This document shows, one piece after another, positions 1 to 64,000 of a stretch of DNA of 64,000 nt. Under the pieces are notes generated by a model that saw only the letters and a list, made by a program, of their open reading frames with translations, had not been told where the DNA came from and made no database searches. Where the stretch lies: positions 4,526,001-4,590,000 of the forward strand of contig NC_086097.1 of NCBI RefSeq assembly GCF_963921235.1. The letters are read 5' to 3'. The position numbers and the translations under genes were made by a program. Source of the stretch: Mobula hypostoma (lineage: Eukaryota). Each line of letters begins with the position of its first letter. Positions within the stretch are counted from its first letter, which is position 1.

Positions 1-83
1 GACATTGGCATTAAACCAACTGTGGTCACTACAGAAGCTTCTGTGCCTTTTTCATCGATGTTCAGCACGGCCTCGTGAACCAC
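1..83 (-). CDS. Clade A serpin last coding exon (partial, runs off window): hinge and reactive centre loop
   Basis: Not in the ORF track. Acceptor tttctctgctcctgtag|GTG, translation VVHEAVLNIDEKGTEASVVTTVGLMPM(S). Contains the EKGTEA hinge, and P1-P1' is Met-Ser by register with alpha-1-antitrypsin. Confidence 0.95.
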   Translation of the reverse strand, partial: MVHEAVLNIDEKGTEASVVTTVGLMPM

Positions 84-260
84 CTACAGGAGCAGAGAAA
101 GCAAGAAATCTGATTAATGAAGTTAACGTTCCTCTCAGCTGCTCAAATGGCGCTTCAGAAACAGGCTTAGTATTGGTTGTTTTGCTGCAGCAGTGTAATG
201 TATAATAAAATAACTCTAAATTATGATGAGAAATATATATAAATTAATGTAAATAAGTAG

Positions 261-790
261 TGTCAGGCCTCCACATGCAAGCTCCTTCCAGTCTCCATCC
301 AGCTAATAGGAGTCACTTGCCACTCATTTCCAATTCATCACCTTATTATTCCTCTCCACGGCCTGAGGCAACCTCGCCATGTCTTTAGCATTTCGTCTGT
401 ATTTTACGAAGCCAAGTTGCAAGCTTGATGCTCAACCCAGCACGGACAGAGGCCATGCAAGGATCCGTCCAGATTCGAACCAGGACCGCTCGCCTTGAAG
501 TCCAGTGCTGATGCCATTACGTCACCGGCCAGCAAACTCATCACCTGCAACTTATTTAAACCCAGCTGCCCCTCACAATCCTTGGTCACTCATGTGAGCC
601 AGCCAGCCAGCGTCAACCAGTTGCTCCTAACGCTCAGTTACCTCATTGCCTGTGTGCTTAGTATCTGTTCTCTCTCTTGTTTTCTGGCACTCATGGCTTG
701 TTTTGCAGCTGGTTATTAAAGTGATTGCTCGCCACTAAATTGCCTCCAATAGTTTGCTTTTGGGTCAAGCCTTCTCTATATTTCCTGACA
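261..790 (+). mobile_element. Solo LTR with 5-bp target site duplication
   Basis: Ends are a perfect 7-bp inverted pair, TGTCAGG...CCTGACA. Flanked by AGTAG at 256-260 and 791-795. ATTAAA at 715-720. Confidence 0.75.
344..534 (-). mobile_element. tRNA-derived SINE nested in the solo LTR
   Basis: Reverse complement begins gctggccggTGACGTAATGGcatcagcactggacttcaaggcgagcggtcctGGTTCGAATCtgg (A and B boxes). Flanked by aattcatcacct (332-343) and aactcatcacct (535-546). Confidence 0.75.
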
Positions 791-856
791 AGTAGTGCAG
801 AAGGACAGCAAAAAGACCTAGCTGTTTTACATTCATGCTAACCCTGAGCATCTCAT

Positions 857-1291
857 TGTCATAGTCATAGTCATACTTTATTGATCCTGGGGGAAATTGG
901 TTTTCGTTACATTTGCACCATAAATAATAACGAGTAATAGAACCATAAATAGTTAAATAGTAATATGTAAATTATACCAGTAAATTACGAAATAAGTCCA
1001 GGACCAGCCTATTGGCTCAGGGTGTCTGACCCTCCAAGGGAGGAGTTGTAAAGTTTGATGGCCACAGGCAGGAATGACTTCCTATGACGCTCAGTGTTGC
1101 ATCTCGGTGGAATGAGTCTCTGGCTGAATGTACTCCTGTGCCCACCCAGTACATTATGTAGTGGATGGGAGACATTGTCCAAGATGGCATGCAACTTGGA
1201 CAGCATCCTCTTTTCAGACACCACCGTCAGAGAGTCCAGTTCCATCCCCACAACATCACTGGCCTTACGAATGAGTTTGTTGATTCTGTTG
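857..1291 (-). mobile_element. Rex1/Babar-type LINE, 3' fragment
   Basis: ORF end RINKLIRKASDVVG...ILDNVSHPLH...RCNTERHRKSFLPVAIKLYN, with a (TATGAC)n-type tail at about 857-875. Confidence 0.75.
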
Positions 1292-1429
1292 GCATTCATC
1301 CAGCAATATACAAACAAGCAATAAATATTGAAGCAATAAACAGTTTTCTCAAAGAGTTCAGTGGGACAGGCAGCATCTGTGGGGGGAAAGGGATGGTCGG
1401 CGTTTTGGGTCAAGATTTTGTATCGGGAC

Positions 1430-2240
1430 TGTGACGGGATCCTGAATTATCCCTGTGAACTGTGCTTTTAAAAGAGAAAGAGAGAGAGATGTGTCCAACA
1501 CAGACACCTTGTTATTAAGAGACAGAGAGGCGAAGACTGCTTAGAGAGGCTGTTATGGTTTCTCTGCAGCATATTTACACTTCTGCCAGGACACTGGCAG
1601 CTTCTAAGTTCTTACAGAGGGAGAAGGGAGGAGCTACTTGATGGACAGTTGGTGTTTAGCACAACAGTATTTAAACCAGCGTAATTGCTTGTTTCACAGG
1701 ACACAGGACACGCAGACGCACAAGGGTGTGCTGAAGTTACCACTATCCTGTTCAAGTGCCCACGAGTGTGGGACTGAGGATCGATTACGAGGTATCTGTC
1801 TGTGTTTGCGACCTTGTGGAGTCTACTAGTGCATCTAACCCTTGCCTGAGTTGGTAGACTATCACTTGAAGACGGTGCTCTTAAGTTGGTCAAGTTTGGC
1901 TAACTTGGAAATTTCGGAGGACAGCGGAAGAATCAACGGCATCAACTTACGTGAACAAAAACAACACTCCTCCCTCTTCATCACTACTCAACTCAATACC
2001 ACTAACTGAACTGAACTTTACTCATCACCGTAACTGTATCCATTTACCCCTAGACTTGAAGAAGCTTGGTTTTCATATATTTCCACACTTATATAATCAT
2101 TGCTAACCTGTTTGAAATATCTGCATTTATATTACTGTATTGTGTAGTTACTAATAAATACCATTAGTTAATAGCAATACTGGACTCCAAAGTGTTTTCT
2201 ATTTCTGCTGGTTCTTTAACCCGTCATGGGGTACATGACA
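1430..2240 (+). mobile_element. Solo LTR (811 bp) with 4-bp target site duplication, probably Gypsy or ERV type
   Basis: TGT...ACA termini, GGAC at 1426-1429 and 2241-2244, AATAAA at 2153-2158, no credible ORF. Confidence 0.75.
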
Positions 2241-2469
2241 GGACAAACTGTCAGAAATACTCAGCAGGTCAGGCCACATCCTCGATAAGGGGAACATCTG
2301 AAGACCCTTCACACTGCTCCAGTTCTCACCATGTGGCCTGACTTGCATTTTCTGTATTCATTCTGGCCACGGAGTTGCACTCTCCAGCAACCTGCTGATC
2401 TTAACCCTAGCCTAATCATAGGACAGTTTATAGTAACCAATTAACCTATTAACTGGGACATTTAGAGCA

Positions 2470-4090
2470 ACTGGGCAAGGTTTAAATGAATATGTCAGAG
2501 GGATGGGAACCAGTATGATAGAGCTGAGGATGAGCCAGGAGGTTTACAAGTAGATGATGGATGTAACATGAATGTAAGGAAGGACAAGTCAGTGATTGAA
2601 GGTTCTGCATTTAAATGCGCGTAGCATTCGGGAAAAGGTGGATGAACTGGTGGTGCAATTAGAGATTGGTCAGTATGACGTTGTGGGCATCACTGAGTCA
2701 CGGCTGAAAGAAGGCTATAGATGGGAGCTTAACATCGAAGGATATACTTTGTATTGAAAGGACAGGAAAGAAGGCATAGGCGGTGGTGTGGCTATGTTGG
2801 TAAGAGATGGAATTTCATCTTTAGAAAGAGGTGACATAGACCATAAGACCATAACCCATTGGAGCAGGATTAATCCATTCAGCCTATTGAATCTGCACTG
2901 CCATTCCGCCATGGCTGATGACAGAACCTACTCAACCCTATACATCTGGCCTTCTCTCCATATCCCTGGATGTCCTGCATTTGGGAAGATGAGGCTGCTT
3001 AACAAGATAAAATCCTATGAAGTTACAGGAAAGATACCGGCATAGATAGAGGAATGGCTGACCGGCAGGAGGCAGTGAGTGGGAATAAAGGGGGCCTTTT
3101 CTGGTTGGCTGCTGGTGACTAGTTGTGTTCCTCAGGGGTCAGTATTGGGACCCCAACTTTTCACATTGTTTGTCATTGCTTTGGAAAATGTAATTGATAT
3201 CTTGGGGCAAGGTTTGCGGATGATATGAAGATAGGGGGAGAAGTAGGTAGTGCTGAGGAAGCAATGTGATTGTGACAGGACTTAGACAAATTGGAAGAAT
3301 GGGCAATAATGTGGCAGATGAAGCACAGTGTTGGGAAATGTATGATATTGCAATTTGATGAAAGGAACAATGTGCGGACTATTATCTAAATAGGGAGAAG
3401 GTTTAAGCATCAGAGGTGCAGAGGGACTTGGGAGTCCTTGTGCAAGACTCCAAGAAGGTTAACTTACAGGTGGAGTCTGTGGTGAAGAAGGCAAGTGCGA
3501 GGGGAATAGAATGGAAGAAAGGAGATAATGCTGAAGCTTTATAAAATGCTACTCAGATCGCACTTGGAGTATTGTCAACAGGTTTGGGCCCCATATCTCA
3601 GAAAGGATGTGTTATCATTGGACAGAGTCCAGAGGAGGTTCATGAGGATGATTCCAGGAATGAAGGGGTTAACATATGAGGAGTGTTTGGCAGCTTTGGG
3701 CCTGTACTCATTGTAATTGAGAAGAATGTGTGGGGATCTCATTGAATCCTAGCAAATGTTGAAAGGACTAGATAGGGTGGGTGTGGAGAGGACGTTTCCT
3801 ATGGTGGGGGTATCCAGAACTAGAAGGCAGAGCCTCAAAACTGAGGGGCAACCTTTTAGAACAGAAGATTTTTTTTTTTAGCCAGAGAGTGGTGAATCTG
3901 TGGAATGCTCTGCCACAGATGGTGATGGAAATCCGTGGGTATACTTAAGGCAGAAGTTGATCATTTCCTGACACAGCGAGAAGGCAGGTGTATGGGATTG
4001 AGTGGAATCCAGGATCAGCCATGATGGAATGGTGGAGAAGACTAGATGGGCTGAATGGCCTGATTCTGCACCTATATCTTCTGGTCTTAT
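2470..4090 (+). mobile_element. Degenerate CR1 LINE fragments
   Basis: Remnants of the endonuclease start and RT C-terminus (LKLYKMLLRSHLEYCQQVWAPYLRKD), plus a CR1 3' end (tggcctgattctgcacctatatctt). Confidence 0.85.
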
Positions 4091-5835
4091 GGCCTTTGGA
4101 CTGTGGGAGGAATGTAGAGCACCTGACAGAAACTCACATACACACAGCAACGTAGGAATGTACAAACCTGCGTACAGATGGTGTCTGAATTGAACCAGAA
4201 TGTGGTTGCCCTGAGCTGTAAAGGCTTCACGCTAACCACTGCACTACCGTGCTCTCTCAATTCAGGTTATCAGTATCAGCAAACTTTTAACTTTCAATAC
4301 ACAAATCTAATTAGCATTTAAAAAGTTTTATTCTTTTGATGCTTACCAAAGCTCAAACTTTTGAATTGTTCACAGATCATACTTCTTTAAGTTCTGAGTT
4401 GGTGGTTTACCAGTCCAAAGTTTGGAATGACTATTGAGCATTTCAATAAAAAATTACCATAAATAAATGTTAAAAATTGACTTTTGGGCAGGGCAGATAG
4501 GAATGGTGCATGCTTTTCAGTAAGGTTTAATGGTGCAGAGTTACTCTGTCAGATGTACAGAATGAACCATTTGCAAGGTTCTTAACACCATGTCAAAGGA
4601 AAGTTCAGGATTATTCCTTCACTGGGACCTCGAATCTTTTCCTGATATTAACTGCTTATTATTTCATGAAGACAAAGGGGATGGTTATGAACTTCAGGAG
4701 AACTCACACCACTCACACCCCCTTTTCATCATCAGCATCGCGGTGGGAACTGTGAGCAGTTTCAAACTCCTGGGAGTGCACATCTCGCACAACCTCTCAT
4801 TCCAGTGGATGGCAGTATTGAGGAACTGATAACACTGGGCCATTTAATACTCATAAACACAAGAGATTCTGCAAATGCTGGAAATCCAGAGCAACGCACG
4901 CAAAACGTTGGTGAAACTCAGCAAGTCAGGCAGCATCTATGGAAATGAACAAGGCAGGACTTGTGAAGGGTCTTGGCCTAACATTTTGACTGTTTGTTCC
5001 TTACCATTAGATACTGCCTAACCTTCTGAGTTCCTCCACCACTTTTCAGCTATATTTACCAGCGTTCAAGGTATAGACCTGTGAGAAACACTGTGGGTGG
5101 ATTTCCTTGGCACAACTCCTTTGTTGGAGCTGACATTCTGAGATCTAAACTAAAGTGTAAAGATACAGGAAAGGAACAATGTAGATCTGAGCTGTTTCTG
5201 GGTGGGGGGGGTGGTGGCGGATACCAAGAATCTTAAAACAGTGCATTCCTTTTCAGTCTCAGTCTTTCCAAGCATCTCACTATTTTTAATAATCTTATGT
5301 CTGCTTTCTTCTCAGTATTTCATCTTAGCGTTGAAAAGTTTTGCCTGTTAAGTTTTCTATGGACATAAGCAACATTAAATGCTGTTGGAGATGCAGCAAC
5401 AACCCAGATTGTACAGTCTGTAGTTTGGTAATGAAATCAAATCAGAACACTTCACCTCTTATTATCATCATAAGACATACAAGCTGAATTAGCACCATCG
5501 AGTCAGCCCTACCATTCGATCAAGGCAATTTTTGCCTCTCAACTCTTTCCTTCTCCCTGTAACCTTTGACATCCTTGCCAATCAAGAACCTGTCAATCTC
5601 TGCTTTAAATATACTAATTCCATGGATTAACCACATTCTGGCTAAAGAAAATTCCCCTGCTCTGTTCCAAAGTGATGCCCCTGTATTTTGAAGCCTTGCC
5701 CTCTGGTCTTGGACATTCCCACTACTGGAAACATCTTTTATACTTAAATTCTAAATACTGTAGTTTTGTCAATATTCAGTCTCTGGACCCATTCCTGACT
5801 CTAGTGATTCTTGAACTACTACGACTAATTTGAGT

Positions 5836-6112
5836 TTATTTATTTAGATACACAGCAGAACAGGCACTTTCAACCCTTCGAGCTTTACCGCCCGCAGTTC
5901 CCCCAATTTAACCCCGGCCTAAGCATGGGACCATTTACAATAACTAATTAACCTACCGACTGGTATGTGCTTGGCCTGTAGGAGGAAACTGGAGCACCTG
6001 GAGGAAACCCAAGTGATCACAGGGAGAAATTCCAGACTCCTTACCGACAGTGGCAGGAACTGGATACGGGTTGCTACTACTGTAAAATGTTGTGCTAATT
6101 ACAACGCTACCC
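5836..6112 (-). mobile_element. V-SINE (HE1-like) copy. Related copies at about 18118-18385, 21222-21482, 28160-28436 and 39770-40012
   Basis: Recurrent core ggaggaaac(c/t)ggagcacctggaggaaaccc, the reverse complement of the V-domain, with shared head and tail in all copies. Confidence 0.7.
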
Positions 6113-6704
6113 TGCTTCTCCATTCTCTTCACCTCCCTCTCCTCCATAGATGCTGCCTGACCTGCTGAACTCTTCCAGTATTTTGTGTGTGTTACTCTAG
6201 ATTTCCAGCATCTGCAGAACCTCTTGTGTTTATGGTTTGTTCCTCTTCTAGAATCTTCGAGAATAGTCCATCCGTTTGAACTGATCTATTCACCTTCAGA
6301 TCTTTCAGCTCTCTAAGCACCACCTGACTACACTCACTTTGGTGCCTGATTCACAAAGTTCTGACATGTTTCTGACATCTTCCACACTAACACAAAATAC
6401 TTATTCATTTCATCTGCCGTTTCTATGTTCCCCATTACTACTTGTGAAGGATCACTCTGCTGTATTTCGGTGTTCACTGTGTGTCTCTTTGGGCAGATGG
6501 TATTAGCTTGCTGCGTACACAGTGGTTAGAATGCACTCTGTATCTGTTGGCTCTTTGAAGTCCCTCCCTTCCTTAATCCCCAGTTGTGGGTGGTGTTTAT
6601 CAGGGAGGAAGACATTATTCCTGTATTGCAAACATAAGAGGTTCTGCACTTCCTGGGAGAGCTCATTCCTCACAACCTCACATTGTCTTAAAACACATCC
6701 TACA

Positions 6705-7230
6705 CAATCTGGAAAGCTCACCAACACCTCTACTCTCAGAGGGGGCTGAGGAGAGCTACACTATACACATTTAATCTCATGTCCTTCTGCAGATGTGCAC
6801 TAGAGAGCTTCCAAACAAGCTGTATCACTGCATGGCATGGCATGGAAGCAGCAATTGTGGTGGACTGGGAGGCTCTACAACAGGCAGTCAAAATGCCCAT
6901 CGCATCACTGGCATCAGCCTACCCACCATCAAGGACACACAGTGTATAGAAAAATGCATTGGAAAAGGGTCAGTAACATCTTAAAGGATCCCACCCACCC
7001 TGCTCATGGACTGCTTGTCGGGAAGAAACTATATAGTATCCACACCAGGACCACCAGACTCAAAAACAGCTACTTTCCCCAAGCAGTAAGGCTGATCAAC
7101 ACCTCTACTCACTAACCCCCCCCCTCTCCACACCCCCAACCACCACTACTTTATCATTTCCTGTCAGACACCTTATGTACAGACACTCCTGTGCCTAGCG
7201 TCACTTTATGGACATACAACCATAAACCTA
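6705..7230 (+). mobile_element. Rex1/Babar-type LINE 3' fragment. Related fragments at about 16550-16720, 29920-30240 and 55780-56010 (-)
   Basis: ILKDPTHPAHGL...IHTRTTRLKNSYFPQAVRLIN is shared among the copies. Confidence 0.75.
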
Positions 7231-7283
7231 TGAACACTATCTTATTGCCCTTTTTTCTATTTTTGCTCTACTTAGTTAATTCA

Positions 7284-10200
7284 TCATCATCATCATCATC
7301 ATCATCAGGTGCCGTGCCCAGTTTGAGTTTTGACTGCCATGGCCCACACACTCCTGTTTCAGGTCAAGTGGATCAATTCATTGGTATTCATTTCCAGTTC
7401 TCTGGCTACTGTCTCCATTATCATTTGTCTTTGTCTTCCTCTTGCTTTCTTCCCTTCAATCTTTCCCATAATTACCGTGCATTCTAACTCCTCTTTCCTA
7501 ATCACATGTCCAATGAAGTTACGTCACCTTCTCATGATCTCATACATTATTTCTCTTTTTGTGTTTGCTCTGTTCATGACATCCTCGTTAGATATTCATT
7601 TCATCCATGATATTCTTTGCATCCTCCTCAAAAACCACATCTCTGCTGCTTCAATTCATTTCCTCATGTTACAAGATATTGTCCAACATTCTGAGCCATA
7701 TAACATAACTGGATAAACATAACATTTCAGTACTCTGAGGTGGGTTGTCATGCCTAATTTAGTATTGGTCAGTATACTCTTCATTCTCGTAAAGGTGTCT
7801 TTTGCCATCCCTATTCTTCTTTTGATGTCCATATCGCACCTGCCATCTGATGTCACCCAGCTTCCTAAGTAGCAAAAGTTCTGTACTTGTTTTATGTCTT
7901 CCCCGTTTATTCTCAGCCTGCAGACAGGATTCTCCTTCTTTTTGGATATCACCATACATTCTATCTTTTTGCAATTGATAGATAGACCATTTATGCACTT
8001 TCTTCAACAATTATATCAATTAGGTTTTGTAGTTCTTCCTCCGTACTTGCAATTAACACAGTGTCATCTGCATATCTGAAATTATTGATGTTTTCACCGC
8101 CAACTTTGATTCCCAAAATGTCTCTTATTTTTTGTAATATTGTTTCACTGTGCACATTAAATAAATCAGGGAAGAAAACACACCCTTGTCTAATGCCTAT
8201 CTTGATTCTCGTAAACTGACTCACTTCTCCATCTATTTTTATAGCGGCAGTTTGTTCCCAGTACAGATTTCTGATTAGGCGGAGGTCTTTGGAATCTAGA
8301 TCTAGAGTTTTCTGTAATATTTCAAATAACTTATTGTGCTTCACTTTATCAAATGCTTTTGTGTAGTCGATAAAACAAATAAACAAATCTTTTTGCACTT
8401 GAATAGCTCATTCTGATAGTATCCTTAACATCAATATTGCGTTTCTTGTACCTTTGTCTTTCACAAAACCTCATTGTTCTTTACCTATAGGCGATAATTT
8501 GTTCTATTACTAGTTCATCAGGACCTGCTGCCTTTCCTTTCTTCATCTTATTTATTGCATTATGAACTTCAGATTTAAAAATACTTGGACCTTCTATGTT
8601 TTTCTTAATTTCTGGTTTTTCGCCTCGATTGTCTTCAAACAATTCCTGAATATACTCAGTCCATCTGTTCATAATCTCATCTTTTTCCATGATAATGGTA
8701 CTGTCCTTTGCTTTCAAACATCCACCTGAAGAACAGAGGAGCTTTTTACCAGTGATATTCTTGATTTGTTGATTTAACCCTTTTGGATCAGTAATAGGGA
8801 TTCTTTCTATTTGCTCACATTCCTGGTTTAACCATTCTTCTTTGGCTTTTTGACATAAGTTTTTAACTTTTTTATCTAAGGACTTATATTCTATAGGATT
8901 TGCTTTCTTCCGTCTTCTTTCTTCTATTAGATTTTTGATTTCATCTGTCATCCATTTATTCTTTGTGCTTTTTTCTTTTTTAGGAATCACTGACTTTGCC
9001 GATTCTACCAAGGTATCCTTTAGAGAGTTAAATTTCATTTCTACGTGATTGCTATCATCTTCAACAGATTCTATTTCTAGAATTTGAAATCTATTCTTTA
9101 CTTCAATTGTAAATTTTTGTCAAGTTTTCTTCTTTAAGAGATTGTTCAGGTTTTTACTTCTTTAGTTTTTTAAGTTTTACTTTTACATGACATATTACTG
9201 GGTTATGGTCACTATTACAGTTTGCACCTGGATATGTTTTGCATTCAGTCACTGAGTTTATAGTAATAAAGTCAATTTGATTTCTAGTGTTATCACCTGG
9301 ACTTTTCCAGGTCCACAAGCGTCTTGGGTGGTTTTTAAAGTAGGTATTCATAATGACCTGATTATTCATCTTGCACTATTCTACCCATTTCTCACCTCTT
9401 TCATTTCTTTCCCCTAGTCCAAATTTTCCTACGGTATCTCCATCAGCACCTTGTCCTCCTAGATCTCCCATGACAATAACAGTATCTTGAGATTTGCATC
9501 CATTCTTTGCTTGTTCAAGCTCTTCATAGAATTTATCTATATCCTCATTTGTTCCATCTGTTGTTGGTGCATATACCTGTATAATTGCTAAATCGAATGG
9601 TTGTCCTCTGAATCTAACAAGGAGCACTCTTTCTGATATTGCCCAATATCCTAAAACACTTTTTGCCATGTTTTCATCCATAAGAATTCCACTCCATTAG
9701 TATGGGATGTTCCACAAGAATAGATTAGTGTCTTATTTCTACTCTGGCATGTTCCAGCACCTATCCAACGAACTTCGCTAATTCCCATGATGTTAATCTT
9801 TAGTCTTTCCATTTCATTTATCACATTGTCCAATCTTCCTGCTTGATATAGGGTTCTTACATTCCAAGTGGCAATAATTTTCTTTTGTGTTACTTGAATT
9901 TTATGAGCAATAGCTTGATGATGGTCGGGGATCCCCTGCTGACCAGAATCAACCCTACCGAGTGAAGCATCTTCAGAATTGTCTTGAAGATCTCTTGACA
10001 CTGTTGTTGTGTGATACATTTTGTGAGTTTGACCATGGTTTTCTGAGCAAATAGATTCTAGGAAACCTAGTAACCAGCAACCGTGGTTTGCTGTTGCCTA
10101 CCATTGGTCGAACTAAAGAAATCGCTATTTCTCTTCCCAAATGTTCATCCGCCTGTACTATAGCCGTTGACATTTGAGGTCCTAGCTCATCCACCTTCTC

Positions 10201-10409
10201 CATCATAAGTTCAGTTACTGAACCTGCCAGATCTGCCATTGGCCTTTGCTCATATCCTGAGCAGGAACCCTTGCAGGTGCTGCTGTTCCAAGCCAGAGCG
10301 CCCTGGGAGCAATGAATGACTAAGGGGTAACTCCACTTTCCCCAAAGCTCTGGAAGTCCCCAATCAGAGCCTCATCACCGGTTGCAATTTAGAGTCATAC
10401 GTAGGATGT
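7284..10409 (-). mobile_element. Near full-length RTE-clade LINE (APE endonuclease + RT), frameshifted
   Basis: IATWNVRTLYQAG..GISEVRW, IIQVYAPT, VMGD, SDH, FIDYTKAFDKV, GIRQGC, FRYADD and LYGSECWT. (CAT)n tail at 7282-7307. Near-duplicated flanks ttagttaattca (7272-7283) and ttatttaattca (10410-10421). Confidence 0.92.
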
Positions 10410-10427
10410 TTATTTAATTCACCTTTT

Positions 10428-10430
<3 letters not shown>

Positions 10431-10474
<44 letters not shown>
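10431..10474. repeat. (AT)n microsatellite
   Basis: Read directly from the sequence. Confidence 0.97.
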
Positions 10475-10480
<6 letters not shown>

Positions 10481-10585
10481 GTCATTTATATTTTAATTAT
10501 TATGCATTACAATGTACAGCTGCTGCATAACAACAAATTTCTCAATATATGCCAGTGATTTAAAACTGATTCTGATACAATCAGT

Positions 10586-10614
10586 CTATATGTGTGTGTG
10601 TATGTGTGTGCGTA

Positions 10615-10667
<53 letters not shown>

Positions 10668-10703
10668 ATATATATATTATATACACACACACATACACAC
10701 ACA
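10586..10703. repeat. Compound (TG)n/(TA)n/(CA)n microsatellite
   Basis: Read directly from the sequence. Confidence 0.95.
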
Positions 10704-10736
10704 CTATCTTATGTATTTATATTTATTGTGTTTTTA

Positions 10737-11460
10737 TGTAACACCCTCATGCAAGACGATCCTTTTTTTTTAACATAGTTATGCTGTTGGGCATTTTTTT
10801 TTGAAGATCACCTCAAAATGCAAATCTATATAAAAAGAAGTATTCCTTTAATTACATTATACAATAGAGTATTTCAGTTTTGCTGTTTAAGATAAATTTT
10901 CCAGTTGATTAATAAGTTAGGCTTGTTGAATTAGCCAATAGGATTTGTCTTGTTAACATTTCAGCCAATAAGATGCCCCAGAGAAAAAAGCAGTAATGGG
11001 TAGCCATTCTGGAGAGAGCTTGGGAGTAAAGAAGTTTCAAGAAAGATGGAGAAAGATGGGGAAGAGAAACGGACAATGAACATAAATGCTCAGAGAAATA
11101 AATTTGGAAGGACAGATACAGATGTCAGAAAATCCTCATGTAGACTATGGTTTTCTGGAGAATGTGCAGATAACTTACAGTCAGCTAACTAGCACATGAC
11201 CTTGGAGAGAGGGCAAGAGGAGACAGATATTTATTTTTCTATTTTTAACTTGGTCGGGTTCTTCAGCGCAGAACCGTTTTGGCACTGTGAGTAAGGAAAG
11301 TGTAGCAACTGGATTGATTAAGCAGCAATGAGCTCCAAAGATTATGTGCACGCTATAGACTGACATCTATGTAATGGGCCCTTTTCTTTATTTTGTTTGA
11401 TGTAGTTTAAAATATTTTCCCAATACAATTTCAATTCAAGTTTACATTGGTGTGAGTTAA
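10737..11460 (+). mobile_element. Probable LTR fragment, related to 48853-49525 (-)
   Basis: Starts TGTAAC. Shares blocks (agttatgctgt, agccaat, gagctccaa..ttatgtgca, tgtaatgggcccttt) in the same order with the reverse complement of 48853-49525. Confidence 0.5.
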
Positions 11461-11471
11461 ACTCTTTACTT

Positions 11472-12642
11472 CCTGCACAATACAGGCCCTTTGGCCCACA
11501 AAGTTGTGCCGAACATGTCCCTACCTTAGAAATTACTAGGCTTACCCATAGCCCTCTATTTATCTAAGCTCCATGTACCTATCCAAAAGTCTCTTAAAAG
11601 ACCCTATCGTATCCACCTCCACCACGGTTGCCAGCAGCCCATTCCACGCACTCATCACTCTCTGCTTAGAAAACTTACCCCGACATCTCCTCTGTACCTG
11701 CTCCCAAGCACCTTAAAACTGTGCCCTCGTGTGGCAACCATTTCAGCCCTGGGAAAAAGCCTCTGACTATCCACATGATCAATGCCTCTCATCATCTTAT
11801 ACGCCTCTATCAGGTCACCTCTCATCCTCCGCCGCTCCAAGGAGAAAAGGCCGAGTTCAATCAATCTGTTTTCATAAGGCATGCTCCCCAATCCAGGCAA
11901 CATCCTTGTAAGTCTCCTCTGCACCCTTTCTATGGTTTCCACATCCTTCCTGTAGTGAGGCGACCAGAACTGAGCACAGTACTCCAAGTGGGGTCTGACC
12001 AGGGTCCTATATAGCTGCAACATTACCTCTCAGCTCCTAAATTCAATTCCACGATTGATGAAGGCCAATACACCGTACGCCTTCTTAACCACAGAGTCAA
12101 ACTGCACAGCTGCTTTGAGCGTCCTATGGACTCAGACCCCAAGATCCCTCTGATCCTCCACACTGCCAAGAATCTTACCATTAATATTATATTCTGCCAT
12201 CATATTTGATCTACCAAAATGAACCACTTCACAATTATCTGGGTTGAAAACCATTTGCCACTTCTCAGCCCAGTTTTGCATCCTATCAATATCCGGCTGT
12301 AACCTCTGACAGCCCTCCACACTATCCACAACACCTCCAACCTCTGTGTCATCAGAATTCCTCTACTTGCTCATCCAGGTCATTTATAAAAATCACGAAG
12401 CGTAAGGGTGCCAGGACAGATCCCTGAGGCACCGAGCTCCATGCAGAATATGACCCATCTACAACCACTCTTTGCCTTCTGTGGGCACCCAGTTCTGGAT
12501 CCACAAAGCAATGGATCCCATGGATCCCTTGGATCCCATGCCTCCTTACTTTCTCAATAAGCCTTGCATGGGGTACTTTATCCACTGCCTTGCTGAAATC
12601 CATATACACTACATCTACTGTTCTTCCTTCATCAATGTGTTT
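11472..12642 (-). mobile_element. CR1 LINE 3' part, same subfamily as 44460-47127
   Basis: DVVYMDFSKAVDKVPH, VPQGSVL, LQLYRTLVRPHLEYCAQFWSPHYRKD, and a shared 3' UTR (ctagtaatttctaaggtagggacatg). Confidence 0.9.
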
Positions 12643-12759
12643 AGTGTTTATTATTGTGTTCTTTATCTTATTGTGTTTTTTTTTGCTTCTTTGGATCTGG
12701 AGTAACAATGATTTCATTCTCCTTTTCACTTGTGTACTGGAAATGATATTAAACAATCT

Positions 12760-13308
12760 TGGATCACTGCATCACAGTCTGGTATGGAGGGGATCCTACA
12801 CAGGACCAAAAGAAGCTGCAGAATGTTGTAAATCTAGTCAGCTCCACCTTGGGTACTAGCCTACAAAGTACCCAGGACATCTTTAGGAAGTGGTGTCTCA
12901 GAAAGGCAGCGTCCATTATTAAGGACCCCCAACACCCAGGGCATGCCCTTTTCTCACTGTTACCATCAGGTAGGAGATACAGAAGCCTGAAGGCACACAC
13001 TCAGTGATTCAGGAACAGCTTCTTCCCCTCTGCCATCCAATTCCTAAATGGACAGTGAAGCTTTGGACACTACCTCACTTTTTTTAATATACAGTATTTC
13101 TGTTTTTGCACATTTTTAAAATAATCTATTCAATATACATAACTGATTTACTTGTTTATTTATTATGTTTTATTTTATTTATTATTAGTATTTATTTTTT
13201 CTCTCTCTCTCTCTCTGCTAGATTATGTATTGCATTGAACTGCTGCTGCTGCTAAGTTAACAAATTTCACGTCACATGCTGGTGATAATAAACCTGATTC
13301 TGATTCTG
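12760..13308 (+). mobile_element. Rex1/Babar-type LINE 3' fragment
   Basis: CITVWYG...KLQNVVN...KAASIIKDPQHPGHALFSLLPSGRRYRSL, tail aataaacctgattctgattctg. Confidence 0.8.
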
Positions 13309-13966
13309 CATCTTGAACCTTGTCTGAGCTCACGGGTTGCAATGCTGCCCTCTGCAAGTGGGTTTGTGGTAGCTATAACATTTAGCAATTGCTCTTTCAA
13401 TTGACTCTGGGTGATGCAAAGTGAAGTATTACATCACATGTTCTCCAGAATGAAAGCTTGCCAAAAAGGACAAAAAGACATAACTTCACAAATTTCCTGG
13501 CATATGTCCATGTTAATGAACACAAGAGATTCTGCAGATGCTGGAAATCCAGAGCAGCACAGAAAAAATGCTGAAGGAACTCAGCAGGTCAGGCAACATC
13601 TATGGAAATGAATAAACAGTTGGACGTTTTGGGCCAAGACCCTTCTCCAGGACTGGAAAGAAGTGAGAGAAGATACAAAATAAAGAAGATGGGGAAGAGG
13701 AAGGGATGCATGCTAAATGCTGATAGGTGAAGCCAAGTGGGTTGGGAACGGAGATGGAGCGAGAAGCTGGGTGATGTAGGGTGGAAAAGGTGAAGGGCTG
13801 GAGAGGAAGGGATCTGAGGAGAGGAGAGTCACCATGGGAGGAAAGGAAGGAGGAAGGGCAAAGGGGGGTGGTGATAGGTGGAAAAGGTAAAGGGCTGAAG
13901 AAGGAAAAAAGCTCACAACACGCTGGAGGAACTCAGCAGGTCGGGCAGCATCCGTGGAAAAGATTG

Positions 13967-14002
13967 GTCGACGTTTCGGGCCGGAACCCTTCGTCAGGAC
14001 TG
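13967..14002 (-). ncRNA. Minimal type I hammerhead ribozyme motif, sense to the serpin pre-mRNA
   Basis: Minus strand reads caGTC-CTGACGA-A-GGGttccggCCC-GAAA-C-GTC^GAC: intact core boxes, helix II, helix I GTC/GAC and a loop-less helix III. Confidence 0.7.
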
Positions 14003-15445
14003 AAGAGGGAGGGGGCAGAGGCCCTATAAAGAAGGTGGGGGGAGGGTGGGAAGGAGAAGGCTGGTAGGTTCCAGGTGAAAAACCAGTAAGGGGAAAGATA
14101 AAGGGGTGGGGGAGGGGAGGCAGGGAGGGGATAGGCAGGAAAGGTGAAGAAGGAATAGGGGAAAACACAATGGGTAGTAGAAGGAGGCAGAACCATGAGG
14201 GAGGTGATAGGCAGCTGGGGGAGGGGGCACAGTGACATAGGGATAGAGGAGGGAGGGGGAGGGAATTACCGGAAGTTAGAGAATTCTATGTTCATACCAA
14301 GGGGCTGGAGACTACCTAGACAGTATATGAGGTGTTGCTCCTCCAACCTGAGTTTAGCCTCATCATGGCAGTAGAGGAGGCCATATATGGACATATCTGA
14401 ATGGGAGTGGGAAGCTGAGTTGAAGTGGGTGGCTACTGGGAGATCCTGACTGTTGTGGTGGATGGAGTGGAGGTGCTTGACGAAGCGGTCCCCCAATCTG
14501 CATCGGGTTTCACCGATGTAGAGGAGGCCGCACCGGGAGCACCAGATGCAATAGATGATCCCAACAGACTCACAAGTGAAGTGTTGCCTCACTTGGAAGG
14601 ACTGTTTGGGGTCCTGAATGGTGGCAAGAGAGGAGGTGTAGGGACAGGTGTAGCACTTACGCTTACAGGGATAAGTGCCAGGTGGGAGATTCGTGGGGAG
14701 GGACGTGTGGACCAGGGAATTGCGGAGAGGGGTGGAGAGGGAAAGATGTGCTTAGTGGTGGGGTCCTGTTGAAGGTGGCAGAAGTTGCGGAGGATAATGT
14801 GCTGGATCCGGAGGCTGGTGGGGTGGTAGGTGAGGATAAGGGGAACTCTGTCCCTGTTGTGGTGGCGGGAGGATGGGGTGAGGGCCGAAGTGCGGGAAAC
14901 GGAGGAGATGCGGCTGAGGGCATTATTGATGACGGCAGAAAGGAAACCACGATCCTTAAAGAAAGAGGACATTTGAGATGTCCTGGAACGGAAAACCTCA
15001 TCCTCAGAGCAGATGCGGCAGAGATGGAGGAAATGGGAATAGGGAATGGCATTTTTGCATGTGGCAGGGTGGGAAGAGGTATAGTTGAGAGGACTCAGGT
15101 TGGAGGAGCAACACCTCATATACCGTCTAGGTAGTCTCCAGCCCCTTGGTATGAACATTGAATTCTCCAACTTCCGGTAATTCCCTCCCCTTCCCTTCCC
15201 TTATCCCTATGTCACTCTGCCCCCTCCCCCAGCTGCCTATCACCTCCCTCATGGTTCCGCCTCCTTCTACTACCCATTGTGTTTTCCCCTATTCCTTCTT
15301 CACCTTTCCTGCCTATCACCTCCCTGCCTCCCCTCCCCCACCCCTTTATCTTTCCCCTTACTGGTTTTTCACCTGGAACCTACCAGCCTTCTCCTTCCCA
15401 CCCTCCCCCCACCTTCTTTATAGGGCCTCTGCCCCTTCCCTCTAC

Positions 15446-15480
15446 AGTCCTGACGAAGGATTCCGGCCCGAAACGTCAAC
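15446..15480 (+). ncRNA. Hammerhead motif in the inverted pLTR arm (helices partly mutated)
   Basis: agtc-CTGACGA-a-ggattccggccc-GAAA-c-GTC-aac: core intact, with mismatches in helices I and II. Confidence 0.5.
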
Positions 15481-15809
15481 CGATCTTTTCCATGGATGCT
15501 GCCCGACCTGCTGAGTTCCTCCAGCGTGTTGTGAGTGTTGCTTTGACCCCAGCATCTGCAGGTTATTTTGTGTTTTGTGTTTACGATTTTGTGAAGAAAA
15601 AAATCTGCCAGGAGAGGAGAGTCAGCATGGTAAAAAGGGAAGGAGGGGCATTGGGGGGGGGTGATAGGCAGGTGAGGAGAAGAAGTAGGACAGAGTGGGG
15701 AAGAGGGAAGGGGGAGAGGGACAATATAGTAATAATCACTATAATATTACTAAATATTTGGGTGGTGGAGGGGAGATAGGTTTTTACCAAAGAAGATGTA
15801 AGGTGCTTC

Positions 15810-16135
15810 CTCCTTCTGCTACCCTGCAGGTCACCCTTGTGCAAGGTGTAGCACCTGATTAGCCCCCTGATCAGGGCCATGTGAAGTCATGGGGGCAGGT
15901 GGTGGATGGTCGCATGGGCAGATGGTGCATATCACAAGTCCTGGTTATGCGACCACTGTCTCCAGCATGATAATCTCAGAAGAGTATTGATAATGATTGG
16001 GGTCACTTGTCTTGTAAAGACACTGCCCAGAAGAAGGCAATGACAAGCCACTGCTGTCGAAGAACTTGCCAGGAACAATCATGGCCATGGAAAGACCATT
16101 ATCACCCATGTCATATGACATGGCACATAATGAAT
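15810..16135 (+). mobile_element. Non-autonomous retroelement with an RTE-like 3' end
   Basis: Ends ...gccatgg...atggcacataatga, resembling the 3' end of the RTE in this window (gccatgg...acggcacctgatgatg). Confidence 0.4.
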
Positions 16136-16298
16136 TAAATGAATTTGCATATAGTGACCAGTGATAATAAACCTGATTCTGACAATTATACCGATCCCAA
16201 CTAAAACTTCCCAAAGTTTTGTCCAGCGTTTCACGATCTTTTGTCAAGATAAAAATTGATTGTACAGCGTATTTCTGTTGAACATAGAAGTATCTTAC

Positions 16299-16446
16299 CT
16301 TTGACAATTTTAGTTGTGTAGATTTAGTTATTTTGGAGAGGTTTGCATTTTTAGTGAACAGGTCGGTGATACCCATTGCCATCAGTATATGTTTGAGTTG
16401 GTAGGAAGACTTGAGCAACAACTTTGGAAGGCGTAGATCCACAGAC
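16299..16446 (-). CDS. Clade A serpin exon 4 (148 nt)
   Basis: Acceptor tttacaatag|G, translation (G)SVDLRLPKLLLKSSYQLKHILMAMGITDLFTKNANLSKITKSTQLKLSK, donor AAG|gtaaga, phase 0. Confidence 0.96.
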
Positions 16447-17879
16447 CTATTGTAAACAGGGTCAAGAATATATTAGTTCTATTGTTTCCTTAGGTTTTTC
16501 ATTTTACTGAGCCACTCCCACCGGGGCGGGGGGGGGGGAGGGGAAGCTATGTAGTATCCACGCCAGGACCACTAGACTCAAAAACAGTTACTTTTCCCAA
16601 GCAGTAAAGCTGATCAACACCTCCACCCACTATCCCACCCCTCTAAACCCCCAATCACCACTACTTTATTATTTCCTGTCAGTCACCTTATGTACAAACA
16701 CTCCTGTGCCCAGTGTCACTTTCTTTACACTTGAGTACTGGAAATGACTTGAATCCTGAATCTTGTAATCTCTATGTATAATTGAAAAACACTTCCAGAC
16801 TTCATCCGTTGACTTCACAATATATAAGTCAAGTCAAGTTGCTTTTTATTGTCATTTTGACCATAAGCTGCTGGTACAGTACACAGTAAAAACGAAACAA
16901 AGTTCCTCCAGGACCCTGGTGCTACATGAAACAACACAAAGCTACACTCGACTAAGTGAGACAACACAAAAATTACACTAGACTACAGACCTACACAGGA
17001 CTACATAAAGTGCACAAAACAGTGCAGGGCAGTACAGTAAATAATAAACAAGACAATAGGCACAATAGAGGACAAATTACAATATAATAATAAATGATGT
17101 GCATGTCAGTCTTTTGTACTTACTTTGGTACTTCACCAGAAAACCAACGTTTCTGCAAATCTTTTCAATAGAAATTTACAGCCTTCTTCATGACAGTGAG
17201 TATTACATAAATTTGTGAGGGGTATAGTTAGGGTAAACGCAAATACACCTTTTCCATTGAGGTTGGGTGAGACTAGAACTAGTCATGAGTTAAGGGTGAA
17301 AGGCAAAATATTTAAAGGAAACATGGGGGGAAACTTCTTCATTCAGAGGGTGATGAGAGTGTGGAATGAGCTGCCGGCGGAAGTGGTAGATATGGGTTCA
17401 ATTTCAACGTTTAAGAGAAATGTGGATAGGTGCAAATTTTGTGTGGTTTGCTTTGGAATTATGTTATGTCCATGCTGACTGTGAATATACTTATTCTCCA
17501 GCAGGGGTCACTGATGAGCACAGTCTACTTGACTATTAAAATATTATTCAAATTAACCAAAGAAATGGTTTAAATCTAAAATTGTAGCTTAGCATGGAAA
17601 GATTTCTAAATATTTTTCTTACCGTGAATATATGCTTTTAAGTTCAGCAAACTATTGACATATATTTCTTCCATCCTTAAAATTAAGTTTGATTTTTACA
17701 TATGTAATGAAGATTATTATGAAATGAATAAATATAATTTAATTGGAGTGTTTTACTCTGATTGGTTGATTGTTGTTTCCAACCAAAACATTCCTGCACA
17801 GGCTTTGCAAAGGGTTATATTGAGCCATGTATATTATTTCTGAGTAGAATTTTCTGAAAGACACAGTGCACATGTACGG

Positions 17880-18100
17880 CATCCTTCACAACTTCCCGAT
17901 GTTGTAAATGAATCCCCGGCAGTGAAATGCTTTGGAAATAGCTCACTGTTGTTGCGATGGAAGCATGGCAGCCAATTTACACTCTGCAGCCTTCCAGAGA
18001 CAACAGCGTGATAACGATGATAATTTATGCTTAGCAGTGATGCCTAGGGAACGAAAATACCAGATGAATCCCTGCCTCAAGACGGCAGAATCTATCACCA
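17880..18100 (-). mobile_element. Deu-domain SINE (SacSINE1-like) fragment. Remainder probably at about 21150-21212 and 21515-21575
   Basis: tcactgttgttgcgatggaagcatggcagccaatttacactctgcagc...gtgataacgatgataat resembles the Deu-SINE core as I recall it. The tRNA-like head remnant is ctggagtgggacttaaac. Confidence 0.5.
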
Positions 18101-18443
18101 AGGATACCCACCAGTGATGGAGATACAGGATGGAACAGGCCCTTCCAGCCCTTTGAGCTGTGCTGCTCAGCAACCCCTGCAATTAATTCTAGCCTAATCA
18201 CAGGACGATTTACAATGACCAGTTAACCCACTAACCAGTAGGTCTGTGGACTGTGTGAGGAAACCAGAGCACCTGGAGTTGCCAAGCAGTCACGGGCAGA
18301 ACATACAAACTCCTTACAGCCAGTGGTGAGAATTGAACCTGTGCTCACCTGTACTGTAAGGTGTTGTGCTACCCACTACACTACCCTTGTTTAAAGATAC
18401 AGCACAATAATAGGACCTTTTGTCCCAACAAGCCTGTGACACA

Positions 18444-20612
18444 CTGGATGGGCCCAGACCTGCTGGAAGTGTACAACACTATGCTTCTGGCCGGTAGTAT
18501 GTCAGAGTCCATGAGGAAGGGCATCATCACCCTCATCTATAAGCAGAAGGGGGAAAGGGAGGACATTAGAAACTGGAGACCCATCTCTCTCCTGAATGTG
18601 GACTACAAGATCCTGTCCAAGGCTATCGCCAACAGGGTCAGGTCGGCTCTGGGACAGGTGATCCACCTGGACCAAACCTATGCTGTACCGAGCAGGAAGA
18701 TCTCGGACAGCCTCGCACTGCTGAGGGACACCACCACCTACGTGCAGGACAGGGGGGTGGACGCCTGCCTGGTCAGCTTGGACCAGGAGAAAGCCTTCGA
18801 CAGGATATCACACACGTACATGATGGACGTGCTCTCCAAAATGGGATTTGGGGAGGGAATCCGGAATTGGATCAGACTGCTCTACACAGACATCGGTAGT
18901 GCAGTCCAGGTCAACTGGTGGGAAACAGACAGCTTCCCCATCAGGTCTGGAGTCAGGCAGGGCTGTCGCCTCTCCCCTGTCTTGTTTGCTGCATTGAACC
19001 CTTTGCAGAAGCCATAAGGAGGGATGAGGGCAAAAGAGGGGTGACGCTGCCAGGCAGTGGAGGGACCCAAGTGAAAACCTCCCTGTACATGGATGACGTC
19101 ACCATCTCCTGCTCTGATCCGAGGTCAGTTCGCAGGTTGATTGGCATCTGCTAACAGTTTGAGCTGGCGTCGGGGGCCAGGGTCAACCGCACGAAGAGCG
19201 AAGCCATGCTCTTCGGCAACTGGCCTGACCGATCCAGTGCCCTGTTCACCATCAGGTCTGACCACGTGAAGGTGTTGGGGATCTGGTTTGGAGTGGCTGA
19301 GGCATGCAACAAGAACTGGCAGGAGCTGACTGCCAAGGTGAAACAGAAACTGGGACTGTGGGGAGGGCGCTCCCTGTCGATAACGGGCAAGAACCTGGTC
19401 ATCAGGTGTGAGGTGCTCTCAGGGCTGCTGTACTTGGCGCAGGTCTGGCCCGTCCCCCGCTCCTACAGCTCGGAAATCACCCGGGCTGTCTTCAGATTCA
19501 TCTAGAGATCCAAGATGGAGTGGGTGAGACGGACCGTCATGCACAAGTCCCTGGACAACGGGGGCAAGAACGTCCCCAATGTCGCCCTCACCCTGATGGC
19601 CAGCTTCGTATGTGGCTGCATCAGGTTGTGTGTAGAACCCAGGTATGTGGGCACCAAGTATCACTATGTGCCCAGGTTCTACCTGTCGCCCTGGCTACGA
19701 AGGACGGGTTTGGTCCCACTCCCGCGCAACGTCCCAGTCAGCTGGTCGTTGCCGCCATACCTGTCCTTCGTAGAAAAGTTCTTCCAGGAGAACGCCTTTG
19801 ACCACAGGGCCATCAGGCAGTGGTCGGCATGTAATGTCCTGCAGGCACTGCAGGAGAAGGACGTGATGGACATAGTGGGGTGGCTCCCGGAGCAGACCGC
19901 CCGGTGCATCTGGCAAAATGCCTCATCACCAGACCTCACCAACAGGTACCAGGACCTCGCCTGGCTGGTGGTGAGAGGGGCCCTCCCAGTCAGATCCCTC
20001 CTGTACACCCGGAACGTTGTCTCCGCACCTCACTGCCCACGGGAGGACTGCAGTGAGGAGGAGTCTGTGACCCACCTCTTCGCACACTGCCAGTTCGCAA
20101 AGAGGGTGTGGAGTAGGATGGACGGGCTAGTGTCACGTTTTATCCCCAGCAGATGCATAACAGAGGACTCTCTGATCTACGGGCTGTTCCCGGGGACGCA
20201 CACGGAGACCAACATCCGGTGCTGCTGGCAGATCATCAACTCGGTGAAAGACGCTCTTTGGTCAGCCCGAAACTTGATGATCTACCAGCACATGGAGATG
20301 TCCGTGGGAGAATGCTGCCGACTGGCACATTCTCGGCTGCAGGAGTACGTGCTGAGGGACGTGCTGAAACTCGGTGCAGCCACCGCAAGGGCCCAGTGGG
20401 GAAGGACCACGGTATAGGTTTCTCCACCCGTGGGAGTGAGAGGGGTCGGAGGGCGGGGAGTATACCCCTCAACAATGATATGGTAAGGTGAACAACTGGA
20501 GTGCCACGTGGGTGGCCATAAGTATGGATATGTACAAACTATAAGGGAAAGTATGTAAAGGATGGAAAGTTATTGAATGGTTTATTGTATATAATTTTAT
20601 TTTTTGAATAAT
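18444..20612 (+). mobile_element. Tx1-clade (L1-related) LINE, 5'-truncated ORF2 with RT and C-terminal CCHC finger
   Basis: GIITLIYKQKG..IRNWRPISLLNVDYKILSK, SLDQEKAFDR, GVRQGC, LYMDD and CPREDCSEEESVTHLFAHC. One frameshift (about 18990) and two stops (about 19152, 19503). Visibly GC-richer than the flanks. Confidence 0.9.
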
Positions 20613-21697
20613 ACACAAGCCTAGCAAATTAGGCTAGTGACTGGTTCATCTTTGGACTGTGTGAGGAAATTGGAGCACCCAAAGGAATCCCATGTGATCA
20701 CGGAGAGAACATACGAACTCCTTACAGACAGCAGAGGGAAGCAAACTCCAGTCGCTGGCACTGTACCACTATGCCACAGTGCTGTCCCAGTCTGGGTCAT
20801 ACCATCTTCTCCCTGTTACTACTAGGCATGAGGTGCAGAAGCCTGCAGTCCGCACTACCCAGTCCAGCAGCAGTTGCTTTCTATAATCATCAAATGGTCT
20901 GCACAGTCCTAATCCTGCCTCAACAACAGAACACCAACTGAACTTCTGTTGTGATCATCTCTATTTTTTCCACCAATGAACGGTCATTTTTCCTCTCTCT
21001 CTTGTGTAATTAATATATAATTTATATTCTGTGTGTTGTCTCCAGCTTCATGCCTGTGGCTGTTGCAAGCAAATTTTCCAGTGCACCTGTACCTCACCAG
21101 ACTTATAGACTGAACAATAAACTCAGCTTGATTTGGCATCAGTTCTCAGGAGCCTTGGTTAAACACTCCATCTGAAGAGCAGAGCTCCAACTGCACAGGT
21201 GAATCAGCCAAGACTCTACTTTTTATTTGTCTTGAGATACAGGCCCTTCCAGTCCAACAAGCCACTCTGCCCAGCAACCCTAGCCTACTCACAGGACAAT
21301 TTGCAATGACCAATTAACTTATTAACAGATACATCTTTGGAGTTTGGGAGGAAACCAGAGCACCAGGAAGAATCCCCCGCAATCAGGGAGGGAATGTACA
21401 AACTCCTTACAGACAGCATCGATACCGAGCTCTGAACTCCAATGCCCGGAGCTGTAACGACATCGCAGCAACTGCTACGCCAGCTTAGAGCCCACTATGC
21501 TTCTGTGATTCTTGTGATCGAGTTTCTGGAGTGGGACTTAAACTAATAAATTTCTGCTCTGAAGCGACAAACTGTACCTCAAAAGCTCAGAAGTTATTTA
21601 AATATTTTAAATCACCAATAACATAAACCTATAGAATGAAAATAAACATTGATTTCCACTACAAGCAGTTTTTTCTATATGTCTTTTGAGCACATGG

Positions 21698-22281
21698 CAG
21701 ACATCCCAACTCTCCCGGAAGTTCCGGGAGCCTCTCACATATGAATAGTGGCTCCCTGATGCCCGCAAATTATATACAATATGACGGAAATCAGTTTTTT
21801 TGAGAGTGAACGAGCAAGAGAAAGCAAGCGAGAGAGAGAGAGAGCGCGCGAGCGAGACAGCGCGTGAGCGAGAGAGAGAGAGAGAGCAAGTGAGAGCGTG
21901 AGAGACCACGAGAGAGAGAGAGCGAGAGCGCGCCATGGCAGAGTGTTCCGAAGAGAAAAGAAAATATAAAACGTATGTCACCCCAGACTACACTAAAGTG
22001 TACCCCTGCCTAATAGGGGTAAAAAATAATGACAGTGTTGCTCGCTGCACTGTTTGCAACAGTGACTTTTCTATCGCCCATGGTGGGTTAAGACTGTAAA
22101 AGTCATGTTGAGGTGAGTTTAACAGGTGTCATTTGTTCATTAGCATAGCTAACGTTATTTAAACTAGCTGGCCAGCTGCTAAGGAGCCACTCTATTGCAG
22201 ACATCCCACCTCTCCCGGAAGTCTCCCGCAAATTGATGGTGCTAGCTCCCTGAAATCAGTTTTTGCAGGGTGGGATGTCTG
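21698..22281 (+). mobile_element. Non-autonomous hAT-like DNA transposon with BED-finger remnant and 6-bp TSD
   Basis: TIRs CAGACATCCCA...TGGGATGTCTG, with ACATGG at 21692-21697 and 22282-22287. ATG 21935 gives MAECSEEKRKYKTY...ARCTVCNSDFSIAHGGL, then a frameshift to DCKSHVE and a gtgagt donor. Confidence 0.8.
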
Positions 22282-23589
22282 ACATGGTAGTATAGTAGTT
22301 AGCATGATGCTATGACAGCTCAGGGCATCAGAGTTAATGTCTTTGGACATTCAGAGGACACAGCCACAGAATAGAGGGGCGTCCTTTTAGACCAGAGATG
22401 AGAAGGGATTTGTTTAGACAGAGAGTGGTGAATGTGTGGACTTCACTGCCTCAGGCAGCTGTGAAAACCAAGTCATTGGGTATTATTTCAGGCAGAGGTT
22501 GATACGGGGAGAAAGCGGGAGATTGGGCTGAGAGGGAAAATAGATCAACCATGATGAGATGTTGGAGCAGACTCAATGGGCCAAATGGCCTAATTCTGCT
22601 CCTATGCCTTATGGTCTTATAGGTAGGAGTTCAAATCCTTCCCATGCACAAGTGGGTTTCCTCCAGCTGATCCCATTTTCTCTCGTATTCCAAAGCCATA
22701 CTAGTTAGTAGGTTAATTGGTCATTGTAAATTTTCCTGTGGTTAGTATGGGGTTAAATCGGGTGTTGCTAGCTGGTGTGGCTTGTTGGGCTGGAAGGGCT
22801 GTATCTCTAAATAATAAGCAAAAAAATTAAAAATAATTAAAACCACCACCTGAGCAAACGTGTCCTTATCAGCCCCATCATTTTGTGATTTATTTAATCT
22901 ATGCCACTGAGAGAAAAGGAGCAGTTTCACACTGTTTAACGTATCTGAAAGTGAGATAGGCAGTGAGTGAACTGTTACTTTCCACAGGTTGAAGGAACAC
23001 AACGTTTTGGAGAGCAATTTACAGCTTCTTGCTTTTTAACTGAACATCTGCGATCACCAGAAGCTGTGGTGCCACTTTCCGTGCGGTTAATTAGCTGCCT
23101 CACAGTTACGTCTACCGCAGATTTCAACTCCCACACGGAAAATCCTCAAAGATGTCACTACGCTGTAGAACAAGTCCTCCCAATAAGCACACAGCCCAGA
23201 GAGTTCAAATGTCCTTGGGCTGCAAAATATGTCACTACTTCAGTTATAGAACCAGATTTTATTGCTAGAAGATCCCTCAACTGGGGATTAATTAGGCATA
23301 TATCCATGGTGAATCTGTGACATAATTTAAGATAGAACCTCGCTCTCAGACAAGTTCCTTAAGGTTATCATAGCTGATAGGGACAGTCGTGGGATAAGCT
23401 CCCACTACCTATTAAATGCTCCTAATGGCGTGCGTCTCGAATAGGCTTTGACAACCAAGTCCAGCTTCTGGCCTTCACGTGTGGTTCAGCTACTAAGCCC
23501 AACAGAACTGTTTCTACTGACAGGAGATGAGGCAACAATGTGTTACTACCACCTCAAAACCAGTCGCTTTAAGCAGATGGGGTTGCAAG

Positions 23590-26500
23590 AGAATGGGAAC
23601 CACAGTGCCAGAACATAGTGGAGAGGCTGTGGAGGCAGATGTTAGCAAGATCTCAGACAAAGTTAGGAATCTAAAGGTTGTGCATGGTGTGACTAATGGC
23701 CAGAGCTCCATATATTTCAATACAAGAGGTATCGTAGGAAAGGCGGATGATAGTGCTGAAGATGAGGTAGCTGGTTTACAAACAGAGGCGATGTGTAGTG
23801 AGGAAAGGCTGTTGATAGGAAAAAATTGTAGACAACAGGATGAGTTGTACTGTAAAACTGGACAAAATCAAAAAGGATGAATACAGGTGTGAATGTGTGC
23901 AGTATATAGAATAAGGTAGATGAACTTGTAGCACAGTTGCAGATTGGCAGGTATGATGTCATAGGCATCACTGAATCATGGCTGAAAGAAGACTATAGCT
24001 GGGAGTTTAATGTCCAAGGATACACATTGTATTGAAAGGACAAGCAGGAAGGCAGAGGGGTCGGCGTTGCTCTGATGGTAAAAAATGAAATCAAATTATT
24101 AGAAAGAGGTGTCAGAGGGTTGGAAGATGTTTAATCATTGTGGATAGAGTTAAGGAACTGCAAGGGTAAAAAGAGCCTGACGGGAGTTGTATACAGACCC
24201 CCAAACAGAGGTAAGGATGTGGTCTACAAGTTACAACAGGAGACAGAAAATGCATGCCAAAAGGACAATGTTACAATAGTCACAGGGGACTTCAATATAG
24301 AACATAGAACATAGAATAGTACAGCACAGTACAGGCCCCTCAGCCCACAATGTTGTGCCGACCCTCAAACCCTGCCTCCCATATAACCCCCCAACTTAAA
24401 TTCCTCCATATACCTGTCTAGTAGTCTCTGAAATTTCACTAGTGTATCTGCCTCCACCGCTGACTCAGGCAGTGTATTCCACACACCTACCACTCTCTGA
24501 GTAAAAATCCTTCCTCTAATATCCCCCTTGAACTTCCCACCCCTTACCTTAAAGCCATGTCCTCTTGTATTGAGCAGTGGTGCCCTGGGGAAGAGGTGCT
24601 GGCTATCCACTGTATCTATTTCTCTTAATATCTTGTATACCTCTATCATGTCTCCTATTATCCTCCTTCTCTCCAAAGAGCAAAGCCCTAGCTCCCTTAA
24701 TCTCAGATCATAATCCATACTCTCTAAACCAGGCAGCATCCTGGTAAATCTCCTTTGTACCCTTTCCAATGCTTCCACATCCTTCCTATAGTGAGGCGAC
24801 CAGAAGTGGACACAGTACTCCAAGTGTGGCCTAACCAGAGTTTTATAGAGCTGCATCATTAAAATATGCCTGATTTCAGGAGGGTGAATTTCTAGGCTGC
24901 CTACGAGATGGCTTTTTAGAGCATCTTGTGGTTGAGCCCACTAGCAGATCAGTTATACAGCACTGGGTGTTGTGCAAGGTACCAGAACTGATAAGAGATT
25001 AAGGTAAAAGAATGCCTCGGGGAAAGTGATCATAATATGATTGAATTCCCCCCGAAATTTGAGAACTGAGGAGAAACTGAAGTCAGATGTATGGTATTAC
25101 AGTGGAGTAAAGGGAATTACAGAGGCATGTGAAAGGAGCTAGCCAGAATTGATTGGCAAAGAACACTGGCAGGGATGATGGCAGAGCAGCAATAGCTGGA
25201 ATCTCTGGAGGCAATTCAGAAGGCACAGGGTAGATACGTCCTAAAGAGGAAGAAGTATTCAAAAGGAAAGATGACACAACCAAGGCTAACAAGAGAAGTC
25301 AAAAAAGCCAGCATAAAAGCCAAAGTGAGGTCATATAATAGAGCAAAAATTAATGGGAAGTTAGAGGATTGGGAAGCTTTTAAAAATGAATAGAAGACAA
25401 CTAAAAATGTCAATAGGAAAGGAAACATGGAGCACTAAAGTAAGCTAGCCAATAATAATAAAGAGGAACCAAAGATTTCTTCAGATACATAAAGTGTAAA
25501 AGATAGGCTAGAGTAGATATCGGACCACTGGAAAATGATGCTGGAAGATGCTAGCTGTAAGGTGGAAGTCCCACGTTTCAGGTGGCATGAAGTGTGTGAA
25601 GTTACCATAACTAGGGAGAGGGGCTTTGAGTGATCTGTAGGTAGATAGGTCACCAGGACCAGATGGTGTATACCATAGAGTTCTGAAGGGATCATGGAGG
25701 CATTAGTAATGATCTTATAAGAATCTCTAGATTCTGGAATGGTTCCGGAATACTGGAAAATTGCAAACGTCACTCCACTCTTCAAGAAGGGAGAGAGGTA
25801 GAAGAAAGGAAACTATTGGCCAGTTAGTCTGACCTTAGTGGTTGGGAAGATGTTGAATTTAATTAATAAGGATGAAGTCTCAGAGTAATTGGAGGCACAT
25901 GATAAAGTAGGTTGAAGTCCACAAGGGAAAATCTTATCTGACAAATCTGTTGAAATTTTTTGAAGAAATGACAAGCAGAATAGACAAAAGGAGAATCGGT
26001 TGATGTTGTGTACTTCAATATTCAGAAGGCTTTTGACAAGGTGCCACATATGAGGCTGTTTAACAAGCTACGAGGCCATGGTATTACAGGAAAGATTCTA
26101 GCATGGATAAAGTAGTGGCTGATTGTCAGGAGGCAGAGAGTGGGAATAAAGGGAGCCTTTTCTGGTTGGCTGCCAGTGACTAGTGGTGTTCCACAGGGGT
26201 CTGCTTTGAGACCGATTCTTTTTACGTTATATGATTTGGATGATGGAATTGATGGCTTTGTGGCAACGTTTTCAGTCAATATGAAGATAATTGGAGGGGC
26301 GGGTGGCTTTGACGAAGTAGAGAGGCTACAGAAGGACTTAGACAGATTAGGAGAATGAGCAAAAAATGGCAGATGGTATACAATGTCGGGAAGTGTATGG
26401 TCATGCACTTTGGTAGAAGAAATGAAGGGGTTGACTATTTTCTAAATGGAGAGAAAATACAAAAAACTGAGGCACAAAGTGACTTGGGACTTTGGGGTTA

Positions 26501-27140
26501 ATTTACAGGCTGAGTCTGCAATGAGGAAGGCAAATGTGATGTTGGAATTCTTTTCAAGAGGACTGCAATATAAAAGCAACAACGTAATTTTGGGACTTTA
26601 TAAAGCACGGATGAGGTCTCACTTGGAGCATTGTGAGCAGTTTTGGACCCCTTATCTTAGAAAGGATGTGTTGAAACTGTAGAAGGTTCAAAGGAGTTTC
26701 ATGAAAATGATTCCAGGATTGAATGGCTTGTTGTATGAAGAGCATTCGATGGCTCTGGGCCTGTATTTACTGGAATTCGGAAGAGTGATGGGTGGCCTCA
26801 TTGAACCCTATCGAATGGTGAAAGGCCTTGATAGAGTGAATGTGGAGAGGATGTTTCCGATGGTGGGAGAGTCTAAGAGCAGAGGACCCAGCCTCAGAAT
26901 AGAGAGGCATCCTTTTAGAATGCAGATAAAAGGATGAATCTGTGGATTCTTTGCCACAGACAGCTGTGGAGGCCAAGTTATTGTGTATACTTATATTCTT
27001 GATTGGTTAGGGTATGAAGGGATACGGGGAGAAGGCAGGAGATTGGGGCTGAGAGGAAAATTGGATCAGCCCTGATGAAATGGCAGAGCAGAATCGATGG
27101 GCCAAATGGGTAATTCTGCTTCTATATCTTATGGTCTTAC
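23590..27140 (+). mobile_element. Long degenerate CR1 LINE (endonuclease to 3' UTR) with a nested younger CR1
   Basis: Endonuclease remnants, GWLPVTSGVPQGS, HLEHCEQFWTPYLRKD and a CR1 tail, with many stops. Confidence 0.88.
24296..24861 (-). mobile_element. Nested CR1 3' fragment
   Basis: Open 164-aa MMQLYKTLVRPHLEYCVHFWSPHYRKD... and an (ATAGAAC)n tail on the + strand. Confidence 0.9.
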
Positions 27141-27176
27141 AGGGCTTGTCAGCCGTAGTTGGCAGCTCATTTTGGA

Positions 27177-27248
27177 CAGGGTTTCCCAACCTTTTTTATG
27201 CCATTGAACCCCCACCATTACCTAAGGACCCCTGGTTGGGAACCCTTG
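27177..27248. mobile_element. 72-bp hAT/Charlie-like MITE
   Basis: CAGGGTTTCCCAACC...GGTTGGGAACCCTTG (13/15 inverted match). The flanking 8-mers attttgga and gtctagga match only 5/8. Confidence 0.6.
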
Positions 27249-28804
27249 GTCTAGGAGAGGGAAAACCTCTGATCTCACATCTGTGATGCCTTGCAGCTAT
27301 ACCCACTCCTGGGGAAGGCTTTGGGAGCAAACCCCGAGGGAGAAATTCAGAGCTGGAGCCTATATCACAGTTCGATGCTGAGTTAAAGGCTGACTGGCAG
27401 CTCCTGTGATGCAGCTGGTTCCGAACTGTATCAGTCTCTGCCATTGCTTTGGATTCATCAGATGTGTGGAGAGGAGGAGCTTGCTACATGGGCAACAGCT
27501 TGCTTTCCATATTATACCTCCCTGGCATCTGACTCAACTTCACTAGATGGCTAAGGGGCAACATCCTTGGCTGCCCCTGACCAACGAAGGGCCCAGCTCC
27601 CCATCAACTTAACTCTTCTCAATAGGATCAATATTCATTGTTCAAACTTTCCAGTTCAAAGATATTGAAGCTAAAACTGTCAGATACTAAATATTTATGA
27701 GCATCATAGGTAGCTTTTCAGTTGGAAATATATGTTTGGATTTTATTATTGCAATAACAGGAATTCTTTTATTGTGCCCATGAAGTCGACGCCAACTTTG
27801 CCGCCTCTCCAGGTGCTCATAAAGATAGAAATTGAGAAGCTGTAAATTCAGCGATAACTTGTTCCACTCCATGGTGCTAATTTGCAGCCTTTGAAGATAA
27901 AATCAATTAAAAATCATTGACTTGATGAGAACTATTAAAAATCCATCCTTGCTCTAAATTGAATAAGATGAGAGTGAGTTTTAAATTGATTTCAATAAAC
28001 ACAGTTGAACAACCTCACTGGTCCTGAAAAAATAATTTTATGCTTGGAACCAGGTTTCCTAAGACAAACTTTTTCCAACTTCCACATTCTCTAAAATAAT
28101 TACTGAACAATATTTTATGTTATTTAAATTTGTTAATGATTTTATTTAGTTTTAATTTTATTTTATTGAGATACAGCATGGAGTAGGCCTTCTGGCCCTT
28201 TGAGCTGTGGCACCCAGCAGTCCCTCAATTTAACCCGAGCTTAATTACGAGATAATTTACAATGACCAATTAAACTCTGAACTGGTAAGTCTTTGGTCTG
28301 TGAGAGAAAATCAGAGCACCCAGGGGAAATCCACACGGTAACAGGAAGAATGTACTAACTCCTTACAGGCAGCAGTGGGATTGAACCTAGTCACTGGTAC
28401 GGTAAAGCGTTGTGCTAACACTACACTACCATGCCACTCCTATGATATTTGACTTCTATCCTTAACCTGGCCTTCATTACCTTCTCTGTAAAATGTTTCA
28501 ACAATTAGTGTAAGAAATAAGATTTTTTATCTCTCTGGTTTGCAGATTGGATGCTCATTGGATGACATCACTCTTGATGGAAGATAGAGATTTCCCATTT
28601 GATCTTTGGAAGGAAAGTTGCAATCCATGCCCCAGGAGCTTATTGGACCTTTGTGAGTTTGTTTCTTTCAGATCAATGGTAAATGCCATCACTTAGCTGC
28701 TGATTTGAAAAATCTGGGTCAGAAATTTCAACTCTTTTGGCCTTCCTCCTTTCAAAGCTCTTGTCCCGAATATACTGTACCTCAGAGCTATACAGTTACG
28801 TTAT

Positions 28805-29345
28805 AGAGTCATAGAACATTACAGCTCAGAAACAGGCCCTTTGGCCCATCTAGTCAATGACAAGCTATTAATCTGCCGAGTCCCATCGACCTGCAACTGG
28901 ACCATACCCCAATCATCCACATGCCTATCCAAACTTCTCTTAAATGTTGAAATGCACCGCTTTTGCTGGCAGCTCATTCCACACTCTCAGCACCCTCTGA
29001 GTGAAGAAGTTGTCCTTCACATTCCCCTTAAATATTTCACTTTTTAACCTTAACCCATGACCTTTAGTTCTCATCTCACCTAAACTCAATGGAAAAATCC
29101 TGCTTGCATTTACCCTGTTAATTTTCCTCATAATTTTGCATATCTCTCAAATCTCCTCTCAATCTCCTTTGCTCTAGGGAATAAGACCCTAAACTATTTC
29201 CCTATAATTTAGGTCTTCAATTCTCAGCAACATCCCTGTAAATTATTCTCTGCACTATTTCAATCATTGATAACTTTCTTACAGGTAGGTGACCAGAACT
29301 CCACACAATAGTCCAAATTTGGCCTCACCATTGTCTTAAATGACT
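28805..29345 (-). mobile_element. CR1 3' fragment
   Basis: RTKGHGLRLK...FFTQRVLRVWNELP plus a CR1 tail. Confidence 0.8.
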
Positions 29346-29477
29346 TCAATGTAAGGGCTTATAAAATGAGGGTAGTAAATTTAACCCAAGGCATTTTCTC
29401 CATTCTCATAACTATCTGCCACATATCATCTCTGCAAAGCAGAACATAGCCTATTTTTGTTGTTGCAGTTGACTCAC

Positions 29478-29748
29478 CCAATCCGTAATGTATTTATTAG
29501 TGTCTGAAAACTGGTAATGGTTAGATTCTGTTCAACGCCTGCCAGTTTTCCTGGGTCCGGTAGTATTAGTACCAAGGAAGCATTTCCTTTATATGGAACC
29601 AAGATCACGGAACTGGAGAGCTTTTCATCATAATTCATTGCATATCTTCCCTTGCACTTCATCATTTGAACTTTAACTGTTGTGGTATCATCCACATGAA
29701 AATCAGCTTCGTGAGTGTTCACGGGATCAAAAGGCTTCACCCATTTAC
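29478..29748 (-). CDS. Clade A serpin exon 3 (271 nt)
   Basis: Acceptor atttccctacag|GT completes the Gly codon, giving GKWVKPFDPVNTHEADFHVDDTTTVKVQMM...VPYKGNASLVLILPDPGKL. Donor ATTGG|gtgagt, phase 2. Frame is continuous with exons 2 and 4. Confidence 0.96.
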
Positions 29749-30714
29749 CTGTAGGGAAATAGACACAGATATTAAAACACTGACCTCATCTCAAAACTTA
29801 AGGACCTTTCGTCACAAGTTGTTTTCAAATCCCACCAACTCCCCCCATGCTCTGACACGTCTTTCACCTCCTCCTGCCCCACACTCCAGGAAAATCAACA
29901 AATGCAGTTTTGTTTTTTGCTGCACATCACTGCCACCAGCCTACCTGTCATCGAGGACGTATATACAGAAAAGTGCTGGAAAAGAGCAGTAACATCATGA
30001 AGGGTCCCACCCACCCTGCTCATGGACTGCTTGTCCCAGTCCCATTAAGGAGGAGGCTACATAGCGTCCATACCAGGACCACCCGACTCAAAAACAGTTA
30101 CTTTCCCCAAGCTGTAATGCTGATCAACCCCTCTACCCACTAACCCACCCACCCTCCACACGCCCAGCTACCACCACTTTATCATTTCCTGTCAGAATCA
30201 CCACACGTATTGACACTCCTGTGCTGAGCATTGCTTCATGGTCACACACCAGTTTATCGTCCAAGAGGACCACAATCTTGTAGGGTTTGGAGGCTTGTGT
30301 GTCCCAATGACTCAGAGAGCTCTGTTGCTGGAGTCAGGGCTCCTGGTAGGGTCAGCCATGCCAAACAGGTCAAAGAGTAGTGGTGGTATATACTGAATGC
30401 AGAGTACTGCAGCAGTCATGTCATAGTCATCGTGGCAATGTAGAGCACAGAACTGGAGACTCAAGGGACTGCAGATACTGGACCCGAAACAACATCAAGG
30501 AACTCAGCAGTTCAGGCAGCATCTGTGGACGGAAATAGACACTCGACATTTTGGGTTGAGACTCTTCCGAAAGAAGATGGCGTGAGCCACATCCTGGCCC
30601 ATTGCGCTGCAGGAATATAGGGCAGCAATGAAGATCCACCATCCCTGTCTGTATAGGATTCTTCATTGCTGTTTCTATAACAATTTTGTTTCACCAGTCA
30701 GGGTTGTTAGCCCT

Positions 30715-31325
30715 CACACAAGAGCAGAGGTGTGATTCTGAAGCTTTATAAAGCACCAGTGAGGCCTCACCTTGAGTACTATGAGCAGTTTCAGACTCCT
30801 CATCTAAGAAAAGATGTGCTGGTATTGGAGAGGTTTCAGAGGAGGTTCACAAACATTATTCAGGAAATGAAAGGGTTATCATATAAGGAACATTTGATGG
30901 CTCTGGGTCTATACTCGCTGGAATTCAGAAGGATGAGGGGGGATCTCATTTAAACCTTTCAAATGTTGAAAGCCCTAGACAGAGTAGATGTGGAAAGGAT
31001 GTTTCTCATGCTGAGAAAGCCTAGGTCAAGAGGGCACAGCCTCACGATAAAGGGGTGTCCATTTAAAACAGAGATGTGAAGAAACTTCTTTAGTAGAGCA
31101 TGGTGAATTTGTGGAATTTGTTACTACAAGCATCTGTGGAGGCCAGGTCACTGGGTGTATTTAAGGCAGGGATTGATAGGTTCTTGATTGGCCATGGCTT
31201 CAAAGGTTACAGGGAGAAGGCTAGGGAGTGGGCTGAGGAGGGAAAATAAAAGGATCAGCCATGTTTGAATGGCAGAGCAGACGCGATGGGCCAAGTGGCC
31301 TAATTCTGCTCATACGTCGTATGGT
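30715..31325 (+). mobile_element. CR1 3' fragment
   Basis: LKLYKAPVRPHLEYYEQFQTPHLRKD...GLYSLEFRRMRGDLI plus 3' UTR. Confidence 0.85.
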
Positions 31326-33169
31326 CGTATTCTCAAAATGGGTCATGAAGAAATTCCTTTCACTTTCACATCTTTTTATTTCAGATATGGTCCTACCACT
31401 GCTAGAGCCCGTAATCTACAGTTTGGCGATCAGGCGATCTGGCACTTTGCTGTCTCTGAGATGGTTCCACAAGGCTGCAACCAAAGGACGCAGGCTGGAG
31501 ATGTGGTGCGAGTCCATGATCAACTCTATCTCTCGCCAGTCTCACTGATTAAATCATTGAGGAAGATTGAAATCATGGTGGCGAGTGAGTGTTCAGCACC
31601 ATCTATCAGCCTCTCACTCGCTGCCGCTGCAGAAGGTGCCTCAGTGTGATGGTCTCTCGATTGCTGCTCCCGAGGGAAGGTCCTTGCATTTGAGTGATCT
31701 CTCTCCTGCTCAAAGATGTCGGTGCGTTGGGCCGGAGCAAAATTTAATTGATGCAGATTGTACATTGGACTCTAATCCGGGTTTTATGATGTGTTCCATT
31801 TCTAGATCTAGTTCTCATCACTTTTTTTCCCCACTACTACTTTTGGGCCACTTGTCGATAGTGAACACTGAGCTGAAACTGTACTGAAATATGCCTTTTG
31901 TGTTTTATATTCTGTGTCTCTGATCTGTTTTTTTGGTTCCCATTTGCACATGAGCAGTGAGCCGTTCAATGTTTGATGTTTTTCTTTGAATGGGTTGGTT
32001 CAATGATTTTCTTTGTTTCATGACTGATTGCAAAAATGAATTTCAGAGTTAAATACTGCATGCATACTTTGATAATAAATGCACTTTGAACTTTTGAACT
32101 TGTTGAACTTTATATGGACTGAAAGATCAGTCCAGAATGATGTTAGTCATATCTTTCCAACCAAGCCAAAATCAAGTTAATTCCAACTCCTATTCCTTGG
32201 TCAGTTGACCTGAAGGTCATGGCTGAAGGTTGTTCTTAGTAACAGATTTTTTTTGATGTGGAGAAGGGTTCTGCCTCAAATCATCCTTTAGGCAGTAAGA
32301 TTCAAACCTCCACCACTTGTTCAGGTTGATAATTTTATCGCAATTTTCCAATAATTAACTTTATCCTTATGCCCCTATATACTAACCTCTGCTAAGAGAA
32401 ATGGATCCTTTCTGTTTATCCTGTTTCACCAGAAAACTGCTCTTATTAATGTGTTACTGCAAGCTGCTGGCAGTCTCACATACCAGACATCAGCCGCTTT
32501 CTGCTTCGACTACAAAAGCTGTCATGTCTGAGTTAAGAAGCAAGTAGGGACAGACACCAGCCAGCCTGTGTTCTGAGTCACCGGTCCTGCTGCCCTACAG
32601 CCCAACCCTGTTCCTGGTTCTGAGCTACCAGTGCTGTCTGCATGGATTTTGCATGTTTGTCCTGTCACTGAGTTGTCATTTTTCTCCCTCAGGCCAATTA
32701 GCTGGTGCAAATTAGCCCCCACTCAAAGTATGTGGGGAGAGTGGAATCTCCACAGTTAAAGGGTATCTGATGGGGGACTTGTCTTTGAAAGTAAATAGGC
32801 AGGTGATACTTACAAAATTGCTTTGAGAGCAGACAGAGCTTTGACAGGCAGAGTGGCCTCCTCTAGATGCAAGGCCTGAAAGAAAGCATTATAGTGTCCA
32901 TATTTACTGCCCAACATGTCACCTGGACATACCTGACAGGACAATGCAGCCACCTCAGAGGGCCCAGAGACTACATGAGTCAGCTTGAACGTGCTATGCA
33001 GCCAAAGTTCAAAGTAAATTTATTATCAAAGTACGTATATGTCGTCTTATACAACACTGACATTGTTTTTCTTGTGGGCATTCACCGTAGATAGAAGAAA
33101 CACAACAGAACAGACAAAAAAGCAAGTGCAAAAAAACAATAATAATAATAATAACAAATAAATAAGTAA

Positions 33170-33940
33170 TAAATTTCAAGAACATGAGATGAAGAGTCCT
33201 TGAAAGGGTAGTCTATAGCTTGTGGGAAAATTTTAATGATGGGGTGAGTGAAATTGAGTGAAGTTATCCCCTTTTGGTTCAAGAGCCTGATAGTTGAGAT
33301 GTAATAACTGTTCCTGAACCAGACAGTTTAAGTCCTGAGGCTCCTGTACCTTCTTCTTGATGGCAGTACTGAGAAGAGAGCAAGGCCTGGATGGTGGGGG
33401 TTTTTGGTGATGGATGCTGCTTTCCTGTGACAGTGCTCTGTTTAGATGTGTTTAGTGGTATGGGGGGCTTTATCTGTGATGGACTGGGTCATGTCTGCTA
33501 TTTTTTGTAGGATTTTCTGTGCATTGGTGTTTCCATACCTGGCCATGATGCAACCAGTCAATATACTCTCCACCACTATCAAAGTTTTCGATGTCATGGC
33601 AGATCTCCGCAAGCTTCTAAGGAAGAGGAGGTGCTGTTGTATTTTCCTTCATAATCACACTGACATGCCAGACCCAGGATAGATAACAATGAGGAATTTA
33701 AAGATGATGACCCTGTCCACCTTCGGTCCTCCAATGAGGACTGGATCATGGACCTCTGGTTTCCTCCTCCTGAAGCCAATAATCATCTCCTTGGTCTTAC
33801 TGGTTGTTGTTATGGCACTAGTCAGCCAGGTTTTCAATTTTCCTCCTATAAGCTGATTCATCACCACTTTTGATTGGGCCCACAATAGTGGTGTCATCAG
33901 CAAAGCTGAACATGACGTTAGAGTTATGCTTAGCCACACC
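33170..33940 (-). mobile_element. Degenerate Rex1/Babar-type LINE RT 3' region
   Basis: FADDTTIVG..GDESAYRRKIENL and SKTKEMIIGFRR. Confidence 0.7.
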
Positions 33941-35879
33941 AGTGACAGAATATTGAACCGGAATCACAGGGAGATGTCGTGAAATTTGTTGTTTTCTGAT
34001 GGCAGTACATTGCAATATATAATAAAAACTATAAATTAAAATAAGAAATTTATTTTAAAAATAAATTAAATAAGTAGTGCCAAAAGGGAGCAAAAAGAAA
34101 GAGGATATTGAGGTAACACACACAAAAATTGCTGGTGAACGCAGCAGGTCAGGCAGCATCTCTAGGAAGAGGTACAGTCGACGTTTCGGGCCGAGACCCT
34201 TCGTTAGGACTAACTGATTTAGTGTACATCAGGTAGTGTACATAGGTTCAATGTCCAATCAGAAATCTGATGGTTGTGGGAAGGGGCTGTTCCTGAAATG
34301 TTGAGAGTGTGTCTTCAGGCTCCTCAGGTAGATGAAGGATGTAAGTTATAAAGTCAATTCAATTCAGTTCAATGCCTGTACCTCCTCTTTGTTGGTAGGA
34401 ATTAGAAAAGGCCAAGTTCTAGGTAATGGGGGTCCTTAATGAGGGAGGCTACCTTTTTGAGCAAGGGAAATTTATTAGACGGATGATGGCAGGTTTCCCA
34501 AGAACATTCTCAATGCTGAACTGACTACTGGATCACATTTTGCTGAAAACCCATATCTCAATTAAAAGGATAACTGGAATCCAGATATGACACCAACATA
34601 TTGAATGGGGAGATCGCTGTTGAAAATTAGAACCTGGAGCTTGGCTATTCGAGACTAGGTAACCTATTGATGCCACAAGATGGTGGTGCGCCTCTCCGGC
34701 TCCAATCAACAGTGAAAATCCTTGTCCGGTTCATTTTTTCTATGATCGCAAAACTCTGCTGACTTCTACTGCACACCACATGCATTTGGAATTATATTTT
34801 ATTAACCTATTTATGGTAATATTTTTTGTTTTATGTGCTGTGTGTGAAATATGTATTGTGGGTGCACCATGGTCCAGAGGAACATTGTTTCATTTGGTTG
34901 TACCGTATACATGTATAGCCAGATAGCAATCAACCTGAAATTGAACTTGAAGAGAGGCAAGGAAAAGTGAAAAGCTCAGCGGATAGAGAAGATGGCCGAG
35001 ATACCACAGAGGACTGTATGTTCGCACCTTCTCAGTCCAGTGCTTTAAGCTGCAGGGGTTGCTGTCTCAGTATGCAACCTCAGAGCGGCACCTGAAGATC
35101 TCCAGCATGCAGCTGACCACCAAGGCTCAAACCTCCATTCTTTGGGGCTGGAAAGATGTCAAGCACAGAATTATAAAAGACTTAAAAACAAGGATCTAAT
35201 TCCTTTGTCATGAAGGTCAACAATTAGGATTTCCCTCTGTTCTGAGGCTATGCCCTCTGGTCTGAACTCGCTCAGTATAGGAAACATCCTCTCCACATCT
35301 ACTATATCTCGGCTTTTCAAGATGCAATAGGTTTCATTGATATCCCTCCTCATTCTTCTAAACTCCAGTGAGTACAGGCCCAGAGCCATCAAACACTCCT
35401 GGCAGGTTAACCCTTTCATTCCTGGAATCATCCTCTGAACTCCCCCCCCCCACCCCCGACCAAGGGTGGCAAATCTTTTCTTAGATAAAGAACCCAAAAT
35501 TGCTCACAATACCCCTAATGTGGTCACTAAATGCCTTATAAAACCTCAGCATTACATCCTTAATATTATACTCCAATTACTTTCAAATCACACCCCCATG
35601 TCCTAGTGCCACCTGTCTATAGCTCTCTAAGCTTTTCCTATTCATGTACTTACCAAGATGCTATACTGTGTTTGCCTCAATTACCATTTCTGACCAAATA
35701 TACACCACACTGCGTGAAGAAGCTCCTCTGATCTCCCTTTTAAGTCTCCTTGCTTTTGATTTTAAATCTCTGCAGTCTAGTTTGTCGCAGCTCCTCCATG
35801 GGAATAAGACCATGTGTTTTCTCTCTGTCTATGTCCGTCATGATCGCATACACCTTTATCAGATCGAACCTCAGTCTGC

Positions 35880-36520
35880 TACTTCCCGTCAAATGAGAGA
35901 ACGTTTCTCCGGACCATGGTGTAAATCACAGTAGTACGCATAACACACACTAACTTAGGAAAGTAGGGATAAAATTTACAGTTGAATTATGCATAAATAC
36001 ACAAAGTAAAGTGCATATATTACAGAATAGATTAACTGGTGACATGTTGAATGCGATGCAGCAGTTCAGAAGCCTAATGGCCTGGGGAGAGAAGCTGTTT
36101 CTCATCCTGACCATTCTTGTTTTTATGCATTGAAGTCTCCTGCCTGATGGTAGAAAGTCAAAGAGGATGCTGGATGGATGGGTGGGATCCTTTAAAATAA
36201 TAAGGGCCCTACATATACAATGTTCCTGATAAATATGCCCGATGGACGGTAGGGAGATGCCTATGATCTTCTCAGCTGTTCTCACCGTCCTTTGTGGGGA
36301 CTTCCAGTCTGATGCTCGGCTGTTCCCATTACAGATGGAGATGCAATTTGTCAGGACGCTCTCAGTGGTGCTCCTATAAATTTCATTTAAGACGGTGGAG
36401 GTTTGGGGAGCCTCGCTTGCCTCAGTCTCCTTAGGAAGTGGAGGTGCTGCTGTGCCTCCTCGTTCAGGGAAGTGATATTGAGGGATCTGTGATGTAAACT
36501 CCTGGGAACTTGGTGCACTT
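35880..36520 (-). mobile_element. Rex1/Babar-type LINE 3' fragment
   Basis: RTAEKIIGISLPSI...ILKDPTHPSSILFDFLPSGRRL...NSFSPQAIRLLN. Confidence 0.78.
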
Positions 36521-37398
36521 CCAAGTGAGGGCTCACCAATGCCTTATAAGACAGCGCCATAACTTCTCAGCTCCTGAGCTTAATGCCCCAACTGAAGGCC
36601 AGTGTGTCAAAAGGCTTCCTCACAACCCTGTCTACCTGAGAAATCACTTTCAGTGAAGTATACAGCTGCACTGTTCCATAATGCTCCCCAGGGCCCCACC
36701 ATTCATTGTATATGTTCTATGCTGATTTGATGCCAGAATACACAATACCTCACATTTATCTGGATTGAAAGCCATTTACCAACACTGAGTTATCAGTTCT
36801 TATAGAGATATAGAACAGTCATAGAACACTACAGCACAGAAAAAGACCTTTCAGCCCATCTTGCCCCTGCTGAACTATCAATCTGCCTAGTCCCATCAAC
36901 ATTCACCTGGACTACAGCCCTCCATACACCTCCCATCCATGTACATATACAAATTTCTCTAAAATATTGAAATTGAACCTGTATCCACCGCTTACGCTGG
37001 CATCCCATTCCACACTCTTAACATCCTCAGTTTCCCCTTAAACATTTCACCCTTCACTCTTAAACCATGACCTCTAGTTCTAGCCTTACCCAACCTCAGT
37101 GGAAAAAACCCTATCTATACCCCTCATAATTTTATATACAGTATATCAAATCTCCTCTCAGTCTTCTATGCTCTGGGGAATAAAGTCTGAACCTATTCAA
37201 CCTTTCCTTATAACTTGGATCTTCAAGTCGTGGAGCTGAGGACCTGAATTTCTGGAAGTGACTCCCAAAATAAATAACTGTAAAGTCAACAAATAGGAGA
37301 CAACTGAGAGAAATAGAACAATAAGTGATATAAGAAAGACATTCAGCTGTGGGGGGTCTGCTCAGATCCAACTAAAATTTCTGAGAAGAAACGCTTGC

Positions 37399-38755
37399 AA
37401 TCAAGGATGTGATAACAGCACATTTGGAAAGCGGTGAAATGATCGGACAAAATCAGCATGGATTTGTGAAAGGAAAATCATGTCTGACGAATCTCATAGA
37501 ATTTTTTGAGGATGTAACTAGTAGAGTGGATAGGGGAGAACCAGTGGATGTGGTATATTTGGATTTTCAAAAGGCTTTTGACAAGGTCCCACACAGGAGA
37601 TTAGTGTGCAAACTTAAAGCACACGGTATTGGGGGTAAGGTATTGGTGTGGGTGGAGAATTGGTTAGCAGACAGGAAGCAAAGAGTGGGAATAAACGGGA
37701 CATTTTCAGAATGGCAGGCGGTGACTAGTGGGGTACCGCAAGGCTCAGTGCTGGGACCCCAGTTGTTTACAATATATATTAATGACTTGGATGAGGGAAT
37801 TAAATGCAGCATCTCCAAGTTTGCGGATGACACGAAGCTGGGTGGCAGTGTTAGCAGTGAGGAGGATGCTAAGAAGATGCAGGGTGACTTGGATAGGTTG
37901 GGTGAGTGGGCAAACTCATGGCAGATGCAATTTAATGTGGATAAATGTGAAGTTATCCACTTTGGTGGCAAAAATAGGAAAACAGATTATTATCTGAATG
38001 GTGGCCGATTAGGAAAAGGGGAGGTGCAACGAGACCTGGGTGTCATTATACACCAGTCATTGAAAGTGGGCATGCAGGTACAGCAGGCGGTGAAAAAGGC
38101 GAATGGTATGCTGGCATTTATAGCGAGAGGATTCGAGTACAGGAGCAGGGAGGTACTACTGCAGTTGTACAAGGTCTTGGTGAGACCACACCTGGAGTAT
38201 TGTGTGCAGTTTTGGTCCCCTAAACTGAGGAAAGACATCTTTGCCATAGAGGGAGTACAAAGAAGGTTCACCAGATTGATTCCTGGGATGGCAGGACTTT
38301 CATATGAAGAAAGACTGGATGAACTGGGCTTGTACTCATTGGAATTTAGAAGATTGAGGGGGGATCTGATTGAAACGTATAAGATCCTAAAGGGATTGGA
38401 CAGGCTAGATGCAGGAAGATTGTTCCCGATGTTGGGGAAGTCCAGAACGAGGGGTCACAGTTTGAGGATAGAGGGGAAGCCTTTTAGGACCGAGATTAGG
38501 AAAAACTTCTTCACACAGAGAGTGGTGAATCTGTGGAATTCTCTGCCACAGCAAACTGTTGAGGCCAGTTCATTGGCTATGTTTAAGAGGGAGTTAGATA
38601 TGGCCCTTGTGGCTACAGGGATCAGGGGGTATGGAGGGAAGGCTGGGGCGGGGTTCTGAGTTGGATGATCAGCCATGATCATAATAAATGGCGGTGCAGG
38701 CTCAAAGGGCCGAATGGCCTACTCCTGCACCTATTTTCTGTGTTTCTATGTTTCT
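37399..38755 (+). mobile_element. Young 5'-truncated CR1 LINE with an uninterrupted 416-aa RT C-terminal ORF
   Basis: QHGFVKGKSCLTNL, YLDFQKAFDKVPH, GVPQGSVLGP, FADDTK and HLEYCVQFWSP, with a (TTTCTATG)n-type tail. Confidence 0.95.
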
Positions 38756-39653
38756 AAATAGATTTAAATTTAGCATTGATGATTGGCAGAGACGTTGCAG
38801 ACATTGTGGGCCAAAGGGCTTGTTCTTGTGCTGTACTGTTCTATGATCTTGTCACAACCGCGGACAGTGCCACTGAGTAAGGGTGCTCTCGCCGGCGGGC
38901 AGCTGAAAGAAGATGGCAATCTCACATGTGAGAATGCATACATTCCAGCTAATTAGGGTTTCTTTATAATTGTATTTCGCTCTCTTCCTTTTGTTTCAGT
39001 CTTGTCAAGTCTTGATTGAAGCTCAGCACAGCAACACTCCCTGTTTACCTTCATCCACATTCCAGGAAAGAATATTAGTGCTTTCGATAGACATTGTTAA
39101 AGGAGCAGCATTAATTTGGTTCTAAGTTACTGTTTTCGAGCCGGAGTGATGGCGTTAGTTTTTAATTACTTTGAGAGTTTTTAGTTAGCTGCCCTGTTGG
39201 CCTAGTGTTTATTATTCTCCCCTGTTCTGCGCAGATCTTATTAAAACTCCATACATGTCTGTGTGTGTCTCTCTCTGTGTCTGGGCCATCACTAAACTCT
39301 TGTGTGTTCCATCTTCTTTGTTCTAAGACCCTATCCAGTCCTAATCATATTGATCATCCCCTCATTCCACAGTGAACTTGCTGAAAATTCTATTCCTGGC
39401 AGTCATTAACTCATCCCTGTTCATTGATTAACTCTGTGTTACTGTACTGAAGTTCATCAGATAACTTTTAACTAAAAGTTAATCTTTTTGCTCGGTCACC
39501 AGCCTTCAAAATTTTTAATACAAATTTCCCTTTTGTTGCAAAGTCCATAAATGCAAAGTCACAAACAAATCCCTCCAAAGGCCTAAAATTTAAAAAGTAT
39601 TTCCCTGATGTGGAAATGATACTTTACTTTTCTCAAAAACCTTCATAGTTTTT

Positions 39654-39745
39654 ATCTATATCTATCCATCTATGTACGTACGTATCTATCGGTCTATCTA
39701 TCCATCTACATATGGACGTATGTATCAATCTGTCTATGTATCTAT
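39654..39745. repeat. Degenerate (TATC)n tetranucleotide repeat
   Basis: Read directly from the sequence. Confidence 0.75.
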
Positions 39746-40101
39746 TAATTAATTAATTAGTTAATTAATAGGCACTTTCAGCTCTTCGAGCCACATCACA
39801 CAGTTACCCACTGTTTTTACAATAGTCTAATCACAGAACAATTTTCAATGGCCATTTAACCTACTAATCTGTATGTCTTTGGACTGTGGGAGGAAATGGG
39901 AGTACCTTAAGGAAACCCACACACACGGGGAGAAGTGTATAGACTTGCTCACAAAGGACGCTGGAATAGAACTCCGACGCCTGAGTTGTGATAGCATCAC
40001 GCTAATCGCTATGCATGACTGGTAACGTTACAGAGAGTGGATGTGGAGAGTATGTCTTCTCAATTTTGTGCAGTGTGAATTATTTACAGAAAGTTTCCTA
40101 C

Positions 40102-40771
40102 CTTTGAACATGACATAATTGAGAAGAATCATCAGTGTGCCCTGGTCAAGGGTTTTGATTAACTCTAGAATTTTGCCATTCGTTTGTTTTTTCACGTAGG
40201 CATTGATCTTCTTTTTCGCTTTGTCAATCGCTCTGAAATCAACACTCATGAGCGCTGCATTGTAAAATTGAGCTGTGTCATCGTGGAATTTCTTTTGGAG
40301 CGTTAGACCCTTCTGGATGTGAAGAGAGTTTCCCATCAGCAGCTGCAGCTGGTTATTTTCGCCGGTCAGCTCTTGCAGGAGATACTGGAAGGTCTCGTGT
40401 ACTTCAGCAGCATCGTTCTGCGTCATATTACTGTACCCGAGGACCTGTAGAAGCTGATCTCGGGTGTTCTGCCTTGCACCAAGTGACAGCATGCTCAGGG
40501 CAGCAGAGATGCTGATTGGTGAGAAGAAAATGTTCTTGGAGCCCGACTTCGGCTGTGCGGCAATCTGTCTGTAGAGACGCAAGGCGAAGTTGATGTTCGC
40601 AGCCGAAAGTCTGAGCACAGACGACTGCCTGATCGGATTGTTCCTACTTTTTGAAGCGGTGGGAACTTTCGTGTTTACAGCCTTTAGTGTTGAAACTTTT
40701 CCACTGGCGCTGGTGATTCCGCAGAACAAGGAGGCAACTAGTAACAAATAGACAGGAAACAATTTCCCCAT
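40102..40771 (-). CDS. Clade A serpin (alpha-1-antitrypsin-like), first coding exon (exon 2): signal peptide through strand s3A
   Basis: Translation MGKLFPVYLLLVASLFCGITSA (signal-peptide-like)...NFALRLYRQI...KNIFFSPISISAALSMLSLGA...INAYVKKQTNGKI...LLNYVMFKG shows hallmark serpin motifs. Acceptor tttgttttacag|G with the exon starting at 40778, ATG at 40771. Donor AAAG|gtagga after 40102. 670 coding nt, phase 1. Confidence 0.96.
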
Positions 40772-41441
40772 CTTTAACCTGTAAAACAAAGATCAATTAC
40801 ATATTGCAAAGCTCAAGTCTGTTCAAAATTTCCATCATGACTGATTTATTATCCTTCTTATCCCTTTTCTCCGCCCTCCTCCCCATAACCTTTGACGCCC
40901 TGACTAATGAGGAATCTATCAACTTCTGCTTTAAGTATACCCAATGACTAGGCCTCCACAGCCATGTGTGCTAATGAATTCCACAGATTCACCACCCTCT
41001 GGTTAAAGAAATTCCTTCTCATCCCTGTTCTCAAGCAATATCCCTCTATTCTCAAGCTCTACCCTCTGGTCCGAGAACCCTTCAGCCCCCATCCCCAGCC
41101 CCACCCTCCTCCGTGGTAAACAGTCTCTCCACACCCACTCTGATTAAGCCTTTCAATACTTGATAGGTTTCAATGAGACCCCTCTCTCATTCTTCTAAAT
41201 TCCAGCAAGTACAGATCCAGAGCCATCAAACACTCTTCACGTGTTAACCCTTTAATTCCTGGAATCATTCTCGTGAAGCTCGACAAACTCCGTTCTAATG
41301 CTAGGTAAGGGCCCCAAGACTGCGCACGACAACTTTGTCAATGATATTTTGCTCCATCCAGTAAAAAAGCAGTTCTAACAAGATCTGATATATTGCCAAC
41401 TTAATCTCTAAAACAAGCCCATTTAGGAAGGAACTTCTTAC

Positions 41442-41515
41442 TTGGTCCAATTGCAGTTTTGAGGTTCTTCTATCTAAAGTAAATTTGGGCTGTTCCTAAT
41501 TTTCTTTTCCCTTCT
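41442..41515 (-). other. Putative non-coding exon 1 of the serpin (5' end estimated from the TATA position)
   Basis: Exon 2 has a strong acceptor 7 nt before the ATG, so an upstream exon is expected. Donor GGACCAA|gtaaga at 41442/41441, about 100 nt downstream of TATAAAT. No ATG in the predicted exon. Confidence 0.6.
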
Positions 41516-41539
41516 ATATGGTTTTGGTGCATAACACCA

Positions 41540-41583
41540 ATTTATACAGTGGCAAATGCAAACAGACCAGTTATGTATTAATC
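41540..41583 (-). promoter_or_regulatory. Putative liver-type core promoter: TATA box, FoxA (HNF3) site, HNF1-like site
   Basis: Minus-strand TATAAAT (41546-41540) and TGTTTGC (41564-41558). gttatgtattaat (41570-41582) matches 9 of 12 defined positions of GTTAATNATTAAC. Sits in apparently non-repetitive sequence. Confidence 0.55.
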
Positions 41584-41739
41584 AGAAAGCGACCTTCAGT
41601 CTGATAGTAAACATTGCTTACAATGTTATTTGCATTGCAAACGCGTTTCCAGTGACCCGAATAAACTTCGACATATGACAAGTGGAATTTGGGATAATCA
41701 TGTTGACTATTTTTTCCATCAACAGTGAACATCGAGTCA

Positions 41740-42230
41740 TAGAGTCATGGAACACTAGAACACAGAAACAGGCCCTTCAGCCCATCTAGTCCATGCCAAT
41801 CAATTTAAACTGCACCCTCCCATTCATATGCCTACCCAAATTTCTCCTACATGTTGAAATTGAACTTGCATCCATCACTTCTCCTGGCAGCTCGTTCCAC
41901 ACTCTCACCCTGTCTGAATGAAGTTCCCCTTAATTATTTCACCTTTCACCCTTAATCCATGACCTCTAGTTCCAGACCCATCCATCCTCAGTGGAAAAAA
42001 TCTGCTTGCATTTTCCCTGTTTATACCCCTCATGATTTTGTATACCTCTATCAAATTTCCCCTGATTCTCCTACACTCCAAGGAATAAAGACTTAATCTA
42101 TTCAACCTTTCCCTATAACTTAGGTCCTTAAGTCCTGGCAACATCCTTGTCAATCTTCTCTGCACTATTTCAATCTCATTGAAAACCTTTCAGTCGGTAG
42201 GTGACCAGAACCGCACATAATACTAAACCT
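41740..42230 (-). mobile_element. CR1 3' fragment
   Basis: QRRLTRMLPGLKDLSYRERLNRLSLYSLE. Confidence 0.8.
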
Positions 42231-42926
42231 GTGCCCACTAGCTCCGGACTCCCCTGTCCTGGGAAAGGACTATGACCATCCACCTTATCCCTGCTTCACA
42301 TAACTCTAAACATTTCTAGAACATTGCAGCTCGTTCTACATCCAAGGAATAAGGACCCAGCCTGACCATGTTCTCCCTATAATTCTGGCCCTCCAGCCTT
42401 TGTAACATCCTGGCCCAAAGCTCAAAGTAAATTTATTATCAAAGTACCTATATGTCAACATATACAAACCTGAGATTCATTTTCCTGTGGGCATTGACAG
42501 GAAAATAAAGAAATACTGTGCGATTAAGAATCTCTGGAGGGAAGGCCCCAAAATCCCTGGCTTTGCCTGTTGCTGGCGACCGAGGCTGAGGTCGAAGCAT
42601 TTGGCAGAGACGGTGCTCGGTACTCAGTGTCGGAGGGCTGATTGGAGCTCGAAATTTTTGGACGACTCAGAGTCGGACTGTGTCGGGTATGGCAGGGAGA
42701 GTTTTCTTCCTTCTCCCATCTGCGTAAGATGTGGGACTTTCGAGAGACTTTGAACTTTTTTACTATGACCATGGCCTGTTCTTCATCAAGTTATGGTATT
42801 GCTTACACAGTTATAACTATATGTTATAATTATGTGGTTTTTGTTAGATTTTCAGTCTTGGTTTGTCCTGTGTTTCTGTGATATCACACGGGAGGAATAT
42901 TGTATGATTTTTTAATGCATGCATTA

Positions 42927-43500
42927 CTGGAGTATTGTGTGCAGTTTTGGTCCCCTAATCTGAGGAAAGACATCCTTGCCATGGAAGGAGTACAAAGAAG
43001 GTTCACCAGATTGATTCCTGGGATGGCAGGACTTTCATATGAAGAAAGACTGGATGAACTGGGCTTGTACTTGTTGGAATTTAGAAGATTGAGGAGGGAT
43101 CTGATTGAAACGTATAAGATCCTAAAGGGATTGGACAGGCTAGATGCAGGAAGATTGTTCCCGATGTTGGGGAAGTCCAGAACGAGGGGCCACAGTTTGA
43201 GGATAGAGGGGAAGCCTTTTAGGACCGAGATTAAGAAAAACTTCTTCACACAGAGAGTGGCGAATCTGTGGAATTCTCTGCCACAGGAGACAGTTGAGGC
43301 CAGTTCATTGGCTATATTTAAGAGGGAGTTTGATATGGCCCTTGTGGCTAAAGGGATCGGGGGTATGGGGGGGGGAAGGCTGGTATAGGGTTCTGAGTTG
43401 GATGATCAGCCATGATCATAATAAATGGCGGTGCAGGCTCGAAGGGCCGAATGGCCTACTCCTGCACCTATTTTCTATGTTTCTATGTTTCTATGTTTCT
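42927..43500 (+). mobile_element. Young CR1 3' fragment, near-identical to 38192-38755
   Basis: LEYCVQFWSPNLRKDILAMEGVQRRFTRLIPGMAGLSYEERL..., with a (TTTCTATG)3 tail. Confidence 0.93.
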
Positions 43501-43582
43501 AAATGACAATAAAAGAGGACTGCGTGTCCTCATAATCTAATCTAATTTATGAAAAATTATACATAACAAAGACTTGAGAAAC

Positions 43583-44022
43583 TCAGTTACAGAGAAAGGT
43601 TGAATAGTTTAGGACTTTATTCCCTGGAGCGTAGAAGAATGAGGGGAGATTTGATAGAGGTATATAAAATTATGATGGGTATAAATAGAGTGAATGCAAG
43701 CAGACTTTTTCCACTGAGGCAAGGGGAGAAAAAAAACCAGAGGACATGGGTTTAGGGTGAGGGGGGAGAAAGTTTAAAGGGAACATTAGGGGGGGCTTCT
43801 TCACACAGAGAGTGGTGGGAGTATGGAATGAGCTGCCAGACGAGGTGGTAAATGCGGGTTCTTTTTTAATATTTAAGAATAAATTGGACAGATACATGGA
43901 TGGGAGGTGTATGGAGGGATATGGTCCGTGTGCAGGTCAGTGGGACTAGGCAGAAAATGGTTCCGCACGGCCAAGAAGGGCCAAAAGGCCTGTTTCTGTG
44001 CTGTAGTTTCTATGGTTTCTAT
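43583..44022 (+). mobile_element. CR1 3' fragment
   Basis: ttaggactttattccctggagcgtagaagaatgagggg...ttcttcacacagagagtggtg, tail tttctatggtttctatgg. Confidence 0.8.
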
Positions 44023-45001
44023 GGACTGACAATCAATCAATGTGCAAAAGAAGACAGATCGTGCAAATAATAAAAGAAGTAAATAAATCATACTGAGTTG
44101 TAGAGTTCTTGAAAATGAGTCAGTCCATAGGTTGTGGAATCAATTCAATAGTTCCATTTAATATCAGAAGAATGTGTACAATATACATCTTGAAATGTGT
44201 TCTTCACAGACATCCATGAAAACTGAAGAGTGCCCCAAAGAATGAGTGACATTAAAATGTTAGAACGCCGAAGTGCTCCCATGAACAAACAGCAGAAAAG
44301 CAACGACCCTCCCTATCACCAACTTACTTCAGCAAAAAACATCAGCACCTCCACCCACCAAGCAAGCTATAACAAAGCCCCCAAAAAAGACCATGATCTG
44401 CAGTACAACAAAAACTAATCATTCACCAACTATTCTACATGCTCTACCAACAAGAGAAAGAGCAAGAAAGTACAGTTGTCGTGGTGGGAGATTTTAATTT
44501 CCCAAATATCGACTGGCATCTCCCTAGAGCAAGGGGTTTAGATGGGGTGGAGTTTGTTTGGTGTGTTCAGGAAGGTTTCTTGACACAATATGTAGATAAG
44601 CCTACAAGAGGAGAGATTGTACTTGATCTGGTATTGGGAAATGAACCTGGTCAGGTGTCAGATCACTCAGTGGGAGAGCATCTTGGACACAGTGATCATA
44701 ATCTACCTCCTTTACAATAGCATTGGAGGGAGATAGGAACAGACAAGTTAGAAAAGCGTTTAATTGGAGTAAGGGGAATTATGAGGCTATCAGGCAGGAA
44801 CTTGGAAGCTTAAATTGGGAACAGATGTCCTCAGGAAAAGGTACAGAAAAAATGTGGCAAATGTTCAGAGGATATTTGTGTGGAGTTCTGCATAGGTATG
44901 TTCCAATGAGACAGGGAAGTTATGGTAGGGTACAGGAACCGTGATGTACAAAGGCTGTAGCAAATCTAGTCAAAAAGAAAAGCTTACGAAAAGTTCAGAG
45001 A

Positions 45002-45811
45002 CGCAAACATGAGGAAATCTGCAGATGCTGGAATTGCAAGCAACACACATAAAAGTTGCTGGTGACCCGATGCACACTGGGAGACCGTTTCGCTGAACAT
45101 CTACGCTCTGTCCGCCAGAGAAAGCAGGATCTCCCAGTGGCCACACATTTTAATTCCACGTCCTATTCTCATTCTGACATGTCTATCCACGGCCTCCTCT
45201 ACTGTCAAGATGAAGCCACGCTCAGGTTGGAGGAACAACACCTTATATTCTGTCTGGGTAGCCTCAACCTGATGGCATGAACATTGACTTCTCTAACTTC
45301 CGTTAATGCACACCTCCCCCTCGTACCCCATCTGTTATTTCCCACCTTGGTGTTTGGGTACAACACTTCCGATAATTGCAGCCCCTAAATCTTTTTCATT
45401 GTAATATTCAAGATGATTGTCAATACCTTCAAATTCTTCGTAGTTCCTAATTTGTTGAAGTAGAGAAATAATTTCTTTCTCTCTCTCTCCTTTTTCTCCC
45501 TCTGTCCCTCTCACTATACTACTACTTGCCCATCCTCTGGGGTTCCCCCTCCCCCTTTCTTTTTCCCTAGGCCTCCCGTCCCATGATCCTCTCATATCCC
45601 TTTTGCCAATCAACTGTCCAGCTCTTGGCTCCATCCCTCCCCCTCCTGTCTTCTCCTATCATTTTTGATCTCCCCCTCCCCCTCCCACTTTCAAATCTCT
45701 TACTAGCTCTTCTTTCAGTTAGTCCTGACGAAGGGTCTCGGCCCGAAACGTCGACTGTACCTCTTCCTAGAGATGCTGCCTGGCCTGCTGCGTTCACCAG
45801 CAACTTTTATG
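45002..45811 (+). mobile_element. Penelope-like element (GIY-YIG C-terminal part + pLTR) with an inverted 5' tail
   Basis: LGDRFAEHLRSV..DLPVATHFNS..RLEEQHLIFCLGSL. cataaaagttgctggtga (about 45048-45065) is inverted against 45794-45811. Flanked by gaaaagttcagaga (44988-45001) and gaaaggttcagaga (45815-45828). Confidence 0.88.
45720..45757 (+). ncRNA. Minimal type I hammerhead ribozyme motif
   Basis: tAGTC-CTGACGA-A-GGGtctcggCCC-GAAA-C-GTC^GACTg: full core and a 4-5 bp helix I. Predicted cleavage after 45752. Confidence 0.75.
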
Positions 45812-47479
45812 GTAGAAAGGTTCAGAGAGCTAGGTAATGTTAGATATCTAGAAGATTATAAGGCTAACAGGAAGGAATGTAAGAAAGAAATTAGGAGAGC
45901 CAGAAGGGGCCATGAGAAGGCCTTGGCGGGCAGGATTAAGGAAAACCCCAAGGCATTCTACAAGTATGTGAAGAGCAAGAGGATAAGATGTGAAAGAATA
46001 GGACCTATCAAGTGTGACAGTGGGAAAGTGTGTATGGAACCAGAGGAAATAGCAGAGGTACTTAATGAATACTTTGCTTCAGTATTCACTATGGAAAAGG
46101 ATCTTGGTGATTGTAGTGATGACTTGAGCGGACTGAAAAGCTTGAGCATGTAGATATTAAGAAAGAGGATGTGCTGGAGCTTTTGGAAAGCATCCAGTTG
46201 GATAAGTTGCTGGGACTGGATGAGATGTACCCCAGGCTACTGTGGGAGGCGGGGGAGCAGATTGCTGAGCCTCTGGCAATGACCTTTGCATCATCAATGG
46301 GGACAGGAGAGGTTCCGGAGGATGAAAGGGTTGCGGATGTTGTTCCCTTATTCAAGAAAGGAAGTAGAGATAGCCCAGGAAATTATAGACCAGTGAGTCT
46401 TACCTCAGTGGTTGGTAAGTTGATGGAGATGATCCTGACAGGCAGGATTTACGAACATTTGGAGAGGTATAATATGATTAGAAATAGTCAGCATGGCTTT
46501 GTCAAGGACAGGTCATGCCTTACAAGCCTGATTGAATTTTTTGGGGATGTGACTAAACACATCGACGAAGGAAGAGCAATAGATGTAGTGTATATGGATT
46601 TCAGCAAGGCATTTGATAAGGTACCCCATGCAAGACTTATTGGGAAAGTGAGGAGGTATGGGATCCAAGGAGACATTGCTTTATGGATCCAGAACTGGCT
46701 TGCCTACAGAAGGCAAAGAGTGGTTGTAGATGGGTCATATTCTGCATGGAGGTCGGTGACCAGTGGTGTGCCTCAGGGATCTGTCCTGGGACCCCTACTC
46801 TTCATGACTTTTATAAATGACCTGGATGAGGAAGTGGAGGGATGGTTTAGTAAGTTTGCTGATGACACAAAGGTTGGGGGTGTTGTGGATAGTGTGGAGG
46901 GTTGTCAGAGGTTACAGCGGGATGTTGATAGGATGCAAAACTGGGCTGAGAAGTGGCAGATGGAGTTCAGCTCAGATAAGTGTGAAGAGGTTCATTTTGG
47001 TAGATCAAATATGATGCAAAATATAGTATTAATGGTAACCCTAGTAATTTCTAAGGTAGGGACATGTTCAGCACAACTTTGTGGGCCGAAGGGCCTGTAT
47101 TGTGCTGTAGGTTTTCTATGTTTCTAATCTGAGTACAGAGCCCCTGACAGCCGACCCACTGTTCCTGATATTCCATTTCTCCTGCAATGCTTCAGTCAGA
47201 GGCACTGGCATAGAGCTGGCCTGCCTACAGGTCTGCAAAGACTTGGAAACTCAAAGGTGCGTTCATATTGAAGGCCGCGTCTTTGGGATTTCAAAAAGTG
47301 CCCGGTCGTGAACCCCCGGGAGCGGGTCCCTCCAGCACAAAGAACTGGCGTAATTCCAGGTCAGGATCTTCAACAGAACCCCATCCACCCTGAAAAAGAA
47401 AAAGAGAGACATCAAAGGTAGAAATTAAACGATTCAGTGTTGAGGCGAGCGAAGTTATCCACACTGGCTCAAGAGGCTA

Positions 47480-48760
47480 AAGGTTATAGAGTATCCCTAA
47501 TGAGAGGAGAGGTACCAGAGGAAAGGAGGATAGACAATGTTGTTCCGTTGTTTAAAAATGGCTTTAAGCAGAAACCAGGAAATTATAGGTCAGTGAACCT
47601 GACATCAGGTGTCGGAAGGTTATTGGAAGGTATTCTAAGGGACCGAATATATAAGTATTTGGATAATCAGCATGCTTCATGCATGGTAGGTCCTGTCTAA
47701 CCAATCTTATAGAGTTTTTTGAGGATGCTATCAGGAAAATGGATGAAGACAAGGCAGTAGACAATGTCTACATGGACTTTAGCAAGGCATTTCACAATGT
47801 CCCGCATGGGAGGTTGGTCAAGGAGGTTCTGCTGCTCAACATTAAGGATAAAGTGGTAAATTGGATTAGACATTGGCTTTGTGGGAGAAGCCAGAGAGTG
47901 GTGGTACAGAGTTGGCTCTCTGACTGGAGGCCTGTGTCTACTGGCATGCCACAGGGATCGGTACTGGGTCCATTGTTGTTTGTCATCTATATCAATGATC
48001 TGGATGATAATGTGATTAACTGGATCAGCAAATGTGCAGGTCACACCAAGAATGGGGGTGTAGTGGACAGAGAGGAAGGCTATCATGGCTTTCAGTGGGA
48101 TCTATATCAGCTGAAAAACTGGGCTGGAAAATGGCAGATGGAACTTAATGCAAACAAGTGCAATGTTTTGCACTTCAGTAGGGTAGGTCTTACACGGTGA
48201 ACGGTAAGACACTGAGCAGTGTGGTAGAACAAAGGGATCTGGGTATACAAGTGCATAATTCATTGAAAGTGGTGCCACAGGTAGATGGGATCATAAAGAA
48301 AGCTTTTCGCCCATTGCCCTTCATAAATCAAGGTATTGAGTACAGGAGACGGGGTGTTATGTTGAAGTTGTAAAATTTGGAGTATTGTGTGCAGTTTTGG
48401 TCACCTACCTACAGGAAAGATGTTAATAAGGTTGAAAGAGTGCAGAGAAAATTTGTCAAGTCTGGATGACCTGAGTTATAAGGAAAGATTGAATAGGTTG
48501 GGACTGTATTCTTTAGAACGTAGAAGATTGCGAGGAGATTTGATAGAGCTATACAAAACTATGAGGGTATAGATAGGGTAAATGCAAGCAGGCTTTTTCC
48601 ATTGAAGTTGAGTGGGAGTACTGCCAGAGGTCATGGTTTAAAGGTGAAAGGTGAAAAGTTTAATGGGGACATGAGAGGAAAGTTCTTAACTCAGAGGCTT
48701 GTGAACTGCCAGCACACGTGGTGCATACAAACTCAATTCAACATTTCAGAGAAAATTGGA
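47480..48760 (+). mobile_element. Degenerate CR1 RT and 3' region
   Basis: PGNYRSVNLTS, YMDFSKAFHNVPH, PQGSVLGPLLFVIYINDLD. Confidence 0.88.
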
Positions 48761-48852
48761 TAGGTTCATGGGTAGTAGGAATATGGATAATAGGAATTTC
48801 CAGCGTCTCCAGAATTCCTCGTGTTTGCTTGAATAGGAATAGGGATATGGAC

Positions 48853-49525
48853 TGTAGGGATGTCGGGTTGTTCCAGTTAAAGAAACCTCAATTGGAGGTA
48901 ATGCTGCCCATACACAATTTGTCGGTGGACAAGAAATAACAGATCATACACCATATAAAATTATAAAGAGAGTATCTTTACAAATTTCAGCTTTATCAAA
49001 CAGTAGGAAAGAGAAAAGAAAACAATGAAAGGGCCCATTACAGTTAGATGAGTCCAATATGCACATAAAGTTGGAGCTCATCCTGGAGTTGGCTTCACCT
49101 ACCTGCTGGACCCATGGTCAGCGTGAAAGCACATGCCACATTCAGAATTCCACTCCAAGTCCATTTTGAGCAAACTGGCTCTCTCTCGGGAGTAGTGGCC
49201 TTTCCTCTTTGGAGCCATTCATCTGTACAGAGCACATTGTGGAATGAAGATTCTCCCTTACATGGCATTCTCCGGCATCTTCCCTCCTGTCCTCTCCGCA
49301 GTTCCTGCCAGAAAGACACCGAACCAGATTGCTGTCTGTCACAAATCTCTGTCCGCCCCTCTCTCTCTTGAACTTTCCCCCAATTCCACCATCCGGATTG
49401 GCTGGCACAACATTCCTAAGTTGAAGAGCAGGGCTTCTTATCTCTAGCCGAAAGCAAAACATTCTGCCAGCAGGACACACTGCTTTTGCGGAAACTTCTA
49501 AAATGAAATATCTACAGCATAACTG
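48853..49525 (-). mobile_element. Probable LTR fragment, related to 10737-11460
   Basis: Begins TGTAG on the + strand and shares ordered sequence blocks with 10737-11460. No TSD found. Confidence 0.45.
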
Positions 49526-50940
49526 TCCCTTTCCATGACTAATAGAGCCATTGTATGGCCGCTGGTCTGGAAGTGCTTCCCCACTGTCACCTCAATCACT
49601 TGTCTTGCCAATTGCCCAAGAGAGGTTAAGCTTCGTCCTTTCTACAGTAAGTACTCTACATGTTACTCAAAGAAATATTCCTGAACACACATAACAAACA
49701 CCACATCAAAAATACTTACATTTATGTGGCAGCTTCTCTTTAGAATGCTGCAAAGCCAAGGAGGTTATTTAAAATCTCATTAAAACCTACCAAATATTGA
49801 AAGGCCTAGATAGAGTGTATGTGAAGAGGATGTTTCCTATAGTGGGTGAGTCTAGGGCCAGAGGGCACCACCTCAGAATAGAGGGATGTCCATTTAGATC
49901 AGAGATGAGGAGGAATTTCTCTAGCTAGAAGATGGCAAATCTGCGGAATTCATTGCCACAAATGGCTGTGGAGGCCAAGTCATTGAGTATATTTAAAGTG
50001 GAGGTTGATCGGTTCTTGACTGGTCAGGGTGTCCAAGGAAGTGGGGAGAAGGCAGGAGAATAGGGTTGAGAGGGATGATTAATCGGCCATGATGGAATGG
50101 CAGAGCAGACTTGATGGGTTGAATGGCCTAATTCTGCTCCTATGTCTTATGATCTTGTGGAACATAACTATTCAGGAATTGCTATAACTTAGATAAGGGA
50201 GTAGGGAGAGAGAGAGAGAGAGAGAGAGATGAAAATCGTAATATCACTGGATTCCAAATGAGTGAAATTAGACTAATAAGCATATTTGCATGTAGAAGTG
50301 ATAAAAAATAATTTACAAACTGGGTCCAGAGGGAAATGACTCTCAGAGACACGAAAGGGGAACAGTTCAGTATCCTACATAAATGCAGAAGCAGAAGAAA
50401 TAAAACACTGGAACACAAAAGCCTTGAAGGCAACAGGAAATTATAAACACAGGAGATTCTGCAGATGCTGGAAATCCTGAAGGAGCTCATCAGGCCAGGC
50501 AGCATCTATGGAAATGAATGAACAGTTGACACTCTGGGCAGAGACCCTTCCTGGGGAAATGATAATGTCCAGGCAATAGAAGAAACAAATCAAAATCTTA
50601 AATGTGGAAATTAATTTTCCTCAATGCAAAGCGTTCAGTTGGATCTTGTTGCAGCCCCAGTTAACATTGTTCGTGCCACAAGCTCTCTGATTGTTCTACA
50701 CTTCCATTGGTGGTGACCCAGTGACACGCCTGGGGGAGTTGCTGCCTCGCTATACCAGCAGCTCGGGTTCAGCTCTAACCTCTGCTGATGTCTGAGTGGA
50801 GAACATTATCCAGTCACCCTCACATCCACTGTGATGAAGTTCCTTGAGAGGTTGGTGATGAAACATATCAACTCTTGCCAGAAGAGTGAAGTGACTTGGA
50901 TCCGCTCCAATGTGTATAAGCTGTCTTACGTATTTAAGTT

Positions 50941-50976
50941 AGTCCTGACGAAGGGTCTCGGCCTGAAACGTCGACT
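50941..50976 (+). ncRNA. Hammerhead motif in a short Penelope-derived repeat
   Basis: AGTC-CTGACGA-A-gggtctcggcct-GAAA-C-GTC^GACT: core intact, with a G-U pair at the base of helix II. Confidence 0.6.
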
Positions 50977-51584
50977 GTACCTCTTCCTATAGATGCTGCC
51001 CGGCCTGCTGCGTTCACCAGCAACTTTGATGTGTGTTGCTTGAATTTCCAGCATCTGCAGAATTCCTGTTGTTTACGTATTTATTCTGTTTTTTTCTTTA
51101 TTATTGTGTTCTTTATCTTCTTGTGCTTTTTTTTGTGCTCCATTGGATCCGGCGTAATAATTATTTCATTTTCTTTACACTTGTGTACTGGAAATGACAT
51201 TCAACAACCTTGAATCTTGAACAGCAACTTGGTACATAAGTTGGTTTGATGATAGTTAATAGCTGCACGTATACTTTGTCTTGCTGTATTCTATCCAGCA
51301 ATATTCAGTTACATTTAAGCAACTGATAGTTCACCTGAATGCAGTGTCCCTATTGTAACTCAATCTTCACAAAATTGGTATCACCAGCAATCTGTTCTGT
51401 AACATACGTTGCATCCCATAAATAACAGCAAATAGTAACAAGTACAGAACAAGGCTGTAAAACTAAATATCCTCTGTCCCGAAGAAGGGCCTCAGCATGA
51501 AATGTCGACTGTTTACTCTTCTCCATAGATGCTGCCTGACCTGCTGAGTTCCTCCAGCATTTTGTGTGTGTTACTCTGGTCCCT

Positions 51585-52262
51585 CAGCACCAGCTCCATA
51601 GCAAAGAAAGCCCAGCAGCGTCTCTACTTTCTGTGAAGGCTGAGAAAAGTCCATCTCCCACCCCCCATCCTCACCACATTCTACAGAGGTTGTATTGAGA
51701 GCATCCTGAGCAGCTGCATCACTGCCTGGTTCAGAAGTTGCACCATCTCGGATCGCAAGACCCTGCAGCGGATAGTGAGGTCAGCTGAGAAGTCTCTCTT
51801 CCCGCCATTACAGACATTTACAACACACGCTGCATCTGCAAAGCAAACAGTATTATGAAGAACCCCACGCTCCCCTCATATAAACACTTCTCCCTCCTGC
51901 CATCTGGCAAAAGGCACCGAAGCATTCGGGCTCTCATGACCAGACTATGTAACAGTTTCTTCCCCCAAGTCATCAGACTCCTCAATACCCAGTGTCTGGA
52001 CTGACACCAACCTACTGCCCTCTACTGTGCCTATTGTCTTGTTTATTATTTATTGTAATGCCTGCACTGTTTTGTGCACTTTATGCAGTCCTGGGTAGGT
52101 CTGTAGTCTAGTGTAGTTTTTGTGTTGTTTTACGTAGTTCAGTGTAGTTTTTGTATTGCTTCATGTAGCACCATGGTCCTGAAAAACGTTGTCTCCTTTT
52201 TACTGTTCTCTGTACCAGTAGTTATGGTCAAAATGACAATAAAAAGTGACTTGACTGGCCTT
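51585..52262 (+). mobile_element. Rex1/Babar-type LINE 3' fragment. Its 3' UTR recurs inverted at about 16826-17090
   Basis: aaagcccagcagcgtctctactttctg...attgagagcatcctg...aacagtttcttcccccaag, tail aataaaaagtgacttgact. Confidence 0.78.
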
Positions 52263-53595
52263 GACTTTGATTTCCAGCATCTGCAGATTTTCTCATCAGA
52301 ATCTGAATTAGGTTTAATATCACTGGAATGTGTTGAGAAATTTATTCTTCTGTGACAGTACATTGAAATTCGTAATAAGAATAACTATAAATTACAGTAA
52401 GAAATATACTGTATATGAAAATTAAATTAAACAAGGCATGCAAAATGAGGGCAAAAAAATAGCAAGGTAGTGTACATGGGTCTGATATCCACTCAGAATC
52501 TGATGATGGTGGAGAAGAAGCTGTTCCTGAAACACTGAGTGTGTGTCTTTATGTTCCCGTACCTCCTTGATGGTAGCAATGAGAAGAGAGCATGCACTGG
52601 GTGATGGGGGTCTTTAATGTGAGTCCTTAATGATGGATGCTCTCTTTCTGAGGGATCGCCATTTGAAGGTGTCCTCAGTGCTGGGGAGGCTTGTGCCCAT
52701 AGTGGAGATAGCTGAGTTCACAACTTTCTGCAGTTTTTCTGATCCTGTGCAGTAGCCCTTCCATACCAGATGGCGACTCAACCAGTTATAATGATCTCCA
52801 TTTTATCCAGTTATTTGATTGTTACCATTTTTTACTGCGGGTCTGTGCTTTCACATATGTGTGTGTATATATAGTCTCTGCTAAGCATAAAAAAATTCAA
52901 TGTATCTATTATATTCTTTAGTCCTGTGAAATGCCATGTTTGTTTAATGACATTTCCAGTACACAAATGTAAAGAACACAATAATTGTTACATCTGGATC
53001 TGATGAAGCATTTAAAAAAATCTCAATAAGATAAAGCTTTTTTTGCACCAGAAGATGCTGTCCTCCCAAAAGCTGTCCAAATATTAAAGATAGAAATGGA
53101 GCTGTTTCCAAAGATGCAAGCAAAGCAGTCGCTGTTTGGAGATGTCATCATCCTAAGCTCCACCCTCTGTTGAAAAAATTCAAAATTCAGGATTGTTTAA
53201 TCACAAACAAGAGAAAATCTGCAGATGCTGGAAATCCAAGCGGTGAACACAAAATGCTGGAGGAACTCAGCAGGCCAGGCAGCATCTATGGAAAAGAGTA
53301 CAGTCAATGTTTTGGGCCGAGATCCTTCAGCAGGAAGGATTTCGGCTCGAAGCGTCAACTGTATTCTTTTCCATAGATGTTGCCTTGCTTGCTGAGTTCC
53401 TCCAGCATTTTGTATATGTTATCAGGATTGTTTAATGTAACTTCCAGTACACAAGTGTAAAGGAGAACAAAGTAATTGTTATTCCAGATCCAGTGCAGCA
53501 CAAGATGAAGTACACAATCATTTACATATGTCCAGAAAGTGACACGAGGCACAGGAATTCTGTACATAAGGTGATTCCGACAGGAAATGATGGTT

Positions 53596-55558
53596 ACATA
53601 AGAACATAAGAAATAGGAGCAGGAGTCGGCCATCCGGCCCATTGAGCCTGCTCCACCATTCAATAAGATCATGGCTGATCTGACCATGGACTCATCTCCA
53701 ACTACCTGCCTTTTCCCCATAACCCTTAATTCCCCTACTATGCAAAAATCAAATTTGTCTTAAATATACTTACTGAGGTAGTTTCCACTGCTTCATTGGG
53801 CAGCTAATTCCACAGATTCACCACTCTTTGGAAAAAGCAGTTCCTCCTCATCTCCATCCTAAGTCTACTCCCTCGAATCCTGAGGCTAAGTCCCCTAGTT
53901 CTAGTCTCACCCACCAGTGGAAACACCTTTCCTGCCTCTATCTTATCTATCTCTTTCATAACTTTATATGTTTCCATGAGATCTCCTCTTATTCTTCTGA
54001 ATTCCAGTGATTCAGTCCCAGGCGACTCAATCTTTCCTCATAGTCTAACCCCCTCATCTCTGAAATCAACCTGGTGGATTTCCTCTGCACCACCTCCAAA
54101 GCCAGTATATGTGCTCTAGGTGTGACCTCACCAGTACCGTTTACAGCTGCAGCATAACCTCCCTGCTCTTAAATTCAATCCCTCTCGCAATGAAGGCCAA
54201 CATTCCATTTGTCTTCTTGATAGCCTGCTGCACCTGCAAACCAACCTTTAGTGATTCGTGCACAAGCACTCCCAAGTCCCTCTGCACAACAGCATGCTGC
54301 AATTTTTTACCATTTAAATAATAATCTACACTTTCATTTTTCCTTCCAAAGTGAGTGACCTTGCATTTACCAACAATGTACTCCATCTGCCAGACCCTTG
54401 CCCACTCACTGAATCTATCTTTATTTCTCTGCAGACTCTCCGTATCTTCTGCACAATTTGCTTTTCCTCTCAATTTAGTATCATCAGCAAACTTAGATAC
54501 ACTACACTCAGTCCCCTCTTCCAGATTGTTATTGTATGTCGTGAACAATTGTGGGCCCAGCACCAACCCCTGTGGCACACCACTCACCACTGACTGCCAA
54601 CCAGAGTAACACCAGTGTATTCCAAATCTCTGCTTTCTATTAGTTAACCAATCCTCTATCCATGCTAATACATCACCCCCAACTCTATGCATCCTTATCT
54701 TATGGATAAGTCTTTTATGTGGCACCTTATCGAACGCCTTCTGGAAATCCAAGTAAGTAACATCCGTCTGTTCCCCTCTATCCACTGCGCTCATTATCTC
54801 CTCAAAGAACTCCAGTAAGTTTGTCAAACAGGACCTACCTTTGCTGAATCCATGCTGCATCTGCCTGATGGATCCATTTCTTTCTAGATGCCTCTCTATT
54901 TCTTCCTTAATAATAGCTTCAAACATTTTACCAACTACAGATGTTAAACTAACTGGCCTATAGCTACCTGCCTTTTGCCTACATCCTTTTTTGAACAGTG
55001 GCGTGATATTCGCTGCCTTCTAATCTGCTGGGACCTGTCCCGAGACCAGAGAATTTTGGTAAGTTATCACCAAAGCCTCACCTAAAACTTCTGCCATTTC
55101 TTTCAGTACCCTGGGGTGTATTCCATCAGGACCAGGGGACTTAGCTATCTTCAGGCCCACAAGTTTGCTCAGCACTACCTCTTCAGTGATAGCTCATCTC
55201 CCATCGCATCCATAACATCTCTCTTTGGCTGTTAGATGTGTCCTCCACTGTGAAGATCAACACAAAATAGTCATTCAAAGTCTCTACCATTTCCTCATTA
55301 CCCAATATCAACTCTCCTGTCTCGTCCTCTGAGGGACCTACATTCACTTTGGTCATCCTTTTCTGCTTTACATAATTATTAACACTTTCACTATCTGTTT
55401 TTGTATTTTGTGCTACCTTATTTTCATAATCTCCTTTCCCTTTCCTTATTGCTCGCCTAATGGTTCTTTTTTGCTTTTTAAAGTGCTCTCAGTCTTCCAG
55501 TTTCCCACTACTCTTGGTGATTTTGTATGCATGAGCTTTTAGTTTGATGCCTTCTTTT
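53596..55558 (-). mobile_element. CR1 LINE, RT to 3' end
   Basis: 261-aa ORF with QHGFSKGRSCLTNLLEFFE, YLDFQKAFDKVPH and FADDTK. Tail (acataaga)n on the + strand. Confidence 0.92.
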
Positions 55559-56644
55559 ATGTCACAAATCGATTGGACCACTGTAATGTGAAACAATCCT
55601 TTTTAAAACTCCTTTCCCCGACCTGTGCGAAGCTATCTCTCTCTTCGAATCGATTGAGCTGGCACTGACGCGCTGATCCCCGCAAAATGCTCCTTTTTAA
55701 ACTCTTCTCCCTGACAAGTGCAAAGCTCTCTCTCCCTCTCTTTGAATCAATTTGTCTGCCACTAATGCCAGATTGGGGCTGTGGGAGGTGTGGGTTAGTG
55801 GGTAGAGGTTTTAATCAGCCTTATTGCTTGGGGAAAGTAACTGTTTTTGAGTCTGGTGGTCCTGGCATGGATGCTACATAGCCTCCTCCCTGATGAGAGA
55901 GGGACAAATAGACCATGAGTATGCTGGGTGGAATCCTTACTGGCCCTTTTCCAGCACCCTTCTGCAGAAGCATCCTTGATGGTGGCTAGGATAGTGCCGG
56001 TCATGCACTGGACAGTTTTGGCTTCCTCTCTGTCACAATACAGTTTCTGCATCATGCAGTCATGCAGCATGTTAGTATGGTCTCTACTGCGTATCTGTAG
56101 AAATCTTTCGTTAATGTACAAGGCACCAAAGTATTTAGCAGCGTCTATAATAAATGCTAGGAGCCACCATAAGTGACAATAGTCGATTGACAAATCTGTG
56201 GGTGTCCATTAATTTGTTATTTAAACCCAACATGCTCTTTCCTTTCACCCTTTCCTGCCAGCCCCTCTACCTCTTTGGCACTTCAAATCATCTTTAAAGA
56301 ACACAGAAACAGAAGACCAAAGAAACAATTCTTATTACAAAATAAATCCAAGAACTCTTTACATGTAACTTTAAGATAACTGGGCCAACACAGACAGAAT
56401 AAAATGTCAGTTTCATCATGTTTCATTGGTACATATTAGAAGCACAAAAGAACTCATGCATCAGATAATGTAGGAAATTTGCACTGGTGTCTCTGTGACG
56501 TGGGTGTCAGTACAATGATAATTTCCATAACCTAACTTCTTTGAGTAAACATCTGGAGGAGCCTCAAAGTGGCAGTGTAAAACGCTGAGGTTTGAAAATA
56601 ACCATCTAATTGGAATCTTATTCTTATAAGAATTGCTTATTTAC

Positions 56645-57550
56645 ATTAGACCATAAGACACGGGAGTAGAATTAGGCCATTCAGCCCATTGTGCCTACTC
56701 TGCCATTTCAACATGGCGGATCCGGCATCTCACTCAACCCCATACACCCTACCTTCTCACCACATCCCTTGCTCCCTGACACTGATGGTTCTCTCGCACA
56801 CCACTAGAGTCTTCCACAGTAAAGAATGAAACAAACTCCTTATTATATTCATCTGCTATTTCTTAGACCCCAATTACCTCCTCACCAGCATCATTTCCTA
56901 GTGGTCCAATATCAACTCACATCTCCCTTTTATTCATTATATACCTGAAAAAACTTCTAGTACCCTGCTTTACATTATTGGTGTTTGCCTTTATATTTCA
57001 TTTTTTTCCTTCATAATTTTTTTATTTGCCTTTTGTTGGATTTTAAAAGCTTCCCATTCACTTTTGCTACCTTATGTGCCCTTTCTTCGGTTTTTATGCA
57101 GTCCTTAACATCCCTTGTTAGCCACGGTTGCCAACCCCTGCCATGGGAGAACTTCTTCCTCTTTGGAGCATATCTATCCTGCGCCTTATGAACTAGTCCC
57201 AGAAACTTCAGCCACCTCTGCTCTGCCAGCATTCCCCTCCAATCCACCTGGCAATCTCTTCTCTCATGCCTCTGTAATTCCCTTTATTCCATTGAGGTAC
57301 AGATGCATGTGAGATAAGCTTCTCCCTCTCAAACTGCAGTGTGAATTCAATCATATTATGATCACTGCCTCTGAAGAGTTCCTTTATGTTAAGCTGACTA
57401 ATAAAATCTGGGTTAATACACAACACCCAATCTAAGATAAACTTTCCCCTAGTAGGTTTGAGCACAAGCTATTCTATAAAGCCACCTCGTAGGCATTCAA
57501 CAAACTCACTCTCTCGTGATCTGACACCAACCTGATTTTCCCAATCCCCC
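56645..57550 (-). mobile_element. Degenerate, internally deleted CR1
   Basis: KPTRGKFILDWVL..GSDHNMIEF and PWLTRDVKDCIK. Confidence 0.75.
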
Positions 57551-57763
57551 TGCACATCTTCATGAAAGGCCTCCAAGTCACGAATAAACTTACTTTATGA
57601 AAAGGCTCAGGATGGTGCATTTGGGACAAATATAGATGACCATAATTGCCGTGTCTGTACAATTACTTTCAATTAAATTGACACACACGCATGGAGATCT
57701 CATCTCACTAAGAACGCCGGAAACATCGGATTACCATGAGCTGGCCATCCTTGCATGGTGATG

Positions 57764-59825
57764 TCATAGATTTTTGACAAAAAATGTTTCCAATTTTGTT
57801 ACCAGCAGCTGGTCCACCAATGCTGTGTGGAACACCTCTGCTGGGTCACAGTGTGAAGAATTTTCTTCTTCAGTTGTCAACAGTGGAAGATGTGACAAGC
57901 CATCAGCATTGCTGTGTTGTTTGATACCCTGGAACTCTATGTCGCAAGAGTGGGCTCCTAGGAAAGGTGCCCAAAGTTGCAACCAGGTAGCAGACGTCAC
58001 TGGGATTCCCTTCCTGGGGTTGAAAGCAGACACAAAGGACAGGTGGTCTGTCACTAGAGTACACTTATGTCCATCCAGTACTGGTGGAAGTTCTTTATTC
58101 CCCATACTTGACTAAGGGCCTCTCTAGTTGTCTTCTGTGCCCATCAGTGACCTTGAAGCAAATGCAATCAAACATTCAGATCTATCTTTCATAGTGTGAC
58201 AAAATTTCACCAATGCCAGAAGGACACTTAATGCATGCCAGTCTGATGGACAGAGATGGGTCATAATGGGTGAGTAGTTTATCTGAAGTTCGTTTTTTGT
58301 TTACTTGAATGCACTTTCACATCTTTCTGACCATTCCCACTTTGCTCCTGTCTGCAATGGTGCACTCAATGGGTGCAGGACTGTAGCAATGTTAGGAGAA
58401 ATCGGTGGTACTAGTTTACAAGGCCCAAGTGTGACCTGAGTTGTGACACATTTTCCAGTTTGGCTGCCTGCAGCACTGCTTCAATCTTCTCTGTGACTTA
58501 TGTAAGTCATGTTTGTCGATGACATGTCCGCAATATGAGATTTCATTCTTGTAAAATTCACATTTCTCTCTCTTTGCACACAGACCATACTCATTCAGTC
58601 TGGTAAGCACTTTACCAAGGCTCTGGAGGTGCTCTTCACCATTCTTGCCAGTCACGATGATGTCATTGGGGTAACACTGTGTTCCTGGGATATCCTGGAG
58701 CACTTGGTCCATTGCTCTTTGCCAAATTGCTGGAGCTGATGCAACACCAAAGACGAGACGGTGATACTGGAACAGTCCCATGTAAGTGTTGATTCTGAGG
58801 AACTTCCTGCTTGACTCCTCGATCTCCATTTGCCGATAGGCTTGTGACAAGTCAATCTTTGGAAACCTCTCTCCACCTGCCAAAGATGCAAAAATGTCTT
58901 CTATTCATGGCAAAGGATACTGCACAGTAGGCAGCACCGGGCTGACACTCACTTTGAAATCCCCACATATGTGAATGACACCGGCCTTATCTTTCTTGAT
59001 CATTGGGACAATGGGCGTGGCCCTATCGCTCCACTCAGTCTTGGAGAGAATGCCAGATGCCTCCAAGGTCTGTAGCTCAGCATCCACTGTAGGATGTATT
59101 GTGTAAGACACTGGAGGTGCTTTAAGGAATGCTGGTGTTACCACTTCATCCTGTCCAATTCTGGCCTTCATACCTTTGAGTTTACCAATACCCTTCTCGG
59201 ACACTTTCCCAATAGCATTGAGCAGCTGTGACAGTCTCTGGTTAGTGCTTCCATTTGGGCTGCATTTGCCTGTTGATGCCACAGAGCTTTGAGTGAGTGG
59301 CAGTCTGGCAGGATTTTTCTCAACCATTCACCCCCAGACAGTGCTGGCCCTCTATTTTTCAATGCATAAAGCTCTAACTGCTGTGTTTTGCCTCCATACA
59401 TCACATTCACTTTCAGGTTGCATTTGGGAGACATTTTTATTGCCGGCGTAGGTCTTTAGCATCACCAAGGTCATTTCTAAGGGTAGCTGAGATAACAGTC
59501 TGTTGTAGTCAGCCTCTGGAATTGTAGACAACGCTGGCCCTGTATCCAGCTCCATTTTCAGTTTTACACCAGACTCATTTCTTGTGATCCATATGATTTA
59601 GCAATTTACTTTGGTAATGCTATGCATTTCTAGGCATGACAGCTCAACGTTGTCAGACTCAGTGTTGTCTGATTCCTTTTCACATTTGGTCACTATATGC
59701 ATTGGCTTTGTTTTGTGTTTGAAACGTTGCACTCTGTGTGTCTTTTCTCTTTGGCAAGGGTTTTTGTCTGACTTACACACCTTTTGTGTGATCCTGTCTG
59801 TGACACTTCTGGAACACTTTTTCAT
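57764..59825 (-). mobile_element. Degenerate Gypsy LTR retrotransposon pol (protease, RT, RNase H), Mag/K02A2.6-like
   Basis: MELDTG protease, ATPIVP..ICGDFKV..QYPLP, KIDLSQAY..GLFQYHRLVFGVASAPAIWQ..YPND (dead YxDD), LVTDH..NADGLSHLP. Multiple frameshifts. No integrase seen. Confidence 0.9.
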
Positions 59826-59849
59826 TGAACTAACAGTCAGTTACATCAG

Positions 59850-60715
59850 GGAAGAATCGGCAAAATAGTGGCAGATGGAATACAGTGTTGGGAAATGTAT
59901 GGTAATGCATTTCGGTAAAAGGAAAAATAGTGCGGACTATTATCTAAATGGGGAGAAGGTCCAAACATCCAAGGTACAGAGAAACTTAGGAGTCCTTGTG
60001 CAAGACTCCCAGAAGGTTAATTTACAGGTTGAGTCTGTGGTGAAGAAGGCAAATACAATGTTGACATTTATTTCAAGGGAAATAGAATATAAAAGCCAAG
60101 GGATAATGCTGTGCCTTTATAAGACACTAGTCAGGCTGTACTTAGAGTATTGTCAACAGTTTTGGGCCCCATATTTCAGAAAGGATGGGTTGTAAGACCA
60201 TAAGATATAGGAGCAGAAGTAGGCCAGTCAACCCCTTAAGTCTGCTCCACCATTCAATCATGGGCTGATCCAATTCTTCCAGTCATCCCCACTCCCCTGC
60301 CTTCTCCCCATACCCTTTGATGCCCTGGCTAATCAAGAACCTATCTATTTCTGCCTTAAATACACCCAATGACTTGACATCCACAGTTGCTTGTGGCAAC
60401 AAATTCCACAGATTTACCACCCTCTGACTAGAGTAATTTCTCTGGATCTCTGTTCTAAATGGATGTCCTTCAATCCTGAAGTTGAGCCCTCTAGTCCTAA
60501 AATTCCTGTACCATGGGAAATAATTTTGCCATATCAAATCTGTTCAGGCCTTTTAACATTTAGAATGTTTCCATGAGATTCCCCCTCATTCTTCTGAACT
60601 CCAGGGAATACAGCCCAGCAGCTGCCAGACATTCCTCATACGGTAACCCTTTCATTCCTGGAATCATTCTCATGAATCTTCTCTGAACCCTCTTCAATGT
60701 CAGTATATCCTTTCT

Positions 60716-60720
<5 letters not shown>
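59850..60720. mobile_element. Two CR1 fragments in opposite orientation (59850-60195 +, 60195-60720 -)
   Basis: KCMVMHFG..LYKTLVRLYLEYCQQFWAP on +. RTRGLNFRIEG..QRVVNLWN and the tail on -. Confidence 0.85.
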
Positions 60721-60749
<29 letters not shown>

Positions 60750-62910
60750 GGTGCTATGCCCAGTTCGAGCTTTGACTGCCATGGCCCTTTCTCGGGTCAA
60801 GTGGATCAATTCATTGGTATTCACTTCCAGTTCTCTGGCTGCTGTCTCCATTATCATTTCTCTTTGTCTTCCTCTTGCTTTCTTTCCTTCAATCTTTCCC
60901 ATAATTACCATGCATTCTAACCTCCTCTTTCCTAATCACATGTCCAATGAAGTTACGTTGCCTTTTCATGATCTCATACATTATTTCTCTTTTTGTGTTT
61001 GCTCTGTTCATGACATCCTCATTAGATATTTGTTTTGTCCATGATATTCTTTGCATCCTCCTCAAAAACCACATCTCTGTTGCTTCAATTCATTTCCTCA
61101 TTTAACTAAATATTGTCCAACATTCTGAGCCATATAACATAACTGGATAAACATAACATTTCAGTACTCTGAGGTGGGTTGTCATGTCTAGTTTAGTATT
61201 GGTCAGTACACTCTTCATTCTCGTAAAGGTGTCTTTTACCATCCCTATTCTTCTTTTGATGTCCATGTCACACCTGCCATCTGATGTCACCCAGCTCCCT
61301 ATGTAGCAAAAGTTCTGTACTTGTTTTATGTCTTCCCCATTTATTCTCAGCCTGCAGATAGGATTCTCCTTCTTTTTGGATATCACCATACATTCTGTCT
61401 TTTTGCAGTTGATAGACAGACCCAATTTTGCACTTTCTTAAACAATTATATCAATTCAGTTTTGTAGTTCTTCCTCCGTACTTGCAATTAACACAGTGTC
61501 AGCTGCATATCTGAAATTATTGATGTTTTCACCACCAACTTTGATTCCCAAGATGTCTCTTATTTTTTGTAATATTGATTCACTGTACATGTTAAATAAA
61601 TCAGGGGAGAAAACACACCCTTGTCTAATGCCTCTCTTGATTTTCGTAAACTGACTCACTTCTCCATCTATTCTTACAGCGGCAGTTTGTTCCCAGTACA
61701 GATTTCTGATTAGGTGGAGGTCTTTCGAATCTAGATCTAGAGTTTTCTATAATATATCAAATAACTTATTGTGCTTCACTTTATCAAATGCTTTGGTGTA
61801 GTTGTTAAAACAAACAAACAGATCTTCTTGCACTTGAATAGCTCATTCTGATAGTATCCTTAACATCAATAATGCATTTCTTGTACCTTTGTCTTTCACA
61901 AAACCACATTGTTCTTTACCTATTTCAGCTTGTATCTTACTTTTAGCTCTTGTCATCAAAATTCTTAGAAGTATCTTGGTGATATGAGTCATTAAACTTA
62001 TGGTCCCATGTAATTCACATTTTATTGATCCAGGTTTCTTAGGAAGAGTGATAAATACTTTTTTTTCATCTCTTCTGGTATTATTCCAGTCTCATAAATG
62101 TCATTGATTAAATCAGTAAGTTTTTCAATTCCATAATCTTCAAGGGTGATAATTTGTTCTATTACTAATTCATCAGGACCTGCTGCCTTTCCTTTCTTCA
62201 TCTTATTTATTGCATTACGAACTTCAGATTTTAAAATACTTGGACCTTCAATGCTGATTTTTTGCCTTGATCGTCTTCAAACAATTCCTGAATATACTCA
62301 GTCCATCTGTTCATAATCTCATTTTTTTCCATGATAATAGTACCATCCTTTGCTTTCAAACATCCACCTGAAGAACAGAGGAGCTTTTTACCTCTTTCTA
62401 TTTGCTCACATTCCTGGTTTAACCATTTTTCTTTGGCTTTTTGACATAAGCTTTTAACTTTTTTATCTAAGGACTTATAGTCTATAGAATTTGCTTTCTT
62501 CCGTCTCCTGTCTTCCATTAGATTTTGGATTTCATCTATCATCCATTTATTTTTTGTGCTTTTTTCTTTTTTAGGAATCACTGACTTTGCTGATTCTACC
62601 AAGGCATCCTTTCGAGAGTTAAATTTCATTTCTACATGATTGCTATCATTTTCAACAGATCCTAGTTCTAGAATTTGAAATCTATTCCTTACTTCAATTG
62701 TAAATTTTTGTCTTAAGTTTTCTTCTTTAATTTCACGTAGAAAAGGGATTGTTCAGGTTTTTGCTTCTTTAGTTTTTTAAGTTTTACTTTTACATGACAA
62801 ACTACTGGGTTATGGTCACTATTACAGTCTGCACCTGGATATGTTTTGCATTGAGTCACCGAGTTTCTAAATCTTTGGTTTATAGTAATAAAGTCAATTT
62901 GACTTCTAGT
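60721..62910 (-). mobile_element. Second RTE LINE copy (5' part missing), same family as 7284-10409
   Basis: (CAT)n tail at 60721-60748. Near-identical translated blocks, e.g. KQVQNFCY.GSWVTSDGRCDMDIKRRIG and GIRQGCVF.PDLFN. Confidence 0.93.
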
Positions 62911-63530
62911 ATTTCTAAAACAAGGAGCCCAAAACTGCAAACATCATATCCCTGCTCTTATATTCTATACCTCTAGAAATGAATGCCAACATTGCATTCA
63001 CCTTCTTCACCACCGAATTGACTGGGAGGTTAACCATTAGGGTTTCCTGCACAAGGACTCCCAAGTCCCTTTGTTTCTCTGCATTTCGAATTCTCTCCCC
63101 ATCTAAATAATAGTCTACCCGTTTATTTCTTACACCAAAGTGTATGACCATACACTTTCCAACATTGTATTTCATTTGCTATTTCTTTGCCCATTCCCCT
63201 AAACTATCTAAGTCTCTCTGCAGGCTCTCTGTTTCCTCAACACTACCCACTCCTCTACCTATCTTTGTATCATTGGGAAATTTAGCCAGAAATCCATTAA
63301 TCCCATAGTCCAAATCATTGACATACATCATAAAAATCAGTGGTCCCAACACCGACCCCTGTGGACTTCCACTGGTAATCGACAGCCAGCCAGAATAGGA
63401 TCCTTTTATTCCCACTCTGTTTTCTGCTGATCAGCCAATGCTCCACCCAGGCTAGTAACTCTCCTGTAATTCCATGGGCTCTTTTCTTGCTAAGCAGCCT
63501 CATATACAGCATCTTGTCAAAGGCCTTCTA
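62911..63530 (-). mobile_element. CR1 RT fragment
   Basis: GWLSITSGSPQGSVLGP and KCMVIHFG. Confidence 0.85.
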
Positions 63531-64000
63531 AAGATCATTGGAGAAAGTCCAGAGGAGGTTCACGAGGACGTCTTGCTTGCTGGCTTTTCAGGGGTCACTA
63601 AGCTGTGTAAGAGACTCTACATATTAGCACTCGTTAAGCCGAGAAACGTTGATATTTCTTTTCCTCATCCACATCGTTCGCGTTACAACCCTCTTAATGT
63701 ACAATTCCCAGTCCTCGTTAGCACTATCAGATTTGTCAGCTTTCTCGACTAAAGTTGATTTTACTTTAGCTTTGCTGATTGTGTGTACTGTGCATTATTA
63801 CTCACGCATGCCTTTGTTAGTGTCTGTGTTGGCTTTCTCTGTACAGATTCACTCCTTCCTCTCGTTGTCTCTCTTCGCTCCTCCGAATTCTGTCGTCTCA
63901 TAAATGTCGGTGCAGTTGATGATATCACTGACATTCAGGTTTGTACTCATCACCAATTTGTTGTGTCTGTACAACTACAAATCAATTAAATAAAGGCATG

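Follow-up and report, generated by a model that had tools for sequence, protein, structure and literature searches.

The near-perfect inverted repeat and the hammerhead motif in the last intron of a serpin gene very probably go back to one composite, now dead insertion of an endonuclease-bearing Penelope-like element (PLE). Head-to-head hammerhead remains of an abundant PLE are an ordinary structure of an already known kind. Two 5'-truncated cDNA copies would lie head to head with their 3' ends outward, a 1181-nt copy sense to the serpin and an antisense copy of 442 nt with a ~38-nt tail. The features of the locus are collected in Table 1; positions refer to the window, the whole stretch of 64,000 nt of Mobula hypostoma DNA that was analysed.

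Table 1. Features of the serpin intron and of the PLE copies within it (positions in the window)
Feature	Position	Strand	Basis or remark
Start of last serpin exon	1..83	-	reactive-centre loop and C-terminus extend past the window start
Last serpin intron, 16,213 nt, holding the PLE	84..16296	-	GT 16296-16295, AG 85-84
Older PLE 3'-end fragment	13517..13694	-	blastn to 10 other copies, 72-79%
Sense PLE copy, 5'-truncated, frameshifted, 1181 nt	13912..15092	-	same orientation as serpin; 3' end at 13912
Left arm, last 442 nt of the sense PLE copy	13912..14353	-	repeat search, alignment
Minimal hammerhead motif, intact core, sense to serpin	13967..14000	-	letter-by-letter reading
ORF remnant with GIY-YIG endonuclease domain	14266..14751	-	C-terminus extends into left arm
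Upstream ORF piece, region preceding the endonuclease, other frame	14589..15092	-	ORF list
Inverted 5'-truncated PLE 3'-end copy	15093..15573	+	arm 15093-15535 and one-sided tail 15536 to ~15573
Hammerhead motif of the inverted copy, antisense to serpin	15447..15480	+	core kept, two changes
Serpin coding exon directly upstream of the intron	16297..16447	-	Pfam E 3.4e-12, Serpin profile positions 258-309

The first-pass annotation had placed the structure in serpin intron 4, about 760 nt below an exon donor. The location in a serpin intron was confirmed, whereas the number was a guess: four coding exons were seen, and the host intron is the last. The upstream exon ends at 16297, and from the GT at 16296-16295 the outer repeat end at 15535 lies 761 nt downstream, in agreement with the annotated distance. 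RNA contigs came from the runs X1, X2, X3 and X19 (4 of the 24 listed; the kind of run was guessed). Contigs of X1-X3 stop at both ends of exon 16297-16447, and their extra letters match window 56-81 and 29479-29505, so that contigs of X1 (both sides), X2 and X3 join this exon to its neighbours. The reading frame is preserved across the exon join (K followed by VVHEAVLNI), and the minus-strand translation of L011 1340-1528 gives VVHEAVLNIDEKGTEASVVTTVGLMPMSRAPLLKFNRPFLLLIADHNTKNVLFAGRVINPTV, the last serpin exon. A regular expression for the serpin C-terminal motif revealed no last exon in the window; the exon straddles the window start and was located via the contig letters. Splicing removes the intron, and serpin mRNA is produced even with the PLE in place. 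Both arms of the inverted repeat lie inside the intron 16296-84 defined by the spliced contigs, which places two inverted copies in one transcript, the arrangement of ADAR-edited pairs.

Global alignment of the full arms (13912-14353 and 15093-15535) showed 96.4% complementarity, bearing out the claim of a near-perfect inverted repeat of ~440 bp. The arms differ in 16 of 444 columns (nine transitions, four transversions and three indel columns). A repeat search split them into two blocks, one of 342 nt at 96% (13912-14253/15194-15535) and one of 109 nt at 94% (14245-14353/15093-15201). The identity between the arms (96.4%) compares with 95.9% and 96.4% between the arms and the unrelated copy L036. 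Because the arms are no closer to each other than to unrelated copies, nothing suggests that their complementarity has been maintained, and for the same reason an origin of both arms in one event is not provable by identity; what speaks for it is solely that they abut exactly and that the architecture recurs at other loci. The arms hold the end of a retroelement ORF and its 3' UTR, which led us to reject a DNA transposon or a foldback element as their source.

Read from 5' to 3', the sense copy consists of the GIY-YIG ORF remnant, a 3' UTR, the hammerhead motif and a conserved 3' terminal domain, a layout that recurs among other genomic copies. These match the locus at 74-77% over 15085-14240 and at 77-82% over 14001-13929, and copies of the same subfamily match it at 94-96%. 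The GIY-YIG domain (Pfam PF01541, E 6.4e-05; 23.6 bits, cutoff 22.6) is the endonuclease of EN+ PLEs, and transposon-derived segments in protein models from rays share 84-85% identity with the ORF remnant. Since the C-terminus of this ORF extends into the left arm, the arm is the PLE's own 3' end. The ORFs 14589-15200 (-) and 14266-14751 (-) of the ORF list overlap in separate frames; the sense copy is frameshifted, because the piece preceding the endonuclease and the endonuclease itself are in different frames. A Pfam profile search found no family in the upstream piece, and PF26215 and PF28514, precomputed for ray relatives, were absent from the Pfam scan of proteins P0003, P0006 and P0011. 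The sense copy at the locus is without a reverse transcriptase (RT) domain; a longer relative (L013) carries an RVT_1-like ORF upstream on the same strand, scoring 27.7 bits, below the Pfam cutoff of 29.6.

The inverted 442-nt copy abuts the sense copy exactly at 15092/15093, which gives the terminal repeat of adjacent copies found in EN+ PLEs. Its tail (~38 nt) is confined to the right-hand copy. Homology to copy L004 reaches 15573 at 93.9%, and the extension recurs in further genomic copies; EN+ PLE units have a tail of this kind, 30-40 bp long, at one end. At the outer ends of the structure no target-site duplication was recognised by eye. A 37-nt direct repeat (13817-13853/15610-15646, 86%), whose halves are separated from the inverted repeat by 59 and 75 nt, is unexplained; its right half starts 37 nt past the tail end at ~15573. 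The older PLE fragment lies 220 nt away and holds a decayed hammerhead motif at 13623-13650 (CUGGAGA and CAAAAC; scan with 4 mismatches), 347 nt downstream on the same strand. Blastn of the right flank (15574-16296) against the sampled copies gave no match; nesting of the young unit inside one older PLE copy is not demonstrable, the left fragment alone being established.

Letter-by-letter reading of the minus strand confirmed the annotated sense-strand hammerhead at 14000-13967, namely GUC (14000-13998), CUGACGA (13997-13991), A (13990), GGG-UUCCGG-CCC (13989-13978), GAAA (13977-13974), CG (13973-13972), UC (13971-13970) and GAC (13969-13967), with the nominal cleavage site, assigned by sequence, between 13970 and 13969. 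The invariant core (C3 U4 G5 A6 N7 G8 A9, G12 A13 A14, A15.1-U16.1 and H17) is present in CUGACGA, GAAA, U13971 and C13970. Features of minimal PLE hammerheads (min-HHR) were also found. An unpaired A13990 follows A9 and a G10.1-C11.1 pair closes helix II (GGG(U)...(G)CCC, 13989-13978), both common to all 19 listed motif copies bar point changes; the motif is without a helix III hairpin, and the palindrome A-C-G-U at 13974-13971 (positions 15.2-16.2) could permit an intermolecular helix III in a dimer. All four extra features named in PMC4209133 are present, which agrees with the annotation of a Penelope-type terminal region bearing a dimer-dependent minimal hammerhead. In the experiments described there, a single minimal PLE hammerhead showed no cleavage and dimers showed low cleavage in vitro (PMC4209133). 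Helix I of the locus copy has 3 bp (GUC/GAC) followed by an A/C mismatch, shorter than the 4-5 bp reported for minimal PLE hammerheads; in a copy of the major subfamily (window 45712-45767) it has 5 bp. The right-arm motif carries GGA for GGG in helix II and GUC^A for GUC^G at position 1.1. The Rfam/Infernal check that the first-pass annotation had suggested was negative: hammerhead models gave 0 matches at the gathering score in the 64 kb and 0 at E<=10 in 13000-16500 (3.5 kb) and 13930-14030 (101 nt). This result, the 3-bp helix I, the RT match below cutoff and the lack of a recognised target-site duplication are points against the PLE reading.

A search of the host genome with a strict motif pattern revealed 7441+7549 = 14,990 copies against 0+0 for the reversed control, so the motif is not a chance match. 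Within 3 mismatches, 152,588 copies were found (0 in the control), and the subfamily of the locus comprises 876 copies (control 0). An inverted head-to-head partner lies within 1.5 kb at 15 of 30 sampled subfamily loci, the study locus included, and 13 of the 15 partners reach at least 85% identity. Tail-to-tail matches were seen at three of the 30 loci, all weak and at most 52 nt long. Among the first 100 strict places, close pairs were oriented (-,+) in four cases, direct in one and (+,-) in none. At 5 of the 30 sampled loci the head-to-head junction falls within a few nt of the motif 5' edge. A further sense copy (34180-34207) occupies another of the serpin's introns; it has a mutated core (CUAACGA), and the motif scan detected no inverted partner motif for it.

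The composite insertion can be outlined as follows. We infer that both strands of the cut target would prime reverse transcription on PLE RNA 3' ends, a step backed by in vitro work in which the protein of a lizard PLE cut both target strands and extended them (PMC11167929). Active elements are believed to use the hammerhead motif, acting as a dimer, for the processing of multimeric PLE transcripts. The sense motif at the locus is a single monomer that lacks helix III, and by itself it is predicted to be inactive.

Thermodynamic folds, which ignore tertiary contacts, proteins and kinetics, gave an inactive hairpin as the minimum-energy fold of the monomer (-11.3 kcal/mol, z 0.10; 102 of 200 shuffles fold equally well) and likewise of the major-subfamily copy. 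Because N7 is C, GACG can pair with CGUC in this hairpin. For the dimer, the double-hammerhead conformation is predicted at -13.5 kcal/mol against a minimum of -27.7. These folds would suit a motif whose main role is that of a structured 3' hairpin for recognition or stalling (GACG with CGUC around a GGGU/GCCC stem) rather than that of a ribozyme that cleaves; in functional terms, the resemblance to a hammerhead would then be ancestral or incidental. We consider this rather unlikely. The absence of any Rfam hammerhead match favours it, as do the junctions near the motif 5' edge at 5 of 30 loci and likewise at L003 and window 53306, as if cDNA synthesis had stopped just beyond the hairpin. Moreover, a lizard PLE inserts in vitro without need of hammerhead cleavage, and none of its RNA-seq reads ended at the site (PMC11167929). 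Yet all invariant core positions, the nucleotide after A9, G10.1-C11.1 and the ACGU palindrome are kept across diverged subfamilies, features for which Cervera & De la Pena (PMC4209133) argue a non-random origin, and dimeric constructs of such motifs cleave weakly in vitro according to the same source. Because the compared copies are mostly dead, the conservation of the motif reflects master copies and not selection at each locus.

The arms could also be two independent, abutting insertions of the same young subfamily, one PLE having entered in or beside another. An arm-to-arm identity no higher than that to unrelated copies is what such an origin would leave, PLEs do enter PLE sequence, as the older fragment 13517-13694 nearby illustrates, homing to an element's own pLTR is described in PMC11167929, and a target-site duplication is not seen. 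However, the two copies meet without a gap at 15092/15093, their 3' ends facing away from each other, and the tail is at a single end, as described for single insertion units in PMC8557442. Head-to-head pairs are also favoured over tail-to-tail pairs (15 against 3 weak ones at the 30 loci, and 4 against 0 among the strict places); random nesting is disfavoured, because it would not yield so strong a head-to-head bias. Independent insertions are therefore improbable, and a single composite insertion is the preferred origin of the arms.

In the serpin pre-mRNA, the motif from this insertion is predicted to be buried in a duplex of ~433 bp with the antisense arm. The fold of the pre-mRNA segment contains 433 inter-arm pairs and covers every nucleotide of 14000-13967, in line with the first-pass proposal that the nascent pre-mRNA could form a long dsRNA stem masking the ribozyme; that the antisense arm is transcribed first was borne out. 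The duplex would be a by-product of the PLE insertion mode and not a device of the host gene, and it may attract ADAR or other dsRNA-binding proteins as any intronic inverted repeat may. For the claim that it is a likely ADAR substrate there is a precedent at class level, Penelope being described as a massively hyper-edited lizard element (PMC5625713). The RNA contigs cannot reveal editing: arm differences seen in them are shared by X19 and are consistent with other copies of the repeat. No starts or ends at 13970/13969 were listed in the contigs, and no contig across the hammerhead was assignable to the locus; the ~150,000 near-copies of the motif make it difficult to assign RNA ends to a locus with contigs. 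Two loose ends in X19, at 13964 and 13969, were rejected as cleavage products, as they fit the point of subfamily divergence.

A far-reaching version of these ideas would have the 433-bp hairpin silence the hammerhead in serpin-expressing tissue, become hyper-edited by ADAR and alter serpin output, and would make head-to-head PLEs (about half of the copies of a family in the tens of thousands) the main source of long intronic dsRNA genome-wide, with the ribozyme systematically masked. We regard this as distinctly improbable.

The first-pass annotation went further and saw in the antisense arm a built-in lock, which keeps an active hammerhead from cutting the serpin pre-mRNA and, with ADAR editing, lets the host tolerate or tune the insertion. 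The predicted duplex would bury the motif fully, the transcript carries the antisense arm upstream of the sense arm, splicing and mRNA production go on with the insertion present, and Penelope elements are heavily hyper-edited in a lizard (PMC5625713). Against this, 14 of the 29 other sampled copies have the same pairing, whatever their surroundings, and the arms are without extra similarity. For the sense copy at 34180-34207, in another serpin intron, the motif scan turned up no inverted partner; its core, however, is mutated. Judging from the predicted folds and from the single motifs described in PMC4209133, cleavage by one minimal hammerhead on its own is not to be expected. No lock is needed, because the lone motif is without helix III, is predicted to form an inactive hairpin and published single motifs stayed uncleaved. 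A lock serving or tuning the host gene is unsupported and highly improbable, the partner being a default product of PLE insertion.

A hammerhead beside its own antisense copy in a gene looks designed; to recognise it here as simply the leftovers of a PLE insertion prevents over-reading. The locus and its relatives also provide a local picture of one PLE family, with its 3'-end layout, one-sided tail, head-to-head frequency and recurrent junction at the motif. Where a genome is rich in units of this type, potential intronic dsRNA hairpins are very numerous, an abundance that is relevant to RNA-editing calls and to dsRNA sensing in cartilaginous fishes.

In twin priming of L1 elements, a second priming on the other target strand produces an inverted segment joined to a 5'-truncated copy. 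There the inverted piece is internal and non-overlapping, whereas the pieces at the serpin locus both start at the PLE 3' end and, for this reason, duplicate each other. Intronic pairs edited by ADAR, such as primate inverted Alu elements and lizard Penelope (Porath et al. 2017, PMC5625713), likewise comprise two inverted copies in one pre-mRNA, with a long near-perfect duplex predicted here. Those pairs are described as independent neighbours, whereas the copies at the locus would arise as one insertion, and editing here is a predicted possibility.

The min-HHR of metazoan PLEs (Cervera & De la Pena 2014, PMC4209133) are described with the same core boxes CUGANGA, GAAA and UH, the same extra unpaired nucleotide after A9 and G10.1-C11.1 closing pair, and the same absence of a real helix III, the ACGU palindrome being able to pair between two copies. 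They share the place near the 3' end of a GIY-YIG-encoding retroelement, the massive copy number and the occurrence in opposite-strand pairs a few hundred bases apart (PMC4209133). The locus copy differs in its helix I of 3 bp, where 4-5 bp are reported, and in having C at N7. Compared with the canonical EN+ PLE units described by Craig et al. 2021 (PMC8557442), the locus is without a full-length ORF and without a direct tandem pLTR; truncation affects both copies, and the longer also has a frameshift. The resemblance lies in the inverted 5'-truncated copy at the 5' end of a 5'-truncated copy, the flanking inverted repeats with the hammerhead within the repeated terminal region, and the one-sided tail, 30-40 bp in those units and ~38 bp at one end here. 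An adjacent inverted partner of this kind is typical of PLE integration (Craig et al. 2021, PMC8557442).

The near-perfect inverted repeat of the first-pass annotation was confirmed: two segments given by a repeat search together make up a single pair of 442-nt arms separated by a 739-nt spacer. In a global alignment of the arms 16 of 444 columns differ, 3 of them through indels and the rest through 9 transitions and 4 transversions. The motif in the left arm (13912-14353) reads on the minus strand at 14000-13967 as it had been spelled, GUC CUGACGA A GGGUUCCGGCCC GAAA CG UC^GAC. In the motif of the right arm (15093-15535) helix II is weakened by GGA replacing GGG, and A replaces G at the first nucleotide 3' of the cleavage site.

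An ORF at 14266-14751 (minus strand) spans part of the spacer and the inner left arm and matches the Pfam GIY-YIG endonuclease (23.6 bits, E 6.4e-05), barely exceeding the curated cutoff of 22.6. As the final residues of this ORF fall within the left arm, this arm is the 3' terminus of a retroelement copy truncated at its 5' end, and as a second ORF piece upstream (14589-15200) lies in a different frame, the copy is frameshifted. The same last 442 nt recur in inverted orientation as a second copy, the right arm. Other genomic copies are likewise arranged as ORF, UTR, motif and terminal domain; between diverged subfamilies the ORF can be aligned, as can the motif together with the terminal region, but not the intervening UTR. 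In a longer relative (L013) a reverse-transcriptase-like ORF precedes it on the same strand (27.7 bits, under the Pfam cutoff of 29.6). Penelope-like elements (PLEs) are defined by the combination of a retroelement GIY-YIG endonuclease, a terminal-region hammerhead motif and complex inverted insertions (PMC8557442; PMC4209133). The database proteins closest to the endonuclease ORF (84-85% identity) come from ray gene models whose names are unrelated and which evidently contain transposon-derived segments. Public ray models named as host proteins (P0001, P0002, P0012, P0014, P0015), among them a protein kinase domain protein, mucin-2 and ABHD14A and LAMP3 isoforms, carry 70-88% identical PLE-endonuclease segments; judged by these alignments, transposon sequence seems to be built into predicted isoforms of ray host genes.

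Scanning 126 and 134 minus-strand ORFs with Pfam detected three Serpin matches and none beyond these. Contigs of three sequencing runs (X1, X2 and X3) match the serpin exon up to 16297 and 16447. The X1 contigs have extra letters on both sides of the exon, corresponding to 56-81 and 29479-29505, and the X2 and X3 contigs also extend past the exon (16297-16447). Since the contigs continue across the exon ends into the neighbours, all three runs contain spliced serpin mRNA. Splice signals and reading frame place the host intron from 16296 down to 84 (16,213 nt); the last exon, which runs on past the window start, codes for a normal serpin C-terminus. The element edge at 15535 lies 761 nt downstream of the donor, as annotated (about 760 nt), and the label "intron 4" depends on a putative non-coding first exon. 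Two contigs with exact matches, one from X2 that crosses the donor and one from X1 that covers 13591-13895, demonstrate the presence of some unspliced RNA (or DNA).

Coordinates of serpin and PLE features in the window
Feature	Position	Strand	Remarks
Serpin ORF	40031-40792	-	Pfam Serpin profile 2-165
Serpin ORF	29477-29785	-	Pfam Serpin profile 160-254
Serpin ORF	15948-16472	-	Pfam Serpin profile 258-309
Inverted-repeat segment, outer	13912-14253/15194-15535		342 nt, 96%; repeat search
Inverted-repeat segment, inner	14245-14353/15093-15201		109 nt, 94%; repeat search
PLE copy	15092->13912	-	endonuclease C-terminus, ~265 nt UTR, hammerhead motif, 58-nt conserved terminal domain
Right-arm hammerhead motif	15447-15480	+	two changes relative to left-arm motif
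Older PLE 3' end	13517-13694	-	decayed motif; 220 nt from young unit, same strand
Decayed motif	13623-13650	-	CUGGAGA, CAAAAC
Mutated motif	34180-34207	-	CUAACGA; first long serpin intron

The young unit may have inserted into or next to the older PLE sequence. Its purine-rich flanks share repeats (13817-13853 / 15610-15646 at 86%; 13753-13804 / 13850-13901 at 75%). Other retroelement remnants in serpin introns lie at 7994-8407, 12355-12771 and 36390-36566 (all minus strand), with two ORFs matching RVT_1 (E 6.7e-16 and 5.2e-11) and one matching the ALKBH8_N family (E 1.1e-07). Two 99-nt PLE 3'-end pieces with hammerhead motifs (45713-45811 and 50933-51031; 95% identity) are directly repeated at a distance of 5220 nt, and the long plus-strand ORFs between them (46123-47127, 47667-48200) are LINE reverse transcriptase-like by eye; either a LINE has inserted, with a long duplication, into a PLE tail, or the unit is chimeric.

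All four hammerhead features stressed by Cervera & De la Pena are present in the window motif: the core boxes, the extra nucleotide between A9 and G10.1, the G10.1-C11.1 pair and the palindromic 15.2-16.2 (ACGU). Helix I has 3 bp, compared with 5 in the major subfamily. A search with Rfam hammerhead models gave no match at any threshold tried, so membership in these families was not borne out; this is understandable because the motif has no helix III hairpin. The best predicted fold of the lone 56-nt RNA (13955-14010, minus strand) is a hairpin formed by the core GACG and the CGUC that surrounds the cleavage site (-11.3 kcal/mol, z 0.10; 102 of 200 shuffles fold equally well), and a hammerhead-like fold with helices I and II only is 4 kcal/mol costlier. 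This pairing is possible because N7 is C in the core, as seen in the window's PLE family at 13955-14010 (minus) and 45712-45767 (plus). On its own, the motif is predicted to adopt a closed hairpin as its ground state, with both core and cleavage site hidden. For the dimer, the double-hammerhead conformation reaches -13.5 kcal/mol versus a minimum of -27.7 kcal/mol. Published cleavage tests agree in spirit with these inactive predicted folds: cleavage was undetectable for a single minimal PLE hammerhead and low for dimers (PMC4209133), a lizard PLE inserted without need for hammerhead cleavage and had no RNA-seq reads ending at the site (PMC11167929), and only one of nine Xenopus retrozyme dimers cleaved in vitro (bioRxiv 10.64898/2026.07.22.740005). 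A motif scan of the transcript found two other serpin-sense copies only, the decayed and the mutated motif; both are core-dead, so there is no competent hammerhead partner in cis. The same scan found no inverted partner of the mutated motif.

The antisense arm had further been proposed to act as a built-in lock on the hammerhead through which the host gene could tolerate the insertion or be tuned by it. The physical half of this proposal, a duplex masking the motif, is reasonable on the modelled folds: a 1824-nt pre-mRNA stretch is predicted to form 433 inter-arm base pairs that cover the whole motif, every nucleotide of 14000-13967 being paired to 15447-15480, and the predicted duplex energy of the two arms alone is -947 kcal/mol. 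ADAR classically acts on long inverted repeats in introns. In lizard, Penelope is the one long element that is massively hyper-edited (PMC5625713). The functional half has no support, however, as masking is superfluous for silencing a monomeric minimal hammerhead, the arm pairing is not specially conserved and inverted pairing is generic across the sampled PLE copies.

The arms are 96.4% alike, and an unrelated copy (locus L036) shows 95.9% identity to the left and 96.4% to the right arm; 14 of 41 other loci gave full or near-full arm matches at about 94-96%. By sequence, the arms are thus not special to each other, with no sign of complementarity being maintained, and their similarities fit the expansion of one young subfamily in a burst, with neutral decay thereafter. 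Because they are equally close to unrelated copies, a single event is not provable from identity alone; what points to a single integration event is that the copies abut exactly at 15092/15093 with their 3' ends outward, and that orientation is strongly biased. A lizard PLE protein was found to cleave and extend both target strands in vitro, unlike R2 or L1 (PMC11167929), and cleavage and extension of both strands would give rise to the head-to-head architecture.

In the 3.48-Gb host assembly the strict motif pattern has 7441+7549 occurrences, the motif 28-mer within 3 mismatches 76,217+76,371 and the subfamily-specific pattern 439+437 (control 0 in each case); the window holds 7 copies within 6 mismatches. 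Pairing was surveyed in 3-kb loci at the first 30 hits to the subfamily-specific pattern, window locus included, using further copies of the 155-nt terminal region. Head-to-head inverted partners, upstream or overlapping, were detected at 15 of the 30 loci (13 of them with at least 85% identity) in a survey that misses partners more than 1.5 kb away, the window's own partner sitting right at that limit. Short weak tail-to-tail matches only (at most 52 nt) were found at 3 loci, direct matches, mostly 73-78%, at 6, and no further terminal-region copy at 12. Close pairs among the first 100 strict-pattern places comprised four (-,+), one direct and no (+,-), and a motif scan of the first 10 loci (9 places) revealed an inverted partner motif at three; a fourth has an inverted ORF piece. 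Since inverted partners recur across the sampled loci, head-to-head pairing is the ordinary state of this PLE, regardless of host gene.

At five of the 30 loci (L021, L022, L030, L035, L039) inverted copies are joined within a few nt of the motif's 5' edge, and two further copies (locus L003, 1475-1528, and window 53277-53333) have a junction near this edge, resulting in short palindromic "fold-back" units. Rather than coinciding with the nominal cleavage site, the junction comes immediately after the GACG/CGUC hairpin, as though this were where cDNA synthesis or template switching stopped.

The young unit is an ordinary, dead, head-to-head PLE insertion carrying the minimal hammerhead motif of its family, and such insertions are of a kind already described. 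Beyond the repeat, the right copy alone carries a tail (15536 to ~15573), which is not present after the left arm; it is common to other copies, with locus L004 aligning through 15573 at 93.9% and several further compared copies carrying it. As described by Craig et al. (PMC8557442), PLE units have a tail of 30-40 bp, in many cases at just one end, and an inverted 5'-truncated copy adjoining the 5' end creates inverted repeats around the unit. With the units described there, the one-sided tail and the adjoining inverted 5'-truncated copy agree exactly.
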